Assembly (NCBI GenBank): GCA_963664435.2
Contig: CAXXKM010000001.1
Location: forward strand, 672,001 to 736,000
Reading direction: 5' to 3'
Length of the DNA: 64,000 nucleotides
Source: Longimicrobiales bacterium
GTDB lineage: Bacteria > Gemmatimonadota > Gemmatimonadetes > Longimicrobiales > Gaopeijiaceae
Shown: positions 1-64,000 of the stretch, piece after piece
Layout: each line of letters begins with the position of its first letter
Position numbering within the stretch: position 1 is the first letter of the stretch
Position numbers and translations under genes: made by a program
Notes under the pieces: generated by a model
The model's database searches: none
Told to the model about the DNA's origin: nothing
What the model saw: the letters and a program-made list of their open reading frames with translations, nothing else

Positions 1-1193
1 AGCGCCTCGATCGTGTCCCGGCACTGCCCGCCAACATAGCTCGCGGGCGACATGCCCACACCGAGCAGCTCGTCCCACGGCGCCTCGTCGAGTCCCAGAA
101 TCCGGTACATGATCGGCGTGATGTCCGCGGGCGCCAGATCGCGCAAAAGGGACGCGTGCAGCTGCTTCATCTCGTTGACGTAGATGCCGCCCGACTGATG
201 CTGGTAGGTGATCGGCTTTACCCAGTCGGCGTAGTCCTTCGTCTCGGCCCAGGGCCATTGCGCCTTGCGGAAGGGGTTGAAGTGGTTGCGGTTCCACACG
301 TTGAGCCCGAACTCGAGCGCCGGATCGCACCACTTGACGAGCCCGTACAGCTCGCGGTCCAGGTCCTTGTTGCGCTCCACCCAGTGCCGCTCGAGCAGCA
401 GGAACTCGGGATTGTCGAGCAGCACCCGGAGCCCGGTGATGAGGGCGCCGTCCGTAAAGTGCTCCCCCGCGCGCGCGTTCCTGAAGTAGTCGTGAAGGGC
501 CGCGCACGCCCGTCGCGCGCCCTCGGCGTCGATCCCGGCCCTGTCCAGTCGCGCGAGGCAGTGCGTGCAGAAGCATCCCGGCGCCATCCCGGTCACCAGC
601 TGGTCCAGAGGGCTGCGGCGCTCGTTGCACCACATGATGCCGTCGATGTCGTAGCTGCGGCAGTGGTCCTCGATCAGCGCGTGCCACCACCCCCGGTAGT
701 CCGGGTTCTCGAGACACGGCGCGCCGCTGATCCGGCCCAGATAGTCCACCTCCATGAGCTGCACCAGGTTGGGGATCTGCACGGTATTCGCCGACCCATG
801 CCCGGAATACTTGAAGAGCGGTTCCATCAGCTCCGGGATGACCTTCATTCCCCGCTCCCGGGCACCAGGGATGACCATCTCCAGGATGTCCCGTCCCCGC
901 ATCCCCTCGTCCGGGGCGCGGAAGTTGGTGACGCTGGTGTTGCGGTAGAACTCGGGATGATGCGCGAGATAGGATCCGCCCTGGACTTCGAGCGGCTCCG
1001 GGACGCCGTGGTCCGGCCATCCGTCGATCTTCCACGAGATGCTGCGCCCGATCTTGAGCCCGAGCCAGCTCACGGTTCCCAGAAACACCACATTCACGCC
1101 CACGCGCTGTTGCAACGTGTCCAGCACTGCGTCCACGCCTTCGTCCACGAAGCTCGCGGGCCCGATCTGGACCCCTACGCACCTGTCGGTCAC
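1..1193 (-). CDS. Partial ORF running off the left edge; glycoside-hydrolase-like TIM-barrel protein (uncharacterised)
   Basis: Own translation from GTG at 1193 (GGAGG upstream): VTDRCVGVQIGPASFVDEGVDAVLD...PCLENPDYRGWWHALIEDHCRSYDIDGIMWCNER...CFCTHC, open to position 1. The YDIDGI and CFCxHC motifs recall GH-like TIM barrels. Absent from the ORF track because it is truncated. Confidence 0.6.
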   Translation of the reverse strand, partial: MTDRCVGVQIGPASFVDEGVDAVLDTLQQRVGVNVVFLGTVSWLGLKIGRSISWKIDGWPDHGVPEPLEVQGGSYLAHHPEFYRNTSVTNFRAPDEGMRGRDILEMVIPGARERGMKVIPELMEPLFKYSGHGSANTVQIPNLVQLMEVDYLGRISGAPCLENPDYRGWWHALIEDHCRSYDIDGIMWCNERRSPLDQLVTGMAPGCFCTHCLARLDRAGIDAEGARRACAALHDYFRNARAGEHFTDGALITGLRVLLDNPEFLLLERHWVERNKDLDRELYGLVKWCDPALEFGLNVWNRNHFNPFRKAQWPWAETKDYADWVKPITYQHQSGGIYVNEMKQLHASLLRDLAPADITPIMYRILGLDEAPWDELLGVGMSPASYVGGQCRDTIEA

Positions 1194-1217
1194 GGTCGAT
1201 GATCCTCCCTTGTCCTA

Positions 1218-1253
1218 TACTGGTGTCTACTGACGACTTACTGGTGTCTACTG
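1218..1253. repeat. 15-bp direct repeat TACTGGTGTCTACTG x2 (period 21) upstream of the GH-like gene
   Basis: Exact copies at 1218-1232 and 1239-1253. Confidence 0.7.
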
Positions 1254-1287
1254 GATACATGCCGGGCGGTCACCGGTCCGCCTCGCC

Positions 1288-1336
1288 CCACGCCCGCATG
1301 GCGCTCCACGCCCGCATGTCGCTCCACCCGGCATGT
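1288..1336. repeat. 18-bp tandem repeat CCACGCCCGCATG(G/T)CGCT, about 2.7 copies
   Basis: Units at 1288-1305 and 1306-1323, partial unit at 1324-1336. Confidence 0.6.
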
Positions 1337-1344
1337 GTCTGCGC

Positions 1345-2169
1345 TCACCGGCCCTTCAACCTCGGATCCAGCATCTCCTGCAGGCTGTCGCCCAGGAGAT
1401 TCGTGGCCATGACGACGGTGAATATGGCGAGCCCGGGGAAGGTCGAAATCCACCATGCCCGCCCCAGCACGTCGCGACCCACGGCGACCATCAGCCCCCA
1501 CTCCGGCGTCGGAGGCTGCGCGCCCAGTCCCAGAAAGCTCAGTCCCGCGCCCACCGATATCGCGTGTCCGAACTCGAGCGTCGAGAGCACGAGCAGCGGG
1601 ATCGCCGTGTTCGGGAGCACGTGCCGCAGGATGATCCGGACATCCGGCACGCCCAGGAGCCGGGCCGCGTCGATGTATTCCTGCTCGCGCACGGTCAGCA
1701 CCGTCCCCCGCACCAGGCGCGCGTAGCGCGGGATCGTGGATACGCCGACCGCGACCATGACGTTGGTGATGCTCGGACCGAGCGCCGCGATGACGACGAG
1801 GGCCAGGAGGATGCCGGGAAAGGCCAGCATCGCATCCACCATGCGCATCAGCACCGTGTCCACCGGGCCGCGGTAATAGCCGGACACGAGCCCCAGCGCG
1901 GAGCCCAGCACCGAGCCGATGGCGACGCTGATGAAGCCGAGGATGAGCGACACGCGCGCGCCGTACACGACGCGGCTGAAGACGTCCCTGCCGAGCCGGT
2001 CCGTCCCGAACCAGAACTCCGCCGAGGGCGCCTCGCGTGCCCCGGAGACCGTGGCCAGCGGATCATGGGGCGAGCCGAGGGCGGCGAAGATGGCCAGGAG
2101 CACCCACCCCGCGAGGATGCAGCTGCCGGCGATGAACCCCGGGGTCAGGGTGCGGCCCGCGACGGTCAT
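1345..2169 (-). CDS. dppC: Peptide/nickel ABC transporter permease (DppC/OppC type)
   Basis: FGTDRLGRDVFSRVVYGARVSL, EYIDAARLLG (EAA loop) and RHVLPN motifs. ATG at 2169 overlaps the upstream stop. Confidence 0.9.
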   Translation of the reverse strand: MTVAGRTLTPGFIAGSCILAGWVLLAIFAALGSPHDPLATVSGAREAPSAEFWFGTDRLGRDVFSRVVYGARVSLILGFISVAIGSVLGSALGLVSGYYRGPVDTVLMRMVDAMLAFPGILLALVVIAALGPSITNVMVAVGVSTIPRYARLVRGTVLTVREQEYIDAARLLGVPDVRIILRHVLPNTAIPLLVLSTLEFGHAISVGAGLSFLGLGAQPPTPEWGLMVAVGRDVLGRAWWISTFPGLAIFTVVMATNLLGDSLQEMLDPRLKGR

Positions 2170-3110
2170 GCCGGCGCCCCGTCGCGAATGCGCGGATCGA
2201 GCCAGGCCGCAAGCAGATCCACGAGCAGGTTCACGACGACGTAGGCGGTGGCCATGAACAGCACGATCCCCTGCACCAGCGGATAGTCCTTCCAGAGGAT
2301 CGCGCTCACCACCAGGCGGCCCAGCCCGGGGCGGCTGAAGACCGTTTCCGTCACGACCGCGCCCGCGAGCATCGCCCCAAACTGAAGCCCGAGGATGGTC
2401 AGAACCGGAAGGAAGGCGTTCCGGAGCGCGTGCCTCAGATAGACGATGCGCCTGGGCAGGCCCTTCGCCCACGCCGCGCGCACGTAGTCTTCGACCAGCA
2501 CCTCGAGCAGCGAGGCCCGCGTCAGCCGCGCGATCACCCCCGCGGACAGGAGCCCCAGCGACAGGCTGGGAAGCACGAGCGAGCGGAGTCCTTCCGATCC
2601 CGCCGGCGGGAACCAGGGCAGCCAGAACGAGAACACGAGGATCAGCAGGAGACCGAGCCAGAAGAGCGGCAGCGACACCCCCGCGTAGGCGAGCACTCGG
2701 CTGAACCCGTCGATCCACGAGCCCTGTTTGAGGGCGGCGAGCACTCCCGTGGTCACTCCGATGATCACCGCGAAGAGGATGCCGCCCAGGCTGAGGGCGA
2801 GCGTCGAGCCCAGGCGGTCGAGGATCAGGTCGAGGACAGGCGCGCGCAGTCGGACCGAGGTTCCCAGATCGGCCGTGACCGCGCCCCGCAGGAACCGGCC
2901 ATACTGCACGGGGAGCGGGTCGTTAAGCCCCATCTCCTCGCGCAACTGCTCCTGCCGCTCCGGCGTTACGGACCCGCTCTCGGCTCCCGAGAGCATCAGC
3001 TGCACGGGATCGCCGGGGAGGGCGTGCATGATCGAGAAGACCGCGACCGATACCAGAAGCAATACCACGCCCAGCTGGGCTACGCGTCCGGCGAGGTAGC
3101 TGGCGAACAT
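2166..3110 (-). CDS. dppB: Peptide/nickel ABC transporter permease (DppB/OppB type)
   Basis: LPGDP, GLNDPLPVQY, DYVRAAWAKGL, RHALRNAFLP, ETVFSRPGLG and LDPRI motifs. Confidence 0.92.
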   Translation of the reverse strand: MFASYLAGRVAQLGVVLLLVSVAVFSIMHALPGDPVQLMLSGAESGSVTPERQEQLREEMGLNDPLPVQYGRFLRGAVTADLGTSVRLRAPVLDLILDRLGSTLALSLGGILFAVIIGVTTGVLAALKQGSWIDGFSRVLAYAGVSLPLFWLGLLLILVFSFWLPWFPPAGSEGLRSLVLPSLSLGLLSAGVIARLTRASLLEVLVEDYVRAAWAKGLPRRIVYLRHALRNAFLPVLTILGLQFGAMLAGAVVTETVFSRPGLGRLVVSAILWKDYPLVQGIVLFMATAYVVVNLLVDLLAAWLDPRIRDGAPA

Positions 3111-3233
3111 GGGGGTGGCTGGCGGCCTTGCGTGTGGAGGTGGTGGTTTTCCGGCGGGAAACTACCGCGTGGCATGGGCATGTGCGAGCATCGCCGCGCT
3201 CCGACGAACGGTCGGATGACGGCTTGAGCGGCT

Positions 3234-3267
3234 CTTACCCTACAGGGGTAAGTCGGATATCTTACCC
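3234..3267. promoter_or_regulatory. Probable TA auto-repression operator: CTTACCC-N5-GGGTAAG plus a third half-site CTTACCC
   Basis: Half-sites at 3234-3240, 3246-3252 and 3261-3267, immediately upstream of the antitoxin ATG. Confidence 0.6.
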
Positions 3268-3270
3268 GCT

Positions 3271-3531
3271 ATGAGGACCATCATCTCCACCAAGGGACAA
3301 CTCGTCCTTCCCGCCGAGCTTCGCCAGCAAGACGGCGTTGCCCCCGGCCAGGAGTTCGAAATCGAGCGGCTCGGACCGGGAGTCTACCGTCTCGCCCGCG
3401 CCGAGGCACCGGCGAACGCAGGCTTGGTGGACTGGTTGCTGGCCTGTCCCGAGAAGGGGTGGTTCGTGCCCGTTCCCTCCGAGTCGACCGCAGACCTGCA
3501 GGATCCGGGGATCGAGGAACCGGTCGATTAA
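3271..3531 (+). CDS. vapB: AbrB/MazE/SpoVT-family antitoxin
   Basis: MRTIISTKGQLVLPAELRQQDG: SxKGQxxLP swapped-hairpin motif, directly upstream of a PIN toxin. Confidence 0.85.
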   Translation: MRTIISTKGQLVLPAELRQQDGVAPGQEFEIERLGPGVYRLARAEAPANAGLVDWLLACPEKGWFVPVPSESTADLQDPGIEEPVD

Positions 3532-3943
3532 GTATCTGGTCGACACGAACGTCCTCTCCGAGGCCACGCGGCCGAACCCGGACCCGAAAGTGATCGAGTG
3601 GCTGCGGAACCACGAGCCGCACCTGGTCGTGAACCCCGTGGTCCTCGGCGAAGTCTGGTACGGGATACGCCTGCTGAGACCCGGGCGCGGTCGCGACTCC
3701 CTCGAGTTCTGGTTCACCGAGGTCGTGCGCCGGATCCACTGTGTGCCACTGGACGCGGATACCGGACTCCGCTGGGCCGAACTCCTCACCCGACTCCGCT
3801 CCCGTGGGAGATCGATGCCCGTCAAGGACAGCCTGATTGCGGCGACCGCACTTTCTCACGGACTCGTCGTGGTTACCCGCAACCGAAAGGATTTCGAGTC
3901 GGCTGGGGTCGAAATCGTGAATCCGTTCGCTCATCCAGATTGA
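3527..3943 (+). CDS. vapC: VapC PIN-domain toxin (apparent ATT start)
   Basis: IKYLVDTNVLSE...DSLIAATALSHGLVVVTRNRKDF. The only plausible start near the domain boundary is ATT at 3527, with GAGGA 8 nt upstream. Confidence 0.85.
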   Translation: MKYLVDTNVLSEATRPNPDPKVIEWLRNHEPHLVVNPVVLGEVWYGIRLLRPGRGRDSLEFWFTEVVRRIHCVPLDADTGLRWAELLTRLRSRGRSMPVKDSLIAATALSHGLVVVTRNRKDFESAGVEIVNPFAHPD

Positions 3944-4022
3944 TGGGCTGCTCGCTCTGCGGAGATCCCGGATCTTCTCGCCGGCAACGGAACGAAAGCG
4001 TCGGCGCCACCCCTCCGTCGGC

Positions 4023-5450
4023 TCACCCCGGGACTCCCGCTGGAGCGCCTGTGGAAGCCTCGGCAGAGACGGCCGCAAGCGCCCCCACCAGCTCCCCGAC
4101 ATGCCCGAGCTCATCCACCCGCTCAAGGACTTCCAGCGCCGCATCGATCCCCGCGCCGTCCATCACGAGGCTCGCGCAGTCCCGGAACTTCGCGTGCAGT
4201 TCCTCCCGGCTCAGGGGACGCTCCGGACCGCCGGGATAGGTGTCCGCCTCGGTGTGGAGTTCGGTGCCGTCGCGGAGGCGGACGTCGATCGCGCTGCGCA
4301 TGCGGTCGTAGCCGCGCGCGTCGATCGCCTCGTCGAACTGGACGGTCACCCGGCGCATCATGTCCGCCGCCTCCTCGGAGAGGACGAAGTCGTCGTGGAA
4401 CTCGCGGATCCCGGCCCGCCGGCGGAGGACGATGCTCGAGAGGACGAAGGGGATGCAGAACTTCGCCTCCAGTTCGTTGCGGGGGACGGGATACCGCAGC
4501 GGGTTGAGGATGTTGTGGCCGGCGCGGAAGGTGATGCCGGCGATGTCGTCCGGCGCGAGGTCGTGCTCGGTCACGAGCTCGAGCATGGCGGCCATGCTGG
4601 GGTGGCCGAGGCTTCCCGAGGGGAAGGGCTTCACGGACACGCCGGGGTCGAGCAGGGTGTAGGGCGCGCCCAGGGCGCCGACCAGCCGCTCGGGCTCGAA
4701 GCCGCCGCCGAACACGCGGAAGAAGCCCCACGGCGCCTCCAGCGCATCGCTGCCGGCCGTGAAGCCGCGCGCCGCGAGGTCGACCGCCACGATGCCGTTC
4801 TCGGCGGCGCGCCCGGCGTGGAGCGGCTTGGTCATGGTGCCGAACCCGAGCCGTATCCCCGACGAGAGGCTCGCCGCGATGCCGAGCGCCATGGCGAGGT
4901 CGTCCGCGTCCAGCCCGGCCAGCCTGGCGGCCGTCGCGCAGGCCCCGAGCGTGCCGATCGTCGCGGTCGAGTGGAACCCTTCCCTGTAGTGCCGGGGATC
5001 GATCGCCTCGGCGATCTTGCACTCCACCTCGAAGCCGATGAGGAACGCCTCCAGGAACTCGGCGCCCGTGGCTCCCACCCGTTCCGCCATCGCGTACCCC
5101 GCCGACAGCGGCGCCACCGTGGGGTGGGTGAGGAGCCCGAAGATGCGGTCGGGGGCGTTCGAGAGCTGCGTGTCGTCGAAGTCCATCGCGTGGCCCGCCG
5201 TGCCGTTGGCGCGCGCCGCGAGCGAGGCCGGGGCGCGGGTGTCCGGCGGCCCGAAGATGGTCGCCTCCGCGTGCCCCCCCTGCGCCGCGATCTGGTCCTG
5301 CACGATGCGGGAGCAGGCGTCCGTGGACCCGGCGAGGATCACGCCCGTGCCGTCCAGCACGCAGCGCCGCCCCTCGCTCAGCAGCCGCTCCGGGAAGTCC
5401 GTGATGTTCGTTTCGAGGATGAAGTCGATGACCGCGCGTGTCGCGCTCAC
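4023..5450 (-). CDS. MmgE/PrpD family protein
   Basis: NGTAGHAMDFDDT, GFHSTATIG, GTMTKPLHAG and EAKFCIPF motifs. GTG start at 5450 overlaps the tctA stop. Confidence 0.88.
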   Translation of the reverse strand: MSATRAVIDFILETNITDFPERLLSEGRRCVLDGTGVILAGSTDACSRIVQDQIAAQGGHAEATIFGPPDTRAPASLAARANGTAGHAMDFDDTQLSNAPDRIFGLLTHPTVAPLSAGYAMAERVGATGAEFLEAFLIGFEVECKIAEAIDPRHYREGFHSTATIGTLGACATAARLAGLDADDLAMALGIAASLSSGIRLGFGTMTKPLHAGRAAENGIVAVDLAARGFTAGSDALEAPWGFFRVFGGGFEPERLVGALGAPYTLLDPGVSVKPFPSGSLGHPSMAAMLELVTEHDLAPDDIAGITFRAGHNILNPLRYPVPRNELEAKFCIPFVLSSIVLRRRAGIREFHDDFVLSEEAADMMRRVTVQFDEAIDARGYDRMRSAIDVRLRDGTELHTEADTYPGGPERPLSREELHAKFRDCASLVMDGAGIDAALEVLERVDELGHVGELVGALAAVSAEASTGAPAGVPG

Positions 5451-6943
5451 TCTTGCTCCTTTGCTTGTCGTTTTGCGGAAACGAGACGGTTCCTGACCGC
5501 CGGGGCCGCGAAGCTGACCACCGCCAGCGCGAGCAGCACCAGACCGATCGGACTCTCGAGGAAGACCGTGTGCGAGCCCGACGACAGCGTGAGGGCCCGC
5601 CGATAGTTCGTCTCGATCATGGGACCGAGGATGAGGCCGAGCACGGCCGGCGCCAGCGGATATCCGGCCCGCAACATGGCGAAGCCGACGACCCCGAAGA
5701 AGAGGGCCACCCAGGCGTCGGCCGCGTTCCCGCGCAGCGCGAAGACGCCCACGAGCGAGATGGCCACGACCAGCGGCATCAGGATCGACGGGCGCAGCCG
5801 CACGACGCGCGTCCACAGGGGGATCCCGAGGCGCCCCACGGCCAGCATGAGCAGCACCGCCACCAGGAACCCGGCGTACAGCGCGTAGACGAGTTCGGAG
5901 CGCTCGGCCATCAACAGCGGGCCCGGCGCGACGCCCTGCACCGTGAGGCCCCCGAGCAGCACGGCGGCGCTCGCCGACCCCGGAATCCCGAGCGCGAGAA
6001 GGGGGATCATGGCGGCGCCCACGCAGGAGTTGTTCGCCGCCTCGGGCGCCGCGATGCCGGCCGGCACTCCGGTCCCGAACCGCTCCCGGTCCTTCGAGAC
6101 GCGCCGCTCCTCGTTCCACGCCACGATCGAGGCGATCGTCGCCCCGGCGCCGGGGATGGCCCCGATCAGCCCGCCGATCGCCGACCCGCGCAGAATCGTG
6201 CGCCAGAGCCCGAACAGCTCACGGGCCCCGGGCAGCGCCCCCGTGATGCCGGCCCCGGGCGCCGTCGCCTTGCGCCCGCCGGCCGACGCCTTCAGCGCCT
6301 CGGCAATGGCGAAGAAGCCGATCAGCATCGGCACCAGCCCGAGCCCGTCCATGAGCATGTTCGTGCCGAGCGTGAGCCGCGGCGCCCCCGTGAGCACGTC
6401 CAGCCCGACGATGAAGAAAACGAGTCCCAGCAGCGCGCTGATGATCCCCTTCAGAGGATCCCTTCCCACGAGGTTCGCGACGATCGAGAGGCCGAACACG
6501 CCGAGCCCGAAGTACTCCGCCGGCCCGAAGGCGATCGCCGCCCGCGAAAGCGGCCCGAGCGCCAGCACGAGGAGAATCGTCCCCAGGATCCCCCCGCTCA
6601 TGGAGGAGAAGAGGGAGATCCCCAGCGCGCGCCCCGCCTCGCCCCGCTGCGTCATGGCGTAGCCGTCGAAGGTCGTCGCGAGCGCGGGCGAGCTGCCCGG
6701 AACCCCGATCGCAATCGCCGTGATCGATCCTCCGTACTCCGCCGCCATGTAGATCGAGACCATCATCAGGAGCGCCGGCGTCGGGTCGAGCGCGAAGGTC
6801 AACGGGAGGACGAGCGCGAGCCCCACCGTCGAACTCAGCCCCGGCATCGCCCCGGCGAACACCCCGAGCAGGCTGCCGCCCAGCAGCGCGGCGAGGTTCC
6901 CCGGCTGCAGCGCCGTCAGGAGACCGTCGAGGAAGGCCGACAC
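5447..6943 (-). CDS. tctA: Tripartite tricarboxylate transporter large permease TctA
   Basis: GAMPGLSSTVG, EYGGSITAI, APEAANN and LGIPGS motifs. Confidence 0.93.
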   Translation of the reverse strand: MSAFLDGLLTALQPGNLAALLGGSLLGVFAGAMPGLSSTVGLALVLPLTFALDPTPALLMMVSIYMAAEYGGSITAIAIGVPGSSPALATTFDGYAMTQRGEAGRALGISLFSSMSGGILGTILLVLALGPLSRAAIAFGPAEYFGLGVFGLSIVANLVGRDPLKGIISALLGLVFFIVGLDVLTGAPRLTLGTNMLMDGLGLVPMLIGFFAIAEALKASAGGRKATAPGAGITGALPGARELFGLWRTILRGSAIGGLIGAIPGAGATIASIVAWNEERRVSKDRERFGTGVPAGIAAPEAANNSCVGAAMIPLLALGIPGSASAAVLLGGLTVQGVAPGPLLMAERSELVYALYAGFLVAVLLMLAVGRLGIPLWTRVVRLRPSILMPLVVAISLVGVFALRGNAADAWVALFFGVVGFAMLRAGYPLAPAVLGLILGPMIETNYRRALTLSSGSHTVFLESPIGLVLLALAVVSFAAPAVRNRLVSAKRQAKEQE

Positions 6944-6958
6944 GCCCGCGTCGCCCGG

Positions 6959-7519
6959 TCAGAACCCGGTCGGCAGCGGCACGCCGAGCAGGACCATGAA
7001 CACCAGGTAGATGAACCCGGCGAAGGCGAGCGGCACCGAGACCAGTATCCGCCACGAACGCTCGCCCGTCAGCCACATGAGGCCGACGACGAGAAGCGGC
7101 ACCGAGAGGACGGTTCCGAGGAGCGGCCATACGAGGAGGAAGGCGGCGATCCAGGCCACGGCGATCCACACTCCGAAGCGCTGGACGCGGGTGCTTGCCC
7201 GTACGCCTGCGGCAGAGTCCGAGGATGCATTTCCGCGGGAACGTCCAGCGCTCGATTCGCCGCCCGAGCCACTGTCCTTCGCACCGCCCGATCCTCCCCC
7301 TCTCGCGCCACGCCAGGCACGGATCGCGAGCCAGGCCGCGCAGGCGATGAGGAGCGCCGCGAGCAGTCGGGGGAAGAAGGCCGGGCCCGGGGCGCCCTCG
7401 GCCAGCGAAGGGGGATAGCCGCGCGAGTCGAGCAGGACCGCGGCTCCGACGGCGGCGAGCAGCCCGGCCTCGGCCAGGAGGCGCAGCGGTGGGCTTCCGC
7501 GCGCGGAGCGGCTACCCAT
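6959..7519 (-). CDS. tctB: Tripartite tricarboxylate transporter small subunit TctB
   Basis: GPAFFPRLLA and C-terminal VFMVLLGVPLPTG; four TM segments; lies between tctC and tctA. Confidence 0.85.
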   Translation of the reverse strand: MGSRSARGSPPLRLLAEAGLLAAVGAAVLLDSRGYPPSLAEGAPGPAFFPRLLAALLIACAAWLAIRAWRGARGGGSGGAKDSGSGGESSAGRSRGNASSDSAAGVRASTRVQRFGVWIAVAWIAAFLLVWPLLGTVLSVPLLVVGLMWLTGERSWRILVSVPLAFAGFIYLVFMVLLGVPLPTGF

Positions 7520-8561
7520 CCAGGATTCCCAGCCGTCGCAGCAGGTCCCGGCTCGTCGTGACTTCCTCCGTCATCCAGGCCCCGAACGCCTCCGCATCCT
7601 CCATCGTCGCGTACTCGAGGGCGGCGCGCTCCATGTACTCCCGGAACCCCGGACCGTCGATCGCGGCCAGGAGACGGGCGCGGATGTCGGCCCGCGTCCC
7701 GGGGTCCAGCCCCGGCGGGCCCACCACCCCGCGCCAGTGGACGGGCTGGAGATCATACCCCTGGTCCGCGTAGCTCGGGGTGTCCGGGAGCGCCTCGACG
7801 GGCAGCGCGGTCCCCAGCACGCGCATCGTCCCCGCGCGCAGGTGCTCGCGCACGATATTGTAATTCGTGTGCGCCGCGTCCGTGTGGCCACCGAGCGCCG
7901 CGACCACCGCGTCCGCCGACCCTTCGTAGGCGATCCAGCGGACATCCGGATCTCCCGCCGCCGCCCGCAACCGGGCGAAGCCGAGGAAATGGGCCGACGC
8001 CGCCCCGAACCCCGACATCGACACCTCGCCGGGCCGGGCGTGAGCGGCCTCGAACAGGTCTCCCAGCGTGCGAAAGGGGCTGTCGTCCCGCACCGCGACG
8101 AGGAAGGGATCGATCTGGATGCGGAGGATGGGCGTGAAGTCCTCCGGGCCGAAGGGGATCCGCCCGGTCGCCATGTTCACCGTCCCGCTCGCCGTGAACA
8201 CGCCGAGCACGTGAGGGTCCCCCGCACGGCCCTGCATGTACTGCATGCCGGCGGCCCCCGCCCCGCCCTGCCGGGTCATCACGTTCACGCGCTGCCCGTC
8301 GAAGTGCGCCGGCGCGACATCGGCCAGCGCCCGCGAGAGGAGGTCCGAGGGGCCGCCGGGGGTCGCCCAGGAAACGATTTCGATGGGGCGGTTGGGGAAG
8401 GCGGCGTCCTCCCCGCCCGGCGAGCAGGTGGCTGAGGCCAGGAGAGCGAAGGCTATGGCCACTACCCGAAGACGCCTGGATCCGGACCGGGGCTGGTAGC
8501 TGCCCGGACGGGCTGCGGTTCGCGTCCGAAGTGACGAAGCGGTCGTTGCTCGATGTTTCAT
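7512..8561 (-). CDS. tctC: Tripartite tricarboxylate transporter substrate-binding protein TctC (Bug family)
   Basis: FPNRPIEIVSWATPGGPSD, GGAGAAG, YEGSADAVVAALGGHTD and WRGVVGPPG motifs. Start uncertain (ATG at 8561 chosen). Confidence 0.88.
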   Translation of the reverse strand: MKHRATTASSLRTRTAARPGSYQPRSGSRRLRVVAIAFALLASATCSPGGEDAAFPNRPIEIVSWATPGGPSDLLSRALADVAPAHFDGQRVNVMTRQGGAGAAGMQYMQGRAGDPHVLGVFTASGTVNMATGRIPFGPEDFTPILRIQIDPFLVAVRDDSPFRTLGDLFEAAHARPGEVSMSGFGAASAHFLGFARLRAAAGDPDVRWIAYEGSADAVVAALGGHTDAAHTNYNIVREHLRAGTMRVLGTALPVEALPDTPSYADQGYDLQPVHWRGVVGPPGLDPGTRADIRARLLAAIDGPGFREYMERAALEYATMEDAEAFGAWMTEEVTTSRDLLRRLGILDG

Positions 8562-8650
8562 GCAGGGGAATATGACGGTCGCGGTGGCGGTCGGCCACCG
8601 GGCGCCGGACGGTGAGATCCGTTTCGGTTGGTCTGGCGTCCCGCCTGTTT

Positions 8651-8665
8651 TCAAGATTATCTTGA
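8651..8665. promoter_or_regulatory. Palindrome TCAAGAT-T-ATCTTGA, candidate XRE operator
   Basis: Perfect 7-bp arms in the short divergent tctC / XRE-IrrE intergenic region. Confidence 0.55.
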
Positions 8666-8688
8666 GTTCAGCCTACGGGAGGGGAGAG

Positions 8689-9831
8689 ATGACGAGCAAC
8701 GTGCAGGAAATTATTGCGCATTCCGTTCGCGCCCGCCGGACGGCCTTGGGCATGAGCCAGCGAGAGCTGGCGGAAGCTGTCGGGTTTGGTTCGCACCAGA
8801 TCGTCTCCGAATTGGAACGAGGTCAGCGAGACGTCAAGGCATGGGAACTGGCCAGAATAGCCAATGCCCTTCACACCAGTCTGCCCAAGCTACTCGAGCT
8901 CGAAGGCACCGGCCAAGCCGAAAGGCACGTTTTCTGGCGTTCTCATGGGCCCGACGCGGACCGGTGCCAACACGAAGCAAGACTGCTTGAGCGCTACGAG
9001 CGATTCAGGCGTGTCGAGGAACTGACCAGTGCCCGTTGCGACACGCAGCCACTTCCTCGGTTTTCCGTGAACCAATCGACATCGTTCGGCCAAACGGAAC
9101 AGCTGGCGTCCAATGCGAGACGCAGCATGGACCTTGGGGGACGCCCTGCCATGTCGCTGGCTGAAGTCCTGCAAGAGCGTTTTGGCGTCAAGTTGTTCCT
9201 CGATGACCTGGGTAGCGGAGGGTCAGCTGCGTGTGTGCGGACAGACTCGGACGCGGCGGTTCTGCTAAACCGCCATGAAGCGCCCTGGCGGCAGCGCTAT
9301 AGCCTGGCCCACGAGCTTTTCCACCTGGTAACCTGGGACGCCGTAATGGACGCGTGGCCGCACGGGAACCAACGGACGACATGGCCGGAGCGGGTCGAGA
9401 AGCTGGCAAACGTATTCGCATCCGCTCTGCTCCTCCCCAGTGACGACCTGCGGGCCGAGTTCCAGTCTCGCTTCGAGGGCAGAGAGGCCTCGCATCTCGA
9501 AGTCGTAAACATGGCTCGGGCTTACGGCGTCTCAACCGAAGCGTTGTTGTGGCGTCTCCGAAGTCTCGACTTGATATCGGAGGACGCGGTCCGGAAACGG
9601 CTCGATGACCCGTCGTTTCGCAGGATGGACCGAGCGAGCATGCCGAAGCACTGGACCAAGCCGCCCCCCGATCTTCCAGATCGATTTGTACGGTTGGTAG
9701 CCTTGGCGTACAGGACAGGTAACCTCTCTCGAAGTGTCGCCGCCAAGTACCTGGAGAGGAATCCAGGAGAACTCTACTACCTTGACTGGGACGAAGACGA
9801 TGGCGGGGCGGACGAGACTGGTCTTGCTTGA
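8689..9831 (+). CDS. XRE-family HTH fused to ImmA/IrrE metallopeptidase
   Basis: N-terminal RRTALGMSQRELAEAVG...VSELERG HTH; RQRYSLAHELFH (HExxH) and EKLANVFASALLLP. RBS GGAGGGG before ATG 8689. Confidence 0.9.
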   Translation: MTSNVQEIIAHSVRARRTALGMSQRELAEAVGFGSHQIVSELERGQRDVKAWELARIANALHTSLPKLLELEGTGQAERHVFWRSHGPDADRCQHEARLLERYERFRRVEELTSARCDTQPLPRFSVNQSTSFGQTEQLASNARRSMDLGGRPAMSLAEVLQERFGVKLFLDDLGSGGSAACVRTDSDAAVLLNRHEAPWRQRYSLAHELFHLVTWDAVMDAWPHGNQRTTWPERVEKLANVFASALLLPSDDLRAEFQSRFEGREASHLEVVNMARAYGVSTEALLWRLRSLDLISEDAVRKRLDDPSFRRMDRASMPKHWTKPPPDLPDRFVRLVALAYRTGNLSRSVAAKYLERNPGELYYLDWDEDDGGADETGLA

Positions 9832-9856
9832 TGCAGGTGCCGTCTTCGCAGCCTAG
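9800..9856 (+). pseudogene. Truncated stub of a probable PIN-like partner gene of IrrE
   Basis: MAGRTRLVLLDAGAVFAA* overlaps the IrrE 3' end. LVLLDA resembles PIN strand 1, and the ORF stops exactly where a tctC-derived fragment begins. Confidence 0.4.
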
Positions 9857-10013
9857 TTCGTGTGCGCCGCGACCACCGCGTCCGCCGACCCCTCTTAGGC
9901 GATCCTACGGATACCCGGATCTCCTGCCAACGCCCGCAACCGGGCGAAGCCGAGGAAACACTCCGACGCCGCCCCGAACCCCGACACCGACACCTCGTCG
10001 GGCTGAGCGTGAG
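9854..10013 (-). repeat. Degenerate direct duplicate of an internal tctC segment (7861-8044)
   Basis: Shared blocks such as TTCGTGTGCGCCGCG, CGCCCGCAACCGGGCGAAGCCGAGGAAA and CCGACGCCGCCCCGAACCCCGACA. The copy lacks the 24 bp between the two GCGCCGCG repeats (7871 and 7895). Confidence 0.85.
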
Positions 10014-10191
10014 TCAGGGAAGACTCTCATTGAGATGGCACACGGCTTGTCCGCGTGACCGAGAACGGGGGTTACGCCAGCCGTCCGCAAGCTCGTCCAG
10101 ACGAGCCCTTCCCAAGAACCGTCGCACATGCCAACGTTAATTCTGGCCACCATCGCGCAGCCAGTTCAAGATCAACAGGGGCGTACCCATC

Positions 10192-11760
10192 ATGCCTCCA
10201 TCACCGAGAGTAACATCCCTCAACATCTTCGCAATTCGCGACAACACCGCTGATGTCTTCAAGGAAGATTATGACAACTATCCGATAACGCTCGACGAGG
10301 AACAGATAGGGACGCTGTATGTCAAGCCGAGCAATCCCGGTCAACCAGAATGGCTAAGAGAGTTCTTCGGGCGAACAGTCGATCCCGGCTCCTTACCGTT
10401 GCTGTTGAACTCGACCAGCGCAGTTGTTCTTCTGGTAACCGTCAGCACGAAGAGATTCGCCGTCGCATTCGGCCATGGACGATATATGCTGAATCCAACA
10501 GCCATCGAACCGAGATTCGGACTCCGAACTGCTCTAAACGGTGTCGATGTCGATCAGGTTCGGTCCATGGACCGAAAGACACTCGACGCGGTATCCATGT
10601 ACACTCGTGAACAGGCGAGTAGGGAATCCAGTTTCAACGCGTTTGACATGAACGTGCAACGTGACCTATTGCGCTCCATCACCGGTAGGATGCTGGACGA
10701 GAATCTTGGGCTTACCGTCACAGGCAAAGATGCATTCCTGGTCAGGTCCCGGGTAACGCTTCACACACTGCTTCCAAAGATCGAAGAGTGGCACCAATTG
10801 AGCCAGCACAATACATATAGGGAACGTTTCCCTTGGATCGATAACATCGCCGAGATCTCTGACAAAACAACAAGAGATCGGTTGGATGATCGCCTCGTGG
10901 ATATGCTCCACAGAGACGATACCGAGAGGATTTGGCTGGCGCCACCTGAGATCATGTCCTGGGACAACGTAGACGGTTTCAAGTTTCGCACACCTAAAGC
11001 TGATGTCGTACCGGAATTGAATCTGCGTTCGTATTTTGAGGACAAGTATAGACCACAAACAGAGGTGACGATCACGCACCTAAGGCGTGATAAGATCTTT
11101 GCACGGTCGAACAAGGATGATGCGGATGTAGACCGCTGGCGTGTGTACCAGTGCATTCATGCAGACATTGATGATGGCAGCGACAGGTTCATCCTGGACG
11201 AGGGCCAATGGTACCGAATTGACCCCGATTACGCCGCCGAGTTAGCTGACTTTCGAGCTAGCTTGCCACCTACCGCGATTAGTCTTCCAGATTACGACGA
11301 CGATGACGAAGCAAAATACAACGACCGCGCTGCCAAGCACTCGCAACTGAGGTTGATGGACAAGGATTTAGTGAAAGGTATCGAAACTGAAGCGCGTAGC
11401 AGGATAGAAGTCTGCGACCTCCTCCATACTGAGGGCGCGTTCATTCACGTTAAACGCTATAGCGGGTCAAGTACCTTGAGTCACCTGTTCTCTCAGGGTG
11501 CCGTGGCAGCGGACAACATGCGATTCAACCCGGAATTCCAAAACAGGGTTGCGGAGAAATACCCTAGCATAATCCTGTCCAATGGCAGGTTTAATGCCGA
11601 TCAGCACGAGATCGCCTATGCAATTATTGCGAAACCGGGCAACGACGACGTCCAACTACCGTTCTTCAGTCTAGTCAACCTGAGACTCTTCACAAACATC
11701 ATACGACGGACAGGCTACAGCAAGATCACGTTGACGATCATCCCGAATCGTCGTGCGTAG
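10192..11760 (+). CDS. TIGR04141 / DUF6119 sporadically distributed protein
   Basis: FAVAFGHGRYML, FGLRTALN, IEVCDLL...IHVKRYSGSSTLSHLFSQG and LPFFSLVNL motifs. Visibly AT-richer than its flanks. Confidence 0.8.
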   Translation: MPPSPRVTSLNIFAIRDNTADVFKEDYDNYPITLDEEQIGTLYVKPSNPGQPEWLREFFGRTVDPGSLPLLLNSTSAVVLLVTVSTKRFAVAFGHGRYMLNPTAIEPRFGLRTALNGVDVDQVRSMDRKTLDAVSMYTREQASRESSFNAFDMNVQRDLLRSITGRMLDENLGLTVTGKDAFLVRSRVTLHTLLPKIEEWHQLSQHNTYRERFPWIDNIAEISDKTTRDRLDDRLVDMLHRDDTERIWLAPPEIMSWDNVDGFKFRTPKADVVPELNLRSYFEDKYRPQTEVTITHLRRDKIFARSNKDDADVDRWRVYQCIHADIDDGSDRFILDEGQWYRIDPDYAAELADFRASLPPTAISLPDYDDDDEAKYNDRAAKHSQLRLMDKDLVKGIETEARSRIEVCDLLHTEGAFIHVKRYSGSSTLSHLFSQGAVAADNMRFNPEFQNRVAEKYPSIILSNGRFNADQHEIAYAIIAKPGNDDVQLPFFSLVNLRLFTNIIRRTGYSKITLTIIPNRRA

Positions 11761-11956
11761 TTGCGGAAACCTCTGTCGCATCATCGCGGCAAGTGGCGCA
11801 GATTCACCCAGGCATGGGTGACGGGGGTGATCAGCTCCCGAGGCGCAGAGTGCCTGGGAATGACCTATGGAGCACCTCACGCGACCGGCAACGATTGTTG
11901 AGTAAGCCGTTGGAACTGACCCCGATCCGGGCACCGCGGGGATCCGCCACCGCTCG

Positions 11957-14900
11957 TCACGACGGCTCCCCCGCCCGCGCCAGCAAGTCTGCGAAGTTGT
12001 ACAGAACGCCGGTCGCGCCAAAATCCGGCTCTCGCCGGAAGGGGTGTCGTAGGTAGTGGACCCGGTGTCCACCCTTCTCCAGGAACTCCACGATTGCCAG
12101 GATGTAGTCATCTGGCTTGTTGAGGGAAAACAGAATCTCGTTTCGGGTGACCGTGATCGTCGGTGCCCCCTCCACCCGGCCCTTCACCTCAATGAACCGA
12201 AGCCGACCCGTTTCGGGGACCCGGCTCTCAATGTCGTACCCCAGCTTCTCGAACTCCCGGTCCGTGGGATCGAACCCCATACCGCGCTCGACATCCATGA
12301 TGATTTCTCGGGCGCGAGCCGCGATGGCCTGCGTATCGGTGACTGCAGCCGTCTTCTTCTCTTGCCGCCCGGCGATCCTGTCCAATAGCCCCTTGGGCAC
12401 GACCAGCATTCCGCCCAGCACGACCGGTGGCCCGGCTGAGATCCGCCGCGCCAGAGCCAGCTCTTCGAGCCGTTCCTGCAACCTGGCCTGCAACTGGTCG
12501 GCGCGCTTCGCCGCCTCACGTGAATTGAGCCGCGCGTTCGGGTGACCCGCCTTCTCGCGGAGCTTCAAGTCCTCGGCACGGTGGTCCCAGTAGGAGATTT
12601 CCTTCGTGAGCCGATCCTTGACTGCCGCCTCGGTCTTGTCGATGGCCGACATCCTGGCATCTCGAATCTCCCTCAAGTGCTCTGGCACCACATGCGCAGC
12701 AGCATACGCCTCGGCCTGACCCTCAAGCTCCTGGTTGATCCAGGCACAATCGGGGAGGCCGAGGATGTCGTCGGGCCAGGGTTCGTCCGGGGCGAGCGGC
12801 CGGAAGTCGAGGTATGGAGCGTACCGCACGTGGCCCCGCGCACCTTCCGGGCCAAAGTCGAGGTAGATCATCTGCTTTGAGATGATCCGCTCCTCACCCG
12901 CTGGCGTCGGTCGGCCGTCGTGAACCGAGTGCTCAAGGTAAAGGAGGACACGCGCTTCCACGCCGTGGTCGCTTTCGTCGACCAACACTGCACCACGCTT
13001 CAAGAGGGTGCGGTTCCGCTCCAGAGTCAGATCGAGCACGGCGTCGAGTAGCGGGTGACCCGGACAGACGAAGGCGGCTTGCGCCTGTCCGCGCGGTGCC
13101 ACCAGAGCCTTCTCGAACGCGATGCGCTCGTAGCGGACGGATACAGGCTCGCGCGCGCCCATGTCCCTGGCACGCTTTCGCACAGCAGCGGGCACCCGCG
13201 AGATCTGATACCGGCGCGGCTCGCGCTGCCTGGCCGAACCACCCAGTTGCTTGAACGCCGCCAAGAAGAACGATTCGATGAAATGGGGCTGCAGGCGTCT
13301 CGCGTCTGCACGTTCCATCTCTTCTCGGACCGCGTGCAGGCGGCTGGTGTCCATCGAGTCCTTGGCCAAAGCGTGCTCATACATGAGCCCACGCAACCGG
13401 TCCCGATCCAGCGCCTGGGAGACCACGGTGTTGAGATGGGCCCGCACCTCCGGCCTCTCCCCAAAGCGAATCGCCCTGACCAGGAGGTCCTTCAGGGACC
13501 GTCCCTCGAACTGGACCTGTCCGAGCACATCGAAGACCTGCCCGCCCAGAGCTTGCCGCTCGGTCTCCAGCTTGTCAAGCAGCGTGCGGTAGACCTTGCC
13601 TTCCCGCGTGTCTTCGGCGAGGAGATTCCACAGGTGACAGACTTCGGTCTGACCGATGCGATGGATGCGTCCGAAGCGCTGCTCCAGCCGATTAGGGTTC
13701 CACGGCAGATCGTAGTTCACCATCAGATGGGCGCGCTGCAGGTTGATCCCCTCGCCAGCCGCATCGGTGGCGAGCAGCACCCTGACCTTGGGATTGTGGC
13801 GGAAGGCTTCTTGCGCCTCCAGCCGGTTGGGCCGGTTCAGCCCTCCGTGAATGACAACCACGGCCTCGGGTCGCCCGATCAACGTGGTGATCCGGTCGTT
13901 CAGGTAGTTGAGCGTGTCCTTGTGTTCGGTGAAGATGACGAGCTTCTGACCCGGCGAAGGCTTGGGTGGCGGGACATCGCCCGCTCCGTAACGAACTGCG
14001 GGCTCGTTGATCCGGGACGCGAGAGCCGCCGGGGTGAAGATCTTGCCAAGAAGGCCAGCCAACTCCCGCCACTTGGTGTCGTCGCTGCGGTTCAGGACCT
14101 GTCGAGCAAGCTGCTCAAGCCCATGCAGCGTGTCTATTTCCGCCCGAAGTTCATCGATTGACCTGGCGGCCGTGGCCCGATCCATCACCTCGGCTTCGGT
14201 GGCTTCGAATTCGCCCTCGGGAGCATCTTCCAGATCTTCGAGGTCTTCCAAGTCCAGTTCGGGAGCGCCGAACACCGGCGGGTAGCCAGTTGTCGCATCC
14301 CGGAGCTGTTCCAATTCCTTCAGCCGGTCCTGGAGGCGATGCCGGCGCCTTAGCAGCGATTGGTAGATTGCCTGGGGCGATGAGGCGAGTCGGCGCTGGA
14401 GGATCGTCAGGGCGAACCCGACGGTTGTGCGCTTCTTTCCGTCGAGCCTCTCGGCACGATCGAACTCCCGTTGTACGTAATGAGTGACCGCGTCGTACAG
14501 AGAAGCCTCGGCGGACGAGAGCTTGTAAGGGACCGTGTAGGCCCGGCGCACCGGGAAAAGCGGAGTGCCGTCGAACTTCAGCAACTCTTCCTTCACCATG
14601 CGGCGCATCAGATCCGAGGTATCGGTGCGGTGAACGCCGGTGCGGAAACGGCCCTCGAACCGATCGCCGTCCAGCAACGCCATGAAGAGTTGGAAATCGT
14701 CCTCCTTGCCGTTGTGCGGCGTCGCCGTCATGAGGAGGAAGTGGCGGGTCAGGCGGCCGAGGAGCTGTCCCAAGTGGTATCGCTTCGTGTACTTGACCTT
14801 CCTACCGAAATAGGTCGCCGACATCTTGTGCGCTTCGTCGCACACGATCAGATCCCAGCGGCAATCCGGCGCTTTCAACAACTCCTGGACCTCTTCGTTA

Positions 14901-15526
14901 CGGGACAGCATATCCAGGCGCGCGATCACCAAATCGTTCTTCTCAAACCAGTTCTCCGGCCGCGCCGCTTGTAGTGCCTCGCTGGTGTAGAGCGCAAAGG
15001 CAAGATGGAAGCGCGTCTCAAGTTCCTCCTGCCACTGCTCGGCCAGGCTGCCGGGACAGACGACCAGACAGCGCTCGAGGTCTCCGCGGGCGATCAACTC
15101 CTTCATGAGCAGCCCCGCCATGATCGTTTTCCCGCTCCCGGGATCGTCGGCGAGCAGGAAGCGGAGGGGCTGGCGGGGCAGCATCGACTCATAGACGGCC
15201 GTGATCTGATGGGGAAGAGGCTCGACCAGGGACGTATGGACTGCGAGGAGGGGATCGAAAAGGTGAGCGAGGCGGATGCGCTGGGCTTCGGAGACGAGGC
15301 GGAAAAGAGCACCGTCGGCGTCGAAGGCCCACGGGCGGGCGTGAGCGCTGGCTTCGAGGCTGGTTTCGTCGCTCCGGTACAGGATCTTGGTGTTGACCGC
15401 ATCCGAGAGGGTCCGATAGGTGACCTGAACGGCCTGTGATCCCAACCACTTCGTGGCCAAGATCGTCACGGGTCCTTCCGGGTCAATACCCTCTACTGCA
15501 GCGTGCTGAAGGTTTTCGAGCTTCAC
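11957..15526 (-). CDS. SNF2-family helicase with C-terminal DUF3883 (NO VEIN-type PD-(D/E)xK) domain
   Basis: LLADDPGSGKT, DEAH, TATP, TDAAGEGINLQ and QRFGRIHRIGQ; C-terminal GYDIES...FIEVKG...TRNE. Confidence 0.92.
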   Translation of the reverse strand: MKLENLQHAAVEGIDPEGPVTILATKWLGSQAVQVTYRTLSDAVNTKILYRSDETSLEASAHARPWAFDADGALFRLVSEAQRIRLAHLFDPLLAVHTSLVEPLPHQITAVYESMLPRQPLRFLLADDPGSGKTIMAGLLMKELIARGDLERCLVVCPGSLAEQWQEELETRFHLAFALYTSEALQAARPENWFEKNDLVIARLDMLSRNEEVQELLKAPDCRWDLIVCDEAHKMSATYFGRKVKYTKRYHLGQLLGRLTRHFLLMTATPHNGKEDDFQLFMALLDGDRFEGRFRTGVHRTDTSDLMRRMVKEELLKFDGTPLFPVRRAYTVPYKLSSAEASLYDAVTHYVQREFDRAERLDGKKRTTVGFALTILQRRLASSPQAIYQSLLRRRHRLQDRLKELEQLRDATTGYPPVFGAPELDLEDLEDLEDAPEGEFEATEAEVMDRATAARSIDELRAEIDTLHGLEQLARQVLNRSDDTKWRELAGLLGKIFTPAALASRINEPAVRYGAGDVPPPKPSPGQKLVIFTEHKDTLNYLNDRITTLIGRPEAVVVIHGGLNRPNRLEAQEAFRHNPKVRVLLATDAAGEGINLQRAHLMVNYDLPWNPNRLEQRFGRIHRIGQTEVCHLWNLLAEDTREGKVYRTLLDKLETERQALGGQVFDVLGQVQFEGRSLKDLLVRAIRFGERPEVRAHLNTVVSQALDRDRLRGLMYEHALAKDSMDTSRLHAVREEMERADARRLQPHFIESFFLAAFKQLGGSARQREPRRYQISRVPAAVRKRARDMGAREPVSVRYERIAFEKALVAPRGQAQAAFVCPGHPLLDAVLDLTLERNRTLLKRGAVLVDESDHGVEARVLLYLEHSVHDGRPTPAGEERIISKQMIYLDFGPEGARGHVRYAPYLDFRPLAPDEPWPDDILGLPDCAWINQELEGQAEAYAAAHVVPEHLREIRDARMSAIDKTEAAVKDRLTKEISYWDHRAEDLKLREKAGHPNARLNSREAAKRADQLQARLQERLEELALARRISAGPPVVLGGMLVVPKGLLDRIAGRQEKKTAAVTDTQAIAARAREIIMDVERGMGFDPTDREFEKLGYDIESRVPETGRLRFIEVKGRVEGAPTITVTRNEILFSLNKPDDYILAIVEFLEKGGHRVHYLRHPFRREPDFGATGVLYNFADLLARAGEPS

Positions 15527-15550
15527 AGGGTTAGCATCCGCCTCGGTCTT

Positions 15551-17944
15551 TCAGGCTGCCATTCGCCAACCCGAGCTGATGCGACCGGTCCTCGTCCGCT
15601 CGCTCGATCCACCAAACTGGATGCGCCCAGCGCGGAACCTCCCGTAGCGGGTGTATACCGCCATGCCGGGGCCGATGGCTGCCTGCGCGAGGTCTACGGG
15701 GGCGATGTTGCCGGACTGGAGGAGGTAGAGGGCTTGCGGGAGTTCGGAGCGGAGGGCGGTGAGGAATTCGCGGCGGGTGGCGAGTGGGGCGTTGGCGGGC
15801 CGGCGGCGGCAGACGAGGACGATGCTGGAGGCGAGGGCGTTGGTGCCTCTGCTGATCATGCGATTCGCGAGCTCGGTTCGGATCGGCCAAGTGCCGGTGA
15901 TTGCGAAGCCCGAGCCGATCGCAGCATCCAAGAAGGTCTCCCAGCCGGTGCTTGAAGTCCCTGAGTTGCCCCTCGTCTCTACTTGCTTGAAGGCGTAGTA
16001 GACGGTGATCGGGAATACAGGGTGCGCCTGTTCTGCAAGCCGACTAAGCGCTCGCCTCATGCCAGTGAGGAAGTAGTCCTCAGCGGCGTCCTTTGACCCG
16101 TGTCTGTACGGTGTCGCAACGAGTTCTTCCGCTTTCGGAACCGCTAGCGTGCCGAACAGGTGCGGAAACACGGGTTTCAGGGTGCGTCGTAGCCAAACAT
16201 AGAAGAAGTCCGAGAGATCGGCGTATCCAACGTTGTCGTAGTATGGGGGGTCAGTCGAAACAACTGGCGCGTCACGCCACACTTCATCCTGGGCCGCGGC
16301 TTGGTAGGCTCGACCGAGTCTGCCTGGATACAGCCGGTCCAGGACTCGCATCATATTATTGAGCGAGGTGAGAAGGTCTCCGGCCATACCTCCGAAGACA
16401 TTGGCCTCAGAATAGTCCCAGACCATCGGCAGGGCCTGTCGACCAAAGGTGCCAATCGACTGATTCATCGTACTCTTCCACCGACATAGCGACGATTGAG
16501 CATCGGACAGCTTGCTGACGCCCAACGCCAGATACAGGGCCACAGCCTCGGCGTACGCGCGCGCGCCTGTGCCGCCGTTGCGCAGGGGCAGGTCGTCGTC
16601 AGGAAGGCCTGCGGCTACCGCGTCCCGCCGGATCTGCTGGGTTGCTTCGCCGACGAGATCGGAAAAGGTGGTCAGGGCGACGAGCTGACGCGGCGTGAAG
16701 AGGTCCCGCCACCGAAGCATTCCATATTGCTGAACCCGGAATCCAAGTGCCCGATCCGGCAGGCGCGCCTCTGGTACTCGTTGTGGCTGAGCGCTTCGGG
16801 CGATTACGTCCATTTCCCGTGTTGGCGCCAAGTAGACCCGGCCACGATCACCCTGCGCCACGATGGACATTAGCCGGCTACCCATTCGACCCGCTTTGGC
16901 CTCATCCCTGAGGTACGCGAATGGCATAGGTGCTCCAGACATCATGCACAGGAACTGACTGCCGCTACCGCCGGACTTGGTCCCTCTCCTGCGTAGGGCG
17001 AGATCAGGCGGAGGCCCCGATTTGACCCGGAACCGATACCTCCGTCCCTCAATCACCGGCTCGATATACGCCTCCTTGCCCTTCTTGGTCGACAGCATCC
17101 ATGTGGAAGCAAGCGGAACCTCGACATCAACGAACGCCGGGTTCGGGCTACGCACGGTGCGCGCCCAAAGCCACGCAATCACTGTCAGATTCCGCCCTAG
17201 GTACGGCTTCAGATCCGACCGCTCATTGACCATCTCCGGGGTCACTTCAACCTGCGGGTACAGGTGACCGATCCGGCGTTGGGCCTGGTCGCGCATCCAC
17301 TGCCCGTAGTGCCGGACATCCTCGGCCAGCCCACGGCCGCCTTCCCACTGTCGCTCAACCAGCTCGGCCGCGGATAGCGCCTCCTGGTTGACCGGGGGGG
17401 TGCCGGCGAATCTCGGAGGAATCTCGATCATCGCCTTGCAGATCAGGACCGCCACAGGGTTGAGGTCGCTGGCGTATGCCTCCAACCCGAGCCGTTGCGC
17501 CTCCAGCGGGAGGGCCCCTCCTCCGGCGAAGGGATCGTGGAAGGCCGGCAACTGATCCGGGTTGAACAACTCTTGGGCGCGGGGGTGGCCAGCGTTGGCC
17601 CGGCAAGTTCGCTGCCAGCTCCTATGAATCTCATGGCGTGCCCGGGCGAGCAGATCCTCGTTCGTCGTGTTCTCCCACCGCACCAGCCGCTCCAGAATCC
17701 CGAATAGCCGATCCCGTTCGCGCTCTTGAGACTCCTTGGTGGGGAACCGCTCCGGGTCCGCAGACGGATCGTCCACCATCTGGGCGAAGATGACCGCCCG
17801 CGCGGCGGCCAAAGGTCGTCGCGCCCACCACAGGTGCAACGTGCTGGGATGACCGTGCCGGATGGACTTCTCCCGTCTTGACGCTGAGTTGATTGCGTCG
17901 AGGGGCAGAGCTACCTCAATGAGCTTTTTTCGGGACACCGTCAT
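15551..17944 (-). CDS. DUF1156 adenine DNA methyltransferase, allele A, lacking the ~190-aa C-terminus
   Basis: [10 protein letters not shown]...[21 protein letters not shown] (motif I) and TDPPYYD (motif IV). Homology to allele B ends at YTRYG, followed by about 29 unrelated residues. Confidence 0.88.
15640..15839. repeat. Outer inverted repeat, left copy (pairs with 22167-22366)
   Basis: About 182/200 identical by manual alignment. The terminal 25 bp (15640-15664) are identical to the reverse complement of 22342-22366. Confidence 0.9.
16611..16660. repeat. Inner 50-bp perfect inverted repeat, left copy (pairs with 21349-21398)
   Basis: Its reverse complement GATCTCGTCGGCGAAGCAACCCAGCAGATCCGGCGGGACGCGGTAGCCGC matches 21349-21398 exactly. 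Confidence 0.92.
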
Positions 17945-18047
17945 CAGCGCGTCCGATCCTTATCGAAGAGTCTCGCCAATACCGCGGACGGCGCGTCCGC
18001 GACCTGCGCGCATGCTCCGCCCGCAACACATCGAAGGGAGGAGCACC

Positions 18048-18938
18048 ATGCCCACCACCAGTTTCAGCGGCGGATCAACCGCCCCCAAGCCGATCCCTTT
18101 CGAGACGGTCGCGGAGAAAGCCGTCCGAAGGTACGGGCGCATGTGGAAGCCCGCTACCCTAAAGGTCAACCAGGTCTACTTGCGAAACCAGATCATGCCG
18201 TGGTTCCGAGGGCGGCCAATCGCCGACATCACGCGCGCCGAGGTCCGCCAGTGGTTCGGTACTCTACACGCCACCCCGGCCGCGGCAAACCGCTCCCTTC
18301 CGATTCTCTCCATCATCATGCGGCAGGCGGAGATCTACGGCTATCGGCCGGCAAAGAGCAATCCCTGCAGGCGGATCCGGCGCTACCCGGAGCGGAGGAG
18401 GGAGCGCTTTCTGAACCCCGGTGAGATTCGCCGCCTGGGCCGGGTACTGGCGGACACATCCATGAGAGCGCCCCTCCAGGTGGCCATCGTCCGGCTTCTC
18501 ATGCTGACGGGCTGCAGGCAGAGCGAAATCCGCACGCTGAACTGGGGTGACTATCGCGGAGGCCACCTCTTTCTGCGGGATAGCAAGACCGGTCCCAGAA
18601 CGGTGTGGCTCTCTTCGTCGGCTCGGCGCGTGCTCGACGGATTGCACCGTACGGCCAGCTGTGTCTTTCCCGCTGTCGGCCGTCCCGGATCGATGTCCAC
18701 GGAAACGCTCTACGGGTCATGGCGACGGATTCGCACCGAGGCCGACCTCAGCAGGCTTCGTCTGCACGACCTCCGTCATACCTACGCAAGCTTCGCGCTG
18801 CGGGGCGGCGAATCGGTGGTCATGATTGGCCGATTGCTGGGGCACCGGGATCCCGACACCACCCTCAAGTACACGCACTTCGGGGACGCGATGCTCAGAC
18901 AGGCGGTCGAGAGCGTCGCCACGGTAGTCGGGGAATGA
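18048..18938 (+). CDS. Tyrosine recombinase 1 (no arm-binding domain)
   Basis: TGCRQSEI (R), DSKTG (K), HDLRHTYAS (HxxR) and LLGH...TTLKYTH (H,Y). RBS GGGAGGAG before ATG 18048. Confidence 0.92.
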   Translation: MPTTSFSGGSTAPKPIPFETVAEKAVRRYGRMWKPATLKVNQVYLRNQIMPWFRGRPIADITRAEVRQWFGTLHATPAAANRSLPILSIIMRQAEIYGYRPAKSNPCRRIRRYPERRRERFLNPGEIRRLGRVLADTSMRAPLQVAIVRLLMLTGCRQSEIRTLNWGDYRGGHLFLRDSKTGPRTVWLSSSARRVLDGLHRTASCVFPAVGRPGSMSTETLYGSWRRIRTEADLSRLRLHDLRHTYASFALRGGESVVMIGRLLGHRDPDTTLKYTHFGDAMLRQAVESVATVVGE

Positions 18939-18941
18939 CCG

Positions 18942-19820
18942 ATGGCTGCGCCGAGCTTTGAGGACTTCGTGTCGGGATCCTGGAGAACGGCCTGCTACCA
19001 CCGTTGCAAGCCCTCAACCAGGCAGCGGTTGGATAGCGCGCTTCGCACGCAGTTGCTACCGACTTTCGGTGTACATCGGCTTGACGAGATTCCTCCCTCA
19101 GCGGTCCACGAATGGTTCGACCGCTACAGCCGGACAGCACCCGCGGGTGCGAACCGAATTCTCGACATCCTTAAGCAGATCTACAACTACGCGATCGAGT
19201 GCGGGCTCGTGGACGCGAACCCGGCCCACGGCGTCAGACACAATCCGAGACCCAGAGTCACCCGCTTTCTCTCGCAGGACGAGTTGGCGCGCGTGCACGC
19301 GGCACTGGATGCCCACAGAGGTCGCGGATCCGGTCAACAGCAGGTGGCCATCATCCGCCTCCTTCTGCTGACGGGTTGCCGCAAGGGCGAAATGGTGTGC
19401 CTTCGCTGGGACGAGGTGGACGGAAGGGTCCTGCGTCTGGCTGACAGCAAGACGGGACCGCGGACGGTCTTCCTGAGCAAGGCCGCCCGGGAGTTGATTG
19501 CCCGGCAACCGCGTACCGATAGCCCCTACGTCTTCCCGTCGCTGAAGGATGGATCCCGGCATCGATCCAACGAACTGTCCCTGTGGCGGAAGGTCCAGCG
19601 CGAAGCTGAAATCGACGATGTGAGGCTACACGACCTGCGGCACACCTTCGCGAGCCACGCGGTCATGCAGCGCGTTCCCCTGCCGGTCTTGTCCCAACTC
19701 TTGGGGCATAGCCGCGACCGGATGGCAATGAGGTATGCCCACATCGGTGACCGGGAAGCGGAGGCGGCCGCAGAGCGGGTCGGTACCCAGATTGCAGCAC
19801 TGCTGGGCGACCTTGGCTGA
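18942..19820 (+). CDS. Tyrosine recombinase 2 (paralog, no arm-binding domain)
   Basis: TGCRKGEM, DSKTG, HDLRHTFAS and LLGH...AMRYAH. Starts 3 nt after the recombinase 1 stop. Confidence 0.92.
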   Translation: MAAPSFEDFVSGSWRTACYHRCKPSTRQRLDSALRTQLLPTFGVHRLDEIPPSAVHEWFDRYSRTAPAGANRILDILKQIYNYAIECGLVDANPAHGVRHNPRPRVTRFLSQDELARVHAALDAHRGRGSGQQQVAIIRLLLLTGCRKGEMVCLRWDEVDGRVLRLADSKTGPRTVFLSKAARELIARQPRTDSPYVFPSLKDGSRHRSNELSLWRKVQREAEIDDVRLHDLRHTFASHAVMQRVPLPVLSQLLGHSRDRMAMRYAHIGDREAEAAAERVGTQIAALLGDLG

Positions 19821-20016
19821 GGTTCAAGCCCGATGTCGAACCGGTATCCGGTGCGTGGTGTGCAGCTTATGTCCCAAAATGACAACGACTTGACCTCACA
19901 CGTGACCACGCCCGCTTGGCGGGAAGCATCTGCGGGCCATTGACGAGCGAGCTTTGTGCCGGGCACACTTGTCAGCGATTCGTTCTATCGTTCGCCCCTG
20001 CAACCATACTGGCCAT

Positions 20017-22935
20017 ATGTCCCATATGGATTCCCATATCGTCCGGACTCCGCCCGTTAGCCAGCGCAAGAAACTCATTGAAGTTGCGCTCCCGCTCGAC
20101 GCTATCAACGATGCCTCGAGGCGCGAAAAATCGATCCGGCACGGCCATCCCAGCACCCTTCATCTCTGGTGGGCGCGCCGACCTCTGGCGGCTGCGCGCG
20201 CCGTCATCTTCGCCCAAATGGTGGATGATCCTTCGGAGGACCCCGATCGGTTCCCGACGGAGGAGACGAGAACGCGCGAACGGACGCGCTTGTTCCGGCT
20301 GATCGAAGAACTCGTGACTTGGGAGAACACGACGAATCAGGAAGTCTTGAAGCGCGCTCGCGAGGAAATCCTGCGAAGCTGGCGGAGATCGTGCGCTGAC
20401 AACTCAGATCACCCACGGGCGACGGAACTCTTCGATCCTGAAAAATTGCCGGCGTTCCACGATCCGTTCGCCGGGGGTGGTGCCCTACCGCTGGAGGCTC
20501 AGCGCCTCGGACTGGAAGCTCACGCAAGCGATCTCAACCCCGTGGCGGTGTTGATCAACAAGGCCATGATCGAGGTTCCACCGAGGTTCGCTGGTCGCGC
20601 GCCAGTGCACGCCAGTGCTCGCCCCGATGCACCGAGGACGCCTGGGGTATTGATCGATCGGGATTGGCGGGGGGCGCAGGGCCTGGCCGAAGATGTCAGG
20701 CGTTACGGCAAGTGGATGAGGGACGAAGCCGAAAAACGGATCGGAGGGCTGTATCCGAGGATTGCCGTGACCGGGGAAATGGCGCGCGAGCGTCCCGACC
20801 TGAGGTCGTATGTGGGCCGGGACCTCACCGTGATCGCGTGGCTGTGGGCGCGGACAGTTCCGAGTCCCAATCCGGCGTTCGGAGATGTGGAGGTTCCCTT
20901 GGCGTCAACCTTCATGTTATCGACCAAGAAGGGAAAGGAGGCATACGTTGAGCCGGTGATCCGGGACCATGAGTATCGGTTCGACGTTCGCGCCGGCCCA
21001 CCGCCGGCCCGCGCCGCAGCAAGGAAGGGCACGAAACTGTCGCGTGGGGCGAACTTCCGCTGCCTTCTGTCGGGCGCGCCGCTGGCACCTGCCTACATCA
21101 AGTCAGAGGGCCGCGCCGGTCGAATGGGAGCACGGCTGATGGCGATTGTGGCGCAGGGGGACCGTGAGAGGGTGTATCTGAATCCGACCGATGACCACGC
21201 GGAGACCGCGCAGCGGGCGCGGCCGACGTGGCGGCCGGATTTGAGTCAGCCCAAGAACCCCCGCTGGTTCTCACCTCCGGACTACGGCCTCTCCACCTTT
21301 GGCGACCTCTTCACCCCCCGCCAGCTAGTGGCCCTTACCACCTTCTCGGATCTCGTCGGCGAAGCAACCCAGCAGATCCGGCGGGACGCGGTAGCCGCGG
21401 GCCTTGCCGACGATGACGTTCCATTACGTGATGGAGGCCTCGGCGCGCGCGCGTATGCCGAGGCTGTGGCCCTGTATCTGGGCATCACGGTGAGTAGGCT
21501 CGCCAACCGCCAAGCCACCCTGTGCTTTTGGGACCGGATGCGCGAAGGCGTACAGCAGGTGTTCGCGCGCCAAGCCCTACCAATGGTTTGGGACTACTGC
21601 GAAGGTAATCCCTTCAGCGCTTCCAGCGGCAATTGGGTTGTTCAGTTAAAGTTTCCCGCGAAGATGATTGAGGCCGCCCCGGCAATGATCCCGGGCCATG
21701 CTGAGCAAGCAGATGCACGCGTGAGTACGTTGGCTTTCAGTCGAGTGGTTTCGACGGACCCTCCGTACTATGACAACATCGGATACGCGGATCTCTCCGA
21801 TTTCTTCTACATTTGGTTGCGTCGTTCGCTGAAGCCGTTGTTTCCCGGTCTCTTTGCCACGCTGGCAGTGCCGAAGGCCGGGGAACTCGTTGCCACACCG
21901 TATCGGCACGGAAACAAGGAAGCTGCAGAGGGATTCTTCCTTGAGGGCATGACCAAGGCGACCCGCCATCTTGCAGAGCAGGCCCATCCAAGCTTCCCGG
22001 TCACGATCTACTACGCCTTTAAACAGTCGGAGGGCAAAGGCGGCGCGGGTGTCGTCAGCACCGGCTGGGAAACGTTCCTGGACGGCGCAATGCGATCAGG
22101 GTTCGCGATCACGGGGACGTGGCCTATACGCACCGAAAACGTGGCTGCACTCAAGAAGAACGTCGCCGCCCTCGCCTCAAGCATCGTCTTGGTCTGCCGC
22201 CGCCGCCCCACCAACGCACCCCTCGCCACCCGCCGGGAGTTCCTCACCGCCCTCCGCTCCGAGCTGCCGCAAGCCCTCGACCTCCTCCAGTCCGGCAACA
22301 TCGCCCCGGTTGACCTCGCGCAGGCGGCCATCGGGCCGGGAATGGCGGTATACACCCGCTACGGGAAGGTACTCGACGCCAACGGACAGCCCATGAAGGT
22401 CCGCGAGGCCTTGGCCATGATCAACCAGATCCTCGACGAATCGCTCGCCGAGCAGGAAGGCGACTTCGACGCGGATACTCGCTGGGCGCTTGCCTGGTTC
22501 GAGGAGCGTGGCTTCGAGGAAGGGGAGTTCGGAGTGGCAGAGATGCTGTCCAAGGCCAAGAACACCAGCGTGCAGGGGTTGGTGCAGGCAGGAATCCTCG
22601 AATCGCGCGCGGGCAAGGTCCGCCTGCTGCGACCTTCCGAGTTGCCTGCGGAATGGGATCCGTCGACCGATATCCGGCTCACAACTTGGGAGATGGTCCA
22701 CCACCTGATTAGACTCCTCGAAAGCGACGGGGAGGTAGCGGCAGCGGGTCTCGTCAGGCACTTGGGGAGCGTCGCCGATGTCGCTCGCGATCTGGCCTAC
22801 AGGCTCTTTTCCATCGCGGAACGAAAGAAGCGGGCTACGGAGGCACTTCAGTACAACGGTCTGGTCGGAAGTTGGGCGGAAATCAGGCGGATGGCGGGCA
22901 CGGAGGCGGCCGCAGAACAGACGGAGCTGTTGTAA
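20017..22935 (+). CDS. DUF1156 adenine DNA methyltransferase, allele B, full length
   Basis: Same DUF1156 N-terminus, DPFAGGG and TDPPYYD, plus the full C-terminus (DFDADTRWALAWF...ALQYNGLVGSW). Start uncertain (20017 or 20026). Confidence 0.92.
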   Translation: MSHMDSHIVRTPPVSQRKKLIEVALPLDAINDASRREKSIRHGHPSTLHLWWARRPLAAARAVIFAQMVDDPSEDPDRFPTEETRTRERTRLFRLIEELVTWENTTNQEVLKRAREEILRSWRRSCADNSDHPRATELFDPEKLPAFHDPFAGGGALPLEAQRLGLEAHASDLNPVAVLINKAMIEVPPRFAGRAPVHASARPDAPRTPGVLIDRDWRGAQGLAEDVRRYGKWMRDEAEKRIGGLYPRIAVTGEMARERPDLRSYVGRDLTVIAWLWARTVPSPNPAFGDVEVPLASTFMLSTKKGKEAYVEPVIRDHEYRFDVRAGPPPARAAARKGTKLSRGANFRCLLSGAPLAPAYIKSEGRAGRMGARLMAIVAQGDRERVYLNPTDDHAETAQRARPTWRPDLSQPKNPRWFSPPDYGLSTFGDLFTPRQLVALTTFSDLVGEATQQIRRDAVAAGLADDDVPLRDGGLGARAYAEAVALYLGITVSRLANRQATLCFWDRMREGVQQVFARQALPMVWDYCEGNPFSASSGNWVVQLKFPAKMIEAAPAMIPGHAEQADARVSTLAFSRVVSTDPPYYDNIGYADLSDFFYIWLRRSLKPLFPGLFATLAVPKAGELVATPYRHGNKEAAEGFFLEGMTKATRHLAEQAHPSFPVTIYYAFKQSEGKGGAGVVSTGWETFLDGAMRSGFAITGTWPIRTENVAALKKNVAALASSIVLVCRRRPTNAPLATRREFLTALRSELPQALDLLQSGNIAPVDLAQAAIGPGMAVYTRYGKVLDANGQPMKVREALAMINQILDESLAEQEGDFDADTRWALAWFEERGFEEGEFGVAEMLSKAKNTSVQGLVQAGILESRAGKVRLLRPSELPAEWDPSTDIRLTTWEMVHHLIRLLESDGEVAAAGLVRHLGSVADVARDLAYRLFSIAERKKRATEALQYNGLVGSWAEIRRMAGTEAAAEQTELL
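21349..21398. repeat. Inner 50-bp perfect inverted repeat, right copy
   Basis: Exact reverse complement of 16611-16660. Confidence 0.92.
22167..22366. repeat. Outer inverted repeat, right copy
   Basis: Pairs with 15640-15839; strongly C-skewed on the coding strand in both alleles. Confidence 0.9.
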
Positions 22936-22994
22936 ACCATCCCGTTTTGGCAGAATCCGTAGCTGTGAGGATCCGCGAGCCCGAGGGCTGAGAG

Positions 22995-24170
22995 ATGAGA
23001 ATCGAGAATATCGAGATCGAGAACTACCGGCTGTTTCGCCGCGCAGAGCTACGGAATCTACCCCGGCTCACCATCGTCGTGGGTGCGAACGGTTCGGGGA
23101 AGTCCACGCTCTTCGACGTGTTCACCTTCCTCAAGGATGCTCTCACCCACAACGTTGCGACTGCCGTAACGCGGCGTGGGGGGTTTCGGGAGCTGGTCTC
23201 GCGCGGGAGCGAGGGCCCGATCGGAATCACCGTCCAGTTCCGCGAAAGTGGTGGGCGGCTTGCGACCTACGTCCTCGAAGTCACCACCAGAAACGGTCGA
23301 GTCGTCGTTGGCCGCGAGGTGCTCCGGTATCGGCGCGGACGGTACGGGAAGCCTTGGCATTTCGTCGACTTCATTTGTGGCGAAGGATATGCCATCACCA
23401 ATGAGTCGGTCTACGGTCAGGAGGGAGTTCAGGAAGCGCGCGAGGAGTTCAAGCTCGACGATCCGAGTGTGCTCGCCATCAAGGGTTTGGGACAATTCCA
23501 GCGGTTTCGAGTGGTATCGGAGTTCCGTAGCTTGATCGAGAACTGGCACATCTCGGACTTCCACATCTCGGATGCGAGACCGAGCGTGGAGGCTGGATTC
23601 GCCGAGCATCTGTCCACCCGAGGCGACAACGTGGCGCAGGTCGCTCAGTACCTCTATCAGCACCATCCGGAATGCTTTGATCGAGTTCTCGAGGCGATGA
23701 GTTCACGGGTACCCGGGGTCAGCCGAGTCGAAGCAAGGCCGACGGAAGACGGTCGGCTGGTGCTGCGCTTTCAGGACCACTCGTTCCGAGATCCGTTCAT
23801 CGCCCGCTTCGTCAGCGACGGTACGATCAAGATGTTCGCGTACCTGATTCTCCTCTACGATCCCAAGCCGCATCCGCTGCTGGCCGTGGAAGAGCCTGAG
23901 AACCAGTTGTACCCGGACCTTTTGCTGGAACTCGTTGAGGAGTTCAGGGACTACGCGAGGCGCGGTGGCCAAGTCTTCGTTTCGACCCATTCTCCGTTCT
24001 TCCTGAATGGGGCCGGACTGGACGAGGTCTTCTGGTTGGCCAAGGAAAACGGCTTCACAAAGGTGCGCAGAGCGTCCACCGACGACCTGCTCAAGGGGTT
24101 GGTCGCGGAGGGCGACAAGTTGGGCACGCTGTGGAGGCAAGGTCTCTTCGAAGGAGCGGGACCGCGATGA
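22995..24170 (+). CDS. ABC-type AAA ATPase (AAA_15/AAA_21, OLD/AbiE-like)
   Basis: IENYRLF, GANGSGKST (Walker A), SDGT signature, VEEPENQLYP (Walker B/D-loop) and STHSP. Confidence 0.9.
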   Translation: MRIENIEIENYRLFRRAELRNLPRLTIVVGANGSGKSTLFDVFTFLKDALTHNVATAVTRRGGFRELVSRGSEGPIGITVQFRESGGRLATYVLEVTTRNGRVVVGREVLRYRRGRYGKPWHFVDFICGEGYAITNESVYGQEGVQEAREEFKLDDPSVLAIKGLGQFQRFRVVSEFRSLIENWHISDFHISDARPSVEAGFAEHLSTRGDNVAQVAQYLYQHHPECFDRVLEAMSSRVPGVSRVEARPTEDGRLVLRFQDHSFRDPFIARFVSDGTIKMFAYLILLYDPKPHPLLAVEEPENQLYPDLLLELVEEFRDYARRGGQVFVSTHSPFFLNGAGLDEVFWLAKENGFTKVRRASTDDLLKGLVAEGDKLGTLWRQGLFEGAGPR

Positions 24171-24739
24171 GCAGAGTAGTGTTTCTGCTCGAAGAGTACT
24201 CGATGAAAACGCTTCTGGACGGGCTCCTTCCCCGGCTGTTTCCGCAGCTGGTGTTTCTGTGCGTGCCTCATGAAGGCAAGGGCGATCTGGAAAAGAGCAT
24301 CCCAAGAAAGCTCCGAGGCTGGCGGGAGCCCGGCGTTCGCTTCGTCGTAGTGAGAGACAATGACCGGGGTGATTGCCTTGGCCTGAAGAACCACCTTCGT
24401 GATCTGTGCTCCGTCCGCCCGGCCGAGGACGTCGTGGTCCGCATCGTGTGCCAGGAACTCGAAGCCTGGTACCTAGGCGAGCCCGACGCCTTGGCTGAAG
24501 CGTTCGAGAAGGAATCCCTCCGCAGGATCGGTTCTCGATCGCGCTTGCGCCAGCCCGATGCCGTCCCATACCCGGCGAAAGAGCTGGCCAGGCAGATTCC
24601 AAGGTTCCAGAAGGTGTCCGGTGCGCGTCTTCTCGCCGAACACCTTACACGCGAGCGAAACCGATCCCCGAGCTTTCATGCCATGATGGACGGCGTCGAA
24701 CGACTCGCCTCACGGCTTATCTCCACCCACCAAACCTGA
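24167..24739 (+). CDS. DUF4276 family TOPRIM-like protein
   Basis: VVFLLEEYSM, VVVRDND, ELEAWYLG and NRSPSF motifs. ATGA overlap with the ATPase. Confidence 0.82.
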   Translation: MSRVVFLLEEYSMKTLLDGLLPRLFPQLVFLCVPHEGKGDLEKSIPRKLRGWREPGVRFVVVRDNDRGDCLGLKNHLRDLCSVRPAEDVVVRIVCQELEAWYLGEPDALAEAFEKESLRRIGSRSRLRQPDAVPYPAKELARQIPRFQKVSGARLLAEHLTRERNRSPSFHAMMDGVERLASRLISTHQT

Positions 24740-24742
24740 CAC

Positions 24743-27700
24743 ATGGCTATCACCAACCACGAGCGCGTCGGCAAGGCGATGGAGCTTCTCCGCGGCGGCC
24801 TGGGCTCCTTCGTTGAACGTGAAATCAAGACCGCGCACCCTCCCAGGACCACCGTAGCCCGCGAAACTCTTCGGTACTTGGACAACCACGAGCTGGCCAG
24901 GCGGCCCATCGCGGACTGGGACGCGCACGCGCTCCTGCTTCTGATGTGGAAGTCCTGGAACACGGTCTTCAGAACCACGCTGGGCCACGCCGAACGCAAC
25001 TATGTGTCGGAACTTCGTGACGCCAGGAATCGGTGGGCTCACCAGCAGAGCTTCTCCACGGACGACGCCCATCGCGTGCTGGACTCGACCCATCGGCTGT
25101 TGACGGCAATCTCGGCTCCCGAGGCGGCGGAGGCCGACAAGATGAGGATGGATCTCCTCCGGCGTCGGTTCAACGAGCAGGCTCGTCACATCAGGCGGCA
25201 AACAACCCAGACAGCCCTCGAAATCGGCGCCACATCGTCTCTTCCCGCTTGGCGGGACGTGGTTGACCCCCACCCGGATGTTGCGAGCGGCAGGTACAAC
25301 CAGGCCGAGTTTGCTGCGGATCTCTGGCAGGTGTATCGGGGAGAGGGCTCGCACGAGTACCGGAACCCGGTCGAGTTCTTCCGGCGCACCTATCTGACCG
25401 AGAGCTTGCGTGCCATGCTTATCGGCGCGGTACGCCGAGTTACTTCCGGCAGAGGCGACCCGGTCATCCAGCTCCAGACCAACTTCGGTGGTGGCAAGAC
25501 CCATTCCATGCTGGCGCTGTACCACCTCTTCTCGGGTACTCCTCCGACGAGCCTCGCGGGAGTCGATGAGCTTATGACCGAGGCCAAGGTCGCAGGACTC
25601 CCATCGGTTCGCCGAGTCGTCCTGGTCGGCAACAAGATCTCGCCTGCGCGGCCAGATCGAAAACCGGACGGTACGATTGTCCACACCCTGTGGGGTGAGC
25701 TCGCGTGGCAGCTCGGCGGCCGGGATGCCTACCGGAGGATTGCAGCTGACGACGAGAAGGGCACCAGCCCCGGTGACGCCATTCGCGGTCTGCTCAACGA
25801 CTTCGGTCCGTGCGTGGTGCTCATCGACGAGTGGGTAGCGTACGCGAGGCAGCTGCACGACCGCAGCGACTTGCCGGCGGGGAGCTTCGAGACCCAGTTC
25901 ACCTTCGCCCAAACCCTGACCGAGTCGGCGAAGGCGGCGTCCAACTGCCTCCTCGTCATCAGCCTTCCGGCTTCGGACACGGCTGCGGCGCCGCACACTC
26001 GGGCCGACGACGTGGAGGTAGGGGGCGTTCGCGGCCGGGAAGCCCTGAACCGATTGAGCAACGTCGTAGGCCGGCTGGAATCGGCCTGGCATCCCGCCAC
26101 GGCCGAAGAAGGCTTCGCGATCGTCAGACGGCGTCTCTTCGCGCCGATGACCGAAGAGGCGTATAAGCAGCGCGATGCGGTCGCACGGACCTTCGCGGAC
26201 TTCTATCGGCGCCAACACCAGGAATTCCCTGTTGAGTGCCGCGACGGGGAGTATGAGCGGCGATTGAAGGAGGCGTACCCCATCCACCCCGAAGTCTTCG
26301 ACCGGTTGTACGAAGACTGGTCCACGCTGCTGAGGTTCCAACGCACGCGGGGCGTACTGCGGCTGATGGCCTCGGTCATTCACAGCCTGTGGGAAAAGGG
26401 AGACAAGAGCCCGCTCATCATGCCCTCCCTGGTGCCGATCGACGATGCGCGCGTGCGCTCCGAACTCACGAGCTATCTGCCCGACCGCTGGGTGCCGATC
26501 ATCGAATCGGACGTGGACGGGCCGAACTCCCTTCCCCTCCGCATGGATGGCCAGTACAGCAACCTGGGCAAGCTGAATGCCTGCCGACGCGTTGCCCGGA
26601 CGGTCTATCTCGGATCCGCACCGCTGACGGAGGCGGCCCGAAAGGGCATGGACGACCGCCGGGTAAAGTTGGGGTGCGTGCTCCCGGGAGAGTCGGCAGC
26701 AATCTTCGGTGACGCCTTGCGACGTTTGGCTGGCGCGGCAACCTACCTATACCAGAACGGCCCCCGCGTCTGGTACGACACGCAACCCACGGTCACCAAG
26801 CTCGCACGGGACAGGGCTGCGCAGCTGGAACGCGATCCCGACAAAGTTGCCGAGGAGATTGGACGCCGCGTGCAGACGGATGCGGCGAAGCGAGGCGACT
26901 TCCATGGCGTCCACTGCTTTCCGCGCGAGCCGGCGGATGTTCCGGATGACCCGAGCGTTCGTCTGGTGATTCTCGGCACTGACGCGCACTACATCAGGGG
27001 TGGCAACAGCCCCGCTGAAGCTGCGGCTCGCCAGTTGCTGGACTCACGCGGGGCGGGGCCTCGCCTTTGCCGCAACGCGGTCGTATTCCTCGCGCCTGAC
27101 AGGACGCGGCTGCAGGACCTTGAGGGCACGGTACGAATGTACCTCGCCTGGCAATCAATCGTCGGCGAGAAGGAGACCCTGAATCTCGATCCTTTCCAGG
27201 TAAAGCAGGCAGAGACCCGTCTGAAGGAGGAGGAGGGACGGGTGAAGGGCCAGATCCCCGAGGTGTTCCAATGGCTTCTGGTTCCGGTGCAGAGCAAGCC
27301 GGAGGACCAGGTGGGCTGGGAAGCTATGCGACTGATGGGAACGGGTGAGCTGGCCGTCCGGGCGAGCACGAGGCTCAGGCGTGAGGAGCTACTCGTTATC
27401 AGCTATGGGAGTACTCGCCTCCGCATGGATCTCGATCGTATTCCTCTGTGGCAGGACCACGTGGAGATTCGCCAGTTGGCGGACCACTATTCGCGATACA
27501 CGTATCTGCAGCGAGTTGAGGATCCCTCGGTGATCGCGGAGGCTGTGCGCGATGGGGTCGGGCTGCTGACGTGGGAGACGGACACGTTCGCCTACGCGGA
27601 AGGCTTTGACGAGGAGAAGGGACGTTACCTGGGGCTCCGTGCAGGCGAGGCTTTGCAACAGCCCTTGACGGCCGACAGCCCCGGCTTGGTGGTTCGACCG

Positions 27701-28060
27701 AAGATTGCCCGGAAGCAGATGGATGAAGAGGTGCGGCCGGAGCCCGGACCGGGGCCAGGACCAGAGCCGGGGCCAGGGCCCGGACCGGAGCCGGGACCAG
27801 GACCAGGACCGGATCCCCAGCCGGCTCCGCGGCGCTTCCACGGAAGCGTCGATATCGATCCAGTCCGGGCAGGCAAGGTGGTGGGTCAGATTGCCGAAGA
27901 GGTCGTTTCGCATCTGACCGGTCTGGTGGGATCGAGAGTAGAACTAACCCTCGAGATCGAGGCGGAGATCCCGGATGGAGCTCCGGAGCATGTGGTTCGC
28001 ACCGTTACGGAGAACGCGAGGACGCTGCGCTTCACGAGTCAGGAGTTTGAGGAGGAGTAG
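24743..28060 (+). CDS. DUF499 AAA+ ATPase with N-terminal Swt1-like HEPN domain
   Basis: ELRDARNRWAH (RxxxxH), PHPDV...EFAADL, FGGGKTH, LIDEW, YPIHPE and FQRTRGVLRL. Confidence 0.9.
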   Translation: MAITNHERVGKAMELLRGGLGSFVEREIKTAHPPRTTVARETLRYLDNHELARRPIADWDAHALLLLMWKSWNTVFRTTLGHAERNYVSELRDARNRWAHQQSFSTDDAHRVLDSTHRLLTAISAPEAAEADKMRMDLLRRRFNEQARHIRRQTTQTALEIGATSSLPAWRDVVDPHPDVASGRYNQAEFAADLWQVYRGEGSHEYRNPVEFFRRTYLTESLRAMLIGAVRRVTSGRGDPVIQLQTNFGGGKTHSMLALYHLFSGTPPTSLAGVDELMTEAKVAGLPSVRRVVLVGNKISPARPDRKPDGTIVHTLWGELAWQLGGRDAYRRIAADDEKGTSPGDAIRGLLNDFGPCVVLIDEWVAYARQLHDRSDLPAGSFETQFTFAQTLTESAKAASNCLLVISLPASDTAAAPHTRADDVEVGGVRGREALNRLSNVVGRLESAWHPATAEEGFAIVRRRLFAPMTEEAYKQRDAVARTFADFYRRQHQEFPVECRDGEYERRLKEAYPIHPEVFDRLYEDWSTLLRFQRTRGVLRLMASVIHSLWEKGDKSPLIMPSLVPIDDARVRSELTSYLPDRWVPIIESDVDGPNSLPLRMDGQYSNLGKLNACRRVARTVYLGSAPLTEAARKGMDDRRVKLGCVLPGESAAIFGDALRRLAGAATYLYQNGPRVWYDTQPTVTKLARDRAAQLERDPDKVAEEIGRRVQTDAAKRGDFHGVHCFPREPADVPDDPSVRLVILGTDAHYIRGGNSPAEAAARQLLDSRGAGPRLCRNAVVFLAPDRTRLQDLEGTVRMYLAWQSIVGEKETLNLDPFQVKQAETRLKEEEGRVKGQIPEVFQWLLVPVQSKPEDQVGWEAMRLMGTGELAVRASTRLRREELLVISYGSTRLRMDLDRIPLWQDHVEIRQLADHYSRYTYLQRVEDPSVIAEAVRDGVGLLTWETDTFAYAEGFDEEKGRYLGLRAGEALQQPLTADSPGLVVRPKIARKQMDEEVRPEPGPGPGPEPGPGPGPEPGPGPGPDPQPAPRRFHGSVDIDPVRAGKVVGQIAEEVVSHLTGLVGSRVELTLEIEAEIPDGAPEHVVRTVTENARTLRFTSQEFEEE
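27737..27823 (+). repeat. Coding (PEPGPGPG)n low-complexity linker
   Basis: Encodes PEPGPGPGPEPGPGPGPEPGPGPGPDPQP with synonymous variation between units. Confidence 0.8.
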
Positions 28061-28181
28061 CGGGGCGCAGCCCCGGCGTAACCCGTGATCCGCTCAGGCA
28101 GGCTCTTCATAGTATCACCGCTCTCCGTCGCATAGTATCATCGCATTGCGGGGTCAAGACCTGCCCCGCGGAGACCCGCTG

Positions 28182-31100
28182 ATGACCGAAGAACTCAAGA
28201 GTGCCAGGGACAAGGTTCTCGTAGACAATACGGCGCAGGCTGTCTTCAAACACCTCGACCGCATCAAGGACAACCGCAGCGCGCTGGGCGCCCGCTGGAT
28301 CTGGGAACTGCTGCAAAACGCCCGTGACGCGGCAGGCCGACAGGGTGTCCAGATCAGGGCCCATGTGTCGGCCAGCGAGTTTCGATTCGAGCACGACGGC
28401 AAGCCGTTTGCTTCCAAGGAGATAGCACATCTAGTCTACCACGGCTCGACGAAGATCGATTTCGAGGACATCGGCCAGTTTGGTTCAGGATTCCTGGCCA
28501 CGCACCTCCTGTCCAAGATCGTCCGCGTCACCGGGCGGCTCGAGGACTCGCGCGGGTTCGACTTCCCGCTGGACCGCACCGGCGGGACCGCCGAAGAGCT
28601 GCGCGAAGCAATGGACCGTTCGTGGGCTGCGTTCGAGCAGTCAGTCCAAGATGCCCGACCTGCATCGGACGCAACCACCTCTTTCGCGTACAATACCGCT
28701 GAACCGGGGGCGCGCGAGCTTGTCGAGGCAGGGCTGGAGGAACTTCGCCGGAGCGGACCGCTGGTCTTGGCGTTCTGTCCGGAGATCACGGAGATCGCCG
28801 TCGAGACCTCCGATGCCGAGTGGAAGCTCTCACGAGAAAGCCGGGAAGAAGGCGGCATCCGAATGATTCGGTACGTGGGAGACGCCGGGGAGCAGTCGCG
28901 TTTCGTCGCAGTCGCGGGAGCGGAAAGCGAGTGCTGCGCGGCGCTCCAACTGCGCTCCGGGGAATCCGGACTTGAGGTGGCCCCAGCGCAGGAGACGGCG
29001 GCGAAGCTCTTCGTGCTGTTCCCTCTCGTTGGCAGCGAGCGGCTGGGGCTCCCGGCCACGGGTCAACAGCCGACAGTTCAAGCCCCGCGAGGACCGGGAC
29101 GGCATCGTGGCCGGGGACTCGGTAGGCGCGCTAGGAAACAGGCGGCTCTTGGAGGCCTCCGTGCGACATCAGGAGCAACTCTTCGAGTGGTGCGCGCAGA
29201 AGAAGTGGGCGGGTGCGGAGCGAATGCTTGCCTTCGACATCGCACGGCTACCTGACTGGGCAAAGGGTGCCCCTTGGTTCCGCCCGCTGCTGATCGAATT
29301 GGTGTGCAAGGCTCGCGAGACTCCGCTAATGCGGACCCCGGGAGGGGAATGGACCGAACCGCAGGCAGCGTGGCTGCCGACGACTGACGACCCGTCGCAC
29401 CGTGAGTGGCTCTGGAAGCTCATGTCGTCGTGGGAGGGGGCACAGGCGAGGTTGCCCTGCCTCGACGACTTGGCCTCTTGGTCACGGAACCTCTCTGGAT
29501 GGCAGACACTCCTGCGCAGATCGCGCGAAGACATGGACGAGGCCCTCACGATCACCAAAGTCGCCCGTCTCGTCGGCGACGCGCGCAGCGTGGACGGACT
29601 GCAGGAACGATTGGTAAACGGCGCGGCGCAGTCCTGGCTCGTGTCGCTGCTCGAACTTGCACTGGATGCCGGCGAAACCGGACTCCTCGACACGCACAAC
29701 CTGCTACCGACTCAGGGCGGCGGGCTGCGCCGACGTCCTGACATTCGCCGCGACGAGGGAATCTCCGAAGAACTCAAAGACATCGCGGAGGCGTTCGGGC
29801 TGGAAATCCGCGACGAACTGCTCGACAAGCGCGCAGAGATGGAAGGACTGGCGGAGCTTCTCACGTCGGAGGGCGAGCCGGAACTGCTCGACAAGGTCTT
29901 GGCGCGCGTTAAGGAGGAAGCCCGGGACGGGGTGATCAGGACGCGGCTCGCACCTTGGGTAGTCAAGCTGTTCCGCTGGATCGCTGACCGTCCGGATTAC
30001 GTCGAGCGCTTGGATGGCTATCCGGTGCCGACATCCGAACAGTCCGAGGAAGGAGTCGTTGTGCTGCTTCTCGAGCGGGGACGCGAGGCGCCCCTACGGC
30101 CACTGGCACCGGTGGCGACCTGGCCCGAGTGCGCGCAGCGGTTCGGTTCCCTGTTCCCGAGACGCAGGGTCCTGGCGGAAGCCTTCGCCGACGGCGATCC
30201 CGAGGTGTGGCCGCGCCTAGCCGCGATCGGCTACGTGAACGCGTCCCCGCTAATCGAGACGCAGCGCGTGGTGGAAGCGTTCCTGCCGGACGAACCGCTC
30301 CCGGACACAGAGGAGACCCCCTTGGGATCGCACAAGTCGACGCAGGAGTTGGAGGTATCGGATGTCGCCTGCCTCGTCGGGGCCAGGGGCCTAATCGACA
30401 CGGCCCGTAAGAGTAGGAAACGCGCCACGGAGTTCGTCCGGTTCTTGGTCGAGTTCGCGGCCGAGGCGGACGAGCGCGCCTTCGAAGTATGCGAGGTCGA
30501 CTGCGAATGTGGGGACAGCCACAGGACCTACCGGGCCGCATGGCTCGCGCCGCTACGCCATCGGCGGTGGGTGCCGCTCGGCGCCCGCGGGCGCCGGGGG
30601 ACGATGGCATCGGCGGAGTCGTTGGCGGGGCTCCTCGATGACTCGCAGGAAGTCTCGGAGATCCTGTCCGGGATCCGGGCAGAGAAGCTCTTGGACGCCT
30701 TGGCAATCAGCCGCGCGGACCTCGCGCTACGGGTTGTCGCCGGCGACGAGAACGAGCGGCTGGCGCTGATCGCGTCGATGCAGGATCTCGCCGCAGTGGC
30801 TGGTGACATCGACCGTGTTCGGGAGCTGACGACCGAGATCCGCGAGCACCCGGAGATCATCGACTCAATCAGAGAGCGGAAGATCCGTCGGACCAAGATC
30901 CAGCGGAATCAGGAGATCGGGAACCTAGTCGAGCAGCTCCTGCGGCAGGAGTTGGAAGGCCGCGGACTGACCGTGCGGCGTACCGGGATCGGGTCCGACT
31001 TCGAGGTTGAGAGCGACTTCGTCGAGGAAGAGCAGGAGGTGGGCCTCGAACTTTCCAGCGGCCGCGGCACCACGCTCATCGAGGTGAAAAGCACTAGGAT

Positions 31101-31434
31101 CGACCAGGTGAAGATGACGCCCGTCCAGGCGGAACGCGCCTCCACCCTCGGCGACGGCTTCGCGCTGTGCGTGGTCCCCCTCGATGACGACGTGCCGACC
31201 GCCGACACGATCCACGAGAGACTGCGTGTCGTGTTCGGGATCGGAGCGCGCCTCGAGTCGGCGCTGTCCGGCTACAAGTCCATGCGAAAAGCCGCGGACG
31301 CCGCCCGCGAACCGCGGGGCGCGGTCGAACTTGAGATCCGGGAAGGCGAGGTGCGCTTCCGGATCGGCCGTCCGGTCTGGGACGAAGGACTGCCGTTCCG
31401 TCAGGCAGTCGATCGGTTCGGAGGCCGCGACTGA
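28182..31434 (+). pseudogene. Sacsin-like GHKL ATPase with C-terminal DUF3883-like nuclease, split by a +1 frameshift near 29060
   Basis: WELLQNARDA, HDGKPF and GQFGSGFLATHLLS in the first frame; VNSRQFKPREDRDGI and C-terminal GSDFEV...LIEVKST in the second. Removing one G from GGG at 29060-29062 gives continuous LGLPATVNSRQF. Confidence 0.75.
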
Positions 31435-31497
31435 ACCCAACCCGGCTTGACCGCAGGCACGTACTCGCGTGAGCTGCGCAACGTGTCTAGCATGGTC

Positions 31498-32733
31498 TGT
31501 TGTAGAACGGTAATCACCTGACAGATGTCCCCCGGAGGGGACGGTGGCCAGACCGGCCTCACCGAGGTTAGTTGAGAAGAGGTCCAGTCCAATCAACAAC
31601 CACGGAAGAGAACCAGAATAACCACCGTCCAGGCAGAGAAGGTAGCGCGCCGCAAGCTGTCCCTGCTACAGCTGGCCCAGGAGCTTGGCAACGTCTCGAA
31701 GGCGTGCCGGGATCGTGGGCTACAGCCGTCAGCACTTCTACGAGATCCGCCGTAACTTTCAGGTCTACGGCGCGGAGGGGCTGCTCGATCGGATGCCCGG
31801 CGCGAAGGGGCCGCATCCGAACCGCGTCGCGCCGCCGATCGAGAAGGCCATCCTGGCCCACGCGCTCAAGCACCCGACCCACGGCGCCCAGCGGGTGGCC
31901 GACGAACTGATGCTCAGAGGGCTCCAGGTCAGTTCAGGCGGAGTGCGGGGCGTGTGGACCCGCAACAAGCTCCTGACCCGTCACCACCGACTGCTGAAGC
32001 TGGAGGAGACGGTCCGCAAGCGGAAGATCAAGCTCACCGAGGAGCAGATCCAGGTACTGGAGCGCTTCGACCCCGAGTTCCGCGAGCGCCACATCGAAGT
32101 CCATGCCACGGGGGAGCTTGTGGCCGTGGACACCTCCTTCGCGGGCACCCTCAAGGGCGTCGGCAAGGTCTACATCCAGACCGTGCTCGACTGTTTCAGC
32201 CGCCACGTCCGGGCCCCGCTCTACACCTCGAAGATGCCCGTGACCGCCGTCCAGATCCTGAACAACCACGTGCTGCCCTTCTTCGAGAAGCACGACGTGA
32301 AGATCCGGACCATCCTGAGCGACAACGGGCGCGAGTACTGCGGCCGGCCGGACAAGCACCCCTACGAGCTCTTCCTGCAGCTGGAGGACATCGAGCACCG
32401 GACCACCAAGGTGGGGAGGCCCCAGTCCAACGGCTTCATCGAGCGGTTCCACCGCACCCCTCTCGAAGAGCATCTCGGGATCAAGGGGCGGACGACCTGG
32501 TACGAGACCGTCGAGGAGATGCAGAGGGACCTGGACGTGTATCTTGAGACCTACAACCAGCGGCGACCGCACCAGGGCCGCGGCATGGAGGGACGCACGC
32601 CCTACGCGGTCTTCAAGGCCGGGATCGCCCGGAAGCGCACCCGCAAACCCTCGGCCAGGAAGGAGGTGAAGAAAGCAGCGTAGGACCTGACCTCGGTGAG
32701 GCCGGGTGTCAGGCGATTACCGTGCGGAGTACC
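31498..32733 (+). mobile_element. IS481-family element, degenerate
   Basis: Transposase from 31618 (ATA where ATG is expected) KVARRKLSLLQLAQELGNVSKACR, extra G at 31709-31711, then SDNGREY and PQSNGFIERF to 32683. Inverted repeats 31507-31523/32707-32723 (16/17) and 31553-31567/32691-32705. Exact ends approximate. Confidence 0.85.
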
Positions 32734-33003
32734 CGAGTCGCGAATCTCGGCAAGGAATCTACTAAGTTGAACTGGGACTGCACGATCTGCGTTTCTTGCC
32801 GTCGGGCCGTGGGGGCTTCTACCGTGCGCGAAGTGCGGGAACATCGCCATCAAATGGCGGGAACCCGCGGGGGCACGCCGCCTGATCCATCGACCCGGCC
32901 GATGGCAACAGCCTGTAGCGAGCCTCATCCTCGATGTCCCTCGTCTGGCGCCGCGTGTTGGGATGACAACTGTTCGTGTACGATGCTCCACGTCCATACG
33001 TAC

Positions 33004-33705
33004 CTATCTGATAGGACAACCCACACTCCTGAACCAATTGCCAACTACGACATCTGTCGTTCGGCAGAATACTTGCACCAAGTCCAGCATAGCTGTCACA
33101 TCCAGTGGCGTACTACTTGCGCCAATGTTTCCGTGAGCAATCTGGTTCCTCTGTTCGACCACGTTGTTGACCATGTTGATGCACGGTCGACAATCCGCGC
33201 GAAGCTGACGTTCGAGATCACCCTTGTAGTCTCGGTAACCGAATCGCGCAACGAACTTCTGGATTTCCCGGAAGCGCGGTGTTGAGAAGCCCGCGACCAC
33301 GCGTTCGAACGGCAGCTCCTCCTGGAAACTGTCCTCTCCGCACCAGATGTCTTGGTCTCTTCTAAACATAGTCACGATCTTTTCCGCAATCCTGTCGGGG
33401 TCTTTTGTATCACGAATCTCGTCGATTAAATCCTTGGAACAGAAATACATCAACCGGGGTGACAGTAGGCGCTTAGGGACCCCTTTCTCGACGATTCTAC
33501 AAACGATCACCTCCGCAAGATCCTCCATATAGCCCTCAATGCGACTAGACAGCAACACGACCGCTGCTCGACATAACGCGCGCGCGGTTGGCGCGTTCGC
33601 CAACGGTCCCTTCGCGCGGCTCTCCGCCTTCGCGAGTCGCACTAGTGTTCTGACCTCTTCCACTCCTTTCACGAAGGCAGAGTACGCTTCCGTATATCGT
33701 GCCAT
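33004..33705 (-). CDS. HEPN-domain protein (MAE_28990/RiboL-PSP type)
   Basis: RAAVVLLSSRIEGYMED and QRNQIAHG (RxxxxH); translationally coupled to the DUF262 gene. Confidence 0.8.
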   Translation of the reverse strand: MARYTEAYSAFVKGVEEVRTLVRLAKAESRAKGPLANAPTARALCRAAVVLLSSRIEGYMEDLAEVIVCRIVEKGVPKRLLSPRLMYFCSKDLIDEIRDTKDPDRIAEKIVTMFRRDQDIWCGEDSFQEELPFERVVAGFSTPRFREIQKFVARFGYRDYKGDLERQLRADCRPCINMVNNVVEQRNQIAHGNIGASSTPLDVTAMLDLVQVFCRTTDVVVGNWFRSVGCPIR

Positions 33706-34799
33706 CAGAATACCTGTTGAACGAGTCGCTCGTTCCAGATCTCAAAACGCCGCAGCGTCCGGCTCTTGTGGTCGATCGAGCGCCCGATCAAATCCTGAAA
33801 CTCCTCATCTTCGAAGAGACGCGTATACTGACGTCGAAACTCCGATGCTTCACGCTGCACGATAGCCCGAGGCGTCTCAGACATAGTTGTCATGACGAGA
33901 TCCATTAGAGCACGATTCACCACTTGGCGTTTTGCTCCGCGGTCCAAGCGCCGAAAGCAATCTCTCGGCGGGAAAACTATCAGGCACTTGTCGATAGTAT
34001 TCCTCCAAGCCTGTTCAAGTGCATCAAGTCTGTCGTCAGTATAGTGTCTACCCTTTTTCGCAACGTCGTTCAGCCAACGCTTCTGCGGAGTACGATAGCT
34101 ATCAAGGCCTTCTATATGGAACGCGAAGAATCGAAGTATCAACTCTTCGTCACGCAGTCTTTTGTCTGGGCGCGTCCTCCCCAATATATCGAGCCATGGC
34201 TTATGCTCAGACAGCCGCGACAGGAGGTCATTCAATGTGCCACGGTAGATGCAGTTGCGGAGTTCCTGTGCATTCAGTGGCATGGTATTGGTGTTTAGTC
34301 TTTCGAAGACATCAAACTGTATTTCCGGATCAGAATCGTTAGTGATGATTACGGCACGCAGAGTGTGCGTTTCGATTTGACGTTGTAAGCGACGATCTAG
34401 TTCGTGAAACCGCTTACCATTCAATTCCGACACAACCGCGAGCCCAGATAAGGCGAATTGATTGTCCAGGAATCGAAAAATGGAATAAATGCGTTGCTGC
34501 CCGTCTATCACGCTGAGTTCATAATCGTCATTCTGAGAAAAGTAGCAGGGTGGAATCGGAATGTTGAGGAGGATGGACTCGATTAGTAGAGATGCGAGAC
34601 GGTTGGGCCATACGTACCCGCGCTGAAAGCGCGGTCGCTCGCTCAATGGACGAAGGTGCAGCGTCTTGGCCTCTATCTCGCCCATCAGGGACCGAACATT
34701 AAGGTCGTACGGTTGAGTGAATAGCTTGCGATCGCGGACGGGTAACGCATCGGGATCGGGTTCGTACTTGGCCCGTTCGTCTTCGTACAGTGTCGTCAT
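33705..34799 (-). CDS. DUF262 (ParB/GmrS-like) protein
   Basis: FQRGYVW, LIESILLNIPIP, IDGQQR, FERLN and QELRN motifs; low GC. Confidence 0.88.
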   Translation of the reverse strand: MTTLYEDERAKYEPDPDALPVRDRKLFTQPYDLNVRSLMGEIEAKTLHLRPLSERPRFQRGYVWPNRLASLLIESILLNIPIPPCYFSQNDDYELSVIDGQQRIYSIFRFLDNQFALSGLAVVSELNGKRFHELDRRLQRQIETHTLRAVIITNDSDPEIQFDVFERLNTNTMPLNAQELRNCIYRGTLNDLLSRLSEHKPWLDILGRTRPDKRLRDEELILRFFAFHIEGLDSYRTPQKRWLNDVAKKGRHYTDDRLDALEQAWRNTIDKCLIVFPPRDCFRRLDRGAKRQVVNRALMDLVMTTMSETPRAIVQREASEFRRQYTRLFEDEEFQDLIGRSIDHKSRTLRRFEIWNERLVQQVF

Positions 34800-34829
34800 G
34801 TCATACTCTCCATTGGGATGTCATCTAAC

Positions 34830-35097
34830 GCTACGTAGCAAACGAATTCTACTGAGCGTGGGCCAGCCGTCTCCGCACAGATTCGTTCCGCGAACGCGGC
34901 CGTGAGAGATCCGACCCCGCCCCCTGATCGAGGACGCGGAGGGCTCCGAGTGTGTCCTAGAATAGACTCGCCATGAACCGGCCGATCTGGACCGGCGTCA
35001 TGTACTGGCCCAGCGCGACGCGTCTCTTGGCGTCGAGCGTCAGGGAGGCATCGATGCGGTAGAAATCGGCCGCCTCTGCGAGCGCGACATCCGTCAT
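34830..35097 (-). pseudogene. 5' remnant of a BsuBI/PstI/Eco57I-type N6 methyltransferase
   Basis: MTDVALAEAADFYRIDASLTLDAKRRVALGQYMTP...FMASLF* then RVLDQGAG, a frameshift, and GSLTAAF (motif I). Sequence breaks off before the DUF262 gene. Confidence 0.7.
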
Positions 35098-35689
35098 GTC
35101 GGCTGCATCTGTTGCTACGCGGGTCCACTTGGCAGGTGTCGCTCCTCCACCAGATCATCTCCGTATGGCCTCCCGAGTCGTAGAGTCGCTAACCAACGGC
35201 ATCACCGTAAACATACCGAGGAGCAGCACATCGCGCCGCCTGGCCGACGATTCGCTGGCGTCGAGCAGGTCGCCGCCGATGAGCATTGTGAGATTGGTGA
35301 GTGGATGACGCTACGCTACTTGCGGACCGCGAATACGCTCTCCAACCGCAGATCGCTTCGGGGAGGCACTGTGGTCGGGGTCAGTCGTACCCCGTCGCCT
35401 GATCGTCGGACATGACCGCACGCTGCACAGGCAAGAGCCCGACGTGCACTGCGTCGATCTTGTTCACCGCCACCAGCCGCGAGGGTCGAGGACGCCCCTT
35501 GTCCCCGCGGTTTCGCGGAAGCGTTCCCCTCTCCAGAGCTCGCTCGTACCGGGCTGCGCTCAGGGTCGAGGCAGCAGGTATTCTTGGGAGAACAATCAGC
35601 GCACCAGTCGCAGGGCCATCCCAAATGGCAGAAGAGTTGCCAAGCATGGGGATGCATCGGCGGCTCGGCGGACGTGGCACTCCACCCAG

Positions 35690-36430
35690 AACGCAAATCA
35701 CGGCACCGCGTCCCGGAGATGGCCCGAAGGCAGGTTTGCGGACCAACTTGGACGGCAGCGAGTTCCCTCCCCGGAGGCCACCAAGTCCTCGGACAAATCC
35801 CGACCTGCGGCGAATGCCCCGAGAAGCAGCCGAATCGACCCCGCAGCCTTCGCGGCCAGAGCGATACGATTCGACACCGCGCGACCGGAACGGAGTCCGA
35901 AGACCTGGGCTTCCAGAGAGACCTCGGGACGATGGATCGGTTGCAGATCCACCGCCGCGGCCCTCCTGATGTAGAGGGTGGCGCCGGTCGCCTCCTGGTC
36001 GCTCTTGAAGCCGCGGACGGTGCCTTGGGCGGATCCGTCGTGCCCGGAAATCATGTCGGCCCACCTGCGCGCGGCGGCCTCGGAGCGCCGCAGAGTGGGC
36101 GTCCCGCACTACCGATACGAGTGGGATGTCCACCTAGCCGCGGCGGCCGGCGGTGCGAGCTCGGTTCGGCTGCGAGGGCCCGTGCGCGGCAGCTCCGCCG
36201 AGCCTGAGCCACTCTATGATGAGACCCATCCGAACGCGGCCGTCCTTGTCCGTAGCCTCCTGTAGTGCCCTCGCATGGTGGGGACCGCCTTGGTTTCGAC
36301 ACCTCGTGCCGCATCGCGGTGGGTTGGCATGTGAGCACTGTGGCCTCCTCCGTCGGAGGTCGTTCCGCTCCAGCGATTCCTCGCAGGACGGCTTTCGAGC
36401 GACGGCGAACGCGGCGGACCATTGAATCCC
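35690..36430 (-). pseudogene. Decayed Cre-like tyrosine recombinase
   Basis: Across frameshifts: VDIPLVSVVRDA / LRRSEAAARRWADM / DGSAQGTVRGFKSDQEATGATLYI / VSNRIALAAKAAG, comparable to YDTLLRRSEL and DGSATLLVRTSKTDPEGAG of the 38895 protein. Ends approximate. Confidence 0.65.
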
Positions 36431-36479
36431 CCCCCATTGACTCCACGAGAGCCATCTCCATCTTCTTGCCGCGATCAGG

Positions 36480-37901
36480 ATGTCCCCTCTTGCTGGTATA
36501 CCCAACTTGACCACCGCTATCGAACACCTTCGCTCGACTCTGCGCGGGGCGCTGAAGGCGGCCTCGTTCGACTTGGGTCGCACCATCATCAGCTATCGCG
36601 GAGGCAGCACGACGACGTACGGGGAGTGCGTTGATGACATCATTTCGCCCGGGGACCTGCGGGAGATCTACGAGCGGGCGACGTGGCACGACGATTTATG
36701 GCCCAAAGCCAGAATGGCCCGTGTTCGCATCCCTGCGGTGTTGAAAACCGACTTGGCCGACAGCCTGCGCGCGGTCCTGGGAGCTTACGTCGATCCTGCG
36801 TCGGACTGTGTTGGGCACGCTCTTCCAGTGCCTGGATCTCGTAGAGGTGCATCCAGAGCATTGCCCAACGATCTGTTCGTTCAGGCCGCGGTGTCCTCAA
36901 TAGGACGATTCAGTGAGGCGCTGACAAAGGACGCCGCGATCCTCGGAGTCGACCACGTTGCCAATCTCCTTGCGGATTGGATTCGAGGCGAGCCGCTGAG
37001 GTATCGCACCTGTCGGGTTGCGGCGCTGAGTCTCGATCGGCCGCTGAGCCCAATATGCGGCATCGACATCATTCCGTTGCCGCTGTCTTCGGATGCGCTG
37101 CCGAGAGGACTGCCCTCGCGGAGCGGCATCTTGCCTGAAGCGTATCTGGGGCAGTCTGTCGTCCAAGTCGAGAGCCACGCAACGCCCGCTCTGTTCCATC
37201 CCGATGTACCCGACCTCGGCCGTGTCGTCACCGGGCAGCTGTCTCCGGGCGTCAGCTTCGACACCATCTGGGCGGCTCTTTCGCTGGAATGCGACGCCCA
37301 CATCGCTCAGGGATTCGGCTGGAGCGACCACGGAGACCTGTCCGCAATCGCGACCGACGGGATGACTTCGGGGAGGCCCAGCTATCTGAGCTTTTCCGGT
37401 CAACGATTGACGATGGAGGAAACGGGCATCACCAGCTTGGAACGTTCCGGCGGTGCGGTGCGGTCCCCGTCAGAGACGAAGATCGCCGACCTACTTTCGG
37501 CGCTTGAGAAGACGGACGCCCGCACACGACTTTCGACCGCGCGCTGGAAGAAGTCGATGCTGCCTCTCGGGGATCTACCCGACCGATTCATAGACCTCCG
37601 CATCGCGCTCGAAGCGCTCATGTTGCCAGACGGGACAAACCAGCAATTGAGCTACACGGTTGCAGTTCGTGGGGCTTGGTTCATGGGCGAGGACGCCGCT
37701 ACCCGGCGCAAGGCGTGGAAGACGTTGCGCGATGCGTACGGCGTCGCTTCCAACCTCGTCCACGGGGGTAAGGTGAAACCGGGCTACGAGGACTTGCTCG
37801 AAGACGCTCGTAGCCTTTGCCGAAAGGGAATACTGCGCATACTCGAGGAGGGCCAAGTGAGAGATTGGGACGGTCTCATTCTGGATGCGCCAGACGAGTA
37901 G
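36480..37901 (+). CDS. Protein with C-terminal ApeA-like HEPN domain
   Basis: DRFIDLRIALEAL...LSYTVAVRGAW...LRDAYGVASNLVHGG. Start uncertain. Confidence 0.65.
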   Translation: MSPLAGIPNLTTAIEHLRSTLRGALKAASFDLGRTIISYRGGSTTTYGECVDDIISPGDLREIYERATWHDDLWPKARMARVRIPAVLKTDLADSLRAVLGAYVDPASDCVGHALPVPGSRRGASRALPNDLFVQAAVSSIGRFSEALTKDAAILGVDHVANLLADWIRGEPLRYRTCRVAALSLDRPLSPICGIDIIPLPLSSDALPRGLPSRSGILPEAYLGQSVVQVESHATPALFHPDVPDLGRVVTGQLSPGVSFDTIWAALSLECDAHIAQGFGWSDHGDLSAIATDGMTSGRPSYLSFSGQRLTMEETGITSLERSGGAVRSPSETKIADLLSALEKTDARTRLSTARWKKSMLPLGDLPDRFIDLRIALEALMLPDGTNQQLSYTVAVRGAWFMGEDAATRRKAWKTLRDAYGVASNLVHGGKVKPGYEDLLEDARSLCRKGILRILEEGQVRDWDGLILDAPDE

Positions 37902-38714
37902 CAGCCGGCGCCCCGACCCTAATCTTGGGCCACGGCAGCCCACGCGGGAGTCCTACCGTTGGAACAGATGCTACGCGGGAGTAGTGGCTTCCGCTCAGGC
38001 GTCGGCGTCACCGCACCAGCTCAGCGGGTTGTCGGACGCCTCCATCCGATGAACGCAGCTCCGCCGATACGTGGGTGGATGACACCACATTCGACCGATT
38101 CTGGCTGACCGTCTTCGTGGAGGCTTGTCGGGTTCTCGCCCACATCCACATCACGCCCTCCGTCCACGCCGCTAAACGACGCCCGCCGCAACGCATCCTG
38201 ACGGGTCTCCCGCTCCGGGCCGTCGTCCCGTCTGGTTCCCATTCTCCGCTCCTATTCTTCCACCCTTCTCGTCTCGACTCCCTCCAAGTTGTACCCTGCG
38301 GAACCGGAACCAAATGGCAGAATGAGGCCGGGGATGTTCCGGATGAGCAGTAGCGCTCACACTCGGCTGCTTCACAGGGGCCTTCCCCAACATGGAGCGA
38401 CCAGGGATCCGTCGGTGGGCTGGTTGCGCCCTGTCCGTGCTTCCGCCCGGATGAGTCGCCTCCATCCCGCCACGATGCGGGTGCTGCCCGTGCAGCGGGC
38501 ATGCTCCTTGCAAAAGTGTGAGCGAGCCCGGCAGGCTGAAGGCGATTCCAGCCCGTCGGTCGAGCGCAGGTTCCCGAACGAACGCGTCGACCATTACCGG
38601 GTCTCAGTAGGGACAGCGACTGGACGGGTCCAGTGATTCGACATTGGCCCCAAAGACGCTCTCAGACGGGAGAGGACGCCCAAATGGGCGATGTTCTCAG
38701 CGATTCTCCGGTCC

Positions 38715-38750
38715 GTTTTGCGCACGATAACTGGATTTATCGCGCGCTAC
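38715..38750. other. Left lox-like recombination site: GTTTTGCGCACGATAA-CTGGAT-TTATCGCGCGC
   Basis: Palindromic arms around a 6-bp asymmetric spacer; 32/33 identical to the reverse complement of the right site. Confidence 0.85.
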
Positions 38751-38784
38751 GGCTATGTAATCGTTTCGTTGTCACGCGGTTACG

Positions 38785-38813
38785 AGCTTAAGCGACCGCG
38801 GTCTCCCGCGCAA
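38785..38813 (-). promoter_or_regulatory. Outward-facing sigma70-like promoter inside the invertible segment: TTGCGC-N17-TAAGCT
   Basis: On the minus strand, -35 at 38813-38808, 17-nt spacer, -10 at 38790-38785; points at the left lox-like site. Confidence 0.6.
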
Positions 38814-38894
38814 CGGTCGGAGAGAGAGGGCCGGGAGCAGCGGTCATGCCGACCGTTGGCCGTATGTTCCTGAACCCCGACGACAAGGCGATCT

Positions 38895-39878
38895 TCAGCG
38901 CTGCTGCCTCGCGGCCAATTGTGCCGCGCCGCTACGTCGCGCCAGCAATCGCTCGCCGTAGCGTTGGACCATCCGCGCACTCTTCCAACGCCCGGCCTGC
39001 AGGATCGCCGGCAACTCGATTCCGCAGGCAATCATGTCTTGAACCGGCCCCACGCGCGTGCTGTGCCCCGCCAGAGCGTCCACAGTGTCGGCGGGAATCC
39101 CGGCACGCAGGGCCATTGACTTGTAGATGCGGGGCACTTGACTCGGAGGGAGCTGCTCGCCCACAGAGCCGTCCTTGCGCACCGAACGGAACAACCGCCC
39201 ATCGGCGATTCCGCTGCGGCCAAGCCAGACCTTGACGATGCTCACCGTGTCGCGCGCGAGAAAGAGCATGGCGCCTGCCCCTTCGGGATCCGTCTTGCTC
39301 GTTCGCACGAGCAGCGTTGCGGAACCATCGGCTTCCTCCGCCAGATCCGACACGTCCAGCGACACCAGTTCGGATCGGCGCAACAGCGTGTCGTAGGCCA
39401 CGGCCAGCAGGGCGCGATTCCGCGCGTCGATCAGCCGCCGTCCCGCGGCCTTGATCAGTCGGTTCCGGAGCGGCCAAGTGAGCCCCGTCACCTGAGTTTG
39501 TCTGCGTCCCCGGTTCCGGTACATCCGCTGGAGGGCCAGCTTCACGGCCGTGCTGTCCGCCGGGTTCGGTAGGCGTAGCGTCTTGTGGAGCGTCGCGATG
39601 CTGGATACGTAGCGGCGCACGGTGGCCGGAGCCCTGCTGCTGCCCATGTCGTCGATGAAGGCGATCAAGGTGTTGGCGCTCGCGGGCGCGGCCACCATGC
39701 CGTCCTGCTGGCACCAGGCCAGGAATACCCGCAGGTCGGCCCTCAGCGCCCGCTCCGTGTTCCGGCTGAAGGCGCTGTTAACCGTCTCGAAGAAGCCCGC
39801 TAACTGCTCCGCCACGTCCGCGTCTGATTCTGCGCCGGTCAAGGAATCTATGTGTGGTTTCGTGTCTGCATCTGGCAT
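38895..39878 (-). CDS. Cre-like tyrosine recombinase
   Basis: N-terminal SAM-like core-binding domain (NTERALRADLRVFLAWC, APATVRRYVSSI), YDTLLRRSEL, SKTD, GHSTRVG and GRWKSARMVQRY (W for the second H, as in Cre). RBS GGAGG before ATG 39878. Confidence 0.9.
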   Translation of the reverse strand: MPDADTKPHIDSLTGAESDADVAEQLAGFFETVNSAFSRNTERALRADLRVFLAWCQQDGMVAAPASANTLIAFIDDMGSSRAPATVRRYVSSIATLHKTLRLPNPADSTAVKLALQRMYRNRGRRQTQVTGLTWPLRNRLIKAAGRRLIDARNRALLAVAYDTLLRRSELVSLDVSDLAEEADGSATLLVRTSKTDPEGAGAMLFLARDTVSIVKVWLGRSGIADGRLFRSVRKDGSVGEQLPPSQVPRIYKSMALRAGIPADTVDALAGHSTRVGPVQDMIACGIELPAILQAGRWKSARMVQRYGERLLARRSGAAQLAARQQR

Positions 39879-39912
39879 CGAGTGGCCTCCGGTTCGGTCG
39901 CAAGGACCGCGC

Positions 39913-39950
39913 GTTTTGCGCGCGATAAATCCAGTTATCGCGCGCAAAAC
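39913..39950. other. Right lox-like recombination site: GTTTTGCGCGCGATAA-ATCCAG-TTATCGCGCGCAAAAC
   Basis: Perfect 16-bp arms. Spacer ATCCAG is the reverse complement of the left spacer CTGGAT, so the two sites are inverted. Confidence 0.9.
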
Positions 39951-39979
39951 TCCCTGCGAAACAGGAGGCGAACTCGAGA

Positions 39980-42556
39980 ATGAACATGATTGGTCAAAGG
40001 ACTAAGCTGGACGGATTGGCGTGCCTCGCGCGTCCTTGGCAGGCGACACTCGCCCTGGCCCTCGCCCTGCTGGCGGGCACCGGGACTGCTGCGGCACAGG
40101 ACACCATGCCCCCGGGGCTGGAGTACGCGAGGATCGACGGGACGACGCTGACACTCCGATTCGATAAGCCGGTGGGGTTAGGGATGCCCAAGCAGGTCGT
40201 GCACGGGTTCACGGTCGCCGGGATCTCGGACAGCGCCAGCGTGCATCCGACTACGATGAAGTGGGACAGCCGGACGGCCACACTCGAATTCGGCACGCGC
40301 GCGGAACCGGGGCAGACGGTCACGGTGAGCTACGATCCGGACGAGGTCCCCAACTCGCCCCCCACTCCGGAGCACCCGAATGGGCTGCCCGCGGCCCTGG
40401 TCTACACCGACGGCACCTGGGTGCCGAAGTTCTCCGACGCGCCGGTGACCATCCTGGCTCCGAAGCCCGCGACGGACCTCACGTTTTCGAACCAGTTCGG
40501 GTTGACAGTCGATCTGTCCTGGACGCAGCCCGTCCACCCCGAGGGCGTGGTCGCCAAGGTGGTAGTTGACGTGTCGTCAGACTCGCTTTTCTACACGATT
40601 GGACGTTGGCCAATCCATGCGGACTCGACCTCGATAACAATGATGATAGAACACGGATGGGGTTACACTGATTACTTCCGCGTCCGGTACTTAACCGACA
40701 ACTATCATGCGGATTCCGAGGTCGCGACGTGGACGAGTACGCAGGAGGGTCTGAAATCCCCCACCGGCTTGACGGCGTCGAACGCGACGCAGACAACGGT
40801 CGACCTAGCATGGACGCTACCGGATCAGGCCGTGTGGGTAGCGCAGGCGGCGTCGGTGGGTGAGGTCTGGAGCGAAGTGCAACAGCAGCAGGCGGATGGG
40901 ACCTGGAGCAGGGTGGCGAAGCTTGCCGCCGACGCGGTGGCGCACACAGTGACCGGACTGAGCGCCGGGACGGCCTACAGCTTCCGTGTTTTGCTCGATT
41001 CGCGCAATAACTTCGCGGACTCGGAGCCCGTGTCCGTGACCACCTTGGACGACAGGCCACCGCTGACGGCGGCGTTCCACGATGTGCCGGCCACGCACGG
41101 CGGCAGGCGCGCCGACTTTAGCTTCGAGCTTCGTTTCAGCGAGAACTTCCCGGGGAAGCTGCCCTACAAGAAGCTCAGAGACGAGGCGCTTAGTGCGACG
41201 AACGGCAAAGTGACGCGCGCGCGCCGGGCGGCGCAGAACCAGAACCAGCGCTGGATCATCACGGTGCGGCCGCTCTCGTCCGAGGACGTGACCGTGACGC
41301 TGGCGGCGACGACCGATTGCTCGGCGGCAGCCGCGATCTGCACGCCGGACGGTCGACCGCTGTCGAACTCCCCCTCGGCGACGATCCAGGGGCCGTCGGC
41401 GCCGGAGGCGACCGGCGTGAAGGTGTCATCGCACGCCGGCGCGGACAGCACCTATGTCTTGGGCGATACGATTCGCGTGACGCTGACTTTCAGCCAGCCG
41501 GTGGAGGTGACGGGCACGCCGCAGCTGAAGATCGACATGGACCCGGCGCACTGGGGCGAGAAGTTGGCCAGCTACGAGAGCGGCGGAGGGGACGACATGA
41601 CGTTCGCCCACGTGGTGGTGGAGCCTAATCTTTCAACCCAGGGGATCGCGGTGCTCGCGAACACACTTCGGCTCAACGGCGGCACGATCAGGTCCAAGGC
41701 GACAGGTGCGGACGCCGACCTGGCGCATGCCGGGCTGGCCCACGATCCGGCCCACAAGGTGGACTGGCGGCAGTCGGCGAGCTCGGGTGACGTGGCCAAC
41801 GGCGACGTGGTGGAAGACCCGTCGGTTCTCGCGGACGAGGCGCTGGCCGTAGCGGACGGGTTGAGCCCGGACGAGGCCGCCGCGGCGCTGTTCGGTGAGG
41901 GGACGCTCAGCGAGGCCAGGCAGGCCGCGCTCGACCTTCTGGGCAACCGGAACGGCGGCTACGATCTCGGGGACCTGCTCTCCTGGATCGAGCGCTGCCG
42001 AAGAGGTGAAGCCCGGTGCGGAGGAACACCTACCGATTCCAGTCCCACTTCGGGCGCCGCCCTCATCGGGGCTGCGGCAGCCGGACGGCGGGGGAACTCC
42101 AGGCGCCGCGGGCGCTCACGCGTCCGCGGCACGGGTCGCCGGGCGGGCAATGCCGGATGGGCGCTCACCGTGCTGCTCGCAGCCGCAATGACTTGGTCGT
42201 GCACCGGTGATGCGATGGCGCCAACCGCTCCGGCCGCCACCGTACCGGATCCGGGTCTCCTGACGGTCGAGTGGAGTGGGCCGGCAGCGAGAGCCGATAT
42301 CGGCGTCCTGCTGGAGTTGGAGGGTCCCACAATCGACGCCGTGCGAGCTCCCGGTCTCGAGCTGTACGAATCCGGAGCAGAGGAGCGCCATCAGATCGTC
42401 GTGGCGGGCGTCCTCCGGCCGGGTCCCCTCATGCAGTTCCACGTACCGGACCGCAACCAGTTCTCTCTGTACCGGGTCCGCGTCCTACAGGTCACGGGTG
42501 AGGGCTACGGGCTCCGGGACCCAACGGAGTACCGGGCCGTGGTCGTCACGAACTGA
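39980..42556 (+). CDS. Secreted multidomain surface protein (signal peptide, SwmB-like Ig fold, two FN3-like domains, EF-hand/dockerin-like motif)
   Basis: Signal peptide LALALALLAGTGTAAAQD; IDGTTLTLRFD...GQTVTVSY; PTGLTASNATQTTVDLAW...VTGLSAGTAYSFRV; LDLLGNRNGGYDLGDL. RBS GGAGG at 39964. Confidence 0.8.
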   Translation: MNMIGQRTKLDGLACLARPWQATLALALALLAGTGTAAAQDTMPPGLEYARIDGTTLTLRFDKPVGLGMPKQVVHGFTVAGISDSASVHPTTMKWDSRTATLEFGTRAEPGQTVTVSYDPDEVPNSPPTPEHPNGLPAALVYTDGTWVPKFSDAPVTILAPKPATDLTFSNQFGLTVDLSWTQPVHPEGVVAKVVVDVSSDSLFYTIGRWPIHADSTSITMMIEHGWGYTDYFRVRYLTDNYHADSEVATWTSTQEGLKSPTGLTASNATQTTVDLAWTLPDQAVWVAQAASVGEVWSEVQQQQADGTWSRVAKLAADAVAHTVTGLSAGTAYSFRVLLDSRNNFADSEPVSVTTLDDRPPLTAAFHDVPATHGGRRADFSFELRFSENFPGKLPYKKLRDEALSATNGKVTRARRAAQNQNQRWIITVRPLSSEDVTVTLAATTDCSAAAAICTPDGRPLSNSPSATIQGPSAPEATGVKVSSHAGADSTYVLGDTIRVTLTFSQPVEVTGTPQLKIDMDPAHWGEKLASYESGGGDDMTFAHVVVEPNLSTQGIAVLANTLRLNGGTIRSKATGADADLAHAGLAHDPAHKVDWRQSASSGDVANGDVVEDPSVLADEALAVADGLSPDEAAAALFGEGTLSEARQAALDLLGNRNGGYDLGDLLSWIERCRRGEARCGGTPTDSSPTSGAALIGAAAAGRRGNSRRRGRSRVRGTGRRAGNAGWALTVLLAAAMTWSCTGDAMAPTAPAATVPDPGLLTVEWSGPAARADIGVLLELEGPTIDAVRAPGLELYESGAEERHQIVVAGVLRPGPLMQFHVPDRNQFSLYRVRVLQVTGEGYGLRDPTEYRAVVVTN

Positions 42557-43144
42557 CAACCCCCACCAAGATGGGTCCCCCGACGCGCCCGACGAGGTCC
42601 GAGTGCGTCGGGGGGGCCACGCCCGCAGCGGCCGGGGCGCGCGCAGGTGTCGCGCGTCCCGGCCGCTTAAGGGTTGCACCAAGCAGCGCCTTCTTGAGGG
42701 GCCGGATGATGCCGGGTTGTCCAGTAGAGCCCGCGTCACTGCCAACCCCGACTTCCCGTCCCGCCATCCCCGCACCAGCGCACGTCGGTCCGCTGGCGCC
42801 GTAGGGCCGTCTGCCAGCCGCGCATGCGATGAAGCGCGCGGCCCGTCCGCGAACGCCATCCCTCTCCGGGCCGGGAATCGACCAGCTCCACTAGCGTCGT
42901 CCTCTTCCCAGCCACCGCCCGGCCTCGCGAACGGCATCCCCTTCCCGCGAACGCTCGACTTCCGTCGTGCCGCCCGGCGCGTGTCCCGAACCGGTCGCAC
43001 CTGGGCCGGGCTCCGTCGGTCGAGCCTCGCACGCCACCCCCGCTCTCGCATCCCCTCCCGCCTTCCGGAGGTGTGCGCCGCCGCACTGGCGACGGGCTCC
43101 CGGACGTCGCGGACAACGTCGGATAACTACTTACACCACGGACA

Positions 43145-43162
43145 CTTAGGAGATCTCCTAAG
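43145..43162. promoter_or_regulatory. Perfect 18-bp palindrome CTTAGGAGATCTCCTAAG next to TTGACT, candidate operator of the transfer operon
   Basis: Exact palindrome with TTGACT at 43165-43170, upstream of the first ICE gene. Confidence 0.6.
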
Positions 43163-43225
43163 AGTTGACTTCCTGGAAAAGGTCCTTTCAACGTTACGGG
43201 CCTTGACACGGCTGGATCGGCTCTC

Positions 43226-43777
43226 ATGCAGACCCTGGAGGAGCAATTCAACAGACGGCTGAACGCGTTCCTGGCCAGCACGGGCATGTGCCCGACGACG
43301 CTCGGCATGATGGCGGTGGGCGACCCGAGCCTGTTGCGCCAGATCGAGCGGGGACGCTCGCCGTCCCTCAGGACGGCGGACCGGATTCTGGCCTTCATGG
43401 CCGCCTACGAGGCGGACTCGGGCGGGGCGAGAGATCCGCCCGCCCGGCCTGCCGCGCCGAGGCCGGCGAGACGGTGGAGGAAGACGAACCGGAGCGGAGC
43501 GATGAGGAAAGACCGGAGGACTGCGAGAACGAGGCCGACGATCCGTTTCCTGCGGATCTCGGAAGTCGAGGCGCTGACCGGCCTGTCGCGGACCACGATC
43601 TACGACTGGTCGGCGGACGGGCGCTTTCCCCGGGCGGTCCGGCTGAGCGGGCGCGCGGTGCGCTGGATCGAGTCGGAGGTCCTGGAATGGATGGATGAGC
43701 GGATCGAGCACGACCGGGTCGGGGACGACGCCCCGGCGCCGACACCACAACTGACTCCCGAGGAGGAGAGCGAATGA
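43226..43777 (+). CDS. HTH-AlpA fusion regulator
   Basis: N-terminal Cro-like segment (PTTLGMMAVGDPSLLRQIERGRSPSLRTADRI) plus AlpA domain (FLRISEVEALTGLSRTTIY...FPRAVRLSGRAVRWIESEV). Confidence 0.8.
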   Translation: MQTLEEQFNRRLNAFLASTGMCPTTLGMMAVGDPSLLRQIERGRSPSLRTADRILAFMAAYEADSGGARDPPARPAAPRPARRWRKTNRSGAMRKDRRTARTRPTIRFLRISEVEALTGLSRTTIYDWSADGRFPRAVRLSGRAVRWIESEVLEWMDERIEHDRVGDDAPAPTPQLTPEEESE

Positions 43778-44061
43778 GAACGTTGTCGAGAACGCTGAAG
43801 GTGGCCGCCTGGGCCGCGCTGCTGGCGCTGACGCCGGGTGTGCTCTGGGCGCAGGGGACGAGCCCATGGGTCGAGGCGGTGGACGAGCTACAGACGCAGT
43901 TCACGGGTCCGATCGCGCGCGGGCTGTCGCTGATCGCGATCGTGGTGGGCGGGCTGATGTTCGCGTTCGGCGAAGGCGGCAGCAAGCGCACGCTGGCCGG
44001 GATCATCTTCGGGATCGGGATGGCCGTCGGTGCCGTGAACTTCCTGGCCTGGCTGTTCTGA
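43774..44061 (+). CDS. virB2: TrbC/VirB2 pilin
   Basis: Signal peptide, SPW...FTGPIARGLSLIAIVVGGL and two hydrophobic helices; first gene of the T4SS operon. Confidence 0.85.
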   Translation: MRTLSRTLKVAAWAALLALTPGVLWAQGTSPWVEAVDELQTQFTGPIARGLSLIAIVVGGLMFAFGEGGSKRTLAGIIFGIGMAVGAVNFLAWLF

Positions 44062-44366
44062 TGCGGGGACTGAGGCGCTGGGCGGGCTACGCCGCGCTCA
44101 ACCGGCCGCTCACCGTTCTGGGCGTCGAGCGGCGGCTGTTCCTGCTGGGCGCGACGCTCGCGCTCTCGGTGTGGAACGCGACGGCCTCGCTGGTGGCGGG
44201 CGGCGTGATCTTCGCCGGCTGCTACGGTGCGGGCTGGCTCGCTGGCCGGAAGGACCCGGCCATGCTCGCGGTGCTCCGTGCGGCGTCGCGCCACCCGGCG
44301 CGGTTCGATCCGGGCAAGTGGGCGGCTGAGCCCTGGCACCTGAAGGTCCGGGGAACCGGCGAGTGA
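44061..44366 (+). CDS. virB3: VirB3/TrbD family protein
   Basis: ALNRPLTVLGVERR, two TM segments and KDP; lies between pilin and VirB4. Confidence 0.8.
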   Translation: MRGLRRWAGYAALNRPLTVLGVERRLFLLGATLALSVWNATASLVAGGVIFAGCYGAGWLAGRKDPAMLAVLRAASRHPARFDPGKWAAEPWHLKVRGTGE

Positions 44367-46810
44367 GGGTCGCCGAGGAGCTTCGGGCGCACGAGGCGGC
44401 GGGCTCGCTGGCCGAGGAGCTGCCCTATTGGGGCTGGCTCGACGATGGCCGCACCTGCCTGGCGCGCTCGGGCGAGTTGATCGCGGCCGGCCGGCTGTTG
44501 CCCGCCGCCGTGGACGGGCGCACGCCGGAGCAGGTCGACCGGGTGCTGGGGCTCTGGCAGCGGCTTCTGTCGGGACTCGACCCGAGCGCGCGCCTCTACT
44601 TCTATCTGCTCCGGCGCCCGGCGGCGATGGCCGATCCGGCGGCTGCGAACGTTTCCGAGATCGCGTCCGTCTCGGGGCGTAAACGCCGTTCGTTCCTGGC
44701 CCGGCGGGTGCAGCGGCTGGACGCCTACGTCGTCTGGTCGCTCGGGTCCGCTCTCCGTCCGGTGGCCAGGCGCACGCGGTCCGGACCGCTGGCCCGGCTC
44801 GCCCGGCTGCGCAAGCGCCGGAAGAAAGGCGCGCCGACGTACCTCGCCTCCGAGGTCGAGGCGGCGGCGGACCGGTTCCGCGCGATGGTCGAGGCGGGCC
44901 GCTCGCTGGTGGCCGAGCACACGCCAGTCGAGATGCTGGAGGCCGTGGAAGCGTCCCGGCTGCTGTCGGAACTGATCAACCGCCCGGGCATGGCGTGGGA
45001 CGGCGCGACGGGCAGCGGCATGAACTGGCGGCTCGCACTGTCGGAGCTGGAGGCCGAGCGCAGTCACCTGAAGCTGGACGGCGAGCCGTTGATCCTCTAC
45101 TCGCTGTTGTCACCGCCGGGCCAGGCCCACGCCAACCTGCTCAAGGATCTCTACTGCCTCGATGCCACGTTGACCGTCTCGCTCGAATGGCGGCCGTGGA
45201 CGGTCGAGGCGGCCAGGCGGCGGATCCGGGGCGCGCAGCGGCACTACTTCTCGCGCCGCTACTCGATGATGGCGCACGTGCAGGAGACCGAGGGCACCGC
45301 GTCGGCGATGGTCGACTCGGCCGCCGCGGTCGAGTCGGACCGGCTGGGCGCCGCGCTCGTCGAACTCGAAGCCGACGGCGTGGCCTACGGCGAGGCGGCG
45401 CTCACCGTCGCGCTCCACGGCGAGCTTGAGGATATCGAGCGGCTGGACGGCGACGTGCGCCGCCTGTTCGCCGCGCACGACGCGAAGGCAGTCCGCGAGG
45501 GCTACGGCCAGCTGCCCGTCTGGTTCTCGCGGCTGCCGGCCCAGCCGCGCAAGCGGCAGGTCAGGACGGCGTTCGTCTCGGCCGGGCTCACCGCTTGCCT
45601 CGCGCCCGTGTTCGGGCCGCCGAAGGGTTCGGCCCGGTGCAAGCACCTGGACCGCGAGTCGCTCGCGGTGCTGGAGACGCCTTGGCGCACGGCGTACCAC
45701 TACGACCTGTTCCGTGGCGACGTGGGCCACACGCTGATCCTGGGCGCGACGGGCTCGGGCAAGAGCTTCGCGCTCAACTTCCTGCTGGTCGAGGCGCTCA
45801 AGTACGGTCCGCGCGTGCTGATCCTGGACCTGGGCGGCTCCTACCGCTGGCTGACCCGGTTCCTCGGGGGTTCCTACCTCGAGCTCACGCCCGGCAGCGA
45901 CGCCGATTCCGGGCTGAGCCTTCAGCCGTTCGCGCTGCCCGCGGGCACGCGCACGTTCCAGTTCCTGACCGGCTGGGTGCTCCGGCTGCTGAGGCTCGGG
46001 GGCTACGAGCCGACGGGCGCGGACACGAGCGAGATCCGCTCTCGGATCGAGGACCTGTACGCGCTTGGAGCCGAGCGCCGCACGCTGAGCGTGCTGACCG
46101 GCTCGCTTCCCGCCGCCATGTGGCCGGCGCTCAGCCGCTGGACCGGCGACGGCGTCTGGGGCCGGTTCTTCGACAACGCGCCGGTCGGCGGGGCCGACCT
46201 CGAGTTCCGCGACTGGCAGGTGATCGACCTGGCGGGCGCGGCGGAGCACGCGGACCTGTGCGAGGCGGCGCTGGCCTACTTGCTCGAACGGATGCGGCTG
46301 GAGATTGAGGACCCCCAGGAAGCCGCGCGGCTCAAGCTGATGGTCGTGGACGAGGCGTGGCGCTACCTGGCCGACCCGGCCGTGCTCGCCTATCTGGCCG
46401 AGGCCGCGAAGACGTGGCGCAAGAAGAACGCCGCGCTCGTGCTCGCCACCCAGTCGGCCGTGGACATGACCGGGACGTCCGGCGCATCGGCGCTGCTCGA
46501 GTCGATCCCGACGAAGCTGTTCCTGGCGAACCCCGAGTTGCCGGACGAAGTCGGCGTCGTGTTCCGGCTGAACGAGTCGGAGGTCGGGCGGATCCGGGAG
46601 CTGACGCCCAAGCGCGAACTGTATCTCCGGCGCCCGGACGAGGCGGCCGTGCTCCGCCTCGAAGTCGATCCGGAGAGCTACTGGCTCTACACGTCCTCGC
46701 CGCTGGACGCCGAGCGGCGGGCCGAGGCCGTCGAGAGACACGGACTCGCCAAGGCGCTCGAAGTCCTGGCGAACCCCAATCCCCAACCCACTACCCCAAG
46801 GAGGACATGA
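44363..46810 (+). CDS. virB4: VirB4/TrbE ATPase
   Basis: GHTLILGATGSGKS, VVDEAWRYL and KTWRKKNAALVLATQS. Confidence 0.92.
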   Translation: MRVAEELRAHEAAGSLAEELPYWGWLDDGRTCLARSGELIAAGRLLPAAVDGRTPEQVDRVLGLWQRLLSGLDPSARLYFYLLRRPAAMADPAAANVSEIASVSGRKRRSFLARRVQRLDAYVVWSLGSALRPVARRTRSGPLARLARLRKRRKKGAPTYLASEVEAAADRFRAMVEAGRSLVAEHTPVEMLEAVEASRLLSELINRPGMAWDGATGSGMNWRLALSELEAERSHLKLDGEPLILYSLLSPPGQAHANLLKDLYCLDATLTVSLEWRPWTVEAARRRIRGAQRHYFSRRYSMMAHVQETEGTASAMVDSAAAVESDRLGAALVELEADGVAYGEAALTVALHGELEDIERLDGDVRRLFAAHDAKAVREGYGQLPVWFSRLPAQPRKRQVRTAFVSAGLTACLAPVFGPPKGSARCKHLDRESLAVLETPWRTAYHYDLFRGDVGHTLILGATGSGKSFALNFLLVEALKYGPRVLILDLGGSYRWLTRFLGGSYLELTPGSDADSGLSLQPFALPAGTRTFQFLTGWVLRLLRLGGYEPTGADTSEIRSRIEDLYALGAERRTLSVLTGSLPAAMWPALSRWTGDGVWGRFFDNAPVGGADLEFRDWQVIDLAGAAEHADLCEAALAYLLERMRLEIEDPQEAARLKLMVVDEAWRYLADPAVLAYLAEAAKTWRKKNAALVLATQSAVDMTGTSGASALLESIPTKLFLANPELPDEVGVVFRLNESEVGRIRELTPKRELYLRRPDEAAVLRLEVDPESYWLYTSSPLDAERRAEAVERHGLAKALEVLANPNPQPTTPRRT

Positions 46811-46814
46811 CGCC

Positions 46815-47322
46815 ATGAGGCTACCGATCGTCACCGCCGTACTGACGCTTCTGCTGGCCGCGTACCCCGTCGGCGCCCAGGAACACAAGGCCGCTGAGAA
46901 GCGGGATGAGGACGCGACGTTCCTTCGCGTGCCCGCCGCCGAGGCCGGCCAGGACCACATTTACTCTGTTCGCGCGCGCGTGAGGCACACGACCGTGATC
47001 GTGCTCCCGGCATCCGAGAGGATCCTCGACTTCGTTGCCGGCGACTCGGAGTACTGGCACCTGACGGGTGCGGCCAACGTCGCTTACCTCAAGCCCCTGG
47101 CCGAGGACGCGGCCACCAACATCGCGCTCGTCTGCGAGTCGGGCCGCATCTACTCGTTTCTGGTCTCGGAGCACGGCGACGAACCCCCGCACCTGGTCGT
47201 CCGGGTCGAAGACGGACTGGATGCCGCGGGCATGTCCGGCACCGGCCTTCCCGCGTTCGTAGCGCGGAGCGAGGTCGCCGCCTACCGGGAGATGGCCGCC
47301 GAGGCGGCCGAGTCGGCGACGG
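46815..47322 (+). pseudogene. virB9: VirB9/TrbG, N-terminal part (interrupted)
   Basis: Signal peptide, RARVRHTTVIVLP..E, YLKP and TNIALVCESGRIYSF; composition changes abruptly at about 47322. Confidence 0.8.
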
Positions 47323-47469
47323 TAGCCTACTCTGATCCAGTAACATCCAAGGGCGTTCCGAGTAGTACAGCATATCGTTGTTATACAACGCTTTATCCAG
47401 ACTCCGACTGCTTCTTGTGCTCTCGTCACGTTCCTTGACGTCCAATCCCATCCCACATATTATGAGGTA

Positions 47470-48693
47470 ATGGATGACGTAACCCGCACCCCCGCCCCGA
47501 CCCGGAAAACCAAGCCGAAGGGCCGCCACCCCCACAAGCGGCTCTCGGCTGCCTTCGTGCGCGCCGCACCTCCCGGGAGGCACTGCGACGGTAATGGACT
47601 CTACCTCTACGTTCAGCCGAGCGGTGCGCGCAGTTGGGTGCAGCGGCTCGTCATTCGTGGCCGCCGCCGCGACTTCGGACTCGGCAGCGTTGCCTTGGTC
47701 TCTCTCGCCGAAGCACGCGAGAAGGCGCGGGCCAACCGCAAGCTCGCCCGCGAGGGCGGGGATCCGCTCGCCGAACGGCGTCGTGCGCGGGGCGTGCCCA
47801 GCTTCGCGGAGGCGACGAGGATCGTCCTGAAGCAGAAGCAGCCCGGGTGGCGCAGCAAGGCGCACGGGAAGTACTGGCTGTCGACTCTGGAACGCTACGC
47901 CTTCCCCCGGATCGGCAAGATCGCGGTCTCGGAGGTGGCCACGGCCGACGTTCTGGAGATCCTGACCCCGATCTGGCACACGAAGAAGTCCACGGCCCAG
48001 TCGGTGCATCAGCGCATGGGCTCGGTGTTGGAGTGGGCGGTGGCGATGGAGTACCGGACCGACAACCCCTGCGACCGGGTCCGGCCGGTGCTCGGGCCAC
48101 AGAATCGGGTCGTGAAGCACATGAAGGCGCTCCCTCATAGGGAGGTTGGAGCGGCGATCAGGAAAGCGAGGAGGACGGACCAGATGCCGGTGGCGCGCCT
48201 GGCGTTCGAGTTTCTGGTGCTGACGGCGGCGAGGTGGGGCGAAGTGCGTTGGGCCGAATGGTCGGAGATCGACTTGGGCGAAGCGGTGTGGACGGTGCCC
48301 GCCACGCGCATGAAGGCGAAGCGGGAGCACCGGGTGCCGCTATGCGGGCGGGCGCGGGAGATCCTTGACGAGGCGCGAAGGCTGGGCGGAGAGGACTGCC
48401 GGTTGGTGTTCACGCGGTTGAACGGACGGCCGCTTTTCGAGAAGCGGCTGCGCCAGCTGCTCCAGAAGCACCGGATCGCCGCGGTGCCGCACGGGTTCCG
48501 GTCGTCGTTCCGGGACTGGGCCGCCGAGGAGACGGACCATCCCCGGGAGGTGGTCGAGGCGGCGCTGGCGCACGTGGTCCAGAACAAGGTGGAAGCCGCG
48601 TACCGGCGTACCGACCTGTTCGAGCGGAGGCGGCGGCTCATGGATGACTGGGCAGCGTATCTCGCGGCCGGGAGCGCGGGCACCGAGACCTGA
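47470..48693 (+). CDS. P4-type tyrosine integrase with arm-binding domain
   Basis: DGNGLYLYV..SGARSW, SLAEAR, LTAARWGEV, MKAKREHRVPL, HGFRSSFRDW and LAH...EAAYRRTD. Confidence 0.93.
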   Translation: MDDVTRTPAPTRKTKPKGRHPHKRLSAAFVRAAPPGRHCDGNGLYLYVQPSGARSWVQRLVIRGRRRDFGLGSVALVSLAEAREKARANRKLAREGGDPLAERRRARGVPSFAEATRIVLKQKQPGWRSKAHGKYWLSTLERYAFPRIGKIAVSEVATADVLEILTPIWHTKKSTAQSVHQRMGSVLEWAVAMEYRTDNPCDRVRPVLGPQNRVVKHMKALPHREVGAAIRKARRTDQMPVARLAFEFLVLTAARWGEVRWAEWSEIDLGEAVWTVPATRMKAKREHRVPLCGRAREILDEARRLGGEDCRLVFTRLNGRPLFEKRLRQLLQKHRIAAVPHGFRSSFRDWAAEETDHPREVVEAALAHVVQNKVEAAYRRTDLFERRRRLMDDWAAYLAAGSAGTET

Positions 48694-48970
48694 CGCCTCC
48701 CGCGACGCGTTCGGAAGCCGTTTCCGGTCGGTCCGAAGGCTATTCGGGGAATCTACGGGCCACAGAATGGCCCAGAATCGACGATCCCGGGTCTCCGAGG
48801 GGTAGGGGTAGGTGGCAATCGGGCCGCGCGGCAGAGTGCGGCGGGGTCACGGGGAGTGATGGGTCGGCCGGTTGCCCTCGCGTCCTTGAGGCCGGCGACC
48901 TTGCCCGCGACGCCTCGATGGGCGTTGTTCCGGGCGGTGCCCGGAGAGGCGTTTTCGGCGGCTCCGCCGG

Positions 48971-49025
48971 GCTGGCTTGACCCACTGTTCTATGGTCAAG
49001 CCAGCATACCCCGTGTATAACACGG
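48971..49025. repeat. Two adjacent perfect hairpins: GCTGGCTTGACC-N11-GGTCAAGCCAGC and CCGTGT-ATA-ACACGG
   Basis: Arms at 48971-48982/48994-49005 and 49011-49016/49020-49025. Confidence 0.75.
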
Positions 49026-49191
49026 AGGCTGACGAGGGGTGGCTCCGCTCCCCCTTCGAACCCCCTGAGTCTACTCCGCTCCCTTGAAGGTCACGGCTGA
49101 GGCGTCGCCCCTCATCCCGGCCATCTCCGGGTCGAAAAAGACTATCGCCGCGCGGGCGTCGCACGTGATCTCCTGATCGTCGACCCGGTCG

Positions 49192-50043
49192 TCAAATCTC
49201 GGCGAAGAACTCCGGTTGAGGTCTTGTCCTCTTCACCAACTCCGTGCTTACCCCGAGTTCCAGCTTCCTCAGGAGCCCACAAAGAGCCAATCCGTCGATG
49301 AGGTCGATAGCCGGCGCTCCATCCCGTACGGCTTCCCGCACTGCACCGCTCGTGAACCGGCCCGTCGTCATGAACAGGCCCTTGTCCGCGCGACCGACCA
49401 TTGCCCCTCTGAAGTCTCGGATCTCCCTCGCTTGCACGGAACCAGCGTACCTCTTGCACTGAAATCGCACGTGAAACGAGATGAGGTTGACCCGCAACAC
49501 ACCGGCCCCGTCGATACCGCCGTCGCCAGATCGTCCCGTTACCTCAACCTTCGTGAAGCCCGATTCCCTCAGAATCCGCTGACACAGGCGCTCAAAAGCG
49601 GCAGGCGTCAATTCACGCAAGATAGCCAACAGATCTTCCTCCCAGTCGCTTTCAGTCGAGGGCTCGGGGTCCTTCGACCTGTCGGCAGTTGCCGGCTTGA
49701 CGCGTTCGCGCCAGCGACGCTTGCGCTCCCGACGGACGAGATCGCGCAACTCCTCGTCCGAAGGCATCGCTCGGCCCTTCGGAGTGATCCTCCAAACGCC
49801 GCGGGCCGTGTTGTCGACGGCACCGACCCACTTGAGGTTGGTCCGTGCCCACGCGAGGCGGTAGCCAACTTCTGTCTGCGGGCCTTCGCCGTGAAGCTCG
49901 TCGGCAACCACATCCGGCAAAGCCAACAGCCGCGTGACCTGTTCCGAGAGTTCTTGGATCGACGCCGAACCGCCGTTGTTCTTCAGAACCTCCAGCGTCG
50001 GCCAGAGCAGGTCTTTGTAGGTCGGCATCTCTGGTGCCGTCAC
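49192..50043 (-). CDS. mrr: Mrr-family type IV restriction endonuclease
   Basis: Mrr_N (PTYKDLLWPTL...RLAWARTNLK...RGVWRIT) plus Mrr_cat (FERLC...GDGGIDG...QCKRY...FMTTGRFT...LIDG). Confidence 0.92.
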   Translation of the reverse strand: MTAPEMPTYKDLLWPTLEVLKNNGGSASIQELSEQVTRLLALPDVVADELHGEGPQTEVGYRLAWARTNLKWVGAVDNTARGVWRITPKGRAMPSDEELRDLVRRERKRRWRERVKPATADRSKDPEPSTESDWEEDLLAILRELTPAAFERLCQRILRESGFTKVEVTGRSGDGGIDGAGVLRVNLISFHVRFQCKRYAGSVQAREIRDFRGAMVGRADKGLFMTTGRFTSGAVREAVRDGAPAIDLIDGLALCGLLRKLELGVSTELVKRTRPQPEFFAEI

Positions 50044-50517
50044 CGGTCAGCCTCCAGGCGTAAACTCGAACGTGGCCAACGATCCATGTCGGGGAATGTA
50101 GCCTCGCACGGCTTCGCGGTGTAGATCTTCGTAGCGGCTGAGAAGCCCGTCCCGCCGACTCGGCAAGCCAGGGGGAGCAGAGATGTCGAATCCTGACGCC
50201 GAACCGTTTTTCCGTCGTCTTTGACACCATCCAGGAGACCGGCGGAACACTCTCCCGAGCGCTCCAGCACTGCGCCCGCCGGTCCCCCGATCTCCGGGGC
50301 GGGCTCGCCCGCCCCTCCCATCGGGGTTGGATTCCGAGACTGTCGTGTCACAGCTTCCCGCACGTGGCTCGAAGGCCGCGATCCGTCGGGTCGTCCACAA
50401 CCGTCCCGTACGGGCGATTGGAATCCCGTCCGGGAAGAGGTATGAAATGAGGTAACCTCTTGGTCGCGGGTCATGTAAGTATTTGCATAGCAGTCACTTA
50501 TGATCTTTTCTGACACA

Positions 50518-50859
50518 CTGGCGGCGCGCAGAGCGCAGGCGGCGGCGGACGCGGAGATCGAGGCGTTCCGCGCCTCCTACCCCACCCGGCTTGCGTTCGA
50601 GTACCGGCTGGACCGGGATGCCTCGAAGCGTCCATTCCTCGTCGAGGCGATGTGGCATGACGGGCAGTTCACCTATCTGCGATCGCGCGCCCAGGAAGCG
50701 CCGGCGCTCTATGAACTGCGGGACGGCGAGCCGAGCCTGGTCGCGTTCGATCTGACAGAGGACGGCCTCTACGTCGCGCGCCGCGTGCTGGGCGACGGCT
50801 GGCTCCAGATCGGAGACGAGCGGCTGCGCTGGCGGTTCGAGCCCGGGGACGCGCGATGA
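50518..50859 (+). pseudogene. virB9: VirB9/TrbG, C-terminal part
   Basis: FEYRL...PFLVEAMWHDGQFTYLR...PALY, typical of the VirB9 C-terminal domain; ATGA overlap with virB10. Confidence 0.8.
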
Positions 50860-52112
50860 GCCGCTGGAAGCAGTGGATCAAGGAGCCGAAGGGCGCTCTG
50901 CCGGGCGGCATCATCACGAAGGCGGGGATCGCGCTGATCGGCGTGCTCATCGCCGGCATGCTGTTCTCGTCGTCGCTCACGGGTCCCGAGGAGGACCCGA
51001 TGGCCCCCGCCCCTTTCGAGGCGCAGGCCGTGGACGACCGCGCGGGGCGCTCGTTCGAGGGACGGCTGCGCGCCGAGGCGGAGCGCCAGGTCCTGCGCGC
51101 CGCGGCCGACGATGCCCGCGCCGACAGCGAACGCCGCCAGGCCGAGGCCGAGACGGCCGGGGCGGGTGGCAGGAGCGGAAGCGGCGAGCGCGGAGCGGGT
51201 GGAGGAGCAGAGGGGACGGCCGGCATGGTCCAGGCCGAGTACGAGCTTCGCGAGGCGCTACGGCTCGAAGAGATCGAGCGGCGGACGCGCTCGCTCCGCT
51301 CGCTGCCCGTCGCACAGACGTACCGGGACCCGAACGAAGCGCGGGACCCAACCCGCCCGTCGGCGGCCGAGCCCGAGCCGCCCGAGGCGGCGCTCGATGC
51401 AATGCTCGCGTCCTTCGGACAGTCGGTCGCCGCCTTGGAGGCCGAGATGCAGGCCGGGATGGCGGCCGAAGGGCTTTCGCTTGGCTCGCCGGAAGCTGGC
51501 CCGCAGGGCACTCGCGTCCCCGGCACGGCGGACCCGAGCCTCAGCGTCCGGCCGCTCGACCCGCCGGGCTGGGAGCGGATCCGGGAGGGCTCGTTCCTCG
51601 AAGCCGTGCTGGTCACCCAACTGTCGGGCGAGTTCCCCGGACCCGTGCTCGCGATGGTGTCGGTGCCGCTGTATTCGGCGGACCGGCAGCGGGTCCTCGT
51701 TCCACGCGGCGCGCGCGTCGTCGGCACCGCCCGGGCCGTGCAGGACCGCGACCAGAGCCGCCTGGCGGTCGCGTTCCACCGGCTGCTGCTGCCGGACGGA
51801 AGCTGGATCGACCTTGAGTTCGCCGGGCTGAACCAGGCGGGCGAGGGCGCGCTCAAGGACCAGGTGAGCCGCCACTACTTCTCGACGTTCGCCGCCGCGG
51901 GTGCGGTCGGCGCGCTGAGCGGACTCACGCTGGCCGGAGCCTCGCCCTACGGCCTCCGGGCCGGCGTCGGCCAGGGGCTCGGAGGCAGCGCCACCTCCGT
52001 CCTCGACCGGTTCCTGAACCGGATGCCCGAGATCACGATCCGCGCCGGCCACCGGCTCCGCATCTGGTTTACCGCCGATGCCCTCATTCCCACCCCCGAC
52101 CCACACCAATGA
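50856..52112 (+). CDS. virB10: VirB10/TrbI
   Basis: N-terminal TM segment, EGSFLEAVLVTQL..EFPGP, LVPRGARVVG, GLNQAGEGALKDQVSRHY and PEITIRAG. Confidence 0.9.
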   Translation: MSRWKQWIKEPKGALPGGIITKAGIALIGVLIAGMLFSSSLTGPEEDPMAPAPFEAQAVDDRAGRSFEGRLRAEAERQVLRAAADDARADSERRQAEAETAGAGGRSGSGERGAGGGAEGTAGMVQAEYELREALRLEEIERRTRSLRSLPVAQTYRDPNEARDPTRPSAAEPEPPEAALDAMLASFGQSVAALEAEMQAGMAAEGLSLGSPEAGPQGTRVPGTADPSLSVRPLDPPGWERIREGSFLEAVLVTQLSGEFPGPVLAMVSVPLYSADRQRVLVPRGARVVGTARAVQDRDQSRLAVAFHRLLLPDGSWIDLEFAGLNQAGEGALKDQVSRHYFSTFAAAGAVGALSGLTLAGASPYGLRAGVGQGLGGSATSVLDRFLNRMPEITIRAGHRLRIWFTADALIPTPDPHQ

Positions 52113-52129
52113 CACGAAAGGAATCTCCC

Positions 52130-53035
52130 ATGCTCCACCGCATCCTCGCCCCCGCCGTTTTCCTTGCGCTGTTCACCCTTGCGAGCCCCAGGCCCGCGAG
52201 CGCCCAGTTCGACTTCGGCAGCTGGGTCCAGCGCGCCACGATCATCGCGAATCAGATCAGGCAGATCACGAACCAGGTCAGCCAGATCCGGTCGATGGCC
52301 CGCCAGCTCACCGAGCTCGAGGACCAGCTCGATCACATGGAGCGCGCCGCGCGCGGCGAGATCGACGCGCTGCTCGCGCCGTTCTCCCGGCTCGCCGCCG
52401 AGCCCGTGGGACTGGTGCGCGACGGACTCTCCTGGAGCGCGGACTTCCAGGGCCCGGCACGACAGACGGTCGATGCCGTTCGGGGCATGGGAAGCGGCGG
52501 CCGCTCGTTCACCGGACTCTGGCAAGGCGCGAGAAGCGCGGCCGACCGGGTGTCGGAAGCCGACGTCGTCGCGCTGTTCCGCGACTTGCCGCCCGAGGCC
52601 GCCACGCGCGCGGCCGCGGACTACCGCCGCGCCCGCGAAGCCGCCGACCGGCAGCGCGTGCTCGACTACGCGACGCTCGACGCGGCGACCGAACTCGCCG
52701 AGACCATCGAGAGCGCGCAGGGCTCGTTCGCCGGCCTGACCGCGAACGGCAACCTGTCCAACACCGCTCTGCAGCAGGCCGGGGTCGCGGCCGCGCTGAG
52801 CCAGGGCCAGATCAACGCGGGCGTCGCACAGGTGCTCGCCCAGCAGGCCGCGCGGGAGGCGAGCCGGGCGCAGTTGGCCGAACTCGCGCGCCTCGAAGGG
52901 CTCGCCGCGTGGAGTGAAGGCCGGACGCGCGCGAACGCGATGGCGGGGACGCTTCGCGACGCGGCGTCCCGGAACCGCACCGCGCTCCGCGACGGGCTGC
53001 TTCTCAAGATCCCGTCGTTCTACGCGGGCAACTAG
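52130..53035 (+). CDS. Secreted helical T4SS protein (VirB5/TrbJ-like)
   Basis: Signal peptide (ASAQF) and coiled coil NQIRQITNQVSQI; positioned just before virB6. Confidence 0.6.
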   Translation: MLHRILAPAVFLALFTLASPRPASAQFDFGSWVQRATIIANQIRQITNQVSQIRSMARQLTELEDQLDHMERAARGEIDALLAPFSRLAAEPVGLVRDGLSWSADFQGPARQTVDAVRGMGSGGRSFTGLWQGARSAADRVSEADVVALFRDLPPEAATRAAADYRRAREAADRQRVLDYATLDAATELAETIESAQGSFAGLTANGNLSNTALQQAGVAAALSQGQINAGVAQVLAQQAAREASRAQLAELARLEGLAAWSEGRTRANAMAGTLRDAASRNRTALRDGLLLKIPSFYAGN

Positions 53036-54111
53036 TGTTGTGCCGCTAAAGCGGTGTTGGCACGGTTGACCTTAGCCAGGATGTCGCGAACGGTGGCGGT
53101 CCAGACGAAGGGTTTCGGGGCGCGGTTCCTGTGGTCGATGTAGGACGTGATCGCGTGGACGAGCTGGCCGACGCTGTGGACGGCGAGGCGTTTGAGCTGG
53201 CGCTGCGTGAGTTCGGAGAAGAAGCGCTCGACGAGATTGAGCCACGAGGACGAGGTGGGCACGAAGTGGAAGTGGACTCGGGGGTGCCGGTCCAGCCAGT
53301 CCTTCACTCGGGCATGCTTGTGGGTGGCGTAGTTGTCGAGGATGAAGTGCAGGTCGAGTTCCGGGTCGCATTGTTTTTCGACGGTGCGCAGGAAGCGGAG
53401 GAACTCCTGGTGCCGGTGACGGGGCAGACACTGGTGGATGACCTCTCCGGTGGCGACGTCCAGCGCCGCGAACAGCGTCGTGGTCCCGTGGCGCTTGTAG
53501 TCGTGCGTCATGGTGCCCGCCCGTCCCTTCTTGAGCGGCAACCCCGGCTGGGTCCGGTCCAGGGCCTGGATCTGGCTCTTCTCGTCGAAGGAGAAGACGA
53601 TCGCCCGCTCCGGCGGCGCCACGTAGAGCCCCACCACGTCGCGGAGCTTCTCGACGAAGCGGGGATCGGTGGAGAGCTTGAAGTAGCGCACCCTGTGGGG
53701 CTTCAGTCCGTGGGCGTTCCAGATCCGCCCCACCTGGCTGTGATGCAGCCCCATGCCCTCGGCCATCAGGCGGGTGCTCCAGTGCGTCCCCCGCGGCGGT
53801 TTCTCCTCGAGCGTGCGGCGCACGACCTCGGCCTCGACTTCGGGCGTGATCGTACTTCGCGGCCGACCGGGGCGGGACCGATCCTCAAGTCCCGCGAGCC
53901 CCTCTTCGTCGTACCGGTCCAGCCATCTTTGCACGGTCGGCAGCGAGACGCCGATCTCGCGGGCCAGCGTCCGGCCCGGCAAACCTCCGGCCGAACCCAG
54001 TATGATCCGGGCGCGCTCCACGCGCCGCTGCGGGGTCGTGCGGGCTCGAACCCATCCCTCGAGCTCCTTGCGGTCCCCGGGTCGCAATCGAATCCTTCGC
54101 AGAGCAGGCAT
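53032..54111 (-). CDS. IS630 transposase
   Basis: DEKSQIQAL, THDYKRHGTTTLFAAL, LDNYATHK and SSWLNLVERFF. Confidence 0.95.
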   Translation of the reverse strand: MPALRRIRLRPGDRKELEGWVRARTTPQRRVERARIILGSAGGLPGRTLAREIGVSLPTVQRWLDRYDEEGLAGLEDRSRPGRPRSTITPEVEAEVVRRTLEEKPPRGTHWSTRLMAEGMGLHHSQVGRIWNAHGLKPHRVRYFKLSTDPRFVEKLRDVVGLYVAPPERAIVFSFDEKSQIQALDRTQPGLPLKKGRAGTMTHDYKRHGTTTLFAALDVATGEVIHQCLPRHRHQEFLRFLRTVEKQCDPELDLHFILDNYATHKHARVKDWLDRHPRVHFHFVPTSSSWLNLVERFFSELTQRQLKRLAVHSVGQLVHAITSYIDHRNRAPKPFVWTATVRDILAKVNRANTALAAQH

Positions 54112-54170
54112 GCATGGAAGATAGCGGCTTCTCCATGCGTTAACCCTGCCACTTATGCGACACTACACTA
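53033..54170 (-). mobile_element. IS630-family element with TA target duplication
   Basis: TA at 53033-53034 and 54169-54170; imperfect terminal IRs (TAGTGTTGTGCCGC / GCGACACTACACTA); single transposase ORF. Confidence 0.92.
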
Positions 54171-54183
54171 GGGGGCGTTCGCG

Positions 54184-55161
54184 ATGCAGCAGTCGATCGA
54201 CCCGAACGTCCCCACGCAGATCCCCGACGACCAGCTCCAGGACTTCAAGAGCTTCCTGGACGTGGTGCTCGACACCGTGGTCGGCGGCGCGGCGCCCGAC
54301 GTGCACACGCTCGGGCTCCAGCTGTGGGGCGGGCTCGCCGCCGTCATGGTCGCCTGGACGGGCCTGAAGATCGCGTTCAGCGGCACCTTCCAGCCTTGGG
54401 ACATCATCAAGCTCGTGATCGGGATCGCCATCCCCCGCACGATGCTCCACTACTACATCGTGCCCATCCCGGGCGTCGGGCTCACGTTCCCGGCCACCAT
54501 CGCGGCTGGCGGCACCTGGCTCCAGAACCTGTTCCTCTCCGACGTGGTGTCGGCAGGCTACACGGAGATGGCGGCGCTCGTGCAGGCGTACTCCGCGCAC
54601 CTGAGCGCCGCCTGGTCGGGCGGGAACCTGCTCTCGATCGTCACCTCGGGCGTGACCGTGATCTTCTCCTCGCTCGTCTCGGTCGTGATGGGCGCCTCGC
54701 TCGTCGCCTGCCTGCTCGCGCTGTTCTGCATCACCTACGCGCAGGTCATCTGGGCGCAGGTCGCCATCGCGATCGCGATCCTGCTCGGTCCGGTGTTCAT
54801 CGCGTTCCTGCTCTTCGAGCCGCTCTCGTTCCTGTTCTGGGGATGGTTCAGGACGCTGATGGTCTACACGCTCTACGGCGTCGTGGCCGGTGCCGTGCTC
54901 CGCGTCTTCATGGGCGTCGGGCTCGGCTACATCACGACCTACGCCGACGCCCTCATGGGCACCGGCACCGCCGACGCGGGCGAGCTCTGGCTCTGGGCCG
55001 TCGTCCTCATGCCGCTCGTCGTCTCGGGCCTCTGGGCCGGGCTCAAGGTCGGCGAACTCGCCTCGATGCTGGTCTCCGGCTCCGGCTCCGCCGGGTCCGG
55101 GTTCGTCGCGCTCGTCATGCAGGGCGCCAGCAAGGCCGCCGTCCCCGCGAAGCCCGTCTAA
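54184..55161 (+). CDS. virB6: VirB6/TrbL
   Basis: Polytopic membrane protein with LLGPVFIAFLLF..LSFLFWGW. Confidence 0.85.
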   Translation: MQQSIDPNVPTQIPDDQLQDFKSFLDVVLDTVVGGAAPDVHTLGLQLWGGLAAVMVAWTGLKIAFSGTFQPWDIIKLVIGIAIPRTMLHYYIVPIPGVGLTFPATIAAGGTWLQNLFLSDVVSAGYTEMAALVQAYSAHLSAAWSGGNLLSIVTSGVTVIFSSLVSVVMGASLVACLLALFCITYAQVIWAQVAIAIAILLGPVFIAFLLFEPLSFLFWGWFRTLMVYTLYGVVAGAVLRVFMGVGLGYITTYADALMGTGTADAGELWLWAVVLMPLVVSGLWAGLKVGELASMLVSGSGSAGSGFVALVMQGASKAAVPAKPV

Positions 55162-55181
55162 GACATGAGGAGATCCTGGTA

Positions 55182-55850
55182 ATGAAACGAGACAGGAACG
55201 CCGGCCGCGAGTACGCCGAGATATGGGGCGAGGCCGTGCAGGCGAACCGGAAGCTCCGCACCATCCTGATCTTCCTCTCCGCGAGCTGCGTCCTCGGCGT
55301 CTTCGTCCTGCTGCGGATCGCGGGTGCCGAGCCGCCCAAGCCCATCGTGGTGCGGGTCGACGAGGTCGGGCGCGCCGAGGCGCTCGCCTACGAGGCCGCC
55401 ACCGCCCAGGCCGATCCGCTCGATCCCACGACCAAGTACTTCCTGAACCGGTTCGTCAACGACTTCCACTCGCGCCGCCGCGTGACCGTCCAGGAGTACT
55501 GGACCCGGAGCCTCCGGTTCCTGTCGACCGAACTCGCGAACGCCGCGTTCGCCAGCGACGGCGACGAGGTCGCGAGCGTGGCGGCCGGCACGGCCGAGAC
55601 CGAACGCCAGGTCGAGCGGGTCGTGCTCCGCATCCATCCCTCGCCCGAGCCGCCGCACGGGGCCACCGCCGACTTCGAGGTCGTGCATCTCGCGGCCGGA
55701 CAGGAGGTCCTGCGCGAGCGCTGGTCCGTCGCGCTCCGGTTCGAGTTCCTCGACTCGATCCCGCCCGAGCTGGTCGTCCACAACCCCATGGGCATCCTCA
55801 TCACCTACCTCCAGGCCGACCGGGCGCTGGTGACGGGGGAGGAGCGATGA
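55182..55850 (+). CDS. virB8: VirB8/TrbF
   Basis: Single TM segment, PIVVRVDEVGRA, YFLNRFV and NPMGILITY. Confidence 0.88.
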   Translation: MKRDRNAGREYAEIWGEAVQANRKLRTILIFLSASCVLGVFVLLRIAGAEPPKPIVVRVDEVGRAEALAYEAATAQADPLDPTTKYFLNRFVNDFHSRRRVTVQEYWTRSLRFLSTELANAAFASDGDEVASVAAGTAETERQVERVVLRIHPSPEPPHGATADFEVVHLAAGQEVLRERWSVALRFEFLDSIPPELVVHNPMGILITYLQADRALVTGEER

Positions 55851-56779
55851 TCGCGCACCTCAAAGGGCGCGAGCAGGCGCTTGAACCGTTCGGCTGGAAG
55901 GGACGCGAGGCCGAGTGGATCGCGCTGGTGTGCCTGCACAGCGGCGTGTGCACGCGCGCCCAGTGGACGCGGTTCATGAACGCGCACCCGGAACAGGTCC
56001 GGCGCGGCGTCCACGCGCTGATCGCGGCGCGCGTCGCGAGCGAGGAGACCGAGCCCCGCATCGCCGGCATGGGCCGGGTCTGCCGGATCTTCTCACGGCC
56101 CGTCTACCGGGCGCTCGGCGCGGAGCACATCCGCCACCGCCGTGGAGCATCGACCGAGGTGCTCCTGCGGCGCCTGCTTTCGCTCGACTACGTGATCGAG
56201 CATGCCGACCTGCCTTGGCTGCCGACCGAAACCGAGAAGGTCGCCGCGTTCGAGGCGCTCGGCATCGAGCGCTCGCTGCTGCCCGTGCGCGTGTACCGGG
56301 GAGCCGCCGGGAACACCCGGCGCCACTTCCCCGTCAAGCTGCCCGTCGCGCTCGACTCGGCGCGCGCCCTGTTCGTCTACGCCGACCCCGGCCACGACAC
56401 CTCGACGGCGCTCCGCTCGTGGGGCAAGGCGCACCGCGGACTCTGGCGCGCGCTACGGAGACTTGGCCGGTCGGTCGAGGTCGTCGCTGTCGCCCGCACC
56501 GGGCGCGAACTGCAGCGTGCGCGGCGGGTGACGCGCGGATGGGCCGGGTCCACCGGACGCGCCGGAACCGAACCCGGGACGGCCGAGGAACTTGCCCGCA
56601 TCGAGCGGGCGATCCTTCAGGGCGCGGTCCACGTCCTCGAGGAGTTCGGCGGCCTCCAGGCCGCGCTGAAGCGCAGCGTCGCGCTCGAAAGACAAGCGCG
56701 GCGGCGGGGCGGGCGCGGATCGATCGACCGCGGCGTCGCCTGGCGGACCGAGCGACTCGCGAGGGTCCGCTACCGATGA
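55847..56779 (+). CDS. Uncharacterised protein with wHTH-like N-terminus, upstream of the oriT-like region
   Basis: ATG at 55847 after GGAGGAG, ATGA overlap with virB8; no family recognised. Confidence 0.65.
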   Translation: MIAHLKGREQALEPFGWKGREAEWIALVCLHSGVCTRAQWTRFMNAHPEQVRRGVHALIAARVASEETEPRIAGMGRVCRIFSRPVYRALGAEHIRHRRGASTEVLLRRLLSLDYVIEHADLPWLPTETEKVAAFEALGIERSLLPVRVYRGAAGNTRRHFPVKLPVALDSARALFVYADPGHDTSTALRSWGKAHRGLWRALRRLGRSVEVVAVARTGRELQRARRVTRGWAGSTGRAGTEPGTAEELARIERAILQGAVHVLEEFGGLQAALKRSVALERQARRRGGRGSIDRGVAWRTERLARVRYR

Positions 56780-57077
56780 GCGGCCAGCGTGCTGTGCCGC
56801 ACCGCGGCGTGAAAACGACGCGAGGGGTCGTTTCACGATTCGGCCCTCCGGCGATTCACATGCGGCCTTCCGTCCATCCGCTTGCGCGGTGGCGTCTTGC
56901 GGCCTCGCGGCCCGCCCGCCCGTTGCCGGACGGGCCGCATCGGCCGTGGCGGGAGCGACCCCCCTCGCCGAAGGCTCGGTGCGGCGTAGGGCCGAGTGTG
57001 TTTTCACACGACTCGCCCCTCCGCCCTCCAGGGGTCGCTCCCGCAGCATCGATCCCTCCGGGAAGGGTGTCGGACCG

Positions 57078-59114
57078 ATGAGGCCGTGGACGCTCGTCCT
57101 CATCGGATTGGCGCTGACGGCGCTCGCCTGGCGCACGTTCGTCGCGCCGTTCCCCGGTCCGGGCGCCAACCCGTACCTCGACCTGATCGCCCACCACGAT
57201 CCCGGCCTGCACCGCGCGATCCACCTCTGGTACTTCCTCACGCCCGGCGTGGCCGTGCTCCTGGCCGGCAGCATCATGCTCTCCGTTTCGCGGGTCTGGC
57301 TCCAGCCGCGAAGGGGACGCGGAGCGCGCGGGCAGCTCCCCGACTGGCCCAACTCACCCGCCGCCGATGCGCCGTCGCTCGTCGTCGGCGAACTGCACCA
57401 CCCCACGGTCGCCACGGAGAGCGAGCGGCCCTCCTGGCTCGTCGTCCCCGAGAAGGGACTCTACACCGGCATCCTCGTCGTCGGGGCCGTCGGCACCGGC
57501 AAGACCACCGCCTGCATGTACCCGTTCGCCCGGCAGCTCCTCACCTGGCAAGCGGACGATCCCCGGCGCCGCGCGGGCGCGCTCGTGCTCGAAGTCAAGG
57601 GGGACTTCTGCCACCAGGTGCGTCGCATCCTCACGAGGGCCGACCGAGAGGACGACTACCTGGAGATCGGGCTCGGGGGCTCGTGGCAGTGGAACCCGCT
57701 CGACGATCCGCTGCTCGACTCCTACTCGATGGCCTACGGCGTCGCCTCGCTCATCAACCAGCTCTTCGGCAAGTCGCGCGAACCGTTCTGGCAGCAGGCG
57801 TACACGAACCTCGTCCGGTGGATCGTCGAGCTTCACCGGCTCCTGCCGGGGAGCTGGGTAACGCTGCGCGACGTGTACCGCTGCACGGTGGACGCCGAGC
57901 TCTTCGCCCGGAAGATCGGGGAAGCGAAGGCGCAGGCTCTGCGGCTGTGTCCCACGCGGGCCGTGATCGCCGTCAAGGATCTCAACGCGCACCGGGAGGC
58001 CCTCGAGGACTGGGACTGGGACATGGCGCCCGGCGCCAGGACCGTGGCCTGCCGCCTCGACCCGGAACGCGCGGCCGTGCTCGGGAAGCTGAAGGTCGAG
58101 TACGCCTCGGAGCCGGAAGGCGGGAGCGCGGGACGCGAATACGCCGAGCAGGTCGAGGCCATCGAACGATGGTACCGGCACGACTGGATGGCGCTCGACG
58201 CCAAACTCCGCACCTCGATCGTCGAGGGGATCAGCGTGTTCCTGTCGCTGTTCGACCAGCCCGAGGTCGCCGGCGTGTTCTGTCCGCCCCCGCCGGCCGA
58301 CGATCCTCCGGCCACGCGGACGCACGACGAAGACGGCGAGGAGATCCCGGACGTTCGGCCCATGCCGGGGCTCCGCCGGAGGCTGCCGCCGCTCAGCGAC
58401 CTAATCGAAGGCGGCAAGGTGCTCGCGCTCAACATGCCCGCGGGCGCGAACCCGGCGCTCGCCCGCGCCATCGGCGTGTTCCTCAAGAACGCATGGATGC
58501 AGGCGCTGCTCCGGCGGCCCGCCGAGGCCGCGCGCCGTCCCGAGCGCTACATGCGGCCCGCCGTGTTCATCTGCGACGAGTACCAGGCGTTCGCGACCGT
58601 GGGCCAGGACGACCCGTCCGGCGACGAGAAGGCGTTCGCGCTCACGCGGCAGTGCCGCTGCATACCGATCGTCGCCACGCAGTCGATCTCGTCGCTGCGC
58701 TCCGTGCTGCCCTCGGGCGAGGCGTGGCGCACGCTCGTCCAGACGCTCCGCACCCGGATCTTCCTGTCGCTGTCCGACGACGCGTCGGCCAAGATCGCGT
58801 CCGACATGTGCGGCTCCGTCATGAAGACGCAGGCGTCCTACACGTTCACCGAGACCACGAACAAGCCCGAGTTCTCGCTCCTGTCCGGCCGCGCCGGAGG
58901 AGGGGACGGCAGCATCGGCGCGAGCAAGTCGTTCCGCCGGCAGAGGGAGCCGGTGTTCACGCCGCGCCAGTTCGGGCTGCTCGCCAACTACCAGGCGATC
59001 TGCCTGCCCTACGACGGCGTCAAGTCGCTCCCGGCCCGCCGCGTCTACCTCAAGCCCCACTACCTGCCCAGGGAGCAGGGCTACTGGCGGCAACTGGAGG
59101 AGGGCAGGATATGA
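57078..59114 (+). CDS. virD4: VirD4/TraG-type coupling protein
   Basis: Two N-terminal TM segments, GAVGTGKT, EVKGD, WNPL, FW, ICDEYQ and ATQSISSL. Confidence 0.88.
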   Translation: MRPWTLVLIGLALTALAWRTFVAPFPGPGANPYLDLIAHHDPGLHRAIHLWYFLTPGVAVLLAGSIMLSVSRVWLQPRRGRGARGQLPDWPNSPAADAPSLVVGELHHPTVATESERPSWLVVPEKGLYTGILVVGAVGTGKTTACMYPFARQLLTWQADDPRRRAGALVLEVKGDFCHQVRRILTRADREDDYLEIGLGGSWQWNPLDDPLLDSYSMAYGVASLINQLFGKSREPFWQQAYTNLVRWIVELHRLLPGSWVTLRDVYRCTVDAELFARKIGEAKAQALRLCPTRAVIAVKDLNAHREALEDWDWDMAPGARTVACRLDPERAAVLGKLKVEYASEPEGGSAGREYAEQVEAIERWYRHDWMALDAKLRTSIVEGISVFLSLFDQPEVAGVFCPPPPADDPPATRTHDEDGEEIPDVRPMPGLRRRLPPLSDLIEGGKVLALNMPAGANPALARAIGVFLKNAWMQALLRRPAEAARRPERYMRPAVFICDEYQAFATVGQDDPSGDEKAFALTRQCRCIPIVATQSISSLRSVLPSGEAWRTLVQTLRTRIFLSLSDDASAKIASDMCGSVMKTQASYTFTETTNKPEFSLLSGRAGGGDGSIGASKSFRRQREPVFTPRQFGLLANYQAICLPYDGVKSLPARRVYLKPHYLPREQGYWRQLEEGRI

Positions 59115-60124
59115 AGCGCGCGAGCGGCGTCGGCCACCTCACTCCGTTCCTTCCCGGCCTGGAGCGCCTGCTCGAAGACCCGCAGGTCTCCGAGATCATG
59201 ATCAACGGACCCGGCAACGTCTGGGTCGAGCGGGCCGGAAGGCTGGAGCCTCACGAGGCTCCCGCACTCACGTCAGCCTGGCTGCACCGCGCTGCCATCC
59301 ACATCGCGCGCCCCCTCGGGCTCGATCCCGCCGCGCGGCCGATCCTGGACGCGCGGCTCGAAGACGGCTCGCGGGTCGCCATCTGCACGCCGCCCGCATC
59401 TCCCGAGGTCGCGATCACCATACGCCGGTTCGGGGGCCGTGCGTTCTCGGCCGAGGACCTCGTGCGCCTGGGCTCGCTGCCCGAAGACCTCCTCGAAGCC
59501 GCCCGGAGCACGCTTGCGTCCCGCCAGAACATCCTGGTCTCCGGCGGCACGGGCTCGGGCAAGACCACGCTCCTGAACGCGCTGATCGAACTGCTGCCCC
59601 AAGACGAGCGGATCGTCGCCATCGAGGACACGCTCGAACTCAGGATCGACCGGGCGAACTGCCTCCGGTTTGAGGCCGGGGCCACGCTCTCGGAGACGCC
59701 CGTCGAGATCCGCGACCTGGTGCGGCACGCGCTCCGCCACCGGCCCGACCACATCGTCGTCGGCGAGGTCCGGGGCGGCGAGGCCGCCGATCTGCTGCAG
59801 GCGCTCAACACCGGACACGGCGGATCGCTCACCACCATCCACGCCAACAACGCGCGCTCCGCGCTCTCGCGGCTCGCGAGCTGCGCCATGCAGGCCGGCG
59901 ACGCGCTCCCCTGGGAGGTCACATGCCGGGGCGTCGTGGACGGGATCGCGCTCGTGCTGCACGTGGCCCGCCGCGGCGGTAGACGGTTCGTCGAGGACGC
60001 GCTCGTGGTCTGCGGCTACGACGCGCCCACGGGCCACTGGATCACTGCGCCGCCTGGAGCCGAGCCCGGGAAGCAACGGGAGAGCACCACCCACAGCCAC
60101 CCACCGAAGGAGGTGAAGGCATGA
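59111..60124 (+). CDS. virB11: VirB11/TrbB ATPase
   Basis: VSEIMING, DARLEDGSRV, GGTGSGKTT, IEDTLEL, RPDHIVVGEVRG and NTGHGGSLTTIHA. Confidence 0.92.
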   Translation: MKRASGVGHLTPFLPGLERLLEDPQVSEIMINGPGNVWVERAGRLEPHEAPALTSAWLHRAAIHIARPLGLDPAARPILDARLEDGSRVAICTPPASPEVAITIRRFGGRAFSAEDLVRLGSLPEDLLEAARSTLASRQNILVSGGTGSGKTTLLNALIELLPQDERIVAIEDTLELRIDRANCLRFEAGATLSETPVEIRDLVRHALRHRPDHIVVGEVRGGEAADLLQALNTGHGGSLTTIHANNARSALSRLASCAMQAGDALPWEVTCRGVVDGIALVLHVARRGGRRFVEDALVVCGYDAPTGHWITAPPGAEPGKQRESTTHSHPPKEVKA

Positions 60125-60327
60125 CCTGGAACGGCGAAACCATCCCCATCGAGACGTTCGAGGACTTCGACCTCGAACTCGCCCGCGACGGCGGCGAGAC
60201 GCTCGAAGTCCGGGCCTACCTGGCCGAGGAGTACGGCCTCTTCCCCGAGGATGTCGGGACCGAGGACGAGATCGCGGCCGCCTGGGACGACCCGCACGGC
60301 GCCGCCGGGGAGGAGGACGAGCGATGA
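60121..60327 (+). CDS. Small acidic hypothetical protein
   Basis: RBS AAGGAGG; ATGA overlaps on both sides; very D/E-rich. Confidence 0.6.
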   Translation: MTWNGETIPIETFEDFDLELARDGGETLEVRAYLAEEYGLFPEDVGTEDEIAAAWDDPHGAAGEEDER

Positions 60328-61361
60328 AACACGACGAGTATCACCGCAAGTTCGCCGACGCGATCATCGAGCAGATCAGGAAGGGCACCGCGCCCTGGCA
60401 GAAGCCGTGGGCGCCGGGCGAGCGCGTCATGCCCATGAACGTGGACACCGATCGCTCCTACCGGGGCGGCAACAGCCTGCACCTCGCCTCCGTCCAGCAG
60501 GAGCACGGCTACGGCGACGTGCGCTGGGGCACATACCGCCAGATCCAGGCGCGCGGCGGACAGGTCAGGAAGGGCGAGCGCGGCACCCGCATCCTCTCCT
60601 TCCAGGACAGGAAGCGCATCGCCGTCACCGACGAGCGCGGGCGGCCCCGGAGGGACGCGGAGGGCAAGCGCGTCTACCGCTACGAAAAGCTCAAGGCGCC
60701 GTTCGTGCGCCAGTACACGGTGTTCAACGCCGAGCAGGCGGACGGGCTGCCCGAGCGTGCGAATCCGACGCCCGAGCCGCTCTGGAAGGCGCACCAGGCG
60801 GCCGAGAAGGTCATGGAGGACGGAGGGGTTCCGGTCCGCCACGTCGCCGGCGACCGCGCCTACTACCACAAGAAGCGCGACGAGATCGTGCTGCCCGAGC
60901 GCGGCCAGTTCCCGTCGGCCAACCACTACTACCAGACCGCGCTCCACGAGCTGGGCCACAGCACCGGCCACGAGGACCGGATGAAGCGCGAAACGCTCAT
61001 CGAAGGGATCAAGAACGGGTTCGGCTCGCCCGCCTACGCGAGGGAGGAGCTGAGGGCCGAGATCAGCGCCATGATGACCGGCGAGCGCGTCGGCGTCGGA
61101 CACGACCCGGCGCGAGGCGCCGCCTACGTCGAGGGCTGGATCCAGGCGCTCGAGGAGGACCCGCGAGAGATCCGGCGCGCCGCCGCGGACGCGCAGAGAA
61201 TCTCCGACTACGTGCTCGTGCGCCACATCGAGCGCGAGACCACACGCGAACCCATGGCTGCGGCCGCGACCCGCGTGCCCGGACCGGAGGGACCCCAGCG
61301 GATCCAGGTGCCCGTGCCGCAGCTACCGACGCCCGCGAGGAGCGCCGGGCCGAGTCGCTGA
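60324..61361 (+). CDS. ardC: ArdC anti-restriction / ssDNA-binding protein (DUF1738 + zincin-like MPTase)
   Basis: PWQKPW, YRGGN, GGQVRKGERG, VFNAEQ, HELGHSTGH and YAREELRAE. Confidence 0.9.
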   Translation: MKHDEYHRKFADAIIEQIRKGTAPWQKPWAPGERVMPMNVDTDRSYRGGNSLHLASVQQEHGYGDVRWGTYRQIQARGGQVRKGERGTRILSFQDRKRIAVTDERGRPRRDAEGKRVYRYEKLKAPFVRQYTVFNAEQADGLPERANPTPEPLWKAHQAAEKVMEDGGVPVRHVAGDRAYYHKKRDEIVLPERGQFPSANHYYQTALHELGHSTGHEDRMKRETLIEGIKNGFGSPAYAREELRAEISAMMTGERVGVGHDPARGAAYVEGWIQALEEDPREIRRAAADAQRISDYVLVRHIERETTREPMAAAATRVPGPEGPQRIQVPVPQLPTPARSAGPSR

Positions 61362-61368
61362 AGGACCG

Positions 61369-62271
61369 ATGAGAGGGAGAGGAATGTTCGACCGCGAGGT
61401 CGAACCGGACCCGCGCCCCGCCGCGCCACCCAGCCGCAATCGCTTGCCGATGCGGGACGGCCACCGCCGAGAATACGCTGCGGACCGGGAGCGCGGGTCC
61501 ATCTCCTTCCCCGAACGTTGCGCCGAAGCGCTGGCCGACATCGGCGTCCACGGCGCCGTATCGTTCCGCGACCTCGCCGAGGCGCGCTTCGGCGGCCATC
61601 CCTACACCACGCGGCGGGCCGTCGACACGTGGGTCCGGGACGGGCTCGTCCGAGAGACCACCGTCACCGGCCCGAACGGCAACCCGTTCAAGATCCTCAC
61701 CCTCACCCCGGCCGGCGTCGCCGACGCCCGGAAGCTCGCCGCCGAGCGGGGGATGGACCCGGAACAGCGGATCGACATCCCCCGAATCCGGGACGCCCAG
61801 GCCGGCCACGACACCGCCGTCTACCGCGCTTGCGCTGCGGAACGGGAGCGGCTCCGCAGGCGGGGCGCCACGGTGCGCCGCCTGCGGCTCGACGCCGAAC
61901 TCAAGAGCGCAGTCGCGCGAGCGAGCGAGGCGGAACGGGCGCGGAACGGCAAGCGCGCCGCCGATGCCGAGCGGCAACGCACTGCCGAAGAACTCGGGCT
62001 GCCTCTCGACGAGGCCGGCCAGGTGCTCTACCCAGACGCGCAGATCGAGTACGAGGACGCCGAGGGACGCACCGGACGCATCAACGTCGAGGTCGCGTCC
62101 GGCAACTACCGCGAACCGGCGCTGACCGCCAAGGCTGCCGCCGGGTTCGCGATGCACGCCAGCGGCCCGGCCGCCGCGGGCATGCTCCGAAAGCTCGGCT
62201 TGGGCCGGGGCGACGACGGCGCCCGGACCGGGGGACGCGCCGACCGCGATACGGCTTCCGTCGAACTCTGA
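61369..62271 (+). CDS. wHTH + PD-(D/E)xK protein, replication-relaxation/MOBC-like candidate relaxase
   Basis: wHTH-like N-terminus (LTLTPAG), HD motif and YPDAQIEY...NVEV...Y....L..K. Confidence 0.55.
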   Translation: MRGRGMFDREVEPDPRPAAPPSRNRLPMRDGHRREYAADRERGSISFPERCAEALADIGVHGAVSFRDLAEARFGGHPYTTRRAVDTWVRDGLVRETTVTGPNGNPFKILTLTPAGVADARKLAAERGMDPEQRIDIPRIRDAQAGHDTAVYRACAAERERLRRRGATVRRLRLDAELKSAVARASEAERARNGKRAADAERQRTAEELGLPLDEAGQVLYPDAQIEYEDAEGRTGRINVEVASGNYREPALTAKAAAGFAMHASGPAAAGMLRKLGLGRGDDGARTGGRADRDTASVEL

Positions 62272-62291
62272 CCGTACGGGAGGAACCCGCC

Positions 62292-62606
62292 ATGCAACCT
62301 TGGAAGATCAGCGCGGGACTGAGCGCCGCGCTCGTGGGATCCGTCCTGCTCCTCGGTGGATCCCGCCTCGAATACCTCGCGCCCCACTGGTCGCTCATCT
62401 TCGCCCGGCATGGCGTCGGCGTCGGCCTGCACGCGGCGTTCGCCGTCTTCACCCTCGCCGCCGCCATCTACGGCGTCGCCCGAGCCACCGGGCTCGCCGA
62501 TCTCGGCAGCCGCGTCGATCTCGCCGAGCGGTCCGTCCGGCGCGGTGAAGGGGATCATGACCTCGCCGATGCGCTCCGCAGGGACGCCGAAGGAGACTGG
62601 GAGTGA
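62292..62606 (+). CDS. Small two-TM membrane protein
   Basis: RBS GGGAGG and two hydrophobic segments. Confidence 0.6.
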   Translation: MQPWKISAGLSAALVGSVLLLGGSRLEYLAPHWSLIFARHGVGVGLHAAFAVFTLAAAIYGVARATGLADLGSRVDLAERSVRRGEGDHDLADALRRDAEGDWE

Positions 62607-63001
62607 CGCGCATGAAGGATCGACCGACCGTCGAGGGCCTGCCCGCCAACTGGCGCAGACAAGCCAAGTCGCTCCGCCGTTACGGCGGCGAGACCCCGGC
62701 CACCGCGATCGAACGCTGCGCCGACGACCTCGAAGCCACCCTCGTCGAGCGCGACGAGACCACGTTCTCGCTCGTCGAGGCTTCGCGGGAGAGCGGATAC
62801 TCCGCCGACCACCTCGGACGGCTCGTCCGCGACGGCAGGATCCCCAACGCCGGACGGCCCGGCGCGCCCAGGATCGCCCTCAAGGACCTGCCCCGGAAGG
62901 CGCATGTCCCCGCCGATCCGCGACTAGCGGAGAAGCCTCGCCGTAGCCAAGTTTCAAACGCGCAGATCGTGCAGTCCATCATCGAAAAAGGAATCGAATG
63001 A
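62603..63001 (+). CDS. Excisionase-like HTH protein
   Basis: FSLVEASRESGYSADHLGRLVRDGRIP; overlaps the integrase start. Confidence 0.65.
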   Translation: MTRMKDRPTVEGLPANWRRQAKSLRRYGGETPATAIERCADDLEATLVERDETTFSLVEASRESGYSADHLGRLVRDGRIPNAGRPGAPRIALKDLPRKAHVPADPRLAEKPRRSQVSNAQIVQSIIEKGIE

Positions 63002-64000
63002 TGGCACGCACGAAACGTAGCCGGCGCGCGTACAGCGCCGGAGAATGGGGCCGGAACCGGGTGAGGGTGTTTCCCGATCCCAAGACCGGCCTGTACCAGA
63101 TCGAGTGGCGCGAGAACGGGCGCAGGCTCACAAGGTCGCTCAAACACCGCGACTGGGCTCGCGCGAAACGGCAGGCGGACGAGTTCGCCGCCGGGTTCGC
63201 CAAGCCGGAGCCGAACGGCAAGCAGGAAGCCAAGCCCGAGCCGCTCACGCTGGAGCGGCTTTTTGACATCTACACGGAAGAGGTGACGCCCACCAAGGGC
63301 GAGGGGACACGGCGGCGCGACCGGGTCGCGACCGCGATGTTCCTCCGTTTCTTCGGCAGGGACCGAAGGCCCGAAACCCTGTCCCAGCGCGATTGGGACC
63401 GGTTCATTCAAGCGCGGCGCGCGGGCAGGGCCGGTGCCTCGGGCAAGCCCGTGGGCAATCGGACGATCGAATGGGATCTGACGTTCCTGCTCGCGGTCCT
63501 CAACTGGGCCGAGAGGTCGAAGGACGAGGAGGGAAGGCGGCTCCTCGATAGGAACCCGCTCAAGGGCTTGAGGAAGCCCAAGGAAAAGAACCCTACGCGG
63601 GTTGTGCTTTCCGAGGAGGAATACCAAGCGCTACTCCGAGTTTCTCGGAAAGTCGGCTGGCGATTCCACGTCGCGCTCGTGCTCGCGCATGAAACCGGGC
63701 ACAGGATCGGAGCCATCCGCAAGCTCCGGTGGTCGGACATAGACCTCGACGGCGGAGTTATCCGGTGGCGCGCGGAGCATGAAAAGACCGAATACGAGCA
63801 CCGGACGCCGGCGACGGCCGAGGCGATTGCCGCCTTGGAAGAAGCGCAAAGGTATGGCAATGGCACTGGAGACCCGCCAGTGCTTCCCGCGCCGAGGGAT
63901 CCGTCGAGGTGCTTGTGCCATATGTCGGCCCACCGCATGTGGGGCAGGGCGGAGACGCTCGCAGGGCTGGAGCCGAAACACCGCCGAGGCTGGCACTCGC
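62998..64000 (+). CDS. Tyrosine integrase of the ICE (partial, runs off the right edge)
   Basis: Own translation: MMARTKRSRR...LAHETGHRIGAIRKLRWSDID...HEKT...RGWHS, open to the window end. Confidence 0.88.
   Translation, partial: MMARTKRSRRAYSAGEWGRNRVRVFPDPKTGLYQIEWRENGRRLTRSLKHRDWARAKRQADEFAAGFAKPEPNGKQEAKPEPLTLERLFDIYTEEVTPTKGEGTRRRDRVATAMFLRFFGRDRRPETLSQRDWDRFIQARRAGRAGASGKPVGNRTIEWDLTFLLAVLNWAERSKDEEGRRLLDRNPLKGLRKPKEKNPTRVVLSEEEYQALLRVSRKVGWRFHVALVLAHETGHRIGAIRKLRWSDIDLDGGVIRWRAEHEKTEYEHRTPATAEAIAALEEAQRYGNGTGDPPVLPAPRDPSRCLCHMSAHRMWGRAETLAGLEPKHRRGWHS

Follow-up and report, generated by a model that had tools for sequence, protein, structure and literature searches.

Switching of defence methyltransferases by DNA inversion has been described for PglX, DrmMI-like and Type IIG enzymes (Milman et al., 2023; PMC9881135). 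In that paper, a spare gene copy lacking its 5′ end is the strongest predictor of programmed inversion, and DUF1156 is not listed in Table 1. The PglX inverton in the type 1 BREX system of Lacticaseibacillus rhamnosus resembles the locus described below, in that a defence adenine methyltransferase of BREX kinship carries nested inverted repeats within the gene, lies next to a recombinase and exchanges its middle region (PMC9881135). The hsdS invertons, such as pneumococcal SpnIII/cod with PsrA, are alike in having two variable segments, two repeat classes, a tyrosine recombinase and combinatorial alleles (PMC4948785, PMC7096588, PMC7672463). Allele switching by inversion was also confirmed by long reads for other single-chain defence methylases, the DISARM DrmMI-like and Type IIG/Cj0031-like enzymes (PMC9881135).

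The published Hma system consists of the helicase-nuclease HmaA, the DUF1156 N6-methyltransferase HmaB and the HEPN-fused HmaC with an embedded HEC-01, as is also found here (PMC11232893, PMC12839542, bioRxiv 2024.01.29.577857). It is treated as a Type-1 BREX-related system in PMC12839542, where the core of the methyltransferase is said to contain an inserted target-recognition domain (TRD) and its C-terminal region three HTH-like domains. When T4 was passaged on a host expressing HmaB, Hma defence was unchanged, and phage integrases near 19.1% of hmaA genes were read as a sign of mobility (PMC11232893). Terms for inversion and recombinases were absent from the searched text of PMC11232893, bioRxiv 2024.01.29.577857, bioRxiv 2025.10.09.681413 and PMC12839542. 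No report of inversion of hmaB or DUF1156 was found in a search that covered few subscription journals, and the supplementary tables of PMC9881135 may list such loci. Here we describe a cassette that is real, conserved, rare and mobile, and for which the best explanation is a nested inverton changing the specificity of the Hma methyltransferase. Positions refer to the window, the whole stretch of 64,000 nucleotides that was analysed.

The Locus Carries an Hma System

The gene order at the locus was hmaA, a truncated hmaB, two tyrosine recombinases, a full hmaB, HEC-01 and hmaC (Table 1). PADLOC matched HmaA over its whole length (1602 bits; Pfam SNF2, Helicase_C and NOV_C), the two HmaB alleles (1497 and 1234 bits; Pfam DUF1156) and HmaC (1089 bits; Pfam DUF499 and HEPN_Swt1). 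By sequence matches, the locus is an Hma (Type-1 BREX-related) system. The initial annotation had placed the DUF1156, DUF499 and SNF2 genes in a restriction-like system. These genes were confirmed, and the system was corrected to Hma rather than the DUF3780-containing restriction-like system: DUF3780 was absent among 15 proteins scanned, and the scores for NCBIfam DUF1156_antiphage (112 and 124, cut-off 1000) and DUF499_antiphage (132, cut-off 1200) did not reach either family. No Type I subunit (hsdR/hsdM/hsdS) was present among the PADLOC or Pfam matches of the locus, no PglX among the 8 and 9 PADLOC families matching the two hmaB alleles, and no BrxC or PglZ match in 14 proteins scanned.

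Downstream of the truncated hmaB, hmaA lies on the minus strand, in the orientation opposite to hmaC. The co-directional hmaA-hmaB-hmaC order, which is typical and not strict, is thus not seen here. Both hmaB copies have start codons. A search for sigma-70-like promoters found 0 against 1.8 expected, and Rfam and tRNA searches gave no match.

Table 1. Features of the hmaB locus and their positions in the window
Feature	Position	Strand	Details	Basis or reading
hmaA	11957..15526	-	SNF2 helicase with C-terminal NOV_C (DUF3883) nuclease	PADLOC HmaA E=0, Pfam
hmaB allele A	15551..17944	-	797 aa; DUF1156, FAGGG, N-segment a1, middle segment a2 with DPPY	
Outer inverted repeat, left arm	15640..15839		182/200; perfect core 15640-15664 at the truncation point	presumed outer crossover site
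Inner inverted repeat, left arm	16528..16567		39/40; perfect 16528-16552	presumed inner crossover site
Perfect 50-bp tract, left copy	16611..16660			read as homogenisation tract beside the inner site
Tyrosine recombinase 1	18048..18938	+	296 aa; R157 K180 H240 R243 H266 Y275; too short for arm-binding domain	
Tyrosine recombinase 2	18942..19820	+	292 aa; R147 K170 H230 R233 H256 Y265	
hmaB allele B	20017..22935	+	972 aa, full length; b1, b2 and the sole C-terminus	
Perfect 50-bp tract, right copy	21349..21398			
Inner inverted repeat, right arm	21442..21481		perfect 21457-21481	
Outer inverted repeat, right arm	22167..22366		perfect core 22342-22366	
Single common hmaB 3′ end	22367..22935	+	most of the C-terminal helical region	
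HEC-01 ATPase	22995..24170	+	ABC/AAA ATPase, embedded in Hma	PADLOC
HEC-01 partner	24167..24739	+	DUF4276 (TOPRIM-like)	PADLOC
hmaC	24743..28060	+	DUF499 ATPase with N-terminal Swt1-like HEPN	PADLOC, Pfam

Two hmaB Alleles Contain Nested Inverted Repeats

Two divergent DUF1156 alleles flanking two intact tyrosine recombinases had been proposed in the initial annotation, and their coordinates and motifs were found again. The alleles share 68% protein identity across the first 769 residues of A, and dS between them is about 1.5 in the N half. Allele A follows B up to YTRYG, as had been noted, and then enters an unrelated tail of 29 aa; the last ~190 aa are missing, and the C-terminus is present only in B. 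The FAGGG and DPPY catalytic motifs are intact in both alleles, and all four variable-loop pairs quoted before are present.

The perfect 50-bp pair and the outer pair (182/200 identical) were likewise recovered. Two perfect 25-bp pairs had been missed. The first is the core of the outer repeat, which stops exactly where A leaves homology. The second is an inner pair, extending to 39/40 identity over the arms given in Table 1. In total, exact tracts of 50, 28, 25, 25 and 23 bp are shared by the alleles, all in codon register. Within the 50-bp tract, identical residues use the same codon in 16/16 cases, compared with ~35-55% elsewhere, so this tract is far above chance.

The nested layout of two repeat pairs stood. 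The 50-bp tract was rejected as the conserved inner crossover, since it is identical between alleles in only 8/20 loci, a count in which the compared stretches differ in length. Crossover at the inner site probably takes place in the 25-bp repeat 16528-16552/21457-21481. Among the signs of programmed inversion used by Milman et al. (2023), inverted repeats lying in frame inside two coding sequences and an adjacent intact recombinase are present. The typical, not obligatory, 5′-less asymmetry is not: the spare hmaB copy keeps its 5′ end and lacks its 3′ end.

Predicted Products of Inversion at the Two Sites

The layout suggests a switch in which the two hmaB copies stand back to back, each with its own start, and the 3′ end is attached to only one of them. 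Outer-site inversion (MAVYTRYG codons) would transfer the 3′ end to the other copy. Inversion at the inner site (AVxxYL codons) would swap the N-terminal half, together with the target-recognition insert, relative to the middle segment. From the present state, b1b2, the inner inversion, at whichever of the two inner repeats, is predicted to give a1b2, the outer a1a2 and both together b1a2. The frames were open in silico in all four inversion states, in line with the initial annotation's proposal of up to four full-length enzymes. Because every state gives a full-length HmaB, no dead intermediate would be formed. The two encoded recombinases would catalyse the flips, and the flips would occur in present populations. 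The variable loops may read DNA, and the states may then differ in methylation motif and hence in what Hma treats as self. We regard it as highly probable that the locus is an active recombinase-driven switch. That it is a recombinase-driven, two-site nested inverton that also changes the DNA specificity of HmaB is a narrower claim, which we consider probable.

Synonymous Codons Are Constrained at Both Sites

In 15 non-homogenised loci, synonymous identity between alleles peaked at aa 481-485 (0.97) and aa 776-780 (0.96). Codons 484-487 were identical between alleles in 18/18 loci and codons 778-782 in 14/17. In an unbiased scan of 931 codon columns, aa 487 ranked first and aa 778 second; these scores are rankings, not probabilities, because the sequences are related and each locus holds two homogenised copies. 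TAT was used at aa 487 in 42/42 sequences from invertible loci (background 0.28), and the third base was A at aa 778 in 22/38 (background 0.10). In single-copy hmaB (29 segments), T was found in 13/26 at aa 487 and C in 15/26 at aa 778. The top-ranked constrained synonymous positions thus coincide with the two repeat boundaries, and single-copy hmaB lacks the constraint.

By pattern match, TGTAT was present at the inner site in 30/30 invertible copies and 4/19 controls, and (A/T)TACAC at the outer site in 28/32 invertible copies and 2/21 controls, some single-copy controls being judged on retrieved flanks alone. The outer motif is missing from four copies, those of G584 and G653, two loci in which neither copy is truncated. 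In the window, the inner left arm holds the invariant TGTAT as the mate of 21473-21477. The inner and outer motifs are approximately reverse complements of each other. If the recombinases act at these boundaries, the TGTAT and GTATACAC motifs would be candidate binding sites for them.

A Distinct Recombinase Pair Accompanies Inverted hmaB Copies

Both recombinases had been called intact, and they proved to have open frames with all six catalytic residues kept (starts and residues in Table 1). The R-K-H-R-H-Y residues of both are invariant in 12/12 aligned relatives. Recombinase 2 starts 3 bp after recombinase 1, and the two are 38% identical. Tyrosine recombinases without an arm-type DNA-binding domain are of the simple invertase or resolvase type. 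The hmaB-linked recombinases have no such domain; in the one widely spaced recombinase pair scanned, it makes up the extra length.

A genome scan with recombinase 1 gave 34 loci and further scans added more, with loci reached twice counted once. The recombinase pairs comprised 24 that were tightly spaced (2-16 bp, estimated) and 15 that were widely spaced (251-285 bp). In the retrieved DNA, hmaB lay beside 23/24 tight pairs compared with 0/15 wide sister pairs, and the sole tight pair without hmaB was on a 3-kb contig. The 24 tight pairs formed one clade in each recombinase subtree (SH-aLRT 97, quick tree only). Two inverted hmaB copies were found in 20 of the 23 tight loci with hmaB, counts that are not independent because the loci are related. 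The remaining three had one copy each (G240 and G012) or rearranged pieces (G698). The layout spans Gemmatimonadota, Acidobacteriota and Verrucomicrobiota. The survey for inverted DUF1156 pairs around recombinases, which had been suggested as a check, hence showed that the layout recurs at about 20 other loci in three phyla.

The nearest relatives of the recombinases are from Longimicrobiales or Gemmatimonadetes, and recombinase identity is 82% between this genome and an Acidobacteriota record. Judged by sequence, the cassette has moved between phyla. The system is rare, because a close recombinase was present in 7/401, 2/201, 1/251 and 3/401 sampled genomes. A metagenome scan (80/352 loci kept) added one short contig with hmaB. 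Among 40 matches listed of 62 in plasmid records, no inverted hmaB pair was seen, and 13 viral contigs with hmaB served solely as single-copy controls. In the single- or tandem-copy loci G006, G576, G596, G634 and G638 (~20 kb examined each), the gene order was the usual one and such recombinases were absent.

In G007 and G003, which belong to the same genus as the genome studied here, the recombinase pair is likewise flanked by two divergent N halves, in each case on a contig ending at the inner repeat. The other two contigs of G007 carry one full and one truncated C half, the truncated one again followed by hmaA. Its perfect repeats, of 41 and 55 bp, share both end boundaries with the 25-mers of the window at a DNA identity of only ~77%. 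All 15 truncated copies examined leave the full copy just after YTRY and enter unrelated tails, one of them continuing for a few codons past YTRY. No int2 match was found in G653, G015, G686 and G696. The central piece is unseen in G653 and G015 because their contigs break at the inner repeat, and this break alone placed G653 in the invertible set. Some loci are damaged, with an insertion in the full copy (L039), frameshifts in the spare copy (L041 and G240) or a frameshift in the tail (L046). Because the position of hmaA varies among invertible loci, the idea that its expression is tied in a fixed way to the truncated copy was rejected.

Cross-Genome Comparison Points to Inversion

In 10 loci the cassette is oriented toward the full copy (window, L039, L041, L043, L044, L045, L046, G256, G667 and G703), and in 4 it is oriented away from it (L052, G289, G660 and G718), leaving out G584, with both copies long, and G708, which is rearranged. 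Both orientations were seen across species only, with a skew of 10 vs 4. In the hypervariable stretch of the middle segment, the full copy of one genome was close to the truncated copy of another: 92% for L041 full and G007 truncated, 86% for L039 full and L043 truncated, 85% for L052 full and G698 truncated, and 76% for G007 full and L039 truncated. The median identity was 36% over 649 cross-genome pairs, and 13/24 pairs at ≥58% identity joined a full with a truncated slot. After YTRYG, the near relative P0122 matches B at 184/189 residues, compared with only 60/71 before it. Natural full-length proteins of the a1b2 type (P0005) and the b1a2 type (P0008 and P0015) were found, none from this species. 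The same loop types are also mixed in single-copy HmaB from unrelated habitats, and chimeric proteins are therefore no proof of inversion.

The N half of the truncated copy gave dN/dS values of 0.085-0.123 (five orthologues), compared with 0.095-0.144 for the full copy, indicating that it is under equal purifying selection. Allele A as a decaying stub or an assembly chimera, the refutation named in the initial annotation, is largely refuted by the conserved layout and breakpoint, and these values (~0.1) also speak against it. In L046, G289, G703 and G708, an identical or near-identical middle segment occupies both slots, which is non-reciprocal conversion or assembly collapse, and half of the diversity is thereby removed.

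In one alternative, general homologous recombination and gene conversion would reshuffle the inverted hmaB duplication, with the recombinase pair as passenger or helper. Conversion tracts of 100-930 bp, some covering the whole middle segment or the N halves, and the family-wide mixing of loops in single-copy HmaB fit this explanation, and spnIII rearrangement is reported to be possible without site-specific recombinases (PMC6620402). Against it stand the strict association with one recombinase clade, the same truncation codon in three phyla, fixed rare codons at both boundaries that are missing from single-copy genes, and perfect repeats of only 16-25 bp in some loci. We consider this alternative unlikely. 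The nested two-site inversion first proposed from the window is, on the other hand, supported by the layout, the fixed breakpoints, both orientations, the slot-swapped alleles, the codon constraint and purifying selection.

Contigs from Sequencing Runs

Contigs were compared from 4 of 6 runs holding the stretch; one run holding it is labelled sponge metagenome. Contigs of run X2 bridge hmaA, the tail of allele A and the outer repeat (14705-15834), and contigs of run X5 bridge the B middle segment and the outer repeat into HEC-01 (21453-24380), both with zero differences; the X2 and X5 runs possibly include the source sample. The allele regions were at about half the flank depth in X2, extending into hmaA, which suggests a strain mixture. 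A chimera made in the metagenome assembly, or a decaying stub of an unrelated insertion, might be argued from this depth, but about 20 further assemblies share this layout with its breakpoint, the junctions are bridged and allele A is under selection. That explanation is barely credible.

No inverted junction was seen in the contigs of the 4 runs: 0/7 strand-change joints were in register with a repeat, and these opposite-strand joints resemble homologous loci of other organisms. Contig breaks at 16631, 16640 and 21378 were not counted because the 50-bp repeat alone yields them. A contig of X5 stops precisely at 15664, where the outer core has its inner edge; this fits a branch to the inverted form or a node shared with other organisms and is only a hint. 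Neither the 120 best protein matches nor the clusters holding A and B included a same-species chimera, and these clusters contain no second state.

The switch might be a past one, now frozen in this genome, with allele A kept as a truncated protein or a donor. The second state unseen in contigs and protein clusters is compatible with freezing, as are perfect repeat cores of just 25 bp, an outer repeat with 18 mismatches and a single cassette orientation in the group closest to the window, in all five of its loci on long contigs. The middle segments nevertheless differ among those five loci, the recombinases and site motifs are intact, and the identical 50-bp tract points to recent exchange. 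A frozen state is accordingly quite improbable in our judgement.

Variable Regions of HmaB

Variation among 117 homologues peaks at aa 393-432 and aa 493-572. The first region falls within the insert named TRD in PMC12839542. The second, which is the most variable, follows this insert in a poorly resolved part of the model. A single-sequence model of HmaB was useless (pLDDT 36). The model from 117 sequences (pLDDT 70, pTM 0.48) left the catalytic core unresolved and predicted the TRD insert well, as an alpha+beta module on a helical stalk. The inner repeat maps to this stalk, and the outer site lies near the beginning of the C-terminal helical region. A PDB sequence search with HmaB gave 0 matches, Foldseek with the model gave nothing at E ≤0.001, and VIA gave a best Z of 7.4; none of the three yielded a DNA-bound homologue.

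The variable loops are discrete recurring types, rich in basic and polar residues, and one set lies inside the TRD insert. A conserved switch that swaps two HmaB segments speaks for diversifying selection on them and points to where specificity lies. The flips could instead be real and the four proteins share one DNA target, with something else varying, such as a surface for phage inhibitors or for HmaA/HmaC. Consistent with this, the searches gave no DNA-bound homologue, much of the variation falls beyond the insert annotated as TRD, and the function of HmaB is untested or negative in what PMC11232893 describes. This explanation is nonetheless very unlikely to us, given the intact FAGGG and DPPY in both alleles, the loop types described above, and the parts known to set specificity in methylase invertons being the ones swapped (PMC9881135).

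A more detailed reading, which we put forward tentatively as somewhat unlikely in its entirety, is a mirror-image inverton. Here the paired recombinases without an arm-binding domain would serve one nested site each or act as a heteromer, the copies would be transcribed outward, and the truncated copy would pre-methylate the chromosome. The truncated copy keeps every catalytic motif and both variable segments. If this reading is true, pre-methylation with the incoming motif could allow restriction specificity to change without self-cleavage, and the locus would provide the first natural allelic series for HmaB recognition. The question that the locus bears on is whether HmaB methylates a specific motif marking self for Hma, for which one test in PMC11232893 was negative. 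Four alleles and two short sites make HmaB specificity directly testable.

Comparison with Known Systems

The principle of inversion is known; the target family, the layout with a common 3′ end and the paired recombinases appear undescribed. In contrast to the published Hma loci, the present one has an inverted pair of hmaB copies flanking recombinases, and its hmaA is encoded on the opposite strand. The PglX inverton, as presented in PMC9881135, has single N- and C-termini, so that two inversions are needed and the intermediates with one inversion lack the C-terminus. At the present locus an N half is present in each copy, the 3′ end is the only part in common, and each single inversion is predicted to give a full-length protein. 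Moreover, two recombinases are present and the target is HmaB (DUF1156). Compared with the hsdS invertons, the switched protein is a single-chain methyltransferase and not HsdS, the recombinases are in tandem, and the spare copy lacks the 3′ end, whereas in the described hsdS loci it lacks the 5′ end. The DrmMI-like and Type IIG enzymes belong to other protein families, and their loci typically have a 5′-less spare copy (PMC9881135). Because the layout reported here differs from the 5′-asymmetric pattern that weighs most in the predictor set out in PMC9881135, loci of this kind may be under-counted.

Variation among putatively invertible hmaB loci

The layout of the putatively invertible locus varied among the comparison genomes. 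In both hmaB copies of G660 (C1:293000-308000) and G718 (C1:2102000-2112500), extra sequence was present around aa 455-469, a short way inside the inner site, and the surrounding open frames were long. G007:C6:3375-5003 and G003:C289 contained an AAA ATPase gene as cargo of the putatively invertible segment, positioned between hmaB and recombinase 2, and a gap of similar size was seen in G289. At the ends of G653:C8 and C9 and at G584:C1:3924700-3933800, the outer motif was lost and both hmaB copies were full length; these loci may represent a switch variant with a single site. The middle segment was identical or near-identical in both slots of locus L046 and of genomes G289, G703 and G708, with tracts of 817-2090 bp, indicating either gene conversion or a mixed population collapsed in assembly.

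Two additional, distant DUF1156/DUF499/SNF2 loci were found in the genome holding the window (G000:C2:860000-870200 and G000:C3:53700-79300). Each possessed one methylase and had no close recombinase match.

Genes and mobile elements around the window locus

Features flanking the locus are listed in the table. The split of the TmtA-like gene reflects either a frameshift or an assembly error. The DUF262/HEPN region also gave NsnA and PD-T4-2-like matches in PADLOC. The 150-bp direct copy, 89% identical to part of the upstream transporter gene, was placed between an HTH-IrrE gene and a low-GC DUF6119 gene and may be the left scar of the island. Partial copies of the integrase-core transposase were present elsewhere in the genome.

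Window features outside the putatively invertible locus
Feature	Position	Strand	Remarks
Transporter-gene part matching the direct copy	7895-8044		
Direct copy	9864-10013		150 bp
TmtA-like (Tiamat) gene	28146-31434		directly 3′ of hmaC; two overlapping frames; PADLOC
GmrSD N-terminal (DUF262) gene and HEPN gene	33004-34799	-	low GC
Integrase-core transposase and two further tyrosine integrases	31685-32683, 38895-39947, 47470-48693		

Sister family of recombinase pairs

Loci L048-L067, whose record titles were mostly from Alphaproteobacteria, made up a sister family in which tyrosine recombinases were likewise paired in tandem. Arm-binding domains were found in the one pair scanned. Several pairs often occurred in one genome, and their contexts were varied: one adjoined T7-like capsid genes and a TIR gene, and another adjoined a Type ISP methylase.

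What the first reader, a model, noticed from the sequence alone, without database searches (positions are those of the whole stretch)
38715..42556. Self-inverting Cre/lox-like cassette predicted to phase-vary a surface protein
Seen: a Cre-like recombinase gene (38895-39878) is bracketed by two sites with lox architecture. The right site has perfect 16-bp arms GTTTTGCGCGCGATAA around spacer ATCCAG (39913-39950). The left site (38715-38750) has the reverse-complement spacer CTGGAT, so the sites are inverted. Inside the 1.2-kb segment, next to the left site, TTGCGC-N17-TAAGCT (38813-38785) points outward into DNA with no convincing gene. The FN3 surface-protein gene starts only 29 nt beyond the right site, leaving no room for its own promoter. 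Known: tyrosine recombinases invert DNA between sites with inverted spacers, and the Salmonella hin segment also carries its own recombinase and promoter but uses a serine enzyme. Inference: flipping places the promoter directly upstream of the surface gene, so this assembly shows the OFF state. The right site also lies 35 nt upstream of the recombinase start, suggesting autoregulation. It would also be a new Cre-like enzyme/site pair.
Basis: partly seen in the sequence, partly recalled or inferred. Interest (0 to 1): 0.9.

Follow-up and report, generated by a model that had tools for sequence, protein, structure and literature searches.

The report
Self-flipping Cre-like switch beside adhesin gene
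A Cre-like recombinase gene sits between two mirror-image copies of its own lox-like target site at the head of a surface-protein gene on a conjugative element, and near-identical relatives carry the same 1.1-kb piece in both orientations, so it is very probably a flip switch shared among sponge-associated bacteria of several phyla.

Summary
A 327-aa Cre-type tyrosine recombinase gene (38895-39878, minus strand) lies between two 34-bp lox-like sites (38715-38750 and 39913-39950) whose 6-bp cores are reverse complements. The FN3 gene starts 29 nt beyond the right site.

The genome holds three copies of this unit. One copy has the core changed at both sites in step.

The same cassette recurs in 68 of 80 related loci from at least six phyla of MAGs, several titled with sponge-symbiont taxa. 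In 66 of those 68 pairs the cores match, across 25 core types. It usually sits at the 5' end of a giant FN3/Calx-beta/cadherin surface-protein gene that is followed by an AlpA-like gene.

Two loci with 98.6-98.8% identical flanks carry the cassette in opposite orientations, with breakpoints inside the sites. That shows inversion happens in this family.

Three relatives do have a sigma-70-like promoter at the same end, pointing the same way. The window's own subfamily was seen in one orientation only, and expression control is inferred.

The scan has noted this family before on other DNA. A flipped copy and the ICE context had not been reported.

The parts
38715..38750 (.). Left lox-like site. 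Outer arm GTTTTGCGCACGATAA, core CTGGAT, inner arm TTATCGCGCGC.
   Evidence: The same site is present in both paralog copies.
38751..38894 (-). Non-coding inner segment between the left site and the recombinase stop codon. It also holds the position that aligns with the relatives' outward promoter: -35 at 38783-38778 reads GTAACC and -10 at 38760-38755 reads TTACAT.
   Evidence: Alignment. Scan of the window found 0 sites. Scans of relatives found 1 site each.
38895..39878 (-). Cre-type tyrosine recombinase, 327 aa. R167, E170, K195, H272, R275, W298 and Y307 are invariant in 20 homologues.
39879..39912 (-). Recombinase 5' leader with a GGAGG ribosome-binding site. It is only 34 nt long, so the recombinase promoter must overlap the right site or lie beyond it.
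   Evidence: The same spacing is seen in the 23 loci printed.
39913..39950 (.). Right lox-like site with perfect 16-bp arms and core ATCCAG. Read as 13 + 8 + 13 (TTTGCGCGCGATA / A-ATCCAG-T / TATCGCGCGCAAA) it has loxP's 34-bp layout.
   Evidence: The GATA motif next to the spacer is reported for Cre-type sites in PMC10250229 (passages).
39980..42556 (+). Secreted surface protein, 858 aa, with a signal peptide, SWM_repeat and FN3 domains. It is the presumed target of the switch.
   Evidence: Giant FN3/Calx-beta/cadherin homologues sit in the same place in relatives.
42572..42667 (+). Two GC-rich hairpins directly after the FN3 stop codon. They may act as a terminator between FN3 and the genes downstream.
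   Evidence: repeats I11, I12. The function is inferred.
43226..43777 (+). AlpA-like HTH gene. It follows the surface-protein gene in every long locus examined.
38466..47318 (+). 8.85-kb unit present three times in this genome (92.7-96% identity). It contains the cassette, FN3, AlpA, VirB2, VirB3, VirB4 and the start of VirB9.

Best explanation
The 1.2-kb segment 38715-39950 is a self-contained invertible switch of a Cre-type family.

The recombinase binds the two 34-bp lox-like sites, which lie in inverted orientation and share the same 6-bp crossover core. It exchanges strands within the cores and flips the segment that carries its own gene. This step is shown for the family by natural flipped and unflipped copies. 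It is inferred for this copy.

The segment carries an outward-reading promoter at the recombinase 3' end. In the assembled orientation that promoter points left, away from the FN3 gene. The FN3 gene has no room for a promoter of its own, so the assembled state is OFF. Flipping would place the recombinase gene and the outward promoter directly upstream of the FN3 and AlpA-like genes, giving the ON state. This step is inferred from promoter-like motifs in relatives. The motif is degenerate in this copy.

The unit belongs to an integrative conjugative element and has spread among host-associated bacteria of several phyla, many of them sponge symbionts.
For: 1. Enzyme. The profile hits Cre at E 1.5e-38 over profile positions 7-292 of 308. 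The Cre catalytic set R/E/K/H/R/W/Y is invariant in 20 of 20 homologues.

2. Sites. Two matches in the window against 0.00 expected. Six matches in the genome, forming three pairs about 1198 bp apart.

3. Covariation. Paralog copy 3 and 4 of 5 metagenome relatives have CGGGAT/ATCCCG where the window has CTGGAT/ATCCAG. Across 80 GTDB loci, 68 have paired sites. In 66 of those 68 the cores are exact reverse complements, across 25 core types, while the arms stay conserved.

4. Inversion seen. L051 (G058) and L039 (G131) share flanks at 98.6% over 1540 nt and 98.8% over 7013 nt, but the cassette is inverted between them. All four junctions have 50 of 50 identical outer flanks, and the arms stay with their neighbouring DNA. 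L040 and L054 also have the minority orientation.

5. Coupling to the surface gene. Surface-protein similarity lies on the recombinase 5' side, divergent from it, in 56 of 80 loci. It lies on the 3' side in 2 of 80. The remaining 22 gave no hit with my queries. The long ORF starts 10-200 nt from the site in most loci.

6. Outward promoter. A hexamer matching TTGACA at 5 or 6 of 6 positions lies 16-19 nt (17 in 23 of the 24) before the core hexamer at the recombinase 3' end in 24 of 59 loci, against 0 of 59 at the other end. The tool's scan found exactly one promoter-like site in each of three relatives from three subfamilies, always at that end and reading outward, against 0.1-0.2 expected.
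Against: - No flipped copy of the window's own subfamily was found. All 9 examined (three genomic copies, L055, L138-L142) have one orientation.
- Orientation is strongly biased overall: 56 against 2, and 20 against 3 in the family set.
- The window's copy lacks a consensus promoter (0 sites). It reads GTAACC where 6 of the 9 other copies aligned have a TTGAC box (TTGACG in five, TTGACA in L055).
- It also lacks the accessory half-site that 48 of 48 long-type cassettes carry.
- The recombinase promoter was not located.
- Hairpins after the FN3 stop codon may uncouple the downstream genes.
- The related loci are kin and not independent, so the counts overstate the support.
- No transcription or read-level data were available.
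Confidence: 0.6

Rival explanations
1. The unit is a maintenance system, not a switch. The perfect right-hand palindrome is a lox/dif-like dimer-resolution site and an operator for the divergent recombinase and FN3 promoters of the conjugative element. The left site is a tolerated extra copy, and flipping has no regulatory role.
For: - Cre/loxP itself serves plasmid-dimer resolution (recalled knowledge).
- The cassette lies on an ICE with a full T4SS.
- Orientation is heavily biased.
- The window copy has no consensus promoter.
Against: - The second site is kept in 68 of 80 loci across phyla, always inverted, and its core co-varies with its partner in 66 of 68 pairs.
- Resolution needs direct repeats, or a single site per monomer, not an inverted pair 1.2 kb apart.
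- Flipped copies exist.
- A promoter-like element sits at a fixed place at one end only.
Confidence: 0.12
2. The cassette is a small mobile element. On this view it is a tyrosine-recombinase transposon whose inverted sites are its ends, and it inserts in front of surface-protein genes.
For: - There are 3 to 6 copies per genome.
- Cassettes from different phyla are 56-78% identical at protein level.
- Left neighbours vary: methylase, subtilase, LuxR, transposase, autotransporter.
Against: - In the window's genome the repeated unit is 8.85 kb, not the cassette alone.
- The right neighbours (surface gene followed by AlpA) travel with the cassette.
- Each end is a full palindromic core site with cores in inverted orientation, which gives inversion and not excision.
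- I did not look for empty sites or target duplications.
Confidence: 0.08
3. The sites are exchange points. Recombination between cassettes on different element copies swaps the adjacent adhesin genes, much like recombinase-mediated cassette exchange. Local inversion would be a side reaction.
For: - Nearly identical cassettes sit beside very different surface genes.
- Several cassettes in one genome share a core. Examples are the window copy and copy 2, and three cassettes with CTGGAT in one Vicinamibacterales genome.
- Two loci in G103 have left and right cores of two different types.
Against: - The mismatched cores differ by a single base, so point mutation explains them as well.
- I found no pair of loci with swapped adhesins and otherwise identical backbones.
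- The conserved outward promoter and the tight spacing to the surface-gene start argue for local control.
Confidence: 0.1

Closest known systems
Cre/loxP of phage P1 and other Cre-type pairs (Dre/rox, Vika/vox, and the YR series of PMC10250229)
   Same: - Full-length sequence similarity, E 1.5e-38.
- The same catalytic residues, including the tryptophan.
- A 34-bp site made of 13-bp inverted arms, an 8-bp asymmetric spacer and a GATA motif beside the spacer (passages of PMC10250229).
   Different: - The natural arrangement here is two inverted sites bracketing the enzyme's own gene, which gives inversion. P1 has a single site used for circularisation and dimer resolution (recalled).
- Identity to Cre is low.
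- Long-type relatives carry a third, single half-site.
Salmonella Hin/hix H segment
   Same: The invertible segment carries its own recombinase gene and an outward promoter for a surface-antigen gene. One recombination site lies just upstream of the recombinase gene.
   Different: Hin is a serine invertase that needs Fis and an enhancer. The enzyme here is a tyrosine recombinase of the Cre type.
fimS with FimB/FimE, and other invertible-promoter switches run by tyrosine recombinases (Bacteroides, C. difficile RecV)
   Same: A short DNA segment between inverted repeats is flipped by a tyrosine recombinase, switching a surface structure on and off. The papers were seen as listings and abstracts.
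   Different: - In those systems the recombinase genes lie outside the invertible element, and the repeats are short and not lox-like.
- Here the enzyme is inside the element, each switch has its own enzyme, and the sites are complete palindromic core sites.
Shufflon with Rci on plasmid R64, and FLP/FRT of the yeast 2-micron plasmid
   Same: Both are tyrosine recombinases on mobile replicons that invert DNA. Rci varies a conjugation adhesin, PilV. The FLP gene lies between inverted FRT repeats. All of this is recalled knowledge.
   Different: Rci shuffles coding segments and its gene lies outside them. FLP inversion serves copy-number amplification. Neither uses a promoter flip beside a secreted FN3 protein.

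Membership tests
Cre-type tyrosine recombinases | Catalytic residues R, E, K, H, R, W, Y in Cre's order | tested here: met
   R167, E170, K195, H272, R275, W298 and Y307 are invariant in 20 of 20 aligned homologues. They align to the Cre motifs in the HMMER alignment.
Cre-type tyrosine recombinases | Similarity to Cre over both domains, and better than to Xer or integrase families | tested here: met
   Cre scores 1.5e-38 over profile positions 7-292 of 308. XerD scores 3.2e-07 and a XerC-like protein 6.4e-04. NCBIfam Xer models score far below their cut-offs.
Cre-type tyrosine recombinases | 34-bp target with 13-bp inverted arms and an 8-bp asymmetric spacer, close to the gene | tested here: met
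   Sites lie 34 nt upstream and 145 nt downstream of the gene. The layout is conserved in 68 of 80 loci.
Cre-type tyrosine recombinases | Recombines its site without accessory proteins | not testable with these tools
   This needs an expression and reporter assay. The extra half-site in 48 of 48 long-type cassettes hints that architecture may matter.
Invertible-promoter phase-variation switches | Both orientations of the segment occur between the same flanks | tested here: met
   Met for the family: L051 and L039 have 98.6-98.8% identical flanks, an inverted cassette and breakpoints in the sites. Not seen in the window's own subfamily: 0 of 9 copies are flipped.
Invertible-promoter phase-variation switches | Both orientations coexist within one population | tested here: inconclusive
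   Only Logan contigs were available. They break at the three paralogs, and no strand-change joint was listed.
Invertible-promoter phase-variation switches | A promoter inside the segment reads out across one site | tested here: inconclusive
   The window gave 0 sites. Relatives gave one site each, at the recombinase 3' end and reading outward. A -35-like box is present in 24 of 59 loci at that end against 0 of 59 at the other.
Invertible-promoter phase-variation switches | Expression of the neighbouring gene depends on orientation | not testable with these tools
   No RNA run was listed.
Hin/Gin-type serine invertase systems | Serine recombinase (resolvase/invertase) catalytic domain | tested here: not met
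   Pfam gives Phage_integrase and no resolvase domain. The unit works like the H segment but is not a member of that family.
Transposon or IS with terminal inverted repeats | The cassette alone occurs in unrelated contexts with target duplications and empty sites | not tested
   The repeated unit in this genome is 8.85 kb. The right neighbours are conserved. I did not search for empty sites.

The most novel reading that the evidence does not exclude
The switch may be the master on/off gate of a conjugative element. Flipping would turn on a mating adhesin (the FN3 or giant surface protein) together with the AlpA-like excision regulator and, in this genome, the VirB2-VirB4 genes behind them. Only a flipped subpopulation would then become transfer-competent.

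That would explain why the same cassette, adhesin and AlpA module is shared among Gemmatimonadota, Acidobacteriota, Proteobacteria, Latescibacterota, Chloroflexi and Poribacteria living in the same sponges.
Probability: 0.15. Interest if true: 0.9.

Novelty: new variant of a known kind. Interest (0 to 1): 0.75.

Why it matters
Phase variation by DNA inversion is well known in pathogens and gut commensals. I found no description of it in sponge symbionts, nor of a Cre-family enzyme that flips its own gene as a compact portable switch (full-text searches).

If the reading holds, it has three consequences.

- **Symbiont biology.** Sponge symbionts would vary giant proteins with eukaryote-like domains (FN3, cadherin, Calx-beta) one gene at a time, each with a private recombinase. 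That bears on how they avoid being eaten by their host.
- **Gene flow.** The module rides on conjugative elements that cross phylum boundaries.
- **Tools.** The family offers a natural panel of Cre-like enzymes with at least 25 crossover cores and slightly different arms. These are candidate orthogonal recombinase and site pairs.

Tried and rejected
- **Reads.** The look-up of sequencing runs listed 23 runs (sponge, viral and coded organisms). All are kept as Logan contigs and no RNA holder was listed. Laying four of them (X1, X2, X3, X6) gave short contigs that break around the cassette because of the three paralogs. One 100-nt skip was listed and no strand-change joint. This says nothing for or against flipping.

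- **A small gene in the inner segment.** ORFs in several frames matched equally well among close relatives, so there is no sign of a conserved coding frame.

- **A recombinase promoter.** I looked by eye for -35 and -10 boxes in the site and flanks and found nothing convincing. I dropped the attempt.

- **A -35 box inside the right end.** 0 of 59 loci have a match of 5 or 6 of 6 there.

- **Flipped copies of the window's own subfamily.** A metagenome scan returned 6 loci. Five are full length, and all five are collinear with the window.

- **Literature.** Four full-text searches found no paper on such a cassette. I saw listings and abstracts only, except PMC10250229, of which I read passages. 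Supplementary tables of that paper, which list about 500 predicted recombinase and site pairs, were not opened and might include relatives.

- **Earlier notes.** One search of earlier findings failed because it had too many words. I did not repeat it.
Full report
**What is in the window.**
The right site, 39913-39950, has perfect 16-bp arms around ATCCAG. The left site, 38715-38750, has the arm GTTTTGCGCACGATAA (one mismatch), the core CTGGAT (the reverse complement) and an inner arm that matches for 11 nt. Together the two sites form a 33-nt inverted repeat that is 97% complementary. The arm pattern with a free core occurs twice in the window, against 0.00 expected in 100 shuffles.

Between the sites lies a 327-aa ORF on the minus strand, 38895-39878, with GGAGG before its ATG. 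Pfam calls it Phage_integrase at 6.6e-15. A profile of 20 homologues finds Cre at 1.5e-38 over almost its full length, against 3.2e-07 for XerD. The Cre catalytic set (R167, E170, K195, H272, R275, W298, Y307) is invariant in all 20.

Read as 13 + 8 + 13, each site has loxP's 34-bp layout with GATA beside the spacer. PMC10250229 reports that motif for active Cre-type sites (passages read).

The ORF 39980-42556 encodes an 858-aa protein with a signal peptide, an SWM_repeat and an FN3 domain. It starts 29 nt beyond the site.

**Copies in the same genome.**
The window is G000:C1:672001-736000. The site pattern occurs six times in the 4.5-Mb genome, as three pairs about 1198 bp apart. BLAST shows an 8.85-kb unit (window 38466-47318) present three times at 92.7-96% identity. 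In all three copies the cassette has the same orientation relative to the FN3 gene.

Copy 3 has CGGGAT on the left and ATCCCG on the right, so the same core position has changed at both sites. In copy 2 the FN3 gene is interrupted by a 1140-bp IS that has nine copies in the genome.

**Relatives.**
Homologues at 59-80% identity occur in 13 of 150 other genomes sampled from the same family, with up to six matches per genome.

In 23 loci (3 from this genome, 20 from relatives), 21 had both sites within the search range. Of the two exceptions, L039 has its second site displaced by an IS and L054 lies at a contig start.

A scan of one genome per GTDB species found 200 relatives, of which the best 80 were kept. 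Their record titles name MAGs of:
- Gemmatimonadota (Longimicrobiales, Ca. Palauibacter)
- Acidobacteriota (Vicinamibacterales, Terriglobia, Bryobacterales)
- Alpha- and Gammaproteobacteria (including Ca. Poriferihabitaceae)
- Latescibacterota
- Chloroflexi
- Poribacteria

Some of these 80 are the same loci as in the family set, and many are kin, so the counts are not independent.

With a core-anchored search, 68 of 80 loci have paired inverted sites. In 66 of the 68 the two cores are exact reverse complements, and there are 25 core types. The arms are conserved across cassettes while the core differs between cassettes and matches within each. That is what partner sites of a tyrosine recombinase should look like.

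The window's enzyme is closer to acidobacterial ones (72-74%) than to most of those in its own family (about 60%), which points to horizontal transfer.

**Neighbours.**
In the family's 60%-identity group the layout is constant:
- a GAF-PAS-HisKA-HATPase-receiver-OmpR-type hybrid gene of about 780 aa, reading leftward
- the left site
- the recombinase gene
- the right site
- a giant surface protein of 785-2265 aa with FN3, Calx-beta, cadherin or SWM repeats, reading rightward

Across the 80 loci, similarity to these surface proteins lies on the recombinase 5' side, divergent from it, in 56. It lies on the 3' side in 2 (L112 and L126), and 22 gave no hit with my queries. Left neighbours outside Longimicrobiales vary.

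An AlpA-like gene follows the surface gene wherever the flank was long enough.

In the window the next genes are TrbC/VirB2, VirB3, VirB4, a VirB9 gene split by an insertion that carries an integrase, then VirB10, VirB6, a coupling protein and ArdC. The cassette therefore sits on an integrative conjugative element.

**Proof of inversion in the family.**
L051 (G058) and L039 (G131) were both oriented by the recombinase gene and then compared:
- The right flank of L051 equals the left flank of L039, reversed (98.8% over 7013 nt).
- The left flank of L051 equals the right flank of L039, reversed (98.6% over 1540 nt).
- The cassette itself is collinear between the two (96.5%).

At all four junctions the 50 nt outside the site are identical, 50 of 50. 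The outer arms stay with the flanks and the inner arms stay with the cassette, which places the exchange in the core.

L039 also has an IS256-family element between the recombinase start and its site. L040 and L054 show the same minority arrangement.

I found no flipped copy of the window's own subfamily. Nine copies were examined: the three genomic copies, L055 and five metagenome contigs.

**What flipping would do.**
The recombinase ATG lies roughly 35-45 nt from the right site in the 23 loci printed. Its promoter must therefore overlap the site or lie beyond it. I could not locate it.

At the other end of the segment there is a clear asymmetry. A hexamer matching TTGACA at 5 or 6 of 6 positions lies 16-19 nt before the core hexamer (17 nt in 23 of the 24) in 24 of 59 loci, against 0 of 59 at the recombinase 5' end.

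The tool's own scan found exactly one promoter-like site in each of three relatives from three subfamilies. Each lies downstream of the recombinase gene and reads outward, against 0.1-0.2 expected:
- L058: TTGACG-17-TACAAT
- L085: TTGCCG-18-TACAAT
- L064: TTGACT-17-TACAGT

In the window the scan found nothing. Where six of the nine other copies aligned have a TTGAC box (TTGACG in five, TTGACA in L055), the window reads GTAACC.

On this model the assembled orientation, which is the common one, is OFF for the surface gene.

**Further architecture.**
All 48 long-type cassettes (inner segment longer than 250 nt) carry one extra arm-like half-site. It lies about 160-200 nt inside the left site in 46 of them (7 nt in L066, 704 nt in L090) and always has the same orientation. 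The control, a stretch of equal length inside the recombinase gene, gave 8 of 48. The window and the other short-type cassettes lack it.

**What remains open.**
- Whether this copy flips now.
- Where the recombinase promoter is.
- Whether FN3 expression depends on orientation.
- Whether the switch also governs AlpA and the T4SS genes. Two strong hairpins follow the FN3 stop codon.

Public runs gave only fragmented contigs and no RNA.

**Comparison with what is known, and earlier notes.**
The unit works like the Salmonella H segment but uses a Cre-type enzyme. It differs from fimS-type switches in carrying its own recombinase between complete lox-like sites. Four full-text searches found no description of it.

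The scan's notebook shows that this family was noted before on three other genomes. Those readings were similar, and they stated that no flipped copy had been seen.

Noticed in passing
window 46815-50859: The VirB9/CagX gene is in two pieces. The N-terminal part is at 46815-47438 and the C-terminal part at 50500-50859. They are separated by about 3 kb that carries a P4-type tyrosine integrase (47470-48693). The 8.85-kb repeat ends at 47318, just before this insertion.
   Followed up: partly
window 53032-54171; G000:C3:550010-551149: A 1140-bp IS with a DDE_3 transposase has nine copies in the genome. One sits inside the T4SS cluster of the window. Another interrupts the FN3 gene of paralog copy 2.
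   Followed up: yes
window 38670-38791: A Shine-Dalgarno-like GGAGAGGA is followed by an ATG at 38684. The 35-codon ORF that starts there reads from the left flank into and through the left site. The SD and first codons (ATGGGCGATGT) are kept in relatives at 74-96% recombinase identity. Meaning unknown. It may belong to the end of the conjugative element.
   Followed up: partly
window 24743-34799: A cluster of defence-type genes lies upstream: HEPN_Swt1/DUF499 (24743-28060), a RiboL-PSP HEPN protein (33007-33705) and GmrSD_N (33705-34799).
   Followed up: no
L056-L133 (long-type cassettes), usually about 160-200 nt inside the left site: A single extra recombinase half-site is present in 48 of 48 long-type cassettes, always in the same orientation (46 of them 159-204 nt from the left site). 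The control gave 8 of 48. It is absent from the window's short-type cassette.
   Followed up: yes
L079 (Terriglobia contig), about 1.5 kb either side of the cassette: The cassette is flanked by an inverted repeat of about 650 nt, in addition to its normal lox-like sites. I did not identify what the repeated DNA encodes.
   Followed up: no
L085, L113, L114, L117 and others, 30-50 nt outside the left site: Direct repeats TTGTGA(N5)TTGTGA lie upstream of the kinase/OmpR-type hybrid gene. They may be binding sites for its own DNA-binding domain.
   Followed up: no
L054 / G058:C1:1-885: A 4.8-Mb single-contig assembly begins inside a copy of the recombinase gene, and the contig end does not continue the locus. 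This may be an assembly break at a polymorphic cassette.
   Followed up: partly
L046 and L053 (G103), L057, L113: In a few cassettes the left and right cores differ by one base, for example TTGTAG against CTACAG. These could be locked switches or products of exchange between cassettes.
   Followed up: no
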